A DNA stretch of 62,327 nucleotides, the filler included, from Vermamoeba vermiformis (taxonomy: Eukaryota): NCBI GenBank assembly GCA_045837725.1. It is 8 parts of 8 records of this genome, joined end to end, with 100 filler letters (N's around TTAATTAATTAA, not from the genome) between each part and the next. Parts side by side here need not be neighbours in the genome. Positions count along the whole stretch, not along the records: positions 1 to 23,734 come from JBEWZL010000028.1; 7 more parts are not named here. The stretch is one strand, 5' to 3'. The position numbers and the translations under genes were made by a program. Shown one piece after another: positions 1-62,327 of this stretch. Positions within the stretch are counted from its first letter, which is position 1. Every line of letters starts with the position of its first letter. The notes under the pieces were generated by a model that saw only the letters and a program-made list of their open reading frames with translations, made no database searches and was not told where the DNA came from.

Positions 1-60
1 GTTAAATTAGATAAAATGAGATATCTCTCGTTTTATTGAAATTTGCTATGACAAATCGTC

Positions 61-1450
61 TTAGAAAAAACGTGATGAAGGACTATTGTATGGGCCATTG
101 TATGAGGGTGTTCCCGAGTAGTAGTTTGGTGGCACAACATAGTGAGGCTCTTGGCGCATCTGAGGTATTGGTGCTTGTACGACAACAACCTTTTCCTTCT
201 CTTTCGCGTCAGCTTTCACGTGCGACAATATGCGTTGCACAACTTCATCCAATGTCTTGATTGAACTATTGACTGCCTTTATCTCGTCAGACAAAGACTT
301 CAATCGTTCTTCGATGGCAGTATGCTTTGCGTTGGTTGTGTTGTTCAAGAGTACGAGCTGACGAGATGTTTTATCATGCTGTGAACTGATGGTTGCTGAT
401 AAAGCAGAGATATTCTGTCCAATGCTTGCAACATCAGCAAGCAATTCGGTGAGCTGTGGTGAGACCTGATTCGACAGATTGTTGTCTGATTTATGACGCT
501 TACGGGCGCGGTCATCTTCACTATCAGAGTCCTCGCGTGTACGAGATCGAGTGCTTTTTGATGGCAGTTCCGAGTCATCACTGGCTGGTCTTTGTTTCTT
601 TGGGCGTGCAGTAGTTCCGTTGTTGGTCACGTGCTCTCTCCACAATTGTTCAATGTGCATAGGCTCATCGTCGTTGTTTTTATACCCATTATTGGTTACT
701 GATCCTGGTTGAACCAAAGCAAAATGATCTTCACCATCACTGTTGATATGCAGGGCGATTAACGGTTTTGAGGTGGATTTTGCCTTTAAACATGCGGCAA
801 TTGTACACACACCGTATTTCTTTGCAAAGCAATCATCGCCCTTCTCGTGGAACGCCTCTTTGTAGATGAGAGCATCAAATTCAACGTATAAGCGACTCTT
901 GTACTTGATTTGCAGTCCTTGATCGTGGTCGTAAAATTTGTGATCGATGCCTTCATCAATGAGCTTCATGCCTTTGTCTATCCACAATTCTAAATTATGA
1001 TCAGCAATCAAGACAATTATGCTGTGTACAGTTGGTCACCTACGCAGAGTTCTTTCATCGGCTTCACGTTCAGTGGCTTGTGTAGCGTGTGTAGGTGTGG
1101 GCATGTCAAGTCCGTCATCTAGCAATTTATAAGAACAGCGTGGCATCGATAACACTCACCTTCAAAATCATTCACTGCTTCATAGATGTCACGCACAGCA
1201 CTAAAATTGATCTGCTTCATGTGCCCAGTAACGGTAAGCCCCGATGCAACGACAGAGAGCACACGACTATTGCAAGTAGTTAGATCATGTAAATTGATGC
1301 TGAGGGGCGTACCGATCATTATGGTTATGCCAGCTCCATTTCGAAAGACGTAGTATTGATCCCGTTTTGATTGCACCATTTGCAATCTTGTCATTCAGCG
1401 ACTCGTGCAAAATGCACGGTATCATCACATGCGCGTCAGATAATAACAAA
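61..1450 (-). CDS. Multi-exon hypothetical protein: RPA70N-like OB fold at the N-terminus, basic NLS-like region, coiled coil; start not resolved
   Basis: Spliced translation LLLSDAHVMIPCILHESLNDKIANGAIKTGSILRLSKW..DRRVLSVV resembles the RPA1 N-terminal OB fold. ORF 61-1011 has RPKKQR/RKRHK and a heptad stretch. Confidence 0.5.
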
Positions 1451-2148
1451 CTATGAATCATCAGTTAAAATAATAAATGAAAGCAGTAAACAAATGCAAA
1501 TTATCAAGTGTCGAAGTAGTGAAGTAATTTACGTAACGACCCGCCAATAACGGAGATTTAATTTTCATACGTTGCAATAAATTAATTACCAGTAATAATT
1601 ATTAAATATTATTTACAAGGTTGATTTATGAATGAGAACAATAGATATAATTATCTCGTAGTTAATTAATAATATTTACCAATAATGTTTGAGCTTCGAT
1701 CCGGGAGTGGATGGCGGGACAATATCTCGTACTTGCAATGTAATATTATCAATAGACTCCCCTTGATAAATTCGTATAAGAACAGGGTCCAGAGTGGCTG
1801 CCGACATGTGTGGTGTTCAATAACAAAAATAAAATAAACTAAAAACAGAGTTTCAGACCCTGAGAAAACCAACTCGAATTTTATCGTATTTACAATATAT
1901 AACATGATATAAGCACCACAATAGGCACTATATAGGGTCGCAGCTATCTCACTTTGAAGGTAATCAGTTTGGTTAATTTTTTTTTAAATCCAAGCGACCA
2001 GATGTGTTTGGCTATTTAATCGAGTGATTGTATTATGAATAATTACAATAGTAACAGTAATAATATGTGCAATAACACCCATCATTGTAGATAAATTGCT
2101 GAAGCCGTCACGTGCCGATAACGCAATAATTAATTTAATAATTGTCGA

Positions 2149-4486
2149 ATGGACTGGATCTGCGATTTTGACACAACAAAAGTCTTCAATAAGGGTATGG
2201 GCATTTATATCTATCTGCATTTCATTAATATATGTAGATGAAGATGAGACAACAAGCACGAGCGATGATCGGCGGTCGTGGATTTACGAGGTTGATAGCA
2301 ATAAAATTTTTGACGGTACGTATCGTTCTACAATTAGCTGCATTGCTTACACATAATAGATATTAATAGACGAGTATCCTCAATCTATGACCCCTCCCCA
2401 AAACGCACTTACAAATCCGAGACTCGAAAGTTGCGCGTCGCGTCACCATCACGAAAGCAGCTTAAGCTATGTAATTTCAATGAAAAGCTGTTGCAATACA
2501 AGTGCTGCAAACAACTGTGTATGAGGCAATTTAATGTCCAGAAGATTGAACGCTTACGACTGCCATACTCTGAGAAATCTGAGCGCGAAAGGTACGTACC
2601 TCATGTTTCTGCTAAATGCCTGACACGATGGCAGGTCAAGATGGCTACTTGATTCCCTTAATGCGATGAAAGTTGATCAAGGAAGTGACAAGCCTCCGAC
2701 GATTTGTTACAAGCTTGACGGTCTTGAAGTCTGTCAACGCGCTTTCATCAAACTGCTTGGAATCAGTACAAACAAGCTTGCACCTCTGCTACAACAAATC
2801 AAACAAGAGTCTAGTTGCTCTGTCATTCCACATGGTAATGCCCTCAGATTGTATTCATCAGCTCAATTACAGTCGGTGCAAAGTTTTGTGCTCAGCTTGA
2901 TGTCCATATTTTTCGATGAACAACCTGATAGTGATCAATGGCACTGCCCTATTGCGCTTAACAAAAAGCTTCTTTACGCTCAATATGCTTCAGAATTTGA
3001 GGAAACGCATCGCATAGCATCGCTGAGTACTTTCTATACGACAATTTCTCAGTACGCATGGATCAAATTCCCAAAGACTACGCGGTTGGGCAAATGTGAC
3101 GAATGTGTGGAGCTCAGAATGTAAGTTTCTTCCATACTCACAGTGAAGCTAATCTTGCGTAGGAAGTTGCAACAAGCTGCTGCAGTGTCCCAAACTCAAG
3201 TTACCAACGTTCAAAAGCAAGTGGCAAAGCACAACGCATTGCAAAAGTTAGAACGGCTGACATATTCTAACCGAAAGCTAATCGCTAGCTTTTTGATTTG
3301 GCAAATGATATGGGATGGCTATTCAGGGATTTTGATTCCGCACATTGCCTGGTCTCAGTTCCCAAAATCTTGGCTCCGTCTTGCACGTTTGCGATTGCAA
3401 ATATCCGGACTTATCAACCACAACACCAAGCGACGTACTCTGTTTGTCTCAATTGCACAACAGTATAGTCACGACAGCAATTACAGCATCAATCTACTAG
3501 CCATTCACATAGTTTCGCAAATCAGAGATGGTCAGGCTCTGCCACCAACAATGGTATTTCAAAGCGACAACTGCTGGCGAGAGAACAAAAATACCTACGT
3601 TTTTGGCTTTTTTGCGGTTTTGCTGCTCAAAAAGTTTACCAATACCATCTATTTCATTTGCCTTCCTCAAGGACACACTCATACAGACATTGACCAAGAG
3701 AACGTGCCAGTGGCTATTGGACTCAAGTCACATAATCTCCTTACGGGCGACGATGAAGATGTCAAAGAGTACATTAAGAGTTGCTACAATTCGCCGCCAG
3801 AAGTGCGATTGGTAAAAACTATCTATGATTATCGTGGCTGGCTTGCCCCATATCTACCAAAGCTCACTGGGCACACAAAGCCCCATGTTTTTCGATTCAC
3901 TGTCAATGCACAAGGAAGCGTTGTAATGCATTGGCGCAATTACACGGCAACAGATGAGGAGTGGAAAGGGGGTGCAGATGGTGACGATATTGTTATCCTT
4001 CACAATATTCCAGCGGACAAACCAATCAAGATTGAACCAAAGCCAATTGACGACAAAGTGATTGAAGCGACCAGAAAAACTTACGACAAACTATCTGAGG
4101 AACAGCAACAATACTTTGAAGAATTATTCAATGCCGATCAGCCTGCAGAAGACGACACAACTGCAATTGATCTACTAGATATTGAGTTTGACAGCCCAAC
4201 AACAAATTATGAATTGATGTTCTTGCCACCACAGCAGCGTCACCATGACCAGTCCACAACCTCAGTGAAAGTGGTGCACGAGGCAGTGCACCCTGATGTT
4301 GATGCTGTCATACCAGAGACTTATCCAGATGAAGATGAATTAGATGAAAATGACTATGATGCCCCAGTGTTGATACAGCCAGTGACAAGTACTGAGTGGA
4401 TTGCACGTGAATACCGAAATATAAACACAACTGACTATGGAAGAACAAAGCGAAACAAAAAACCAAACAAGCGATATGACGATTGA
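2149..4486 (+). CDS. DDE transposase-like protein (Sola-like / DUF7869-type), 4 introns
   Basis: Motifs KCCKQLC, VCQRAF..LLGIS, KCDEC, IWDG, FQSDNCWRENKN, LPQGHTHTDIDQ, KPHVFRF. Exons join in frame through GT-AG introns from ATG 2149 to TGA 4486. Confidence 0.8.
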
Positions 4487-4583
4487 AGTCAAACAAATAA
4501 AAAATGAGATACCTCTCAATTTATTTAATACAACTTTTTTGGTAATAATACACTCTTTGAACGTGTTGTTGACAATTAAGTAG

Positions 4584-6362
4584 GTGGACATGGACACTAT
4601 TAGCACTAGCAACCTAAATCGTCAATTCTTATTCTGCTTTGATGAGGACAAAGGAAAAGGGCTCAAAAAATACAAAGCCGAGGTAATTATTATTATCGTT
4701 TCTATTATATCCCTCTCTTTCATCATATTTATTATTCTTTTTGCCCAATTCGCCAAATTTCATGTGTCACAAAGTAAAATCGTGTTCACCGTTCACCGCG
4801 TTGATTTAGGTAGTCGCCGAACAAATACAGCAATTCGTTCCCAATATTGATATTCGTCCTATCACTCAAAAAGTGCAGTCCTTGCCGCTGTCAGGCTACG
4901 ATCAATTCACGTGCTTATTTGGCGCTCTCGATAACTCAGGTAATAGGATTAACAGAGCAGTATAGACGTTGAAAACACAGCTAATAACAAGGTCAACCAG
5001 ATGCTAGATATTACATCAATAAAATGAGCCAGTATTTCGGGATCCCGCTAATTGACGGAGGAACCGAAGGAAATATCGGACAAATCACTACTTATGCAAA
5101 GGTAGGCTGGTTTAGAGTATTTCGGTACCTAATCGATAAATAGGGCATCTCTTGTTACGCTTGTGATCCACATCCAGCACCAAAAAAGTTTCCCTATTGT
5201 ACAATCCGAGATAATCCATCAACCATTCAGCATTGCGTCATTTGGGCGAAATTCACTTTTAAGTACGTACAATCTCCCTAATTTTGGCGTTATTGCTGAT
5301 GGATTTTAGTTTAATTTGGAATGAAGAGCTGATCTCAGAAGTTAATTTGACCGAAGCCGACAAACAAGACATTGACTTGAAAAAACTGTCCATGAAGGAC
5401 ACTTTCAGCAAGGTATTTACTCGGTTTAAAAGATTTGGTTTAATATTGACTTGCAGCTGTTCGGCGAACATCTCAGACTGGACAATTACAACCTACAAGG
5501 AGGAGTGGCCATCGATCAATATAGTGCTGGCAGTCTCGAACACAACATATCTGTATTTGCTAGAACGTAAGTGCACTGAGCCACGTGACTCCCTCTGACG
5601 CCATCGCAGATTTGAACAGTTAAATGACAGAGCTCAACACGGCGTCATTCTGTTCGACAAAGATGATCTTGATATGGTTGCATTCACCGCCGCATTGACC
5701 AATATTAGAGCGCATTGTTTTGGTATTCCAATGACCACCATCTTTGAGGTAAAAAGTAAGCCACAGTAACGCATGTCGCAATCTTGGCGGACGCAACAAT
5801 GATAATTGCTTTTGCAGAAATTGCAGGCAACATCATTCCTGCGGGAGCCACGGCCAATTCTACGATTGCAGGACTGATGACATTGCAGTTCATCCGACTG
5901 CTCACTGGTCAAACAATGAACAAGTAAGTACCGTATGTATCGTACTGATCGTTAATACTCACGCCATAGTATAAACAATCAGATTAAACTTGATCGAAGT
6001 ACCGAGCGAAGAGATGAAGATGATTCTCAAGACTGAGTTACCGCGCAAAACTTGTGATGTGTGTGGTGTCAATGTAGTGCGCATCGGAGTTGATGAGCAA
6101 ACGACCACCGTAGCCCAGTTTGTACAACTAGTGCGAGAAACGCGACAAATTGAGCCTTTAATCATGCTACCGTAAGCTTGTATTTGAAGTAGAAGGCAAT
6201 TAGTGACGTTCTTTTAGGGATGCATCGGTTTTGGACCCTTCAGCGACAGATTTGCTGTTCAGTCGCGTCAATTGGAACACGATCATGGACGTGGATGATC
6301 TCGACGCAGATTCATCGTCTGCCGTGCCTTTATTCAAAATCATTCTTTCCAAGATACATTAA
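4584..6362 (+). CDS. UBA2: SUMO-activating enzyme E1 catalytic subunit, UBA2/SAE2-like; 5' part with GxGxxG not found
   Basis: VDMDTISTSNLNRQFLF, ALDN.DAR, IDGGTEG, Zn pair CYAC, catalytic FPYCTIRDNP..HCVIWAK, FDKDD, IAGNIIPA.ATANSTIAG and second Zn pair CDVC. Many short introns; TAA at 6360-6362. Confidence 0.88.
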
Positions 6363-6476
6363 TCAATTCAACAATGAAGTAATAAACTCTCGGCAAGCTC
6401 TTCTGTCTTCTGGCGTCAAATATCGAACGTTGGATTGCACCACTAAGAGCTATTAGAATGACAAGTGTTGATAGAA

Positions 6477-7906
6477 TTACTTACCGTTTTTAATGAGTGC
6501 CAAGGTGGTACTACTGCTCGGTACTATCGTTCTTCCGCCTGTCAGGTCGAGATCGAAAACGATATTATCGGCTACTTGTGAATCCGAGTCTGAATACACA
6601 TCTGACTGCGCCGAGTGCAAAGAAGACTCTGAATCAGACTCTGAATCCGAGAAGGAATCAGATAGGATAATCATGTCAGTAGCTCGTTGTTGAACTTGGA
6701 CCGTTGGCTGGGTTGCCTCTGGACTGCGATTGGTATTATTTACGTTGGTTGCACGGATTGAGCTGTTCGCGATATTCATAGTATTGACATTGTTCATGTT
6801 GTTAGCGTTCGAGTTGTTTGATTGATGCCCGTTGAAGGCATTGACCTGCTTATTAAGATTGATTGCTGGGTTGACAACGTTAGAATTGTTTAGGTTCGCG
6901 TTGTCAGCACTGGTTAAGCTGTTCCTATTGTTCGTATTATTTGTGTTAGGTATCGCTGAATTGCCAATGTTTGAATTGTTTGGGTTCACGGTGACGTTAT
7001 TGTTGTTCATTTTTTTACTCCCGCAGGACCCATCTTTTTCACCCCTGGGCTCTTTGGAGGCACTTTTGCAGGGTTTGGATGGACAATGGGATCTAAAGAA
7101 TTTCGTCGGACATTATTCTTGGCTAGACTCGGACTGGCTGGGTGAATCAAATTATTATTCGGCGCGTTGACCGGGCTGGCACTGCGGGTAACTTGTACGG
7201 GTTGATTGTCTTTGTTTGGAGACCGCTTTAGAACAGAGCGGAAATCAGTCTGGCTAGGACTCGTAGCCGCGCGGTGCATCGGTGGACTGGAGGTTTTCTT
7301 CAATCCACCTGACACCGATGTCAACATTTGCTGATTTAATTGAACAGAGGATCTCAGCCCCCCAATTCTGGGAACGGTAATCACATGCTCGTCGTCGAGA
7401 CCCACTGCCTTCCACTTGCCGTTGGCAGGATTGAATTCGATATTTTCAATGTCATCGATTCGAGGGTTTGTGCATAAGGTGTCCAAAATTCTTTTGAGAG
7501 TTGCATCGCGCACCAAATTATCCTGCGCTCTTATTAAAAAACTTTGCTAAGCGTAGATGACCAATAGTACGTACATGATCCAATTCTTTATTGCAGTTTG
7601 GAATTGGACACACGGACAGATCCACAATTGACTTGAACATGGCTATTGACTACGTAGAGATGGTTAATAATTGTGAATAAATGGATCCAAGCTCCGAAAG
7701 AATTGATCGGATGCCGAAAGAAATTCACTTTTCACTCACTTCTCTGTCAAAGCATTGGATATGCTCGCATAGGTGGCCTTTAACGGGATCTTGCAGTCTG
7801 TCCTTGCTTAAAGGGCAGTAGATCGAAATTAACTCTACATTTCGTTAACGTAATGCTCTTTACATTGCTGCTTATGGACGATCATACCTGTTATCTCAAT
7901 ATTCAT
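6477..7906 (-). CDS. SP-RING (MIZ zinc finger) SUMO E3 ligase, PIAS/Siz-like, with Asn-rich and Ser/acidic tail; 3' end uncertain
   Basis: Spliced MNIEITELISIYCPLSKDRLQDPVKGHLCEHIQCFDRE..VCPIPNCNKRI..LVRDATLKRIL..IEFNPANGKW matches the SP-RING consensus. The tail ORF 6477-7010 is in a different frame. Confidence 0.8.
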
Positions 7907-8056
7907 TTCCGTTACTAGTAAGAGTAGTGTTTGTGGTAACTTGACAGATAATTGAATTAATTTCACAACCTGAAATGACTTCGGAGCGCGGAAGTTCAAG
8001 TTTGTGATTGAAAAAGCGAATTGTTCTATTCTTTCGTGTTAATAAGATTGAATTTA

Positions 8057-9289
8057 TTAATCGGATCGGTACGTTGATAAGATTTGAGAGATGTGTTTAC
8101 GGTAACTGGTAATATCGGCTTGCGTAAAATCAAACGGAGAATTAGAAAGAATGCATTCCAGATATTTCAATAAGAACACTCCGCAATCGTAGCCATTCAT
8201 TTGCTTCGGTGTTGACATGGCGCAGATACTCCATCGAGTCTGGGCTGAGACGCCTAATTCTTTAGTGAAGCATTTTTGAATTTTCTGAAACGGAAACGGT
8301 TAATATTCCCACAAGTCAGTGGAATGATCATTTGGATCTTACTTTTGCCTCTTTTTGAGCGTTAGCGCTCATCGAATCATAGATCTGAATTTGGAACGAA
8401 GCGAGATCTACGACAGCCAACTTCCAGTGTATATTGGACACATTGATAGGTATTATTAAATATTGCGCATGCAGGTAATCTTTCTGAATACAACGATGAG
8501 TGCTGTGGTGCTGCGAGAAGCAGGTCAATTACCTCAGAGAGCCACTCTTTGACGAATTTGTAGCCTTTGTCCGCCAATCCGGTGTAGAAAAACGTCTGAA
8601 AGAAGTAATATGTGTTCGGATTTCCTCCGTTGTGCAGGAATTCGCGCTTCAAATACTCTGAGTACGCGTTGACAATTGAATCGTTGAGAAAGACGCCCTC
8701 CTCAAGTCTCTGCAAGTCAGTCTTGCGCACAGGCACGCCGCCAATGATATTGACGTACAAACTCGGCGCTGACACCGCGGTCGTGCTCACTTGTGTCAAG
8801 TCCAAGTCATAGACAATCGAGTCGTCGAGAGGTTGATCCTCGCTGACCTCGAGTGGCGTGTCTTGGACCGCTTGATTATTCTGATGGATTGGCGCATGTC
8901 TCTTGTTTTCATGCAGAGAAGCAGTTGAAGCAATAACTCTCGCATTCTGGTCCTTCAGCGTGTTTGGCCACGAAGATCCATTGTACGACTGTTGTTGTCG
9001 CTGAGATACCGCTCTTGCGTTGTAATTAAGATCATTTCCTGAATATGACGGTATTAAAGGTCGTTCTACCGATTCTCGTGCCGAATAGTCATATTTAGCG
9101 AGTGGTTTCTTAATCTCGGCGACTGCACCAATTAAAATTAATTAAAAATCAGAAATTCAACATCAAATTTAGGAGAAATGGAAAAAATAATACCTTCGTT
9201 ATCTGCTCCGGTGTCGCACAACGAAAGCTGAGCAGTTGCAGGAAGTTATTACTAGTAACAGACGACTGACTACGTACCCAGCAGCCCAT
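8057..9289 (-). CDS. ULP1: Ulp1/SENP-family (peptidase C48) SUMO protease
   Basis: DLQRLEEGVFLNDSIVNAY, FFQTFFY, IIPINVSNIHWKLAVVD (His), YDSM (Asp), PKQMNGYDCGVFLLKY (Gln/Cys), PFDFTQADI..YR. Exons join in frame. Confidence 0.92.
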
Positions 9290-9418
9290 TTTAGAATAGT
9301 TTCGTTAATATAACAAAGGTTGAGCTGCGCGATGACTCTTGCAGTAACAAAAGAAGAATTGAAATAAATACGAAAATTGAAATTTTATTGAGAATCACAA
9401 CGGCGGAGATTCCTAATT

Positions 9419-10113
9419 TTACAAGAGTGGGTATTGAGCCTTTTGTTTCGTAATGCGTGCGTTGTATTCTGTAATATTACTGAAGCAAAGATCAGATCCA
9501 AACTATCGTGTCAAGTGTCAAAACTTACTTGGTGTAGAGTTCTAACGCGTCTCTATTGGCAGGAGAATAGGGATTTGGATTTTCAAGCAAATCTTGCATT
9601 GCAAGAAGGATCTAAAGGTTCGGTTAGGAGTAAAAAGAATAAAGAGAATGACACTTGCCTGAGAGATACCGACTCCCACGTGCCAATCGTCATTAAATAA
9701 GCTCAAACACACTCTACCTGAGCTAAATACATTCATGTGAAAGAATCCAGGCTTGAAATAAACGACAGGAGCTACGGCAGGATGATTACTACCGAATTGG
9801 ATCGTAAATGTGTATGTTGCTCCTTCCCATGGTGTCTGCGATCAAAAAGTTTTAGCGAAGTATCGTATATATACAAGGGCTATAATTTCTAATTACGTTT
9901 TCAGGGCCGGGAACGCCTGCTTCCCAATGCAACCAATTTTCCTTGCCTCCTTCTTTAATTGGACGTGCGAAGAAGTTGCCAGGTCGATCCTTTGAACGAT
10001 TGTGAGTAATATGATTCGGCGTCTCAGAGTACTGCACCTACCCGAATGCCTCGTCGTTCAAAATTTCTGAAATCTGCCATAAGGCTGCGCACCGAAGGAG
10101 AGAGCTCGGTCAT
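9419..10113 (-). CDS. UBC9: SUMO-conjugating enzyme E2, Ubc9-like, 4 introns (one GC-AG)
   Basis: Spliced: DRPGNFFARPIKEGGKENWLHWEAGVPGPENTPWEGATY..FFHMNVFSSGRVCLSLFNDDW..ISQILLAMQDLLENPNPYSPAN..EYNARI. Aligns by eye along Ubc9, with the catalytic Cys in VCLS. Confidence 0.9.
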
Positions 10114-10259
10114 CTATTCGTTTGTGTCTAATACCTGGTAGTATGTCTAATAAAGTGAAATAATAACTCAATTCGCCAAATTGAAATTTATTTAGTTGGG
10201 GACACGAGATTTTTTGTGACATAACAAAATGAAGAATTGAACTGTTCACAATCGTGAAT

Positions 10260-10611
10260 TCAAAACCCTCCTTCTGTTTCGGCCATTACATGTAACTTTG
10301 CACCATTCGTCATTTGTAACTGAATAAATGGATTAGTTTGATCGAATACGTGAAGAATTGCTTACTTTCTCAGGCGTTTCTGTCATCGCGACTTCTTTTT
10401 TATTGAACACCCACTTAATAGTGCTCGTGTCTTTGCCGAACTTAGCGCAATAAGCTGCTTGAACATCCGTTAAAGGATTTTTACTATTTACTACAACATT
10501 CAAACCATTGCCCATCTGTTCGTCGCGTATTTAGTAATGTCGCTATCAACAGACTTAAGAACGTACCCAATCACGGACGGATATTTTAATATTCTCTCCT
10601 CCTTGTGCCAT
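10260..10611 (-). CDS. Divergent SUMO-like modifier, 84 aa, ending GG-F
   Basis: Exons 10611-10567, 10515-10366 and 10319-10260 give MAQGGENIKISVRDWMGNGLNVVVNSKNPLTDVQAAYCAKFGKDTSTIKWVFNKKEVAMTETPEKLQMTNGAKLHVMAETEGGF. It has the SUMO-type PL..V..AYC and TP..L.M..G patterns and a di-Gly. Confidence 0.85.
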
Positions 10612-10717
10612 TCTTTATCGCAACTTTTGCTTTTGATGTTCCGGTCAAAAATTCGGTTTTTGTGCTTGTGAAATTTGGGCTGGCGAATTCCCTTTCTTTT
10701 AATTTTAATCTTCACTG
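10612..10717. promoter_or_regulatory. Probable bidirectional promoter between the SUMO-like gene and the SP-RING/RING gene
   Basis: 106 bp between two head-to-head ATGs (10611 minus, 10718 plus). Confidence 0.55.
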
Positions 10718-11453
10718 ATGGAGCATCAACCAGTCATAATTTCGTTATTGCATCCAGGCACAAATAAGCGCATTAAAAAAGCGGTCATTGGATGTAATTG
10801 CAGTCACAACTCCGCTTTTGATCTGGAGGTAAATTCGAATTCTTTACTGTAAAAGAATAGATTAACTTTTAATTAATTAGGAGTTTAAACGAAGCAATGA
10901 AATTACATGTCCCTTGTGCAGAAAAAGCTTGAAAAATGCGCAGGTTAGTTTCCCAAAGTGACGCAGGTTAGTTTTGACTGTTTTGACAGGGCATCACGGA
11001 ATTGAAGCGCGCTCGATTAATTTCAACCATTTTAAAAGCCGTGAAACACCAACCAAAGGTTGTTGCCGTCAAATTGTGGCCTAATGAGGACTGGGCACCC
11101 TTATCAGCGGGTAAGATTAAACAAAGAAAGTTTTACTAGCTAATAATTCACTTGTAGATATGAAGCCAGTTGTAATCGAGTTAAATCTGACAAAATCTTC
11201 GGCGCCGATCGTGTACGATTTGGATCTGACGCAACCAAAGCCTCAGCAAGCACCGAGTCAACCCGCAGCACAGCAACCAACACCACAAGAAGCAGAGTGT
11301 GCTGTTTGCTATAGTGCACCACCTAGTCACGCATTCGTGCCTTGCGGTCACTTTGTGTGTTGTGCTGAATGCGCAGATCAAACCTTTCAAACTCGCAAAA
11401 AATGCATAATTTGTAACGAGCCGATTAGCCAAATATTAAAACTGTTCCACTAG
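10718..11453 (+). CDS. SP-RING-like + SIM-like motifs + C-terminal C3HC4 RING protein
   Basis: Exons 10718-10828, 10881-10943, 10990-11110 and 11158-11453 join in frame: ISLLHPGTNKRIKKAVIGCNCSHNSAFDLE..ITCPLCRK, then VVIELNLT and IVYDLDLT, then CAVC..FVPCGHFVCCAECA..KCIICNEPI. Confidence 0.82.
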
Positions 11454-11506
11454 CCAACCTAATTACAATCTACGACCTAATCTACAATCTACGTAAATTC
11501 GTTATG

Positions 11507-14500
11507 TCACTTCATTTGTTTCAATCGTCCAAGGACCTCGCTCATGTCAGGTCTGTGTGCTGGGTTCTGTTTGCAGCAGTGAATGACGAGCTGTTTCAGA
11601 TCGAAGTGATCTTCGTTGCGAATAGCTTCGTTGATACGTTTCTCTCGTGACGTCTCGTCAATTACTGGAGGTAGGCCTGCATTACTGAGCATGTGAAACA
11701 ACACCACCCCAAAGCTACAACCGCAGAGGTTAGTCACCGAACGAACGCCAGAGTAATGACATACGAATAGACATCAACTTTGTACGAATAAATTGGCTCC
11801 CAAGCCAGCACCTCAGGCGCCATAAAACCTAATGTGCCGGTCTCGCCTGTAAATATTGTGTCCTGGCTAAACCATTTGGCAGTACCAAAGTCTGTCAACT
11901 TGGCTCGCTTGCTCTTTTGATACAACTGTCGATGGTCAGTGCGCGTCTAGCACGTGTCTTGATCCTTACCAATATGTTGGCACTCTTGAGATCGCGGTGG
12001 ATAATCTGCGGAGTGAGGCTGTGCAAGTGATCGAGTCCCTTTGCAACATCCAATGCAATTTGTACGATTTCCGACCGCGATAATTTCACTTTGCGCTTGG
12101 CCAGCAAGTCGTGCAGTGATCCGTGCTTCATATACTCGAGCACCAGTGCAGGTTGATTGTTCTCAGGATTTGTTGACGTGCCCATCAATAGAACGATGTG
12201 TTTGTGACGCACTTGCCTAAGAATGTTGTCAGGTACAAGCACGAATAACGCTTTATCGCGAGTATTACGAAAGGATTTTTGCTTCGGCAAGCACTGTCAC
12301 GGGCGAGTTTAGAGCAGTCCGTTTGAGTTCTTTGATCGCAAACTTTTGGTTGTACCACGTTGCTTTGCGAACACTGCCAAATGATCCTTCGCCAAGTGTC
12401 TCTTCGAACATCAGCTCCTCATAAGGAAAGTCTGCAATGTTGTTAATATAGGTAGACGCACTAATTTAATGGTCGTACTGGAAATGTTTCGTTTGATGAG
12501 TCGCAGCGCTGCTTCGTGCTCTACTTTCAACTCCTCAAGGCGTCTCAATTTGTCGCGCAGAATGTTATTATCTGTTTCGAGAAAGTCGCTCGCATGCTCG
12601 TGTACCTATTCGTGCTTTCGGTTAGATGTTCGAGATATGCTACTAGACTTACGGTCGAGTGAGCTGAGGGGAGATCGATCCGAATTGGGGGACCAAGTCG
12701 CCAAGTCAAATCGTCGTTCACTCGCAGGTAGTAGCACCACACTTGACCAACAGCCACTTCGATTGATAAGAGGTGCTCTACAACCTCCCACTGCACTTCA
12801 TTTAGTCTGCCGAGATTTATAGACGCAGAGCTCGACCATTGGTTCAGCCATATGACACGAATTCTCTTTCGGCGTAGAAAGAAATTGAAGCGCAATGTCA
12901 TCTCTTGACAGTCTTGAGGCGAAATAATCTTGGCCTCCATGGCTTTGGCATGGCCTTCGTAAAAAGACTGTCTAGAGCTATCGAGAACACGTTCAATGTC
13001 CTCCAATGTCACTTCGCTCCCAGTTTTGCAAAGTGCCGATTCAATGAGCAGTGAGTCCACATCGGACGGCGACAAGTTGGTATATTCCGTGTAGCTGTGC
13101 CAAAAGCGCGACACAAAGTTTGCCCCATAGTATCTCTTGCAACCTGACACGCATCAGCCGGATTCGTTAGGTATTGCAATCATGTTTGGACTAACCAGCA
13201 AGCTTCTCTGCAATTTTAGGCAACTCTTCTTTGGCTAGCTTAATGGTTTTGGAATTTCGTGTGGTGGCCAGGAGGTATTCGTGAATAGAACAGGTGTCGC
13301 CCAGTCTGACTGGAAGGCTTTTATCGACCGAAAATTCGTGCGCGTGATCACTTGTCGTCGTAGCTACGTAGTGTTAGAGGCACATCGGAGTGTGGACCTA
13401 GCTTACCGAGGATTGTTAGAGATTTTGTGTCGATATTTGCTTGCTTGCAGTGTTCGAAGAATTCTTTGACTTGCTTCTGATTCTCGTGTACATCCTGCAC
13501 GACAATGATCACGCCGTCCCCATGGTTACGCTGAATCAGGGAGAGAAGGGACTCGAAGCCAAATAACTGCCAACATCATCAGTACTTTGATTGTTGGTAC
13601 GGAGTGCTAGGACTTACACTCGTCATCACAACAAATGGTCGGCCAAGGTCGGACACTAATTGTGTCAGTTAATTACAGCTTTAATAGTACCTAGTACTTA
13701 CAAAGGGCATTGACTACCAGTGAGCTCTTTGTGGCAATTAAATAAGTAATGGCTGAGTAATCAGTAGCAAATAACTTACCGCACCATCGAGCAATATCGT
13801 CACGGGAGAATTCAATTTCGACAAACATTGGAGCTCTGTGATCGAATCAATCTCTTGTTTTAGCTTCGCACGAAGTGTGGGCAGGCTACAGACATCCTCG
13901 ATAAAGTCGGTAGATTTAATTCGACGGAACCAGATCCGCTGGATATCCGACGTAATTAGGGACTCAATCTTCCGCAATTGTTTGTCTTGACTCGTCAGCG
14001 ATGAAATTACAGAGCCAATCTCCGCGTTTATATGCGGCAGATCATCGTCCAGCCAACATTTGTGACAAATTCTATTGCGCTCCATCGCATTTTTAATTGC
14101 AGTCACTCCGTCGTCATTCAATTTGTTGTCTGCAAGGGTTAGATCGATGGCAGATGGTGCATTTAATTACCTTTTAAGTTTAGCTCGGTGATGCTTTGAT
14201 TGGTTTCAATCATCGAAGCCAGTCCCAGCGCTCCGTCTGAACCAATGTTGTTATCTGCACTTCTAAGTGAGCACCGAGATATGCCTTCGTAAATATATTA
14301 TACATACCAGAGATGTCTAAATGCGTGAGAGAGGTGTTCTGTGCGAGAGCCTTTGCTAGATAGTTAGCCCCTTCGTCCTCAATTCCGTTGGCTTCAGATC
14401 TGTTAGTGGGCGACGATTCGTTGTCCATTTCATACCCTTAATTCCGAGCCTCCTCAGTGAGTGATTGTGCGAGATACTTTCTGCAATTAGCTTCGCTCCT

Positions 14501-15117
14501 TCTGGTCCAATGTCGCCGTCTGGCTCCGAGATCATTAATTTTGTTGCCTTCGAAGGAAGGTGATCTTACTCCATATTGTTAGAGCAGTCAATGAGTTGGT
14601 GTTACTGATCATCAAGGCGATATGCAAGGCTCCTTCTGGTCCAAGTGAATGGACAGCTGCCAAAAATAAATGAAAATTAATATTTAATAAATTAATTAAA
14701 AGTGAGTTTAATACGAAATATATCTAGGATGTTAATCGAAGAGCTTTGTGCAAGGGCCTCGCAAATCAATTGAAACGAATCGTCTCTGCCAAAATAAAAA
14801 GAATTAACATAAAAAAATAAGATTTACATTTTACTCACTGCGCATCACTAATGTATACTGGTGCTTTGTTCGAGCACGGTGGCGAGTATAATTCCCTCTT
14901 CATTGCTGATCACGCACCAACTTATCTCTATAGTAGTAACGCTTTGCGAAAAGTCTACGAGTTGCCTGAAACATTCTCTTGTTGTAATGCTGATAGTGGT
15001 TGACTACATATTGTAGATTAATGAATTGTCTGTCGTGTTTTTTCATTTTTTTATTTAATGAAATTGACTAATCGTGATTTCGAAAGTATTCGTAATTAGT
15101 ATCAGTACCTTCTCCAT
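11507..15117 (-). CDS. RNI-type LRR + unknown middle region + TKL-family protein kinase, multi-exon
   Basis: LRR GIEDEGANYLAKALAQNTSLTHLDIS. Kinase motifs LGEGSFGSV, HRDLKSANIL, DFG, GTLGFMAPE, RPDM. Possible frameshift near 14850. Confidence 0.8.
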
Positions 15118-15257
15118 GATCAATTGTGTGCTTGGGTGGAGGAAATACAAGCGTTTTCAGGGTCAAAAAAAGTTTGATCGGAATCTCGCTTAGAATGACA
15201 GGTATCACAACAATTTATTTATTCAAACCCCAAAATAGCTCCAAAAGATTACCCTGT

Positions 15258-16517
15258 TCACTTTGCTTGTCGCTGATGTTTCAGCTCGGCCATGAAGTGC
15301 GTTACTGCTAGCCTAATCTCTTCATCGAAAAATGCATTGCGATTCGAAAATATAATTCTCGTCAGCACAACCGATATGAACACGAACAATATCTTGGCTA
15401 GTGTCGTCGAGAAGCCACCAATGTCCTTGAGCGAGCGATAGATGAAGTACCAGCCATTTTCTTCTTTTGTCGTCGGAATTTTAGTCGTGGCTAATCGGAG
15501 TTGCAATTCTAACACGCTGAAGGGCAGAGGAATAGCCATTACGGATATGTTGTTCGTCGTGACTGCTGGATAACACATGCGATTCAGTCGCAGCAAAGTC
15601 GTGTTTGGCGCGCATTGGAGATGATTGTCCATGATGTTTAGGGTCGTAGTGCTCGTCGGATAAGACACTTTGGTCAAGTACGCGAATGGGCTGGAGCTGT
15701 CGGGGTCGGGGAATTTGTGCTCTTCGCGGTGAAATTCAAGGATTGCTTGTGTGATGCCGCCGAGCAGGACTTGCGTGTGGTACGTGCTCGGATTGTTGAA
15801 AAATGCCTCGGAGCTTTCGTACCAACCCCCGGGAGTGGTGGCAGGGAATTGGTTGATGCGGCTCCAGAAACCGAGCAGCTGGATCTCGACAATCTCGAGT
15901 CTTCTGAGAGCTTGCCAGATCGGACATTGCTCATCGCCAAACGAGACGCACTGCAAGTCACGATTGAAGGTCACGACAGATTTGCACCTCGCAGTCATGT
16001 CATCCGTGTCGCACGAGTAGCTCTCAACGGGAGTTTGGAGCTGGGTCGAATTGCGGAGTAAATTTCTCTGACCGGTAGGACTCCAATGAACGCACGAGGC
16101 AGTGACTTCGGCGTGAAAGTTCTCTCGCTGTGACATGCGCCACACTACTGGATGCCAGCCTCGAAAGCCGCTGCGTGAGAAACAGAGTCCAAACACGGGC
16201 AGCGGAAATAATTTGCTCTCCTCGCCCTTCTGCTGGTAATAGTCAGAGTTGATGCTGCTGCTGATCTCGGGAAATGATTGGTAGTTGAGGTAGAACACGG
16301 ATGTAATGATTGCAACTGCGGCACAAATCAAAAGCAGTTTGTGGATCTTTTCGATAAATTCTTTTTTGCGACCAATAGCGTCGGATGCTTCCGGCAGCGT
16401 GAATCTGGCGATGATTCGCTTCATTGGATTGTTGTAGTGCGCTTTACCATCGGGATCTGGTCCAACGAACTCGTTTCGATCTTCTTTTGAGAGGAGCTGA
16501 TATGAGAAGTCAGCCAT
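15258..16517 (-). CDS. Two-TM protein with a large Cys-rich loop, ENaC/DEG/PAC-like topology
   Basis: Intronless 419 aa ORF. TM1 (LLLICAAVAIITSVFYL) is followed by PLPVFGLC; Cys-rich loop; KDIGG precedes TM2. Confidence 0.6.
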   Translation of the reverse strand: MADFSYQLLSKEDRNEFVGPDPDGKAHYNNPMKRIIARFTLPEASDAIGRKKEFIEKIHKLLLICAAVAIITSVFYLNYQSFPEISSSINSDYYQQKGEESKLFPLPVFGLCFSRSGFRGWHPVVWRMSQRENFHAEVTASCVHWSPTGQRNLLRNSTQLQTPVESYSCDTDDMTARCKSVVTFNRDLQCVSFGDEQCPIWQALRRLEIVEIQLLGFWSRINQFPATTPGGWYESSEAFFNNPSTYHTQVLLGGITQAILEFHREEHKFPDPDSSSPFAYLTKVSYPTSTTTLNIMDNHLQCAPNTTLLRLNRMCYPAVTTNNISVMAIPLPFSVLELQLRLATTKIPTTKEENGWYFIYRSLKDIGGFSTTLAKILFVFISVVLTRIIFSNRNAFFDEEIRLAVTHFMAELKHQRQAK

Positions 16518-16789
16518 TGTGGTGTAATGTAATAATTAGGAATAATGATTGTCCGTTTGGTTTACTTTCATAGTTTGACCAATCAGAGGACGAGAATTGA
16601 GCGGCGGAATTACTTCTGATTTGTGTAAATGTTTAAAACCGCGTTAATTTTACCTGTCGGCCACTTAGCGCTCGAGCGCAACGTGTTGCGGTTTTTATTT
16701 GTGGACCACTTTAATGAATGGTCGGCTTTTCATTATCTGAAAACCCGTCATTAATTAATTAATTTCCGATTGTTATTATATATACTACT

Positions 16790-18639
16790 TCCTCTTTGTA
16801 CTTGGATTACTGGACCTGGGCCTCAGACCGTACTATTCAACTTAGTTGTTTGTCCGTCGGTCGCCATTTCATTGCCTTGTTGAATGGTCAATCAAACGCT
16901 TTCAAGCAATTCGGAGGTTCTTTTGAGAATAGTAAGTGACAAGCCTAACGAGTATGTTAACTAATCTGACGTACCAGGACTTCGTTCCTGCCCTCTTCCA
17001 ATTACATCTGGTTTTTCCGAAATCTATGATCACTATGTTATAGATGTCGCTGATAATAATTTCTTGAACATCAACGTCAAGGAAATAACTGCGGATTATG
17101 TCGAGATCTTTGTGCAGAAAGATCGCCTCCCTACAACATCTGATAATCTCGATCGATACACAGGCGACACGAACAACAAGTTCCTCAGCTTGGATCCTTG
17201 CACAGTCTCTGCTGGTAAATATTACATCTCTATTTGGGGAGGTTCGGGTGGTCAAATGCAGCTTACCGTAAACACTGTGCCCCACAAGTGCGTCACTCCG
17301 ATTACTTCTGCATTCTCCGAAACGCTCGTAATCCACTCTGGTCACTGGCTGTACTACACATATGGTAATTGCCTAATGTCTGTGACATACGCTGACCGAT
17401 TGCTAAAACAGATGTCAGCGCCAATCAAAATCAATACGTCGTGTTTTTAGCTCAGCCAATTACAGGCACCACATCTACTTACATGCAATATGACGCACAG
17501 CCTACATCGAGTTATTATGCGTTGTATAACAGCAACAGCGGTACCAAATCGTTGCCAGCATCTCCGTGTGACATTCAAGCGGTGAACACAGTGTATTTTG
17601 CCGTTCGTTCCTTCGCTGACCAATCATCTGTCGCACTCTCGCTCCTGACCAGTATGTGGATAGCCTATTCAGAAAATGTTATCTAACTATGTCGCAGGCA
17701 ATGTCACATGCCCGATTGAGTTACGTAGCCACGTACATTATCTTTCTGGTCTGGTGACAACTATTGGACAACAACAACTCGATTTTCATTCGAGGTTACT
17801 GCAAATATGACCCGTAAGTAAGATTACTAAACTTAAAAGCAATACTTACGAAGCATAGCCATGGCTATTCGCTTGTCCGTGTCGAGTCAGGTGTCGCAGG
17901 CGGTGTATCTCGCATTCAATCGAGAGCCCACGACCTCCGCTTATGACTACTACAGCTACTCTACAATGTAAGTACTGTGTTAAGAATCCTGGCCAGAAGT
18001 ACTTACGAACTGTTTTAGAAATGTTCCGCTTACATCATTCGCAGTCGGCAAGTGGCACGTGATGGTCAAAGGCAACGCCAAGCCTTTCACTCTTACAGCT
18101 AGCTTTGGTACGTAGAATTCACTGAGATATCTTTTGCTAACGTGGTACAGACTCGTCTGCATCGGCTGCTGTCCCCAGCTCAAATCCTTCTTCTAGCCCC
18201 GTTGCCAATAATGACATCTGCAGCTCGTTTGACTCGTGCTCATCGTGCACTCCCGTTGGAGGCTGTGGCTGGTGCTCGTACAGCAGTACTTGTCAAAAAG
18301 GTACGTAAATGCTGTCTTCCACTCAGCTCTAATGTTACATCAGGTGACTTCTATGGCTCTGACAGTTATTGTCCAACGGCCTATTGGAACTACGCCTCGT
18401 GCCCTGTTGAGCCTGTAACGTGCTCAGCTTCTTCGTGCAGCGATTGCTTCGGACAAACTGGTTGCGTCTGGTGTGCCACTGCGACAAGCTGTATTCCGCG
18501 GTTGAGTGCTAACTCAACGTGTCTGAATTACACTGAAGCCGCTCAGTGCACAGCTCCTGGCAAGGTTAGCAACGCATTGCAGATTAATGCTGTCGATGTG
18601 TTATTATCCGCTTTATCAGCTCTTGTCATGTACTTGTAG
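16790..18639 (+). CDS. Cell-surface protein with PSI-like Cys repeats and a GPI-type hydrophobic C-terminus; 5' end unresolved
   Basis: CSASSCSDCFGQTGCVWCATATSC and a second similar repeat, repeated beta-rich extracellular modules, hydrophobic tail; many introns. Confidence 0.6.
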
Positions 18640-19686
18640 AGCTTTCTTTTATTGTTAGCAGAATAAATTTATTACACTTACCTCAAACACTGTCACTCGT
18701 TCACAGTAATAATTTAGAAAATATTTTACGGCACGTTGATGAAAATATCTGTAAAATTTTCCACCCATAAATACAACACAAATTGTTATTTTAATTAATT
18801 TAATTATTTACCGCTTTTTAGAAGCAAAACAGGATCGGTTGTGCAAAATCTCCTACATACTCATAAATTGGCGACAGCCTACAATATGTTCTGTGTCCGT
18901 CAATTCCATCGAGGTACCAACAACAATTTGACGTACGTGTTCGCTCGACAGGATCAAAAAGGAAAACAAACGCGGTAATTTTTTTATTACCCACGCCAAG
19001 CCCTACCAACACCAACAACAAGGAAGCCGCGAAAACCATACATTAAAATCGTAAATTACGAACCAATGGAGCCTTACAACTCACAGGCGCTATAAGATCT
19101 TAAGATCACTGAGAGAAAAGTGTATTTTACGAGTAGTTGTAAGTATTTTTGACATTTTATGGCAGGTTATGTGCCCTGGGCGTTTTACCGAAGTGTTCAT
19201 AAAGTTATATATCTGAGCGGTTTAAATAATTATTTCTGCCCGTAAATTACTAATTATTTTGAAATTACTTTTACTGCTTTATTATTCATAGTAATATGCC
19301 GTAATTGATTTATACGGATTGTCTTATCCTTATTTTCGAACCTGGTAATATAAGATCTCGTTTCTTCTCTTACTGGAGCGAAGTCATCGGCAGATTGGGC
19401 TCGGTGGTTAATATTAATTTTGACAGGGATGCTGGTGGTGAAATGAAAGTTTAGGCACGATAATATCAGCAGTTGGAGACATGTAGACGTTACAACAACG
19501 CATGTCTAAAATAATGCGTTACAATTTCTTTCGCACGGAACGAATTCAAAGCAAACCAACTGCCAATTCAATCTCAAAGTCGGTGATTGCCCGCTCCAAC
19601 CTCCAATTCTTTTTTTTGTGATTTGCGCACGTGTGGCTCAACCTCTTATTGTGTTGTTCTTTTAATTCGCTTTATTCAACAACACA

Positions 19687-21849
19687 ATGAATCGCGCACC
19701 ACGACTACCATCACTCTATTTTGTCTGCTTGTTAGCTCTTGCTTCAATCGCGCTGGTAGAAACTGCCAGGTAAATTTACATTGCCTAATTAAGCACGGTA
19801 ATTCCTGATACTAATTGTTTATATTACAGTTGGGTTACGTCTCCAGAGCCCGCGGGTTATACAGGAGACGACGGCACTGCTTCGCTTATTGCTCCGTGCG
19901 GCAACGATGCTGCTGGCTATCCTTCTACAGCGCTAATACGTTTCGGGTAGGTAATCGCATTGTGGAGACAATTTGGCTAATACGAGGTATTATAGACTCT
20001 TGCAACTAGAATTAGTGAAGAACGCAACGGTAACGGGCTACAGCTTGTCCATCGCGGCCAACCAAACGGATTTCGCAACTACAAGTCCGTTTTTCACTTG
20101 CGGGCAAAGTAAGCGCACTCTTTTTATGTCAATAGTGACGCAAGTTGTAATGCATCCTTAGGCACTGATTGCTCGCTATCCTCCTCCCGAAATGACAGAT
20201 CGGTAGTTATTCCGTGGTCTGGTCCCGGAATAATCCAATATCAAGCGACGTCCGAGGGACAAACTTGGTAAATTGGAATTTATTGCTCAGAACATTAATC
20301 ATTAATCCCTTCTAATAGGTTCAACTGTTTTGCTGCAGATGTCGAATCTGGCCCAATCAATTCGTCAACGATTATTGGCTTAACAAACACCTCTGTTAGC
20401 TTCGTTCTTGCCGTACAACCGAAGAATTTTGTTCTAATTCAGAGTAACTTTCTCTATAGTATTGAAACTACAAGGTATGCGCTGACTATCCAGATCGCGG
20501 ATCTGATCGAGTTCAGAATTAACGTTTTGTCAGCGATAACTCCAACCTCGAAGTGAATTACGCCAATTCAGATCGTAGATATTTCGAGACTCTGCTCAGT
20601 AACGTAGGTACCTCTACCGAGTCCACCGCTGTCGCTACGATTGAGGCGCTGAATGTTACTGCAGACCCCAAGGTCAACATTACTTATCTTAGTAAGTGAA
20701 GCTATCCAATTGCAGAGTTAATGGCATTGCTAACCGAACAACGTCAGATCCCGTTGTCGTCAATCCTTCCAACCCTAGCGCAGCGCTAGCAGCTGACTTC
20801 AGCATTCTTCTGATTCAACGCAACGACGGTGGCTTGGTAGGCTTGCAATCAGTCACTATTGCCGGCACTTACACCTACAACGCTCTGTACGAGTCACCCG
20901 ATTCAGTAGCACTCAAATCCGATTCTGTTTATACTCCAACGACGGTAAGTAGCTTGTTGGGCATTTAAAGACAGCTGCTAACGTCATTTTGTACGCCAGA
21001 CTCAGTGCTTCAACGTTGAAGGATACGATCAGTATTTCCTCATTCGCGGTGGCGGTGACGTTCAAGTGACATTGGACACGACTCGTCCTTGCGCCGATTC
21101 GTTCTTCCCTTACTTTCCCACTCAAACGCACTTCGTAATCTACATTATTTTGCTGGCAATTGGAATTTTTTTCTCGCTCGTCTTTTTCAACCCTTGTTTT
21201 CAAGATTTGATGAGAAAAGGCCAAGTGTATGACGGTAAGCACCGTTGGTGTTTAAGACTTCTTAGTTTAACCAATGCTTTACCTAGGCGACGTCACACAA
21301 TGGGAGATGGAAGTGCATTACACTAAAACAACGACGAAAACAATCGACGTGGCCACAGGGCGAACAATTGACAAGAAAACTTCAACAAGTATTACGTCGT
21401 GTGATTGTACCGTCGAAGTAAGTTGTTCTTGCATCGAGTGACGGCGATTATTAACTCAGATTGTAGGTTGAGTATGGTGGAGTCAAGGACACATTTAACG
21501 GCTGCTGCTTGTGCTGCTTCTCGAAGCTTCGAGTGTTGGCATATCCTGATCGACTTACGTGCTGTCCAATGTTGTATTACAAGGGCTGGATGGGCTACAT
21601 CTTCTCATGTATCTTCGGAGTAGGTCCGATATTCGCCTCGGGAGTCATTGCTTTCATCAACATGGGCATACGTAAGTAGTACTAAGTAGTGCGTGCTTGT
21701 GCTGTGCCTTGCTAACACTTGTGCTCGCAGTTGGAGAGCTCGAGGAACACGGCGGTGCAGCACTCCAATTTTTCCTTGGCTTGATTTCGTTCGGTCTAGC
21801 TGGCGTGTTTGTAATTCCTTGGTGGAAGATCCCTCGCTGCAGGAAATGA
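19687..21849 (+). CDS. Signal-peptide protein with an extracellular domain and a multi-pass C-terminus
   Basis: MNRAPRLPSLYFVCLLALASIALVETA signal peptide, Ser/Thr-rich exons, TM FVIYIILLAIGIFFSLVFF and further hydrophobic exons; TGA at 21847-21849. Confidence 0.6.
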
Positions 21850-22381
21850 GCAGCTCGTTGTCGTAACTAGTAAATTAGTATTTTATTTGTTTACATGTGA
21901 AACCACAAACGATTCAATCCACCAAAATTATCGTAGCAACTCTGAACAGTCGCGATCAACCATGAGCTATTATTTAAAATAACAGAAGCAAGATCAAGCT
22001 GCTCGGATCGGCATCTTTCGTTTAATTGAGAAAAAATCATATTTAAATATTTACAAGCATGGACATGCAGAAATTAATTATCGAGCTAGAAAAAAGGTAA
22101 TTTTGGTTCATCTGACTTCGTATCTGCAGATTTGTGCTGCTTAACGCATATATCTTGCCGTTAGATTTAAAAACCACAAGGTTTACAAAATGTAAAATTT
22201 TTTAAAGCTGCATTTACACTTATTTTATGTTGTGTCACGACGGACTAATTTACTGCGCGGTGCAATGCAAAATAAGTTGACACACCGCTGACAAGATTAT
22301 TTTAAAATTGGAACTCCAACGTAAAAGCACTTATACCGCATTTTCCCAACAGAATCAACACAACAGCAACAAGTCCCTGTT

Positions 22382-32964: not shown

Positions 32965-35163
32965 ATGGAGAGACTACTGGCTTTGTTGGACGAATTCCGA
33001 ACTACGAATATTGGTTTGTCCGTGATCTTGGTAATTTGAAGTTCTCTTCGTTAGTAATTCATTTCTAACTTTCCTTTAGGCTGTCCATAGCTCGGTAGAA
33101 AATACATGGATTCAACTGCAGCTTGCACTGCGCGAGATAATAGCAAAGCTGACATCTCGGAGACAAGGGCCAACCAGTTTATCTGTCATTCAATTCGGCG
33201 CTGAAGTGCAAGTCATTCAAGAGTTTACGTCGAGCATATCTGAAGTCACACTAAAAGTGCTCGAAATGAAACAAAATGGCGGGGGCCCAGATGCCAATCT
33301 GAAGGGAGCCCTCAAGCAGATGCACACTCTCTTCAAACTACAAAATCTTCCTCACCGCAAGCTCGTTATCATGCTGACTGGCGGTTTACCGTGCGACCCT
33401 TCCTCCGCAGCAGCAGCACATTTATTGATAGATGACGTACGAATCCATTTACGGTAACTGTAACGTTACTCATATCTCGTTTAGGCGATCAACATCGTAT
33501 GTATTGGTGTAGGCAAGACAGTCGACCAGATTGAGGTTTCGAAGCTAGCAAACAGCATCCACCATGCATTCTTTGTACCTACTTTGTCGGATCTACGAGC
33601 CTCATTTGCGACAAAACAAGAGGAGCAAGAGCCGCAACTCCGTAAACTCCGCGTTAGAGAAGAGACAGTATCGCTTTTCCTCGAGTTTAAACGTCCTAGA
33701 GTGCGAATGGTTGAATTGTTCGTACATTCTAGCGGGCTTTGGAAGTCTGTAGACAAAAAGGAGAATATGAGCGCGATGGATATTTCGACTGTATTCGAGT
33801 GTTCTTCTAGCCTGCAGCAAGACTCCAACTATGACTTCAAAGCAGTTATTACTCTGGAAAGCGGAGAAACAGTCAGCTCCAACGTACTGCCAATCAAAAC
33901 GAGAAAATGTAAGTAGCCATTTCTTCGTGAATAAGACGTCTTACAAGCTCTTCAGATAACCCGCAAAGCTCCATCTTACACAACGAGGCCTCGCTAAACG
34001 AGGAGAATGAAAAGCTCAAAGCAGGAATAATCGAGTTCTCAAAAACACTAAATCACCCAGTCCGGGTCGGCTTGGTTGGAAAAGTTGGCAATGGCAAGAG
34101 CGCTGCCGCAAACTCGTTTAATATGATATTCAAAAAACAATTTGAATACGTCAGCATCGTCGGGTCTATGGGAGAAAGGTCTCTTACGGCAGAGCCACGC
34201 GAGGTGCCACTCTCGTCAACACAACTCATTTTGCTTGACTTTTTTGGCTGGAACAACCCCGAATTATACGAACGAGACTTGAAATACCTCATTCAAGGCT
34301 TTGCACCGAATAACTTCAAAGAAGGAGATGGCAATAGACGTACGATTTTTCCATGTAACCCTTAGCGCTCTTTACTCACTCGCTCGTAAACAGCTGATTT
34401 CAAACCCGAAGTACACAATGCTAAGCAAAGAAAATTTTATGGTCTCTTCATCTTAGTCTCTCCGGCTGAAGTTGCTCAATCGCAACACCTTGCTTATGTG
34501 CAAGGATTGTACGACTTTGTTAATCGACAAGGTAAGTTAGTATGAATTCCATTATGACGAACTAACAGTACTTTAGGTCTTCAACCGATTATTCTTTTGA
34601 CCAAGGTTGACCAAATTGACCCTGAGCTCGCAGAACATCCGGAAAACATCTACTCGAGCGACTTGGTCGATGACTACATTCGACAATTGACACAAAGAAG
34701 ATTTCCGCGCAGCTTAATATTCCCAATCATATCGTACTTTGAACCACCAACCAATGGCAAATCAAACCCTGTAAAGGACTTCTTGCTCCTCTCCGCATTG
34801 TCTTCGTTGGTATTCAACACTATGAGACCGAATGTGTTTGCTATTACTCGTCCTGTTCCCAACGAAACGCCAGACAACCCAAAGGAAGAGCCCAAAAAAG
34901 CCTCAGCGGAAGTTGGATTGCCTGCAGCTAACCGGCCTCTTCGCACAGTTCACGCTCGTCATGTTGATACACCTAATGGTGCGTTCCGCCGCTGCCGCTT
35001 GTACAAAATAGAGTACGAGCACTTAAAACAAACCATCAAGGACACCTTTAAGACAAGTGAACTGTCGCACGTGTACGAAATACAGAATAGCCACAAAATT
35101 GTAATTGTATGCGACGAGGATATAGCTGATTTAAAGGATGGAGCGATATTGGAATTCGCTTGA
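32965..35163 (+). CDS. VWA-like + FN3-like + IFI44-like P-loop GTPase + C-terminal beta-grasp-like domain (paralog 2)
   Basis: RVGLVGKVGNGKSAAANSF, SLTAEPR, DFFGW, LTKVDQIDP, LIFPIISYFEPP; collinear with paralog 1. Confidence 0.78.
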
Positions 35164-35519
35164 AATAAATTCTTATTTCATTGCTGACCAATTAATGTTG
35201 TTGTAGCCAGCACTTGTGCACAAGTACGTTCAATTGCTGGTGATAAAGGATCACTAAAGGACGAAGTTTAGTGGTAACAATACNNNNNNNNNNNNNNNNN
35301 NNNNNNNNNNNNNNNNNNNNNNNNNNNTTAATTAATTAANNNNNNNNNNNNNNNNNNNNNNNNNNNNNNNNNNNNNNNNNNNNATTTAAATTCGTCTGCA
35401 CTTACCCGTCGAAATATGTTTCGTTATGAATAAATACGTGTTCTATATGATTATTGTTGCCTTCCATTGTGTTTGTGTAAGCAAACTAAAATTGTTATTT
35501 TCACTTTAGCAATTGCAAC

Positions 35520-37236
35520 ATGTTACGACAACTCGTGCGAACATCTTCAACGGTGTTAAGAAGGTCTAAGGGCCTATCATCATATTCAAAGCAAGCTACA
35601 CGATTATTCTCTGCACAAGTGAAATTGACGAGCAGCTCGAGCAAGAACAGAGCAGTATTTGCTTCCAAGCCAACCATCAACAAATTATCGGCAAAATTTT
35701 ATAGCACGAATCAAAGTGAGTCGAATAATGGTCAAATTGTAAATAACACCACCGACACAAGGTAAATCCAAATTTTACAATATTTTTTCGAATTTTTATA
35801 AATAACTACGTGCAGTTAGCACGATATTAATATTACCACATACGATAGTGTCATAAATAATATTTAATTCAATTGAAGATAAATATTTATAAGTGAGTAA
35901 ACTCACGCGATATTCAGTGATCTGCGGATAAAAATTCTCGAAAACGCACTCCGTCACGTGCCTAAATATGGCTGGTCTGTTGAGGCCCTTAGTAAAGCTG
36001 CCGAAGAAAATAATCTTCCGCCAATTGCACACGGTGTCGTGGATGTACGTGACAAAAGATCCAACTCATCTGGCGTACGATCACTAACAATTATTCTAGG
36101 GCCCGTTAGATTTAGTACGATATTTTATTGATAAATGCAACCGTCAAATGATTGATGACTTGGAGAAGATGGAAAATTTCAACGGGTAAGTTCATCACAC
36201 GCATAAAAATCAAAAATTGCTTGAATTACTTCTGGGCCGACAAAATTGATAAACCTTGGTGCTATATTATATTATATAGAGATATTGCATTAATGTTTTG
36301 CTTTCTGCTCAGGTTGACCTTGAAACAAAAATACAAAGAAATTATCAAGCTCCGCTTGTCGTACAATATTCCTTATATTAATCGATGGTCCGAAGTAAGT
36401 AGCACCATATATACATTATACTATAATACTAGGACATTGTTGTTTATGTCAATTAGGATAATTGAACGGTTAAACTTGTGCGCGTCGTACTTGGTGGTGA
36501 CACGTGTCACTTGCTAATTATCAATGATCAGTATCTTATATATTATATTACACTAGGCCCTGGCGCTATTAGCACACCCCACTGAATTGCCTACTTCGCT
36601 CAAAACACTCGCGCAGCTGGCCGACGAGATCGCGTACCAGACCGGTGATGATTCCACTAACGTACGTCACTGTACACGAGTTATTTTGCTTGCCTTGTTA
36701 GAGTAACTTAGAAAACTAACAGAACGTTATTATTATAGCTTGATTGGTACGCCAAGCGCGCTGCAATTACTGGCTTGTATACATCCACAGGTACGATTAT
36801 TTTAACTCATTTAGCCTTAATGTGGCTATGCATATATATTATACGCCATCGTGCAAAAAATACGATTGCATATTGGCGAGAACGTTTGTTGGAAAGCTTA
36901 GAAATTTAAATCCGGATCGCATCCCTTTGACTGACCAAGTTTTTTTCAACAGAACTCTACATGCTGACTGATACGTCTGGCGATTTCAAAGCTACTTGGG
37001 AGTTCGTAGAGCGTCGAATTGAAGATTTGGTTTGGCTGTCAAAAGCAAAATCAAACTTGGGTACTTTGGTCTCGACTGCCGCATCTGGAGCTTTTTCGAT
37101 TATCAATGGTTTGATTAATAGTAATAGTAGAGGACACGGATACAATAGTAATTATAATAACTATCGCGGCCAGCCTACTCATGAAAATTCTTCGCAGTCC
37201 AATAATGGTGTTGATCAGCGTAAGCCAACTAATTAA
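35520..37236 (+). CDS. COQ9: Ubiquinone biosynthesis protein COQ9, mitochondrial
   Basis: Arg/Ser-rich transit peptide; ALRHVPKYGWS, RLSYNIPYINRWSEALALL, LADEIAY..GD, DWYAKR, ELYMLTDTSGDFKATWEFVERRIED. Confidence 0.92.
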
Positions 37237-37435
37237 ATGCTTTTCAAAATTATAATTGGTATAACAATAATAAGTATATTCCTTTGATCATCATGATTAC
37301 CTAATGTTCAAAGCTTGAACTAATTCCTCCAATTCATCTCGCGAATTGTTTGCCATTAAAGTCAAAAAGCGATTGAATTGGCCGGCAGCAATTTTTTTTG
37401 TTTCCATTCATTCTAATATTCTGCACAAGAAGAAG

Positions 37436-38692
37436 ATGCTTTTCAAATACGCACCTTTATTATTGTTGTTAGTTCTTGTGCAACAAAGTATTGCCGTTTA
37501 TCCGGTGATCTACCAGAAAACCACGTTCTTTCCAACCGTACCGAGATGGGGAGTAGCAGCAACATCTGTTGGAAGTTTTGCATTGTTTGCTGGTGGTGTG
37601 AACGGTTTCGGTCCTGCTACTGATCTGGTGGACGTTTTCAACACTGAAACTCGTCAGTGGTCGACTGCAAAATTAAGCCAACCACGATTCTTTGCTTTGG
37701 CTGCCTCGGTTGGACAACTAGCACTCTTCGCTTTTCGTGAAATTGGAAATATTTCCAAAACTGTTGACATTTTTGACGCATCCAGCGGGGAATGGTCCAC
37801 GTATCCACTCTGCACTGAAGTAGCATTAGTTACTGCCGCAACGGCCGTTGGCAACTACGTACTGTATTGGGGAGAAGCTAACAACGCTACTGTCGTTTGC
37901 CGCTTCGATCCGGTAACTCATCAATGGACAGTTGAAGAAATAAGCCCTTATCGTCGCAGTGCTCCAGCTGCAGTTTCTGTTGGAAAGTATGCCCTCTTTG
38001 CTGGCGGGGAGTTGGACTCTGAACTTAACGGAACTACAACCAAGAGCGATCTCGTTTCAATATTCGATTCTGAAACACTCCAGTGGTCCACGGCATCACT
38101 TAGTCAAGCAAGATCTGATCTGGCAGCAACTTCGACTGGGGATTATGCATTCTTTGGTGGTGGTCTTGTATCGCTGACTCCACAAGTATACAGTGACACA
38201 GTTGATATATTTGATGCCAAAACTCTGACGTGGAGTGTTAATTCTTTAAGCCAACCCAAAGCTTACTTAGCGGCGACTTCAGTTGGACCATATGCAATTT
38301 TTGGCGGAGGATCCTCTCTAAATAACCTGATCGTTGATGACGTGGACATCTTGGATACGACTACAAAACTCTGGACTTACGCAAACTTGGCTAGTGGGCG
38401 AACCCAATTGACTGCTACTTCTGCCGGAAAATTTGCATTCTTTGCAGGCGGCGTTGATATTCAAGCTGGGCAGTGGGGCATAATCGATCTATTCGAGTTT
38501 CCAGAATTGTCTGCAGCACCAACGGCGAGCAACACACCTGCTATAGTCGTGCCCGTACCTACATCTAGCACTTCGAACAGCAATGTTCCGGTTGAATCTC
38601 CTGTCACTGTTACATCAGAGGCTTCGTTGCATTCGGCATCGCTCGTTTGGGTTGCATGCCTAGGATTTTTACTCCTTAAAGAGCTAATCTAA
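37436..38692 (+). CDS. Secreted, probably GPI-anchored kelch-like beta-propeller protein
   Basis: Signal peptide, about 7 repeats of AATSVG.YA.F.GG..VDIFD..T..W, Ser/Thr/Pro stalk, hydrophobic tail; intronless. Confidence 0.85.
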   Translation: MLFKYAPLLLLLVLVQQSIAVYPVIYQKTTFFPTVPRWGVAATSVGSFALFAGGVNGFGPATDLVDVFNTETRQWSTAKLSQPRFFALAASVGQLALFAFREIGNISKTVDIFDASSGEWSTYPLCTEVALVTAATAVGNYVLYWGEANNATVVCRFDPVTHQWTVEEISPYRRSAPAAVSVGKYALFAGGELDSELNGTTTKSDLVSIFDSETLQWSTASLSQARSDLAATSTGDYAFFGGGLVSLTPQVYSDTVDIFDAKTLTWSVNSLSQPKAYLAATSVGPYAIFGGGSSLNNLIVDDVDILDTTTKLWTYANLASGRTQLTATSAGKFAFFAGGVDIQAGQWGIIDLFEFPELSAAPTASNTPAIVVPVPTSSTSNSNVPVESPVTVTSEASLHSASLVWVACLGFLLLKELI

Positions 38693-38810
38693 TTAGAACA
38701 CTAGGTTGTATTTGATGAGTGTAGCCCTTCAACGCAATTAAACTATGAGCTAAAAGTGAATTTTCCTTAGAAGTAGAGCGGTTGCGGTGGTCTGTTGCAA
38801 AATTTAAATT

Positions 38811-41283
38811 ATGGACTGGAGCACAGTAGCCGTTGAAATTATTGAGCGTATATTATTATTTACTGGCTCACCAAGAACGATCATTAATGCCAGCTATGCT
38901 TGCAAAAATTGGAAGGCGATTGGCGACGATCAGATCGTGTGGAAGGTGCGTAATGAGCTAAATGCATAATTACGTAATTAAATTTGATTTATGATTTATG
39001 ATTAATATGCAACAAAAGATAGCATATTAGAGTCGCCTAACGCGATTACTAATTTTAGTATTTAAAGCATTTCAAATTTAATTTTCGTCAGTACTTACCC
39101 TGTGAACTAAAGAAATTAATTATAGGAGTTGTATTATATTATATCGTCCGTCGGTTTGAAATATCAAGATGAAGTCGATTGGAGGAAGAAAGTCATGGAT
39201 GGAGTTTTGATCCGCAATAACGTCGCTCAAGGAAGGTAAGTATGCGATATTTTCCCGTAATTATTAATTATTTAATTATTTTATTGCTTAGATGCGTAGT
39301 TAAAACCATCAGCACAGGCGAGCCTAAGACTAACAGGGTTGATCTGACTGTCGACAACACTGCTGTGTACAAAGACTTTCATCTCGTTACTTGGCAGACC
39401 ATAGAGCATTTTGGGTATTATTATTAATAGTATGGCAACCTGCATATGATTAATTTTTCTGCAGATCTTACGGAGACGTTCAAAGGTTAAATTCCCATTT
39501 CATCAATATGGTTACCGAAGAATACATCGAGGTAAATAATATATATACGATATATTTTGATACTAATTAATGTTATTAGCTGGACGAGAGAGAAGTGACC
39601 CTCATTAACAAATACGTTACCAAATCCGTACGTTTGCCTTTAATTAAGTTAGTAAAATCGTCTAAAATTCACCATTATATCTACTATAGCCTTCAGAGTA
39701 TTACGGCGGCATCTCTTACACCGACATGAGAGTGCACGAAATTGACGAAAAAAAGATCCGTGAGGGCAGGCTGTTCCTTCTAACGAGGGCAGTGAAATTA
39801 AACTTGCCTCGTAGCGACCATACAACACGATCTATTACCAATTATTGCTTGGATTCGAAGTACCTGGGGTTTTTCTCAAGCGAATATCAAGGGTAAGTAC
39901 TCTACTATTGCGGATTTATTCTACGTTGAGACGCAAAAGATTTCAGTGATATTTAAAATATAATAAGTAGGTGTCGGGTAGTTACTAAAGAAAAGATAGC
40001 ATCAAATTCAAATTTAAACAAAGCTCGTTTCAAGCTATTTTTCCCGCCTACCAACATTTTCAATTTTTTTTGAAAGAGTGCTCATAGACTAATTTTTTTT
40101 GCGCAACGCAAGACCTTCTCAGGCATATATTCTCGATGCGGAAACTGGATCAGTCGTATTTGAAACTCAGATGCCCTATGATAGAACCAACCGGTTCTTC
40201 GGGCTGTACGACAATTACTTTGCAGTGCGACCCTGGGATACGCTTGGCAAGCATAAATTCTTGTTAGTGGATGTCGTGACAAAAAACCAAATCAAAAAGC
40301 AATTTGAAGCTCCTTATGAGTTTTGTTTCATGAGAAAAGACGAGGTAAGATCTAACGTCAATTTTTTTTACACGCAATTTCTAATTCGATGCAGGTCGCA
40401 TTTCGCTGCGAAAACAAGTTTATCATATGGAATTATAAGAACAATACCGAGAAAGAATATCCGGTTGGACAAGCGGTAAGTTGTACTGTCAGCATTAACG
40501 GATCTGGAATAATTCTTACATGGTTTGCATAGGGCACTCAACTGGTGAAAATGATTTACCACGACATGTGGGTGACTGGAAAGAACGAACAATCGGAACT
40601 GCTGATATCATTTTTCGATATGAATGACGGCTCACAAGTTGGATCTTTATTTCTTCGAGGCAGTTATTCGGGCTTTGTATATCTCTCCGAGGTAAGCATT
40701 AATGCATATTATGCACTACGTAATACTAGCATTAACGAGTAAACGAAATTCCAGCTGAGTGATGGTCGACTTGCGGTTAGTACGAGAGCTGGTTGTCACG
40801 TGATCAGTTTTTTGAACTCCGAAGTGACGCGAAATATCAAAGTTTTGTTGATGGACATTGAAGGGACCGTAACAGTAAGAAACAAACAATGAACTAAATT
40901 TGGCAATTTTTGAGGTTACTAACGGTCGCCCTTGTTTCACATAGGAACATGAAATCATGGCGTGCAAACTCCCTGAATTTTATCGCCAACCTGCCAAAGG
41001 ATTTTTGCGAGATATGACCTCGCGCGTTGTTCCTTATCAACCTCACGCTGAAAATGAACGCTACGTCATGGTTTTTTCGCAGGCTTCCGAAAGACCGAAC
41101 AATGCAAAAGCCACGGAGCTATTCAAAAATGCAGTTCAGCCCACACAGATCAACACACCGTATCAAGGTTGGAGAACCGATGGCCAGACTATCGAGTGTC
41201 GCTCTCAGGCTGTTACACAGGTGTGTGGTCCAGTGGTGATCGTGAAAGAACGAAAGATCGACGGTCGATGGCAACTAGTGTAA
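38811..41283 (+). CDS. F-box protein, multi-exon
   Basis: MDWSTVAVEIIERILLF..TIINASYACKNWKAIGDDQIVWK is an F-box; many short exons follow to TAA 41283. Confidence 0.7.
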
Positions 41284-42114
41284 TTGGCAAAATTAAGTAA
41301 TTAATATAATGGTATTATTATTGTACAATAATGTTATGAAAANNNNNNNNNNNNNNNNNNNNNNNNNNNNNNNNNNNNNNNNNNNNTTAATTAATTAANN
41401 NNNNNNNNNNNNNNNNNNNNNNNNNNNNNNNNNNNNNNNNNNACAGGTGGCCATACTAGAGTGTTTTGGTTCGATATTGCTTTTGGATTTTCGTTACAGT
41501 CTGGCTCGGCTATTATCACGAATAGCACAATATCTAACACAAACGCTGCGAAGAAGTTGTTTTATGTCAATTTTGTAATTAAAACTGTGTTACGAGCTCA
41601 AAATTTAGTTGGATTCGCTCAATTCATACATACCGGCTTTTCAAAATACAACAAATGAAATAGGCAATTTGTTTTTTTATTAATATGTCGCGGCAGCGCG
41701 AGGATAATTGCCGTGTAAACGGTGCGTTGAGCATGGATTACAAGGATTTTTGTTTATGGACAACAAAAAAAAGCTAGGATTAGCTGCAGGTACGATCCAC
41801 AATACGACAGTCTTCATATTAGTGCGCTCTCGAGTAGAATAGAACAAGTATTGATTTAAAAAGAAAATGACAAGACATGTCTAGCTTGAGCACGTGACGA
41901 ATCACAAATCTAAATCCTGGCAGAATAATCCATGGCACGTGATATAGGCGTTGTGTCACATTTCCCGCTTTAATTAGGCCTTGGACGATTTGTCGTTGTT
42001 GAATTCTCTTTAAATGTAAAATCTTGAACAAATGCGGATCCCGAATTGGTTACTCCACTCTCACGCACCTAACCTAAACAAATAGTCTATCTTTCGAAGT
42101 TAACTTAACGCTAG

Positions 42115-45100
42115 ATCAATACCGTGGATGCCCATCCACGAACTGCGATGGATGTAAATCCACCATCTTGCCAAGATCCTTTGGCCAAAAGAAAAAAAGC
42201 AACTAAAATTATTATATTATAGGTTGGCTTGAACAATGATGCCAATGCATTTAGGAGTTTTGACAATGCCACTGAAATTGCCTCTCGTCTTATTGTAAAT
42301 TTGAAAAAAGAGGGCATGCTCGTCTTTCATTCAACAATAAAGTACCACAATCATCGACGAAACGCCAATAATCATTCGAGTGAGTTATTGCTCAAACTTC
42401 AATCGAGGAGGCACGTGGGTCTGTGTCTAAAATAGCCCTTGCAGTTCCGCAAAATTCTTGCCCAAATGGGTAATGAAGTTTTTTTTAGCTTTGGCGCCGG
42501 AAACAAACATGATTCAATCTCGTTTTCCATTTCGATTGCGTACCACGTTTAACCGGTTTGACAGCCTAACATCGCTAAGTGCAATGGAGAATAATATTGG
42601 TAAGCTCAGAAGGCTTCAAAAGGCGCAATGCAAGTCGGATCGGATCCAACTAAATTTTTATTTTAGAATGTGTAGTGTATTGTAATGACGCAGAGCAATC
42701 ATTAACGAGGACTGTCATCGTTAAGGAGAGCGACCACCCTCTGGCACCCGAGCTGCGAAGGAGAATCGCCAAGCAGATGCAGAAATCGCGCCATTCCAAG
42801 CAGATGGAAGCGCTTGTTGGACAAAGTGCATGGACGGCAATACCTATGATCCGAAGAGCGCAGCGAGATGTTGAAGGAGATGTAAAAGAACAAAGCCGCA
42901 TTATTCAAGTCTCGTGCTATCTGAGAGTAGTAGATACGGTATTGGCAAAAGGTAATCATGCTCCCCATTAAAGCCCAATATACTCACAAATTATATACAG
43001 TTATCGGATCGAGTCCCCCTGATGCCTCGAGCGTTGGTAAGCATTACATTTTCTTGGATGCGCTGTTTCAGTGAACTGATCTCTTCGTTGTAGATGCAAC
43101 TCTGGGATGTGTCAAAGTTCCTGTATACATCGAACTATCGAAAAAAGTCCAATCAAAGGATATCAGCAACAAGGCCCTTCAACACGCCGCTTGGGAGCTG
43201 TTGCAGAAGTACTGCGCCGATCTCAAAAAGACCGACATCATCGTTCGGGAGGAGTTCGAAGTGCTCAACGATGAAAATATGAGCGCCAAAGAAGCCGTTG
43301 AAAAGGGTCTCATCTTTGTCCTTGCAGCTAAGGATCAGTTCGATTATAAAGGCAAACCCGTTACGCGTAAGTTGAATTTAAATGATCTTTGTTCTTAATG
43401 AAAGCCCGAGCTACAATAATAGAATTGCCGTTTAGGAGCCCAATGCATAGCAATGCAACCCATATCAGTAGTGTCGGAGACCCAGATCGATCCGCCAAAG
43501 GTGCGTTCCTTCCCAAACAAATTACTTAGCGTAAAGTTGAACTTACAAGATATCGAATATTCAGTTTTTAATATAATTTCAGTCTGTCGAGCTTTTCTAA
43601 TCATTTCTTTAGATCGCAAGTGTATCGAATCCTGGCTCAGAGCAGCAGAGTAAGTCCCCAAAACCAATACCGGCTAATAACTAATCAATGTGCGTTCAAT
43701 AGTTTTGAGCAATACGAATGCCATGCCGCAGGTAAGGACGAATCTTTAATCGATCGAAGATCGTCTTTCAGGCCATTCGACAAATCCTGGCCATAAGTTG
43801 CAATCAAATCTATATCTCCTTCTATAATAACTGCAAGTCGTCGTAGACTATTGTTTACTAATTAATTTTTTGCTGAAAGGAGATGGTGTCGCACAACTTG
43901 CAAAGACAAACCCGGCGCCAGCTGCTACCGATGACGCAAAAAAGCAAGAGGGAGAAAAGGTAAACAACTATTAATACTTCTAGTACTGCTGCTAACACTA
44001 CGACAGGATGAAACTGCCGCAGTGCAACTGACAGTCGAGCAAACAGGGCAACCGAAGATCCCTCAAGTTGCCGATTTCCCGCCGACCTCAATGCTTCAGC
44101 CCCACCAACAAGTTATCGAACACACGGACACAAGTGAAGAACTCAAGCTTCGAGAGTTGTGCTTGTTCGATGAGAATGCGGGGCAAGACCAAAACTTTTT
44201 GGTTGGGCCTATTCCCTTTGCAACGCGGATCATTACAACCCACCTAAGCCTAAAACCACTCACGGAAGCATTCTACTTGCCCCAAAGATCTTTGCGGCCT
44301 CTGCGCTTCTCTGAGCCAAACCTTCCTTCCCAGATCGAATCTGAATCGAATCAAGAACTTAGTTTGGCCAGCCAATTTAACGCCGGAAGCCAAGGAAAAA
44401 TCATAAAAAAATCAACAATGTCAAGGGAGGTAGCCACACGATTTCCTGCAGCAGGAAGCTACGCTCACATGAGCGATGAGAGCGCAACTTTAATGAAACA
44501 GATTTTTGCAAGAATGGACGTTCTTGATCAGGAAGTGACTTCGTTGAAGAAATCCGAGGCAGACTCGAAGACGGAAGTGACTTCGTTGAAGACGGAAGTG
44601 GCTTCGTTGAAGAAATCCGAGGCAGGCCTAATTGAAGCTAACGCAGCTTTAGAGACGGAAGTGGCTTCGTTGAAGAAATCCGAGGCAGACTCGAAGACGA
44701 AAGTGACTTCGTTGGAGACAAAAGTGACTTCGTTGGAGACGGAAGTGGCTTCGTTGAAGACGGAAGTGGCTTCGTTGAAGAAATCCGAGGCAGGCCTAAT
44801 TGAGGCTAACGCAGCTTTAGAGACGGAAGTGGCTTCGTTGACGAAATCAAACACAGAACTCAAAGGAGAAATCGCTGCCGTTAGAAACACAAAACTTGCC
44901 AGCGTCGTAAGTTTAAAACATTCGCTGCGAAGTAACTTTAGCTAATGTTTACTAATTGAAACCAGAACTTAGTCCGGCGAACTGTCTCAAGCAAAAGGAT
45001 GCTTGTTTTGCGCGGTTTGGTACAAAAGTTTCTTTCTGTGGTAAGTTAAGTTTGATATCGTTGGAACTTGCTGATTTATCTGCTGCGGTTTAGGTTTGCA

Positions 45101-45627
45101 AGGAGCTTTTACCGAAATATCCAGGGCCCACCCTCGACAACAATTGGGTAACAATAGGAACGTACGTGCAGTACCTGAAGCTCTATCAAGGAGATATTCA
45201 GTTCTGCGCACTGTTCAAAGCGAAGGCAAAAATGGAGTTGGGGTCGCTGCTCGCATTTGTCAAAAACAATAAGGCTCATTGGAACAAAAGTGCCCATGAC
45301 TTCGACTTGGCCAGCTACCTGTTCGCTTTACAAACAGAAGAAAATACAAAGTACCGAGAGATCTACGATGCACTTGTGCACTTAAAGCAGCTTCCTGAGT
45401 ACGACAGCGCTGTTAGCAAAAATCAGGAAGAGCTGCAAAGGTTGACCGCTGATTTAACTTTAGTTGAGCCCGACGAATTCAGCAGCGAATCTGGTAACAA
45501 CACTAATGTGCTGGTGACCAATTCTGCGACTGGCCAGCCGTTAGGACCGAACATACCAGGATTGAGATGCCCTAATTGCGATTTTCCGTTGGACGGAATG
45601 CAATTAGTACAAAATCCTAATGTTTAG
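42115..45627 (+). CDS. Multi-exon hypothetical protein with a heptad coiled-coil repeat; 5' end unclear, may be more than one gene
   Basis: Series of plus-strand ORFs (42675, 43201, 43453, 44022, 45166) separated by GT-AG introns. Confidence 0.45.
44531..44840 (+). repeat. 21 bp (heptad) coding repeat EV[TA]SL[KE][TK] with a larger internal duplication
   Basis: Repeated GAAGTG[A/G]CTTCGTTG; block KKSEAGLIEANAALETEVASL occurs twice. Confidence 0.9.
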
Positions 45628-45779
45628 CGCAATTAAGGAGTTGCGAACTTTGTAATTTTGTAAATAGCGAAATTTAAATNNNNNNNNNNNNNNNNNNNNN
45701 NNNNNNNNNNNNNNNNNNNNNNNTTAATTAATTAANNNNNNNNNNNNNNNNNNNNNNNNNNNNNNNNNNNNNNNNNNNN

Positions 45780-47213
45780 AGTTTAATGCGTATTTAAAGT
45801 TATTTGAGCGTCAGTGTAAAGACGCTAGTTCTAGATCGAGCGCGAAGTCCGATCGCTCGATGACTGATAGTGAGTCAAGGGTAAGTAGCTTCAATATTTT
45901 ATTTTATTATTACTTAACATTCTAATCATCTTATTTAGGTTTATCAAAATCACAGTCACAGATCTCAAACACGATCTTCCCACGTCAACAGATCCATTAC
46001 ATTGATAGTAGTAGACCGGTAAGTACGTGTACAGTAAGAAATTGATCAACACTAACGCTTTATATTATTAGAAATAACGAAGACGAACACGGAGGAGAAA
46101 TTACAAGATTGAGATCCAACGCATCTCAATCTTTGAAAATTAATATGGAGACCATCAATTGCTCTGAAGGTAAGCAAAATCTCTTACATATTAATATAAT
46201 AATTAATTGGTACTAATTTTACGTCTAGGATGTAACACGGAGCTGGAGCCAGATCGCGTTGCTGATGCGTTAGGATCTCTCAGAAGTTAGTGACGCGCAT
46301 CAATCGCACTAAAAGTAAGTCAAATCGTTATTATTATATATTTTAAGGTACTAATATCGATTATTATATACAGCAATTCATTGATTCAAAATTTCGTGGA
46401 TTTGGGAACGCGAATCTAGCGCATTAGAATTTCCATCGAAACAGGACTGGTGAGTCAAGTTACTTTAAAAAAACGTTTAATGTGCTATTTATAACGCGAT
46501 TATAGGTTGGTAAGAGTCACGGCGACCCCTGAAGTGAACGGACGGAGATCAAGATCCTAATCAAGTAGTTGGCGTCATCGATTGCACTAAGTGTAAGTAG
46601 AACATGTTATTTACACATACTATAACTTACTGATACCATTTTTAATTCAGGTAAGAGCACCTTAGCTTTTTTTACGGATGCTCAACACGCGATCTGACGC
46701 AAACGATTGTGTAGATTGAAGACAAGTTCCCGACCCGTAAGTAATACAATGCGATTACACCGATATGATCTAATAATTTATTGATACAGATTGATTAATA
46801 TTAGCGATACTGTAGAGAAATTGAATCCGTAACTTCAACGGATTCACGAAAAGGAAAATCATGGTAAAGTAAGTATATGGATTAACTTTAGTCGTTTTAT
46901 ACATTCTCTAACGTGTTATATTATTGTCAGAGCCAATGCGTATTCACTTTGACCGTTGATCCTCGATCCTCCGTATTGATCCCAAATTTAACACGAGAGT
47001 AATGTAAGTAATACTATTTATTTTCTTTTAACGTAACAATTAACATGTTGTAACCACATTTTAGGGCATGAATGGCGTTTAATCACCGATCTGCGAAGCC
47101 CTAGAATTGAATTGTTACGTTAACATTCAATTCGATAACATTATCAGCCTCGAAACTGCCGACCTTTCTAGCTACCCTGTACATTACATAAATGTATAAG
47201 TGAATCTAATAAA
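45780..47213 (+). ncRNA. Putative spliced, largely non-coding transcript (9 introns, 10 exons)
   Basis: Nine GTRAG..YAG introns of 53-62 nt separate exons of 73-98 nt; AATAAA at 47208. The only spliced ORF found is 86 codons and stops in exon 4. Confidence 0.5.
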
Positions 47214-48299
47214 TATATAACGATTATTACTGATTTCGTTTAACGTTGTGTTATCACATGTCTCGTGAAATTTTTACTAGTAGTTTTGATCGGCAACGAG
47301 ACGAGTGCAACAAACAACGTATTTCGTTGCTCGTTGTACTTTAAACAATAATTTAATTTATTTACGGGTAGTAACTTGGCCTGATCGGATTCAATAATCC
47401 TTGAGTAAGTGTATCTAATAATACTATATTGTAGTAACACTAGCCAATAATTAGCAATGGCAAATCTCTCTGATAGATTTAGCAAATTGGTTCATAACAG
47501 TTGTGTTGCAGAACCTAAAGTGGTGAGTCAAGCAGTATTCAAGAAAGTTGGTGAAGCCATGCCTGGTCGCCATATTGGTCCTTGAGCTTACGTCGCATTG
47601 TGGTCACTGAGATGTTGCATGCTGCTGCCAAGAACCCCAACGAGTTCTTTCAATGGGGTAGGGTATTTCGGACGGATTTGCAGCCTCTCCTGTGCCAAGT
47701 CGTTTGCAGATACAGAACTCCTATTGATACGGTGTATAGTTCAGCCATAGGACTCCATGCATACCAAACGGGAGTTTGAGATCTGTCTGTGACGTGTCAC
47801 ACGAAAGCCCGCAAAAGCTTGCGGCAGGTGAAGCGATCGCTTCATCCGCTGCATAGGGCTAGCATTGGTTCTACGCATCACGGCAATAGAATCCATTCAT
47901 ATTTGGTATGTGATGTCCTTACTATTAGTTATATATGCCATATCAATAGGACCCCTTGATCTGCTCGTGACTCTGACACCCAAAATCCAGTACCAGAATT
48001 TGTCTAACTTCTCTCCAGATCTGGATATCAGCTTCTACATTTCAGAATCAGCTCATACTTGGACCAAAGTATATTCATATGAATTGTTATTGATCCATGC
48101 CATATCTGCAAAGATTGCATGTTTGCAGACTTTGACGCATCCAGCTAGCCTCCAGATCTCAGAGCCATGATATTGGATTGATGAATCTCTTTCATATTCT
48201 TATGTTACTATATTTATGTATATTTATCACAATAGTATCGACCTGTTCCAACAGTTGATCCATACTTCAAGAATTTGAATCCCTGATCAGCTGCTAAGC

Positions 48300-49620
48300 A
48301 ACTTTGAGATAGGATCCAAACCGATGCCAAATCAATCAGAAACATGTTAAAACATTATATAAACAGTGTATTTGATAGTTTCAAGTTGAAATGTCAAGTT
48401 AGTCCTAGGTAGAAGGAGACAAGGAGTCAGAGTCAAGAACCAAAGTTGGATTTTGACCTCTGAATTAATATACCTTTGGGGTTAAGGTTAAAGGTTGAGG
48501 GGTTAGGGTTAGGGCGTTGTTCCGTGAGGTCGTGCCGGCAGGCACGGCCGAGCAGCGAACTCCCCTTTATACCAGTACTAGTAGGCCCAGACTAATTATG
48601 GTCCTAGGTGGTTGCGTCAGATTAGCAGGCGAGGACTCGGGGCCAGACCGTGCCGAACATGATTTTGCAAAAAAAATTTGACTTAGAATCTTTGCAGACG
48701 GTGCACTGGAATGCAGTGTGCCAGGTCAATGCCCTTAGAGTATGAAGTAGACTAGGCCCTAGACTGTATCATATCCAAAGGGGAGCCCTGGGACTGCTCA
48801 GGACTTGGGGCAAAATGTCTGCAAAAATTTCAGCTTGGGGGCCAACTTGAGGCCACAGCTCAGTCATGGACTAGCAATCAAGTGGTTCTTGTTGGGATAG
48901 AATAGTCTCATATAGTGTTACTTACAGTATGAGTTTGGCTGAGATTCCTGCCAAAAACCTGACTTGAAAAAAACTTGGGGGCCCCAGTGTTTGATGACAG
49001 CTCTGCTGATCCAGAGCTTCAATATGGCTCATATTCATATGGTAATATAGTCTATATGTAAGCATAATATGGTGTAAATTTGGCTGCATTTGGAGGAATT
49101 TTTCAATTTGGATCTTGGTTAGGGAAGGTCACCCTAACCCAGGGGGCCAAAACTGGATCTATGCATGGCTATTTTTCCTAGACTTCATATTCATAGGATG
49201 TACTATACTATAGTAGTACTATCTGTAAAATAAGTTTCGTCAAATTCCGTGCTGTCGACCTGACCAGATCAGCAACCACCTTGAAAGTTCGAACTATTAT
49301 CAATTCATGTCATCTGCTTCAAATATTGCCATACTTCTAGATTAAAGTAGTCTATATATGAATAAATTATGGTATAAATTTGGTTGGATTCCGTCAAGTT
49401 TTTTTTTTTGAGGGCCCCCTGGGGGCCCCATGGTCAGATCTTTGAACAACTGAAGCAAAGTCAATTAGAAACATTATGAAACATATTAAAACAGCATATT
49501 CTATGATTTTAAGCTAAAATATCCAGTTTAACTAAAGGTTATGCAGGCAACCCTAACCTGGGGCCCAGAGTCAAATATCAAAGTTGGGATTTGACTTTAG
49601 AATCAATGTCTGATCAATGA
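48300..49620. repeat. Subtelomeric degenerate repeats (~150 bp period) and a diverged block duplication
   Basis: TAGTCT..TATG..TTTGG units near 48900, 49045, 49200 and 49350. Block 48339-48470 resembles 49468-49607. No long ORFs. Confidence 0.55.
48478..48514 (+). repeat. Internal degenerate telomeric tract
   Basis: GGGGTTAAGGTTAAAGGTTGAGGGGTTAGGGTTAGGG. Confidence 0.7.
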
Positions 49621-49888
49621 ATAATAGTTAATAATGATGAAATAACAGATCTATGTTGAAATCAGATCAATCTGAGTGCTTGGTCTGAGTCAGGGTCAAG
49701 GTCTGTGGCTTGGTAAAAATCAAAGTATGGGTTGTATCAGCAATCTTAAAGTTTTTGTTATGGCTAAATAGAGCTTTTAAAATCCTACAAAACGGTACCA
49801 ATCTTGTCTTGTTGGCTGTCCTGGTAAGGGAGTTAGAAGTGAAAGGGTTAAAGTTCGAAGTAGGGCTTAGTTTCCGTTAAGGTTAAGG

Positions 49889-50088
49889 TTAGGGTTAGGG
49901 TTAGGGTTAGGGTTAGGGTTAGGGTTAGGGTTAGGGTTAGGGTTAGGGTTAGGGTTAGGGTTAGGGTTAGGGTTAGGGTTAGGGTTAGGGTTAGGGTTAG
50001 GGTTAGGGTTAGGGTTAGGGTTAGGGTTAGGGTTAGGGTTAGGGTTAGGGTTAGGGTTAGGGTTAGGGTTAGGGTTAGGGTTAGGGTT
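49889..50088 (+). repeat. Telomere (TTAGGG)n
   Basis: About 33 perfect units at the contig end, G-rich strand running 5'->3' toward the end, preceded by TTAAGG variants. Confidence 0.98.
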
Positions 50089-50188
50089 NNNNNNNNNNNN
50101 NNNNNNNNNNNNNNNNNNNNNNNNNNNNNNNNTTAATTAATTAANNNNNNNNNNNNNNNNNNNNNNNNNNNNNNNNNNNNNNNNNNNN

Positions 50189-51047
50189 GGCCCTATTGGG
50201 ACTGTCAGACAAGCCCATTTTAACGCGTAAAATTGCCAGTTCGCAAGCAAAACATAAGTATTACTTAAAATTGCAATATATCTACAATTAATTACCTGGC
50301 GGATTTGCGTGGAACTAAGGTTAGCGCTTCAAGTTTTTGGAAGATTGAGGGCGTTAAAGGACCGTTTATCCGTTATTCTTTTTTGGGCTTCTTAATCCAC
50401 GCCAATGATTTGATTACAAAGATTAAACCAAGACTTAACAGAAGAATAATCCTCGCTAGAAATGCAATCGGATCTCCAAACTGCGCAGCAACAATATCTT
50501 GCATATTCACCTCTTCTTGAGCTGAATTATGGTGCGGTAGTAATAATGTGTAGCCAGATACTAGCGAGAAAATTGTTTGAAGAGCCAAAATGAATCTGCT
50601 TCCTCGTACCGATCTTTTGTAAGCCTTGAAAATGATCCATAAGACGAGCAATGTGACTAAACTAAGTCCTCCGTAATATACAGTTCTATGTAGTAGTAAT
50701 TCACTCGGATCCGAACTTGGCTTAGCTCGCACGGTATACAAATGAAATAAGATCGCATTCCAGATCTGCACAAAAAAATCTATTAATATCCACTATTATT
50801 AAATATTATTATTTACATATTATTGTCGGTATTTATGAGCAAGTGAAATTAAATAACATTACTGTTGCAAAATTACAAATCTGCTACCAGACCCACCATT
50901 AATAAAACAACACATGATCGTCGTATACTAAAAAAAACTTAAATATAACTTGATTATACTCACCTTCGTCCAAGCAAATATAATTACTGAAGCAGCACCA
51001 AACCAAAGTAGATTCAGGACCGCCAGCTCTTTGCTAGCGTGCACCAT
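50189..51047 (-). CDS. Multi-pass membrane protein; 3' end unresolved at contig edge
   Basis: MVHASKELAVLNLLWFGAASVIIFAWTK exon plus ORF 50373-50771 with three hydrophobic helices. Confidence 0.55.
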
Positions 51048-51184
51048 TTTCTGTTGATTGTTATGTTGCCTATCGCGAGCGATCAAAACATTATTATACT
51101 GAGCGTTTATTGACGAACCAAACATTCGAAGTCGAAGAAATCAGATTGACTTGCGTGTTTGTTCGCTTTGTCGATCAATGTCCA

Positions 51185-53981
51185 TTAAAGATGCCCATTC
51201 TTGTTCGGTTCTGTTACTAGTGCGCCGTATTTCATCAATAACTTCATCTTTTGGAACGATTTTCGTTGCAGTAACGGTGCTTTGAATGCTTCGTGTAAGA
51301 GCAGAGCTCGCTCCGAACTTTTCCAATCCAATTTTGCACCCTTATTGACAAGATATTCAAAGACTTGTATTGATTCTTCACCGTTGACTTTCATACTCGA
51401 TAACAATGTGTTTCCGAGAATATCTGAGTGGTTGACATCGAGACCGACTTGCTCGACAACGAACTTTGTCAACGTAACGTGACACGTGATGATCTTAAAA
51501 GCCTTTTTCAGGCTCTTGCTGTGACTTAATATCGATTTGCATTCGTCAATAATGAATTGGAGGTTATCGTCAACGTTGAAGTAAAACTTGCACGCTTCTA
51601 TAATATCTTCGCCTGTCAAAGTGTCAGAAGAAGTGCCATAAATTGTCAGATACAAGTCAATCTTACTCTTGAACAATGTTTGCATATCGCTCCACAGCGA
51701 ATTGCTTAAGATGTAACTAACAAACGATTGGCCGATTTTGTCCCTTGCTTTGATGTTGATTTTGTTCGTTATCAGAAGTGGGTGCAGGCTGTTCTCGTAG
51801 CAACTTACTGCCATCGCTAACATCAAAGGTGTTCTGCCAAACATATCAACTCGATTGACATCGGCACCTAGAGCAATAGCATCGCCAATTAAATCAGATC
51901 CTTCCATTACTGCCTGATGCAGCGGTGTTCTTCCGAGCTTGTTCGGGTGATCGATATTGATGTACTTTACTAATAAGGAAAGAAGTTCTTTGCGTTCATC
52001 TGTAGAGCCTAGTAGCGTGTGAAGCAGAGTATTGCCAGCTTCATCAGTGATCTTCGGATCTGCTCCTCGGAGAATTAACTGTTTGACTTTTTCAACGTTA
52101 TTCGGACCTTTAGCGACTGCCACGGTAAGTGGGAAAAGTGTTCGTCCGTCTTTCTTATCAAAATACGGTTTGTTGATGTCAGCGCCGAATGATAGCAACG
52201 TGTTCATGATTCGAAACGAATCTTCGTCGGACTTCTTCAGGGCCAAATGAAGTGGCAAACGTGAGGCGTCACCGGCGATGTTTGGATCCGCACCTTTTCG
52301 AAGTAATATTTCAACTGCTGCTTGGTAATTGTGCTGAATAGCTTTGACAAGCGGCGTCAGACCGTTCTTGTCGGGTTTGTTCAAGTCAATGCCGAGCTTA
52401 ATCGCCTCTTCTATCATCGTGTAATATCCTTCTTCTATGCCGAATGATAAAAGTGTGTTGCCTTTCCCGTCGTAAAATTGATTTACATCAATATTGAATG
52501 TTTGTACGAGTGAACTAACATCGCTGAAACACTGACATGAAAATTGTCTAAAAATGAAGGCCTGAACAATTAGTGCTCCTAAGCCTTCTACTTGTCGCTG
52601 TTTAAAAATTGCATCTATTTCTTGGATAGCTGGCAAAATGTCGAAATTTCTCTTTATGTTCCAATGGAACAAAATATCTATTTGCAATTCTTTCAATGCC
52701 TCGGTATCCATCAGATCTTGGAACCCAAGTAAGTCCAAATAAGATACTAGCGCGTCGTATCTTAGAATAAGATGGCGTAGCACTGTTTCAATGTTCTTGA
52801 AGCGGCCATTCAACATGATTCTGAGTTTGTCTCGTCCAACTTCCGCGGCAATACGTTGCAGTGATAGTTTTGACAGTACGTCAGCGCAGGATGAAATGAA
52901 TGCCAATTCACTGAACGAGGAAAGTTGATGCGAGAGTGCGTGCTTTAAAGTTTCTACTGCGATTTCAGTTCCGTTCTCCAAATTATCGATCTCAAACTTC
53001 ACCGACATCCAAAACGGCAATGTTTTGTCCCGGTAATATTGTTCTAGCTGTTGCTTTTGTATGGACGCGCTCCAATCAATGGCAGATTCCAAATTTGATG
53101 CAAGGGATTCATTATGGAGCCAGGGAAGGTGGCGTGAAATGTTGTTGAGATCGGACGATTTTGTGATATCGCCATGGTAAAAGGGTCTGATATTGACTTC
53201 AACTCCTAATTCTTTGGCAGCCGTTATGAATTCATTCCAGGAAATCTCTTCGGCCAGAGAGTAAATCGTATGGTACAATTTCGTCAAGTTAGGAAAGTTC
53301 AACTTGAGCTTTTTGACCAAATGACACGCTGAGTCATTGTCGTCGATCTCCGTGGAAATTTCAATATCTTTAACACGTGCCGAGCTGAATTCGATTCCGT
53401 GCCAATTGCTGGTATCTCCGCCGATGGAAATGTATTCCACATTTGGAAACAAGCACAGTAACGATTGATGTTCGTGCGGTACTCCAACAGTTGTCACGTG
53501 ATTGCAGTAGATTTTGGGGTCATGGGGCTGCGTTCCTACTATAGGCAACAGTCCTTCGTTGAATGAAAACGTCGTGAAGCTTGTACACGGCGGTAAAAAA
53601 TAGACTGTTTTGAGCATCGGGGAGGCATTGATTATGTCCGCTAGATGATAGACAGAAGTGCCAGCTTGCTTCAACATAAGTGCTGCGATGCGATAATGAC
53701 TGACCATGTATTGTGCGTTGAGTATTGTTTCCATTTTGGATAGATCCAGGCAGATGAGTTTAACGAGCTGCGATTGGACGGCCGCGAGTTGCCATTTTTT
53801 GCATACTGGTATTAAATATTCGATCCAATATTTAAAGTCGAAGAATTTGAATAAATGGTTCGCTACAACTTCGATGGGGAGTGTGGTGATTGGGCCTTAT
53901 GTTAAAAAAGTTCTTAGAACGATCCGCAAAACTCGACGAATAATTTTAAAAATTAGTATTACCATCGGCATCTGTTTGCAT
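51185..53981 (-). CDS. F-box + LRR-like + ankyrin-repeat protein
   Basis: Frame is open upstream of the 849 aa ORF and reads ITTLPIEVVANHLFKFF..LIPVCKKWQ (F-box). Ankyrin repeats GLTPL, GNTLLH, GRTPLH, GRTPLM. Confidence 0.85.
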
Positions 53982-54435
53982 ACAATTGCCGGCCTCCTAA
54001 AATAATTATTAGAGAAATAAAAAATGAAATTGACATTTTAAGACAGTCTTACCATCGCTAGTATGTTTCGATATAGAAGAATTAAGTTGTGGTTGGGTTT
54101 ATTGCCTCTGAAGGCGAAATAAATACTATTTCTTCCTGAAAACTTTTTGGATTCCGTTTCCTAATGTCGATTTGTTCTATCAATGCTAGCCGGGGCTTTG
54201 CGGCAAACAATTACAATTTCAATACTTTGTCAATTAAAATGTGGTACATCACAAATATACATTAGTAATTACGTAAGCCAGAAAAAATACAAAGTCAAAA
54301 TTTCCACAAAACGCTAGATATCCGATATAACTCCANNNNNNNNNNNNNNNNNNNNNNNNNNNNNNNNNNNNNNNNNNNNTTAATTAATTAANNNNNNNNN
54401 NNNNNNNNNNNNNNNNNNNNNNNNNNNNNNNNNNN

Positions 54436-57400
54436 TGACCAACATGGCTTCGTTGGTCTCTTCATTCTTCGAAACACCCATTGACAATACAATGTGCTTG
54501 TGACGAAGCGAACTAATAAAAATTGATTGATAATCATCCATTGACGGACGGCAACAGCGTACTTACATCAGTGTATTGGCTTCTTCAATTAATAGAGATT
54601 GATCCAAGTGCTTAGATTTCAACATCTTGACAACTACATTTTGTCCGTGCCATCTCGCTTTGAATATCTCGCCGTAGCTTCCTTCACCGAGCTTCTCGCC
54701 AAGAGTGATATCTTCAAAGCGAATCTCTGTGCAATTTGTAAACAAATGCTCGTACAAACGAAATTGACTTTGACATACCTGCTGGGCGAGATGCAACTTC
54801 CTCTGGTGCCTCCTGTTCATCTTGCTCTTCAATATCTGATAACAACGATACGTCTTCTGCGTTATCGTCTGGCTGGCCAATGATTCTTTTTCTTTTCTTC
54901 CAAAGTAGAAAAAGTACCGCACTCATTACCACTAAGCCAAGCACGAGAAAAACAGGCCAAATCGTAGTTTCGTCGTTGCTTTTTGGAGATGCAGATGGAG
55001 AGTCTGTTTGAGGATGAAATGATGCAGGAGAGCGGAAAGACGGTCGAAAACCTTTCCACGAAAAGACTGTCACCGCATTGTCAACTGCTCCAAATAACCA
55101 AGTTTGTCGTCTGTCAGTTGATATGAGAGGAATGACCGAGCTCAACGCCACATGAGCATTAGGCACTGTTGAATTCGACCACTCCTCTGACGTGAAATTA
55201 TACATTACTATCGTGCATACTTTGCTGCCAAGTAGTGCCGGATCAACGAATAACAGCACGTTTTCTGACACTGCAATCGATGAAGTGATATTAGGAAGCA
55301 TCACAGGTGAAGGCACGGTGTTCCAATTGTTGCTGTAGGTATCAAGAACACGGAGCGAGGATCCATAGTAAACGACCACACTCGAGCCAAATGCTACAGC
55401 TCCTGCAAAAGAGTTGCTGTCGAAGGTCACCCATTTGTCCGTCTCTCTGAAGTAGATTGATCCACCACTGGCCACGACAGCGTACTGCGTGACAGCAAGC
55501 TGTCCCATCACATTATGCTCTATGGTCCGCCACTTTTGAGTCTCAGGATTGAATGCTTCAATGAACCCAGTTGTTCCGTACGTCGGTCCAAACCAGGCTT
55601 CATCGTCAACTATCACTGCGGAATGTGGACCACGTGCATTGTTAAAGTGGCTTGTGGTCCATGAATTGTTATGTGAGTGATAAATATCTATGACTGTTGT
55701 CACCTGTGATGAAGCACCGCCAGCAACAATTAAATAAGATCCAATAGCAACAATTGAGGCGTGAGATCGGCCTTTGTAGAGCTTGCCAAGAGTGCCCCAA
55801 GTGCCATCGGTGGTATTGTAGAACTCGACTACTGTTGACAACGCTGATTCTTGCGTTCCGCCGGCAAGAATAATTAGCCCGTTCCAATAAATTCCCGATG
55901 CTCCAGCGCGAGATTTTGACCACTTGAGTGATGTCCAGTACCACGGCGGGGAAGGTCTAGCAGGAAGTAATTCTTCCAACTGACAAGTTTGTGCCCCGCG
56001 CCAGCTACAATGCGTAGAAGTGTCACATACGTAATTTGGACAGCCCATTGTATTATGACGGGCATCACTGCAGACATTAGTCAAAGGCAAAATAATTAAT
56101 ATCAGTACGTACCATTGGCTCGATTGATTCGTGAGTACTGGGGGACAGCCAAACAGCGAGTTATGCGAAATATTTCTGCGAAATGCGTTACAAAGGGTTT
56201 TCAATTTGACAAGTTGCACTCTTACATAAATTGCAAACTGGCCATTCGAGAAAAGTTTAACTCCGAAATGTCGCCGAACAACTGGTTATTGCTGAGGTCC
56301 CTACCAAAAAATTGACAATTAGATTGACTAATTAAAAGACAAAATAACACTTACAATGATTGCAATTGCGTTAATTGGGTCACTTGGTTGGGGAAACTTC
56401 CGTTCAGCTTTAATCCGCTCAAATTTCTGTTTCGATTAATAAATAGAACCTGTTATTAATAACTGAACTTACACTGCACGCAAATGAAGGGTTTGATTGA
56501 CGCGTTCCCAAGTTAATCCAGGAAACGTTTGCACGTTATGACTGTACAATGGTACGTTGTTCATAAAGGCTTTGAATTCTGACGGTGCGTTATCCAATTG
56601 ACCAATCTGCTGGACAAAGTTCAGATCTTCGCTGCCAACTTCGAGCACGTCGTACAGATTGATGAAGCACCCGAGTGAATTTTTGAAGCAGTAAATGGCT
56701 CCGACTGACGACTCGCTGACACGGCACGGAGCTTGATAGTCAGGATTATCCTTGAATCCAATAACTCGAAATTGCTCTGTCACTTTGGCCTCTTTCATAA
56801 TGACAAACAGGCTGTTGGCTCGATCTCGTGTAAGGAACAGCAATTCCGGAAATTTAGCGTCAATATCAAAATTAGTACCAAGTTTTGGAATGACAGGATT
56901 CCAAAATGATCCTGGGAATATTCCCACGGCACCGTCTGGTCCAACGATAGCGTAGTTGTTTTTTTGCGGGAAAACTTTGTATCCTCCTCCTGGCAAGCAG
57001 TCATTCAAGGTCATATTGAATAAATAGAAGCAGAAAGAGTACTGAGGGTGATTATTGTGTGAGTCTTCTTGATAGAACTCTCCAAAGCCTAATTGTGGTT
57101 GTGTCGCCCAAAAGTTCGGTGGAAAAGTAAAGTTCTGCCGCTCAATTACCACACCTGCCGGTGACATGGTCCAGAGGCTATAAAAGTTTACAGCGGACGA
57201 ATATGTTCCAACAATGAAATTGTCATTCTCGATAAGAACGCCAGTATCAATTGCACCCGTGTACAACCTCATCTTCAGCTCCACGCTTCGCCCGTGTACG
57301 GTGAGAAAAAACACTTCGAAACTGAAACCTATGGACAATGCAATATAATCTACGTTGTTTTTGCGAATACTTGCTATCCTGGTGTCTTTGGTCAATCGGT

Positions 57401-57806
57401 TCACTTCTGGGATCGTCCGTACATCCGTTGAATTTTTGTATCCAAACTCCAAATCTGGTTCATAGAATTGAATGTGCAAGACTTCGTTGTACCAAAGCAT
57501 AGCAAATTGACCTGGGCTGTAATTAGAAAAAAAAAAGGCAGATCACGTGAACCGACCGTCTGCCAATGGTAACGTTGTCAGCCAAAATTGCGCACTAGCT
57601 GCAGTGAAATTTGCCTGCGTTACATTGATTCTCGCGTATTCTGGATGAGCTGATCAAAGTAATAAATTAATTGACTGATTGAATTAATTTATTTGCTAAT
57701 GGAACCTACGTTTTTGAGCATCAATTTCGACCAAAAAAGAGGTGTTGACAATTAAAAGAATAAATAAACTTGTAGCTACCCCCAACTGCGGGGTGAAGGT
57801 CATCAT
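54436..57806 (-). CDS. Receptor-like TKL kinase: signal peptide, unknown domain, extracellular LRRs, Cys-rich segment, kelch propeller, TM, kinase (truncated)
   Basis: ORFs 56469-57500 and 54714-56219 are bridged by short LRR exons (NLSGLKLNGSFP..LTQLQSL, DLSNNQLFGDI, NISHNSLFG). TM WPVFLVLGLVVMSAVLFLLW; kinase LGEGSYGEIF..VVVK. Confidence 0.78.
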
Positions 57807-58495
57807 GCTGCAATTCAACGAGGCAATAATCAGCGCTTCATCCTTGCTGCTAATTATAGTGAATTACTGGTTATTGTTATATCTATCGACAAGTTGTAAA
57901 AAATAAACAAGCACAATGACAAGCCGGGACCTGAGCTTTCCGCTGTCAGTCATGTCACATCGACTGGTCAATTATTTCATTATTCTCGTATTCCAAAGAG
58001 CANNNNNNNNNNNNNNNNNNNNNNNNNNNNNNNNNNNNNNNNNNNNTTAATTAATTAANNNNNNNNNNNNNNNNNNNNNNNNNNNNNNNNNNNNNNNNNN
58101 NNAGTTTGATCCCAAAAAATGACCTTTCATCCCAGAAAAGATCCAGCGATCCTCGACTCTCGAGATAATTTTCCACAAACTGCCGCAGTAAATATCAGAG
58201 CTATGATAATTGGTGGCGAAAGGGTTGCAAAACAACATTTCTGTTGAGCTACGTGGTACGTTCAAAGACTTAATTAAAAATTGACATAACTGACTATAAT
58301 TATATAGCATGAGCGATATACACAAAGAGGTCGGCATCCTTCAGATATGGTAAGGTTCATCTTCAAATTCATTTAGGTTCTATCCGATAGAAAGCACGCC
58401 AACGTGCATATTGTACCCCGTGTCGGATGGCAGAACCGAAGTTATTTTTCTCAGAACTATAGCGTCATTTTAAACTTACTATGTCATTTTTATAG

Positions 58496-58795
58496 TGTGC
58501 TTGTCATCTGCATCTTATATTTAGTCGTTGGTATTATGATCAATAAGTTCTCACGCATGAAGAATGGTCGCGAAGTGGTGCCTAACGTCGAATTCTGGGT
58601 CTCATTGCCCGGTCTTGTAGCGGTAAGTACTTCATTAAGCCATATTATAATACATTATTAAATACATATATATCCTTATCCGAACGATTATATGGTGTTC
58701 TAATCGTTCTTATTTAGGACGGTGCTAAATTCTCCGTGTACAAAATCACTGGCCGCGCATCTCGCAGCAGTTATTCAAACCGTGGAATAGAATAA
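58496..58795 (+). CDS. C-terminal part of an ATG27 / mannose-6-phosphate receptor-like protein (partial)
   Basis: LYLVVGIMINKF...GREVVPNVEFWVSLPGLVADGAKF is the characteristic TM and tail. Confidence 0.75.
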
Positions 58796-60595
58796 ACTTC
58801 GACAATTAAACTCAGTTCGAGTGGTCTGGGTCTTATTATAATCAGGTACGTAAACAAAATTTGCTTGGTCTAGTTTCACTAATCCAGATCTGATCGGAGA
58901 AAACTTGTCTTGCAAAGAACAAGTTGACATGGTGAAATTATTCGACCCACAAAAGAAGAAGTTTTTGAAATCAAAAAAGTTGAGGCAACACAAGGAAATT
59001 TCGATTCAACGATGGATTATGTGCCGAAAGCACGGCACACTAACAGAACAAATCAAATCTAGCTCGTCTATAAAACAACTTGCGTATTTTCCTTTCCTAT
59101 TTACTAACTAGACAACAAAATCGACGTCGTTATTCTATTATTATGATTTGTCACGTCTTCGATGGCAAAGACTTTAACTATTTTAGCCTATGGATGTAAG
59201 TAAGGGTTGAGGTGAAATACTCTTTGCTTTTTCTGTACTCTCAGTTACCGCTCCGCCAAGTGTGCTACAGTTTGGTCAAATGGTGCATTTATTTTTTTTA
59301 TCCACGCAATTCGAATAGGATTCGTGCAGCTATAATTCTAAACCTCATACTGCAAACGTGTCTCACAAACAAACACAGTTAGGAAGGGTAGGTTGAAGTA
59401 CACAACTTATGCGTCTCTACAAATAAATCAGGTATTTATTAATTTTCATTCATTTAGGTACGTCAATCATCGCAGATCGTAGCACCCAGAGCAAAACATT
59501 AGCAGTTTATTAGTTTAATGCATTTGCTTTCCAATCCGCGCTAGTTCAGCAATGATGACCAAATTTAGTAAAAATTGTAAAACATGGATGATCCGTGAAC
59601 AGACGCCAGAAATTTCTTTAATATGAGCCTCTTCTAAATATGGAGGTGGTACCGAGTGATATTTTCATTTGAGCAAGAGAGAAAGCACTATGGACAATCC
59701 AAATCGTAAGTTTTAAATCCTTTAACGACGGTACTAATGTGGATCCAGCTGTGCACGCACAAGTTGTAGTTTTCCTCTTCGTGTTAGCCCTGTTTATTCG
59801 CTTGAGGTTAGAGTACTGCCGTCGAATTTATATTCCAAAAAACATTGCTCATTATGAAGGTAAGTAGAGAGAGTCAAAATAATAGTCGTACTTACCCGGA
59901 TTCGCATTAAACTTAAATTAATAATGATTAATAATGATTAATAACTCTATAATAATGTAGGAGGTCCAGTAGAGAATAAGCTTAATTACATGGCCTTCGA
60001 AATATTTGCCGAATTTAACGATCTACTCCCCAACCACCTCAGATTGCAATTAGGAGACGAGGAGAACGCAAAAAACCTAGATAATAACACCTATTGGAAT
60101 TTGTTTTTGCTTATAGCTCAGTTTTTTGGATGGGTTCTGTTGGATGGCGACGAGAATAATTATATTTTGTATTACCCAGGGTGACGATCATCGCGATGTA
60201 AATAAACACTTCCTTGGCAATGAATATCTTCCATGTGGCAAGCCACGGTTACTGGAATGCAATGTTAATATCTGGATCCGCTAATTACTCGGGGTAGATC
60301 CCAGAGAAATTTAGTCAAATTTGCGCTGAGAGACGCAGCTACCTTGCCAGTAATTAATTATTAACGGGACGTTATTATAATATTAGTCCGTACCTGTTCA
60401 TAAGAAACGCAACAGATCCGTACTTTGCAATCCGGAAAAAACTTCGTTGCAACAAAGATTGAACTGTTGGAACAATATCCGCTTGGGCGAAAAACGGTGT
60501 CGTCCACACGTCATCAATCTGGAGCCTGGCGAGATTAAGGTTTTTTGCGAAGATCGGCGAACACTTTTAAACCACTTGCTTGCAAGCGAAGAGTC

Positions 60596-62081
60596 ATGGT
60601 TGATAACAGAAATGACCCAAATAAAACAATTAACTGTGCAATAAAAGAAGTATCGCCTACAAAAAGGAAGCGCTCCGAAATCAATTCAGAATCTGTCACG
60701 AAAAGCCAAGAAGAGTACGTAATCTTCGCTTGTAAAATAAGGCCCGTTGCTAAAAACCACCACACTCTATTTCTTGAAGTCACTTCCAATTGGAATAATT
60801 ACGACGCCGCATTCCAGTTTAATAATTTAAAATTTCAAAGGCAGGAAAACGACGCAAAACGTGCTCGCGTAACCCCCATAGAGGTAGAAAACTTTGATTC
60901 TGCTCTTGTTACTACGTCAGAACTTTTGGAACTGCATCACAATTTGGCCAACAATAACTATTTTAATTTTCAATTCTTTGATCCGACAGAGAAGATTTTA
61001 TATGCAAGCAAAAAAACGATAGGAACGAAACTTAAAGCAGAAAATGAAATATTCGAAAAAATTAAGCAAATTGGCCTGCCTTTAGAAGACGGAACAATTT
61101 TTCAACCTCGTACAGTTTACTGGCTATACATCTCACAACCCAATTGCTCATTGCATATTATGTCCTCAAAGCAAAAATCTTTAGATATCGAGGAAACTTA
61201 CAGGCATCAAGATTTCACTTTGTTTCAAATCCGGACACCAAAACAAGAAGGAAGACACGCGCTGGCATTTAATTCCGCCGGTTCCAGAACCGCAATTGCA
61301 GTGGTTGTATCCTCTTCTGACAAGTACGTAGCCATTAGTACGAAGCGATACTGACTTTATTCGGATCAGTTTGTCCAAGTGCGCAGATGCGAACGAAAAT
61401 CCAATTCCTTTTGTAAATATCAACATAGAGCCGACCGCGAGTTTAATGTATAACAATCAATTCGGCGATAACACTCAGGCCACAATCCTGCAAGCAATGA
61501 TTGTTTCATTCTGTAAAGACCAATTTGACACTCTGCGGTCGGTGCTAGAACGGTTAGAATTCACCAAACATGTCGAATCACGAGCCTGTCAATTATGGAG
61601 TCGTCATACTGAGTACCATTGGAACGTCTTAATCTACCCGACCTTTGGAATGGAGAATTTGTTTAGTTTCAAAGAACGTCTGTCATTGGTCGATGGCGTG
61701 CTGTTAATCCTGCCGCAGCAAAATGAACGCAGTTACGAAGTGTCAGACATTGAAATTTCAGACGGCAACAAACTTCCGTTATCGACAACGATAGGATTGT
61801 CCGAGAGTGTGCATACAACGACCTTGCCGCCGAGTGCTCAAGCAGTGGTCGCGTTGTTAAAGAAAGAACGCAGCACAAGCTACGAAGTCAGTGCCGTTCA
61901 TCAAAGCTCTCCAGATTATCTCGCGAGTTATATTCCGTCGTGGCTGACTATTGGACTAAAGGCGCGAAGTACCCCGCAAAATCTGTATTTGTGCTTCAAG
62001 TACGAAAAAACCGTCAAAGCGCTAACAGAATACGCACAATTAACGTTTGCTGCTCTAGGAGTTAATGTAGAGTTGGAATAG
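60596..62081 (+). CDS. Hypothetical protein, probably one gene with an intron near 61320-61370
   Basis: ORFs 60545-61354 and 61371-62081; NLS-like PTKRKRS; no recognised family. Confidence 0.55.
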
Positions 62082-62327
62082 TGTTATAGATGAATAAATA
62101 ACGCAATAAACAGCTGATGAAATGCATGACCTAATGAGGAAATTCTGGTTCGGAACCACTATTTGTCGTGCAGTACTTGCAATCATTGTATCTCTTTTTT
62201 TGTTTTCCCATGAAACAAGTGATAGGTCCGTCTCTTAATTGCTAAATAAGTTAATCTCCTTTCCGACGGAAGCGCATTAACCAGATCCGTGCCTTCAGGG
62301 GCACAGTACTGGATAGAGTGAAATTTA

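Follow-up and report, generated by a model that had tools for sequence, protein, structure and literature searches.

A DNA transposon in the UBA2-like gene of a candidate second SUMO-type gene block in Vermamoeba vermiformis

Introduction

In the Vermamoeba vermiformis assembly (GCA_045837725.1; 43.3 Mb in 309 contigs), a gene for the large subunit of a SUMO-type E1 appears to begin without its ATP-binding exon, directly beside a transposase gene, and we asked how this arrangement came about. The window (the whole stretch of DNA that was analysed, 62,327 nucleotides with filler) consists of contig C28 at positions 1-23734 and of sequence from elsewhere behind runs of N; its position 1 is a contig end, the start of C28. 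An initial annotation, made from the window alone, offered two readings: either a unit of 4.5 kb had inserted into UBA2, the 5′ end of the gene and perhaps AOS1 lying to the left of position 1, or this E1 copy is truncated; on the choice depended whether the transposase carries the adjacent SUMO cassette or disrupts it. We find the second outcome: one allele of the gene is interrupted by the transposon, and the cassette is not cargo of the element. The insertion event is in itself routine; the result matters in that it removes the cargo reading and reveals the nature of the neighbouring block of genes.

Insertion site

The observations that had raised the question are correct. UBA2 homology starts at a splice acceptor 97 bp past the transposase stop (stop at 4486, acceptor AG ending at 4583, homology from 4584); the GxGxxG motif of the missing exon is absent from every plus-strand frame of window positions 1-4600; and an AOS1-like gene is indeed not visible, since tblastn with the AOS1-like protein described below gave no match across the 62 kb window at E 0.01, as did tblastn with UBA2-like exon 1. 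Both are hidden in the window because C28 starts at the left end of the transposon. They are present on an overlapping contig, C36, to the left of the element, where the first of the two readings had placed them and where the initial annotation had proposed to look for the glycine-loop exon and AOS1. Directly left of the element, C36 has a copy of the target sequence TTTG, then UBA2-like exon 1 (C36:25981-25835; 49 codons with the GxGxxG loop; Pfam ThiF, E 4.4e-9), and then, upstream on the same strand, an AOS1-like gene (C36:27177-26039; 299 aa).

The right copy of the target duplication (TTTG, 4538-4541, plus strand) forms the last four bases of exon 1 and is identical to the bases left of the element on C36. 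It is followed by UBA2-like intron 1 (4542-4583, plus strand; GT-AG, 42 nt), which coincides in both position and phase with the first intron of the canonical UBA2 gene on C216; we infer its removal from the transcript from the length of an RNA contig (record 8 of run X13, see below). The gap of 97 bp thus has three parts: the last 51 bp of the transposon (4487-4537), which include its right terminal repeat, the 4 bp target duplication, and the 42-bp intron 1.

C36 matches the window from position 4514 on, with 99.7% identity over the first 12 kb, 96-97% beyond, and a 5 kb indel. We read C36 and C28 as two haplotypes; they may instead represent a recent duplication. Of the element itself, C36 has no more than bases 1-791 and 4514-4537; the two pieces are separated by 157 unassigned bases, and there are indels near 700-790. 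This broken element looks like an assembly fault. We conclude that the transposon almost certainly landed in the final bases of UBA2-like exon 1, in one allele or in part of the cell population, and that the empty allele is intact.

The transposon

The element is a currently active cut-and-paste DNA transposon of 4540 bp (1-4537, plus strand, together with three A residues left of position 1), with termini AAAG...CTTT. Imperfect terminal inverted repeats of 42-44 nt are present at both ends: the left repeat (1-39, plus strand) was defined by alignment of the ends, and the right repeat (4494-4537, minus strand), which was also recovered as repeat D4, aligns with the left end over 44 nt with one 2-nt gap. 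The spliced transposase gene (2232-4486, plus strand) has predicted 5′ exons and a main exon at about 3162-4486 with a DUF7869 domain (3380-3946, plus strand; PF25273, E 1.8e-47). A second long open frame (61-1035, minus strand; 324 aa from stop to stop) matches no Pfam family above cut-off. Sister elements on C84 and C175 have long minus-strand frames at a similar place, a comparison of position only.

The assembly contains five copies of the element with five different right flanks. The four other copies (on C171, C80, C9, and C258), each at a contig end, are all identical to it, with 0 mismatches over 4535 bp. The left end was set by three junctions (C36, C184, and C266) and the right end by the five flanks; the remnants on C184, C266, and C6 are fragments only, in which the target duplication is unreadable. 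A search with the right flanks located an allelic site for two of these four copies and returned none for those on C171 and C258; of the two sites, that of the C80 copy is present without the element on C156, and C125 begins at the other. All five sister elements for which both ends were found have 4-bp target duplications (four come from ten further loci that we scanned, and the fifth from a separate comparison of element loci). In total, there are 32 DUF7869 matches in the genome, including several families of identical copies, and three aspartates are invariant in 9 of 9 aligned transposase family members of this genome. For the predicted fold of the transposase (pLDDT 77), Foldseek returned IstA, Tn5 transposases, and integrases as the nearest structures, weakly: the best matches, to IstA, have E-values of 6.9e-4 and 9e-4, with TM-scores of only ~0.2. 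Viral contigs searched with the transposase yielded 13 matches, of which none was confirmed. An element this active is a candidate mutagenesis tool for this organism.

Terminal inverted repeats, a 4-bp target duplication, and three invariant aspartates are features that the element has in common with Sola-type transposons, to which we take this combination to be tied, and Sola is presumably the superfamily of this DUF7869 element. In the parts of the literature available to us, Sola is counted as an RNase H-like superfamily (PMC5751038; PMC4455052; bioRxiv 10.1101/2021.09.26.461848) and an AWWT target is given as the hallmark of Sola1 (PMC3845634). The targets of six elements from this genome are TTTG, AATT, AACC, ACTA, GTTC, and AAGA; because AWWT fits only one of the six, we leave the element out of Sola1, from which it differs both in lacking a consistent AWWT target and in having a second gene.

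Transposons that bear a ULP protease include Zisupton/KDZ elements and Kaonashi MULEs, and two other DUF7869 elements of this genome contain a ULP-like domain: on C183 it lies in the same frame (808 aa) as DUF7869, and on C216 the two are in tandem. Unlike these, the element studied here has no ULP; the ULP-like gene of the neighbouring cluster lies 3.5 kb outside the element and contains introns.

The empty allele

We compared four sequencing runs with C36:17800-27799: X1 and X2 (DNA), X13, and X21. X1, X2, and X13 derive from one sample, possibly the source of the assembly, and are not independent. X13 is labelled “DNA?” but is spliced, and was therefore taken as RNA; X21 is an independent RNA run with 0 reads on the locus, and is uninformative either way. 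Empty-site contigs, for which the initial annotation had proposed to search, are present in both DNA runs (with depths of 298.2 in X1 and 38.4 in X2): their joint skips 968 bases of C36, with 4 letters that fit both sides. The element contigs in X1 are ~14-16 times deeper than the empty-site contig, a depth that does not translate into copy number. Among the contig rows listed for the runs, none spans the junction between element and UBA2 flank, although rare forms tend to be lost from contigs. The inserted allele is thus seen in the assembly only; the insertion may be heterozygous or subclonal.

A contig of 1887 nt from X13 has nine listed GT-AG joints within the UBA2-like gene. The modelled exons sum to 1406 nt, which is the span of record positions 482-1887, and give an open frame of 464 aa. 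Once the two joints that are not listed are taken into account, 153 nt remain for exon 1, exactly its length in the empty allele, without element bases; in addition, the predicted bin depth is 99.9 without element bases and 101.0 with them, and we observed 99.8. At the contig level, then, transcripts of the empty allele are spliced to a complete E1 frame that uses exon 1 of this allele. Runs X3-X10 contain 0.22-0.28 of the words of the gene block, as against 0.17 in X13, values that we do not count as evidence.

Effect of the insertion

In the inserted allele, translation of exon 1 would continue into the element and meet a stop after 13 foreign codons; the allele is therefore most likely null. 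Its loss is affordable for two reasons: the empty allele remains, and canonical UBA2 and AOS1 genes exist elsewhere. These canonical genes are on other contigs, beyond the view of the initial annotation.

The inserted allele might be rescued if splicing removed the whole element, with a GT at the fourth element base as donor and 4583 as acceptor, which would add one lysine in frame. The GT is in frame, and one predicted intron of the AOS1-like gene likewise begins with GTT; but the rescue requires an intron of 4.58 kb in a gene whose introns measure 42-127 nt, and exon 1 of the RNA contig is 153 nt long, not 156 (contigs drop rare forms), so that we regard it as improbable. Still less credible is a large composite element in which the transposase mobilises the SUMO cassette as cargo. 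The adjacency invites this reading, as do the ULP-like domains of the DUF7869 elements on C183 and C216, but the termini and target duplication enclose 4540 bp without any SUMO gene, the element separates exon 1 from intron 1, the right flanks of the four other identical copies are unrelated, and an empty site exists. Seven queries for SUMO-pathway genes at 11 element-related loci (right flanks only for the four other copies) gave 0 matches. Finally, a truncated pseudogene, whose ATP-binding exon was lost or never present, describes C28 taken alone and retains practically no probability, since exon 1 is present on C36 and the spliced contig that includes it has a full open frame of 464 aa.

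The SUMO-like gene block

The block, which is rich in introns, extends over ~9.3 kb from the AOS1-like start to the RING stop (element excluded) and contains seven genes between two kinase genes: AOS1-like and UBA2-like genes (plus strand); PIAS-, ULP-, UBC9-, and SUMO-like genes (minus strand); and a small RING gene (plus strand). Every step of the canonical SUMO pathway (AOS1-UBA2, UBC9, PIAS/Siz, ULP/SENP, and STUbL) has a counterpart here.

Exons 2-11 of the UBA2-like E1 large subunit are located at 4584-6362 (plus strand) and, with exon 1, encode 464 aa, compared to 657 aa in the canonical UBA2, without the acidic, basic tail of the latter. The GxGxxG motif is in exon 1 (on C36) and the NLNRQ motif in exon 2; the catalytic cysteine (Cys178) and both CxxC zinc pairs align with those of canonical UBA2s. 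The best solved-structure match of the cysteine exon is SAE2 (E 5.3e-9), and the summed tblastn bits of the protein are 251 for the host UBA2 locus, 187 for the UBA6-like, 178 for the UBA1, and 144 for the UBA3 locus. In both trees that we built (the first of them a quick tree), the UBA2-like protein has a long branch (1.9-2.9 changes per column, where the median is 0.61) and joins the outgroups; its sisterhood with the host UBA2 is not rejected (p-AU 0.117, in a tree without UBA3 and 11 of 31 database rows). The canonical host UBA2 groups with a set that includes dictyostelids in both trees (SH-aLRT 89-90), which weakly favours an amoebozoan host.

The AOS1-like protein is a stand-alone product of 299 aa (317 aa if the following intron is spliced) and has no GxGxxG, in line with the inactive adenylation subunit AOS1/SAE1, which measures about 300-350 aa. 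Its exons score about equally against UBA1, UBA7, APPBP1, and SAE1; because the scores do not separate AOS1 from UBA1 or APPBP1, we base its name on its size, its position, and two shared introns.

The PIAS/Siz-like SP-RING gene (6480-7905, minus strand; predicted gene model) has a zf-MIZ domain above cut-off at 7743-7829. It is short, and no SAP or PINIT domain was seen in it. Ahead of the SIM-like region, the frame is interrupted by a stop or shift at a run of 7 bases (7009-7015), unless the run lies in an intron; it has 8 bases on C36, and 7 in X1 and X2. The ULP/SENP-like protease gene (8058-9200, minus strand; 5′ end not fixed) encodes a Peptidase_C48 domain with the His, Asp, and Cys of the triad. 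The UBC9-like E2 gene (9419-10113, minus strand) has a predicted product of 161 aa in which the catalytic cysteine is kept, and each of its 20 best solved-structure matches is a UBC9/SCE1 entry (lowest E 1.5e-11). The SUMO-like modifier gene (10260-10611, minus strand) has a predicted product of 84 aa that ends in a di-glycine and one further residue; SUMO-2/3 are its top PDB rows, weak for single chains (E 0.24-0.5).

The small RING gene (11160-11453, plus strand; zf-C3HC4_3, E 9.4e-14) has a STUbL-like layout, with two SIM-like motifs ahead of the RING; its region is covered by an X13 contig that may derive from either strand. A SIM-like motif, I-V-x-D/E-L-D-L-T, occurs five times in the AOS1-, ULP-, and PIAS-like and RING proteins, and once in 418 kb of other loci. 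A shuffle test reached this in 10 of 5000 cases, a result biased by the definition of the motif from the same proteins, and for the same reason the rarity of the motif is suggestive only.

Origin of the block

Outside the block, canonical UBA2 (C216; 97% identity, in the exon used for the search, with a protein named E1 B), AOS1 (C239), UBC9 (C200), and SUMO (C123) genes are found on four separate contigs. The block proteins share 34% (UBA2), 31% (AOS1), 39% (UBC9), and 25% (SUMO) identity with these host counterparts. Introns with exactly the same position and phase in the block and canonical genes number 5 of 10 in UBA2, 2 of 2 in SUMO, 2 of 4 in UBC9, and 2 of 5 in AOS1, or 11 of 21 in total (the introns of the canonical, UBC9-like, and SUMO-like genes were predicted from GT-AG and frame). 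With 11 of 21 intron positions and 25-39% identity, we therefore classify the block, from its sequence, as a diverged duplicate of the eukaryotic SUMO pathway. The same comparison points to duplication at the DNA level, followed by fast divergence and by gathering of the genes, rather than to transfer of a prokaryotic operon.

Acquisition of the block as an operon from a virus or bacterium would fit its operon-like compactness, but is very improbable: the block has 11 of 21 introns in common with the canonical paralogues in the host, and the parts match SAE2, UBC9, and SUMO, the last of which is reported absent from bacteria and archaea in the text available of PMC4327156. Searches for relatives elsewhere gave little. 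Protein searches by shared 5-residue words, a weak test, produced no relatives among 234 candidates for the last AOS1-like exon, and the single candidate for the UBC9-like frame was not a relative either. A HMMER search with the cluster E2 over 1.84 billion representatives gave 960 E2 matches, with a best identity of 56% among the 150 listed and no orthologue seen among them, and 188 pattern matches in metagenome contigs included none that was confirmed.

Possible function of the block

The block is probably a working second SUMO-type pathway. In such a pathway, the ULP-like protease would expose the di-glycine of the SUMO-like precursor; the modifier would then be adenylated by the AOS1-like/UBA2-like pair and carried on Cys178; the UBC9-like E2 and the PIAS-like E3 would transfer it to targets; and the RING protein would recognise the mark via its SIM-like motifs and add ubiquitin, the whole running apart from canonical SUMO. 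Its role could be a conditionally induced response, a suggestion that we make tentatively. A fuller proposal deserves slightly less than even weight: a complete second SUMO system (modifier, heterodimeric E1, E2, E3, protease, and SUMO-targeted RING ligase), formed as an operon-like block of duplicates of the canonical genes and kept separate from canonical SUMO by a co-evolved interaction motif that four of its proteins share. In this proposal, both E1 subunits would come from one spliced transcript with overlapping frames, the system would be induced by stress or infection, and the transposon allele would be a natural knockout of the E1.

RNA (X13) was observed over the E1 genes and the RING region only; there is no X13 depth over the SUMO-, UBC9-, and ULP-like genes and most of the PIAS-like gene (bins 669-5010), a hole that alone proves nothing. 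Four of five coding variants in the UBC9-like gene are synonymous (a small sample, from 15 examined of 40 variants shown). It is rather unlikely, in our view, that the block is a decaying duplicate of the SUMO pathway, in which the insertion was tolerated because the genes no longer matter. The long branch of the UBA2-like protein would fit decay, as would the interrupted PIAS-like frame, the absence of RNA for four genes in X13, the single informative run, and the lack of a close relative of the cluster E2 exon (56% as the best identity among the 150 matches listed). On the other hand, the remaining frames are open and catalytic residues are kept at 25-39% identity, a state that only prolonged selection would maintain; splicing is seen in both E1 genes; and most of the few UBC9-like coding variants are synonymous.

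Compared with the canonical SUMO pathway, the block is a second set of genes within ~9.3 kb, with its two E1 genes in one spliced contig, whereas the four canonical genes are on separate contigs. The UBA7-ISG15 and UBA6-FAT10 systems of vertebrates likewise have a duplicated E1 for a separate modifier, but UBA7 and UBA6 are single-chain enzymes derived from the ubiquitin E1, whereas the block unites, side by side, duplicates of the heterodimeric SUMO E1 and of all the rest of the cascade; to our knowledge, the vertebrate genes do not form one cluster. The part of PMC11354881 available to us traces UBA7 to a duplication of UBA1, and it describes the ubiquitin operon of Caldiarchaeum and the bacterial BilABCD operons, in which modifier, E1, E2, and peptidase stand side by side, with a RING in addition in Caldiarchaeum. 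The block shares this side-by-side layout, but those operons are prokaryotic, intron-less, equipped with a JAB peptidase, and not derived from SUMO, whereas the block is eukaryotic, spliced, and spread over both strands. SUMO systems expand mainly via peptidases, E3s, and modifier paralogues, according to the accessible text of PMC4327156, and we found no account of a clustered second SUMO set in the literature searched, which consisted of titles and abstract openings and included few subscription papers. Adjacent duplicates of the SUMO E1 and E2 with a modifier of their own would, if the proposal is true, be a eukaryotic counterpart of the prokaryotic ubiquitin operons, and would offer a natural test case for the insulation of a new ubiquitin-like pathway from its parent, with both sets in one genome.

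Transcripts of the two E1 genes

The X13 contig contains three AOS1-like exons, a 59-nt intron, and then the whole UBA2-like gene. Removal of the 59-nt intron takes out the AOS1 stop and poly(A) signal, so that the AOS1 frame overlaps the first 56 nt of the UBA2 frame, in a different phase, before it ends. A contig across two genes is no proof of a single transcript: a true bicistronic message for both E1 subunits is one possibility, to which we give slightly less than even weight, and the alternative to it is two overlapping transcripts of the same strand that were merged by the assembler. An in-frame AOS1-UBA2 fusion via a 27-nt intron was rejected, as it predicts a bin depth of 112.4 against the 99.8 observed. 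The AOS1-like frame contains 13 ATGs, compared to ~16 expected, and simple leaky scanning is disfavoured for this reason.

Genes of the SUMO-pathway-like block

On C36, the contig that overlaps C28 and carries the left end of the block, the AOS1-like and UBA2-like genes are separated by a 59-nt intron (C36:25988-26046, or 8189-8247 of its extract L101), whose splicing takes out the AOS1 stop and the poly(A) signal; the AOS1-like/UBA2-like transcripts are possibly bicistronic or overlapping. The PIAS-like frame is stopped or shifted by a seven-base run at window 7009-7015; this run has eight bases on C36 and seven in short-read contigs, as in the window. The UBC9-like gene has a predicted GC-AG intron (window 9612-9658). 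C28 ends at window 23734, and later window positions lie outside it; between 23735 and 58102 there are 44-N runs in seven pairs, with 12 bases between the members of each pair.

The 4.54 kb element and other DUF7869 elements

The second gene of the transposon in UBA2-like (window 61-1035, reverse strand) is without an assigned family, no Pfam family scoring above the cut-off. Low-depth contigs of X13, a spliced sequencing run read as RNA, cover the element. We also observed a palindromic A+T-rich tract (window 1585-1760) containing copies of the terminal-repeat word TATCTC, which may offer the transposase sites inside the element or act as a shared promoter. Fragments of the element, together with low-complexity filler, are found at C184:271095-271236, C266:69548-69655, and C6:37588-37874, and probably reflect insertions that the assembly has collapsed or that occur at low frequency.

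Two other elements are true ULP-bearing transposons of the DUF7869 family: a ULP-like protease domain precedes the transposase in a single 808-aa frame at C183:3-2426 (L121), and in two tandem frames at C216:10779-13486 (L122:3280-5987). A 6 kb DUF7869 element of a different family from the window's lies about 2.5 kb from the canonical AOS1 (C239:612763-618830; L124:1264-7331), a closeness that is probably due to chance.

Additional E1 and E2 paralogues

The E1 paralogues in this genome exceed the usual set; two more diverged UBA1-like E1 genes are located at C152:355343-355999 and C209:230464-231005, one with an altered catalytic region. An additional UBC9-like gene on C179 (L113, about 1370-2330) has a short N-terminal extension, and its catalytic cysteine is replaced by alanine.

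Follow-up and report, generated by a model that had tools for sequence, protein, structure and literature searches.

Six adjacent spliced genes of a probable SUMO-type modification module in Vermamoeba vermiformis

The stretch of DNA analysed here (the window; 62,327 nucleotides, filler included) contains at positions 4584-11453 six adjacent spliced genes which, according to splice-aware gene modelling, make up a nearly whole SUMO-type pathway. In order, they encode a UBA2/SAE2-type E1 subunit, a minimal SP-RING E3, an Ulp1/SENP protease, a Ubc9-type E2, a SUMO-like tag and a protein combining an SP-RING-like part with a RING. The features are as follows, exons being given in the order of transcription:

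2624..4486, + strand: DUF7869 gene (family match at E 1.8e-47), context outside the pathway
4584..6362, + strand: UBA2/SAE2-type E1 subunit (splice search and model), 10 in-window exons, 415 codons; exons 4584-4682, 4810-4939, 5001-5101, 5144-5262, 5310-5412, 5457-5566, 5610-5755, 5818-5923, 5983-6171, 6218-6362 (model)
6477..7906, − strand: minimal SP-RING E3 (model); exons 7888-7906, 7740-7834, 7575-7649, 7010-7522, stop 7007-7009
8057..9289, − strand: Ulp1/SENP-type C48 protease, 334 aa; exons 9278-9289, 9194-9227, 8533-9122, 8343-8483, 8057-8284
9419..10113, − strand: Ubc9-type E2, 161 aa; exons 10042-10113, 9897-9989, 9659-9835, 9529-9611, 9419-9479
10260..10611, − strand: SUMO-like modifier (the tag), 84 aa (model); exons 10567-10611, 10366-10515, 10260-10319
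10718..11453, + strand: gene 6, 196 aa (model); exons 10718-10828, 10881-10943, 10990-11110, 11158-11453
6540..6563, − strand: SIM-like motif IVFDLDLT, near the C-terminus of the SP-RING protein, in the frame of its tail
8794..8817, − strand: SIM-like motif IVYDLDLT, N-terminal region of the protease
11208..11231, + strand: SIM-like motif IVYDLDLT, gene 6, between its two zinc-finger parts

An initial annotation had proposed six clustered SUMO-type genes at this position, about 100-150 bp apart and with their catalytic motifs in place. Gene models together with profile and structure-database matches bear out the positions and identities, the spacers in the models measure 115-117, 150, 129, 146 and 106 bp in order, and the motifs (E1 Cys in FPYCTIR, E2 Cys in VCLS, the His, Asp and Cys of the Ulp protease, the di-Gly of the tag) are readable in the models. 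For five of the six genes either the family match exceeds its curated cut-off or the clear best match is a SUMO-specific enzyme. The E1 gene and gene 6 lie on the + strand and the four genes between them on the − strand; all six contain introns, 25 altogether, of 42-127 nt with GT-AG or GC-AG borders.

Two other studies supply spliced RNA-like contigs that are 95-99% identical to the window over 4584-12600, with 15 splice joints among those listed and 17 further ones, and many modelled junctions coincide with such joints. Since the introns are absent from these contigs, the cluster genes are transcribed. Two RNA runs labelled with the source organism gave no reads on 1-12600, which counts as no expression test. 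Among the 40 of 93 differences that were listed, 20 synonymous and 7 non-synonymous changes fall in the E1 gene and the upstream SP-RING frame, a ratio that points to purifying selection. The GC content of the cluster (0.417) is close to that of the rest (0.412), and the neighbours beyond it are ordinary genes (kinase, kelch, ankyrin, COQ9). Protein-library searches found no protein of the source organism's spliced genes.

The exon carrying the catalytic Cys of the E1 subunit has human SAE2 as its best match (E 1.1e-9, versus 2.9e-6 for UBA1); its six best PDB matches are all SAE2, with E values from 1.1e-9 to 1.5e-8, and UBA1 appears from 2.9e-6 onwards. Pfam ThiF is matched by two further exons at profile positions 50-69 and 123-154, with scores below the cut-off. 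The first in-window exon begins at position 50 of the 238 in that profile, the first ~49 positions are missing in the window, and the nucleotide-binding start of the protein is not within it. The 5′ exon or exons lie outside: the RNA-like contigs extend at least 255 nt (X3) and at least 104 nt (X4) before 4584, with ~946 nt preceding this exon in one RNA contig, and the window nowhere contains the upstream sequence of these X3 and X4 contigs. At least 4.58 kb, with the DUF7869 gene inside, lie between the exon at 4584 and its upstream exon. In this assembly the split could be either real damage or an assembly error.

A 39-residue exon piece of the SP-RING protein holds its finger, which scores 43.6 bits with zf-MIZ (cut-off 33.5). 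Ahead of the finger exon there is a single in-frame Met, at a distance of seven residues, and the frame is closed at 8039-8041, just past the protease stop; the protein therefore has neither a SAP nor a PINIT part. Its tail (6477-7009), Asn-rich, Ser/Asp-rich and carrying the SIM-like motif, is in another frame in the window; the frame is shifted at a run of T residues (7010-7016) that is one T shorter in the window than in X3. In the X3 contigs the tail is in frame because of one extra T behind 7009. Compared with X3, the upstream frame shows 11 synonymous to 4 non-synonymous changes and the tail frame 5 to 6. Here too, the one-base frame break could reflect either real damage or an assembly error.

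The last exon of the protease matches Peptidase_C48 with 40 bits (cut-off 20.7), and the best solved relatives are SENP1 (E 3.2e-9), SENP5 and SENP2. The His, Asp, Gln and Cys motifs are apparent as NIHW, YDSM and QMNGYDCG, and four splice joints are present in RNA-like contigs. The E2 scores 53.8 bits with UQ_con. Its 20 best PDB matches are all Ubc9/SCE1, the first other E2 following at rank 21 (43.4 versus 50.1 bits); one of its introns (9612-9658) is of the GC-AG type, and its joints are seen in RNA-like contigs. The usual HPN motif is replaced by HMN, with His and Asn kept. Among the 130 motif-matched E2s of the 150 best representatives, 117 have HPN and 13 H-[VLIC]-N, while HMN occurs in none. 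In a quick tree of 73 of these 150 representatives the E2 lies among Ubc9-like sequences with no supported sister, on a long branch (0.84 versus a median of 0.39).

The tag ends in ETEGG followed by F and a stop, that is, in a Gly-Gly with a removable one-residue extension, and both of its introns are seen as joints in RNA-like contigs. Its middle exon (exon 2, 50 of the 84 residues) aligns without gaps to SUMO2/3, with about a quarter of the residues identical to SUMO2. In PDB searches 31 of 34 weak matches to this exon are SUMO, single SUMO2/3 chains giving E values of 0.075-0.17 and 16 bits, weak scores for an exon-only query. The tag matches Pfam Rad60-SLD at E 0.11 and 12.7 bits, below the cut-off of 23.8. 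An AF2 model of the middle exon alone (pLDDT 76) has one helix and two strands, and Foldseek returned nothing from the PDB at E <= 0.001, with SUMO and ubiquitin entries among the weak matches. A non-basic residue, Glu, stands four residues before the last Gly; according to an excerpt of PMC12687455, the E1-specificity residue at this position is Glu93 in SUMO1 and Arg72 in ubiquitin.

Gene 6 encodes a degenerate SP-RING-like N-terminus (exon 1 matches zf-MIZ weakly, at E 0.0034 and 17.6 bits, below the cut-off), a SIM-like motif and a C-terminal C3HC4 RING (zf-C3HC4_3, 51.4 bits), and three of its splice joints occur in RNA-like contigs. The motif, IV[YF]DLDLT, is common to the SP-RING protein, the protease and gene 6; a pattern search of the six-frame translation of the 62 kb window finds three matches, all in these cluster genes, whereas DLDLT is expected 0.065 times. 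SIMs of the PIAS type consist of a hydrophobic core, then D-L-T and an acidic or Ser-rich run, as in the form VIDLT. The cluster motif shares this hydrophobic-acidic pattern, and the copy in the SP-RING protein adjoins a Ser/Asp run. It differs in exact sequence, and its binding to the tag is putative.

SUMO pathway genes are normally dispersed over a genome, which makes the clustering of six of them unusual, and such a row would far exceed what chance gene order should produce. Literature searches yielded no clustered SUMO pathway. We consider it highly probable that the cluster is a working SUMO-type module and, more specifically, probable that these transcribed, intron-rich genes form a native chromosomal module to write, erase and read a SUMO-type mark, for which we infer the following steps. 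The Ulp1-type protease would clip the single residue after the Gly-Gly of the tag, whereupon the UBA2-type subunit, with a partner encoded elsewhere or in its unseen 5′ part, would adenylate the tag and load it onto the Cys of FPYCTIR. From there the tag would move to the Cys of the E2 (VCLS) and be attached to lysines with help of the minimal SP-RING protein, and the same protease would remove it. IV[YF]DLDLT could serve as a putative SUMO-interaction motif by which its three carriers dock on the tag. With its SIM and C-terminal RING, gene 6 would act like a SUMO-targeted ubiquitin ligase; ligases of this kind (RNF4/Slx5-Slx8 type) usually carry several SIMs.

Several results argue against a working module. 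An AOS1/SAE1-like gene is absent among the 25 of 37 families listed for the 95 window ORFs of at least 85 aa, and no ThiF/AOS1 match occurs among 150 of 180 ORFs of 40-84 aa at 11.45-23.6 kb, the screen having covered these two sets. The nucleotide-binding start of the E1 lies outside the window, its exon is cut off by 4.58 kb or more, and a one-base shift breaks the SP-RING frame. The assignment of the tag to SUMO depends on the weak PDB and Rad60-SLD scores, and the fold of its 50-residue exon lacks a significant PDB match. The cluster had also been described as self-contained; what stands is a linked, transcribed and divergent set with intact catalytic motifs, while the missing AOS1 and the outlying 5′ exon(s) of the E1 do not fit that description.

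The cluster shares its enzyme families with the canonical eukaryotic SUMO pathway, the best solved relatives being SAE2, Ubc9/SCE1, SENP1/5/2 and SUMO2/3, as well as a tag with a Gly-Gly tail and a short clippable extension and a SIM-type peptide carried by ligase, protease and RING protein alike. In addition, the E1 has an acidic, Ser-rich C-terminal stretch that recalls the C-terminal SIM of SAE2 described in the excerpt of PMC12687455. Unlike the canonical pathway, the genes are all adjacent, SAE1/AOS1 was not seen among the window ORFs screened, the SP-RING protein lacks SAP and PINIT, the tag is 84 residues long and has no N-terminal tail, the E2 has HMN and low identity to its relatives, and one motif is common to three proteins. 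Bacterial ubiquitin-like conjugation operons (Bil, CBASS Cap2/Cap3) likewise encode tag, E1, E2 and protease side by side. In contrast to these, the present cluster is of eukaryotic type, with spliceosomal introns and genes on both strands, and PADLOC models matched 0 of 10 pieces, which leaves the earlier suggestion of a defence or anti-silencing module without support.

If the module works, it is somewhat more apt to be a private second system next to a canonical one than the only SUMO machinery of the cell. A bolder reading, somewhat less likely than not, is a second orthogonal SUMO-like system in which tag, E1, E2, ligase, protease and reader are all private and would recognize each other through IV[YF]DLDLT, and whose E1 might be a single chain: should the ~946 nt before the 4584 exon encode a fused AOS1-like half, as they might, this would be a single-chain SUMO-type E1. 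The parts of a second system would be co-adapted and dispensable, and for this reason would stay together as one linkage block. The lean in this direction draws on the E2, which has at most 46% identity to any of the best 150 of 1.84 billion representatives and carries HMN, on a tag that has diverged far more than the cluster enzymes, and on the linkage to be expected of such parts. It is tempered by the median identity of the E2 to 12 full-length Ubc9-like representatives (39.7%), only a little below their own medians (42.5-57%), and by contig word depths of the tag, E2 and protease that are ~20-40 times that of the adjacent kinase; both would fit housekeeping genes, although word depth is a poor measure.

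The same two observations bear on a plausible but somewhat less favoured explanation, that the organism has no SUMO machinery besides the cluster, its divergent lineage having housekeeping genes side by side by chance. This would agree with the retention of all catalytic motifs, the good conservation of the E1 Cys exon relative to human SAE2 and an E2 divergence near the range among Ubc9-like representatives. It is harder to reconcile with a tag scoring just 16 bits against SUMO2/3, an E2 without the Pro of HPN and an SP-RING protein starting seven residues before its finger. Moreover, an essential pathway could hardly tolerate the E1 split and the SP-RING frameshift if these are real, and we know of no selection that would bring essential dispersed genes together.

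Both lesions would find an explanation if the cluster were decaying in this strain, an insertion having severed the E1 gene from promoter and first exon(s) and a frameshift having cost the SP-RING protein its tail. The absence of the upstream E1 exon of the X3 and X4 contigs from the whole window, the presence at 1-4583 of DUF7869 sequence with an in-frame stop and the T missing at 7010-7016, with the frame ending at 7007-7009, are in line with this. However, the 415 in-window E1 codons are free of stops, synonymous changes predominate, the long intron may still be spliced, and one-base homopolymer differences are common assembly errors. We regard decay as unlikely.

Arrival as one block, as cargo of a mobile element or giant virus or as a domesticated relic, would account for the linkage, and a DUF7869 gene lies directly upstream with a second copy of its 3′ tail at the window start, yet this origin is very improbable: a repeat search of 1-20000 revealed no inverted or direct repeats bracketing 4584-11453, only short matches of 18-30 nt, the base composition is the same as in the flanks, introns of host type are present in all six genes, the DUF7869 stretch splits the E1 exons instead of sitting in a cluster-carrying position or flanking a complete unit, and IMG/VR searches with the E2 exon and the DUF7869 protein found no relatives, in line with the PADLOC result. 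The earlier idea of mobile-element cargo is accordingly not supported. Ulp1 domains are known transposon passengers, and here too a transposon-like gene has a C48 protease gene in its vicinity; unlike in such transposons, the protease gene is a separate spliced gene within a six-gene set, unfused and at a distance of 3.6 kb from the DUF7869 gene. Of the neighbouring transposase previously noted, the upstream gene itself is confirmed by its family match, and transposase remains a candidate function. The DUF7869 gene is one reading frame interrupted by a single TAA at 3122-3124, and the ~42-nt tail past its stop (4489-4532) is repeated at window positions 1-42. Its protein has three relatives at 57-65% identity, and the DUF7869 atlas clusters are eukaryotic, mostly from arthropods and oomycetes.

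The six adjacent spliced genes at 4584-11453 are best regarded as encoding a probable SUMO pathway of the ordinary biochemical kind, unusual in its genomic arrangement and its sequences. SUMO pathway genes are, in the textbook view, dispersed and strongly conserved housekeeping genes. The statement in the initial annotation that no clustered whole pathway is known agrees with full-text literature searches, which brought up no account of a SUMO pathway whose genes are physically clustered. The cluster region has only short ORFs under the bacterial code and short GT-AG introns that can be read in the sequence itself, and the latter identify it as nuclear DNA of a compact-genome eukaryote (GC ~0.41). 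Neither genetic code 6 (ciliate) nor code 4 (Mycoplasma) gave longer frames, the short ORFs being exons. When known peptide segments were held in frame, the splice search returned a single canonical GT-AG intron at each junction, 42-62 nt long, and one further intron of 127 nt. The resulting models have 25 introns in total and are separated by intergenic spacers of 106-150 bp:

4584-6362 (+): E1 (UBA2/SAE2 type), ten exons, 415 codons
7906 down to 7007 (-): SP-RING protein, with a tail to 6477 in a different frame
9289-8057 (-): Ulp1/SENP protease, 334 aa
10113-9419 (-): E2 (Ubc9 type), 161 aa
10611-10260 (-): tag (SUMO-like), 84 aa, C-terminus ETEGG-F
10718-11453 (+): gene 6 (SP-RING-like and RING), 196 aa

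The coordinates, gene order and catalytic motifs given in the initial annotation are correct, since gene models, spacers and family matches agree. At gathering scores, Rfam matched nothing in the whole window; at E <= 0.1 it likewise matched nothing in 4400-11600.

Four runs were mapped to positions 1-12600, two of which, X3 and X4, are contig sets of presumed RNA origin from two studies of related strains. On the window lie 32 X3 and 19 X4 contigs, at 95-99% or higher identity; they span 4584-12600 and skip the predicted introns (15 joints listed, 17 further), with joint ends CT..AC for the minus-strand genes, GT..AG for gene 6 and a single GC-AG in the E2 gene. This last intron (9612-9658, CT..GC on the plus strand) is removed in both sets. 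Since the introns are skipped in these RNA-like contigs, the related strains transcribe and splice the cluster genes. Two raw RNA runs labelled with the organism of the window placed no reads on 1-12600 and are no test of transcription. One DNA sample, possibly the source, contained 0.98 of the sampled words, and about a quarter of the sampled words occurred in runs under other organism labels; small word shares, in runs that include water and aquifer metagenomes, are uninformative on habitat or distribution. Of 93 differences between the window and X3, 40 were classed by script, and the following counts cover these 40:

Classed differences between the window and X3
E1: 9 synonymous, 3 non-synonymous
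SP-RING, upstream frame: 11 synonymous, 4 non-synonymous
SP-RING, tail frame: 5 synonymous, 6 non-synonymous
Protease: 0 synonymous, 1 non-synonymous
Non-coding: 1

The excess of silent changes points to purifying selection on E1 and the upstream frame of the SP-RING gene.

The E2 matches UQ_con at 53.8 bits, and its 20 best PDB rows are Ubc9/SCE1, the next E2 type being close (43.4 vs 50.1 bits). Against 1.84 billion representatives, its core exon found 863 matches at E <= 1e-3, eight at <= 1e-10 and none at <= 1e-30. Among the best 150 of the 863, identity of the core exon is mostly 40-56%, and the spliced protein reaches at most 46% to every one of them. A quick tree built from the 73 of these 150 representatives measuring 140-240 aa places the E2 among Ubc9-like rows with no supported sister, on a branch of 0.84 (median 0.39 in the same tree). 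It carries the motif HMN, which occurs in 0/130 matched representatives, 117 of which have HPN. Compared with 12 full-length Ubc9-like representatives, it has a median identity of 39.7%, a little under their own medians (42.5-57%), so that the E2 by itself is no proof of a paralogue. The most divergent part of the cluster is the tag. The alignment of its middle exon (50 residues) to SUMO2/3 has no gaps; the PDB matches of this exon are weak (single chains at E 0.075-0.17) and SUMO accounts for 31 of 34 rows. Rad60-SLD is matched at 12.7 bits, below the cut-off, and the AF2 model of tag exon 2 had no Foldseek match at E <= 0.001. The tag tail keeps a Glu four residues ahead of the last Gly; the residue for SUMO-versus-ubiquitin E1 specificity is placed four positions before the last Gly by the review PMC12687455. 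In word-index protein searches, neither an E1 exon (against longer proteins) nor an E2 piece (near lengths) gave a scored hit.

The SP-RING protein matches zf-MIZ at 43.6 bits (cut-off 33.5) and has no SAP or PINIT part, because its sole start codon lies seven residues ahead of the finger. In the window its frame closes at 7007-7009, but in X3 an extra T behind 7009, in the T-run 7010-7016, joins the frame to an Asn-rich, Ser/Asp-rich tail. The break may be a genuine frameshift or an error in the homopolymer. The protease matches Peptidase_C48 at 40 bits (cut-off 20.7), its best solved relatives being SENP1, SENP5, SENP2 and yeast Ulp1, and the Atlas returned only generic C48 and DUF7869 clusters. 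X3 also contains two alternative joints in the protease gene, 9037>9193 (skipping 155 nt) and 9122>9194 (skipping 71 nt), which suggests that some of the N-terminal region is lost by alternative splicing. Gene 6 encodes a C3HC4 RING (51.4 bits) preceded by a weak SP-RING-like start (17.6 bits, below the cut-off).

These three proteins share a peptide, IV[YF]DLDLT, which has just three occurrences in all six translated frames of the 62-kb window:

6540-6563: near the end of the SP-RING tail
8794-8817: ahead of the protease catalytic domain
11208-11231: in gene 6, with a finger part on either side

For DLDLT alone the expectation is 0.065 and the maximum over 200 shuffles was one. The peptide has a hydrophobic core, alternating Asp/Leu and a Thr, with acidic or Ser runs adjoining. 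PIAS-type SUMO-interaction motifs, of which VIDLT is one form, likewise combine a hydrophobic core, Asp/Leu and Thr with acidic or Ser runs nearby. From this likeness in sequence we infer that the peptide could bind the tag, and it would then be the handle by which the SP-RING protein, the protease and gene 6 hold it. A complex prediction for tag exon 2 with the motif piece of the protease scored 0.01, which speaks neither for nor against binding.

The E1 Cys exon (FPYCTIR) has human SAE2 as its best PDB match (E 1.1e-9); the top six rows are SAE2, and UBA1 follows from 2.9e-6. Sub-threshold ThiF matches lie on two E1 exons, one at profile positions 50-69 and one at 123-154, and another exon had no PDB match. 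The gene is incomplete within the window, its first exon beginning at ThiF position 50. Ahead of 4584, X3 contigs carry at least 255 and X4 contigs at least 104 extra letters through which the reading frame continues; these have no place on window 1-12600, and the last 30 are unmatched in the whole window with up to three mismatches. In an X3 contig of 2098 nt, record coordinates (window 5983-6171 being record positions 1861-2049) leave ~946 nt ahead of 4584, which far exceeds what the missing domain start needs and may be untranslated sequence, an adjoining gene merged into the contig or extra N-terminal coding sequence. Window 1-4583 holds sequence other than E1, with zero X3 and X4 depth, and therefore in this assembly at least 4.58 kb containing a DUF7869 gene separates the 4584 exon from its upstream exon, as against introns of ~50 nt in this genome. 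As to the partner subunit AOS1/SAE1 (ThiF), neither it nor another ubiquitin-system family is among the 25 families listed of 37 for 95 ORFs of at least 85 aa in 11.4-62.3 kb; in 150 of 180 ORFs of 40-84 aa from 11,454-27,000 (the scanned ones reach 23.6 kb) only kinase and PSI families were found.

The DUF7869 gene (2624-4486; family match E 1.8e-47) is a single frame interrupted once, by a TAA at 3122-3124, and plausibly encodes a transposase. It has three relatives at 57-65% identity, and arthropods and oomycetes account for most of its Atlas clusters; the family is absent from the literature searched, and an AF2 model from a 4-row alignment (pLDDT 42) is too poor to use. About 42 nt following its stop are repeated at window 1-42, which looks like the end of another copy. 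Beside the gene, 61-1394 (-) contains ORFs of 324 and 91 aa with a coiled-coil-like C-terminus, no Pfam family and sub-threshold matches only; the element may thus have two genes, these ORFs forming the second.

Given a working module, we lean slightly towards a second SUMO-like system. The tag is extremely divergent, the E2 motif is altered, the E3 is stripped down and the motif is private to the cluster; there are two possible lesions, which an essential pathway would not be expected to tolerate, and co-adapted, dispensable parts are expected to be linked. That the cluster is instead the only SUMO machinery of the cell would fit the intact catalytic residues, the well-conserved E1 core, an E2 divergence inside the outer range of Ubc9-like proteins and the high contig depths of tag, E2 and protease (a poor measure), and we judge it the less favoured reading. 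Mobile cargo or a viral relic, the former proposed in the initial annotation together with a defence module, is very improbable: the cluster is not bracketed by repeats, its composition is that of its flanks, every gene has host-type introns, the neighbours are ordinary genes, IMG/VR held no relative of the E2 exon or DUF7869 protein and metagenome contigs none by Ulp1 exon or loose-end pattern, the DUF7869 gene lies within the stretch that cuts E1 from its upstream exon and does not carry the cluster, and PADLOC, matching 0/10 pieces, gave no support for defence either.

A contiguous, transcribed and divergent set whose members share a docking peptide would provide a natural eukaryotic example of linkage at the level of a pathway and, if a canonical set is also present, a natural orthogonal protein-tagging system. 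A second system would bear on the duplication and insulation of ubiquitin-like systems and might supply compact components for orthogonal tagging. Should the cluster be the only SUMO machinery, a clustered essential modification pathway would still be unusual.

The non-coding DNA of the cluster contains all three copies of AATTCGCCA in the window, at 4747-4755 (+) in the 127-nt E1 intron, 10170-10178 (+) in the E2-tag spacer and 10681-10689 (-) in the spacer between tag and gene 6. Against 0.81 copies expected, three were reached in 4/100 shuffles, a generous statistic because the motif was chosen after being seen; it may be a shared promoter element. A 55-nt segment, 10141-10195, with AATTCGCCAAATT inside, is skipped by one X3 contig that joins the E2 gene to the tag gene. 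The skipped segment ends GT..AG on the plus strand, both genes being on the minus strand, and could reflect a deletion in that strain, an antisense transcript or a leader of gene 6. Elsewhere in the window, ORFs at 24044-24703 (-) and 34558-35160 (+), 10 kb apart, are 42% identical over ~220 residues (E 5e-44); the first has no Pfam match, and the pair is an orphan family duplicated locally in inverted orientation. A 336-aa ORF at 43935-44945 (+) has repeat units like SLKKSEA...EVASLK and encodes a coiled-coil-like repeat protein.
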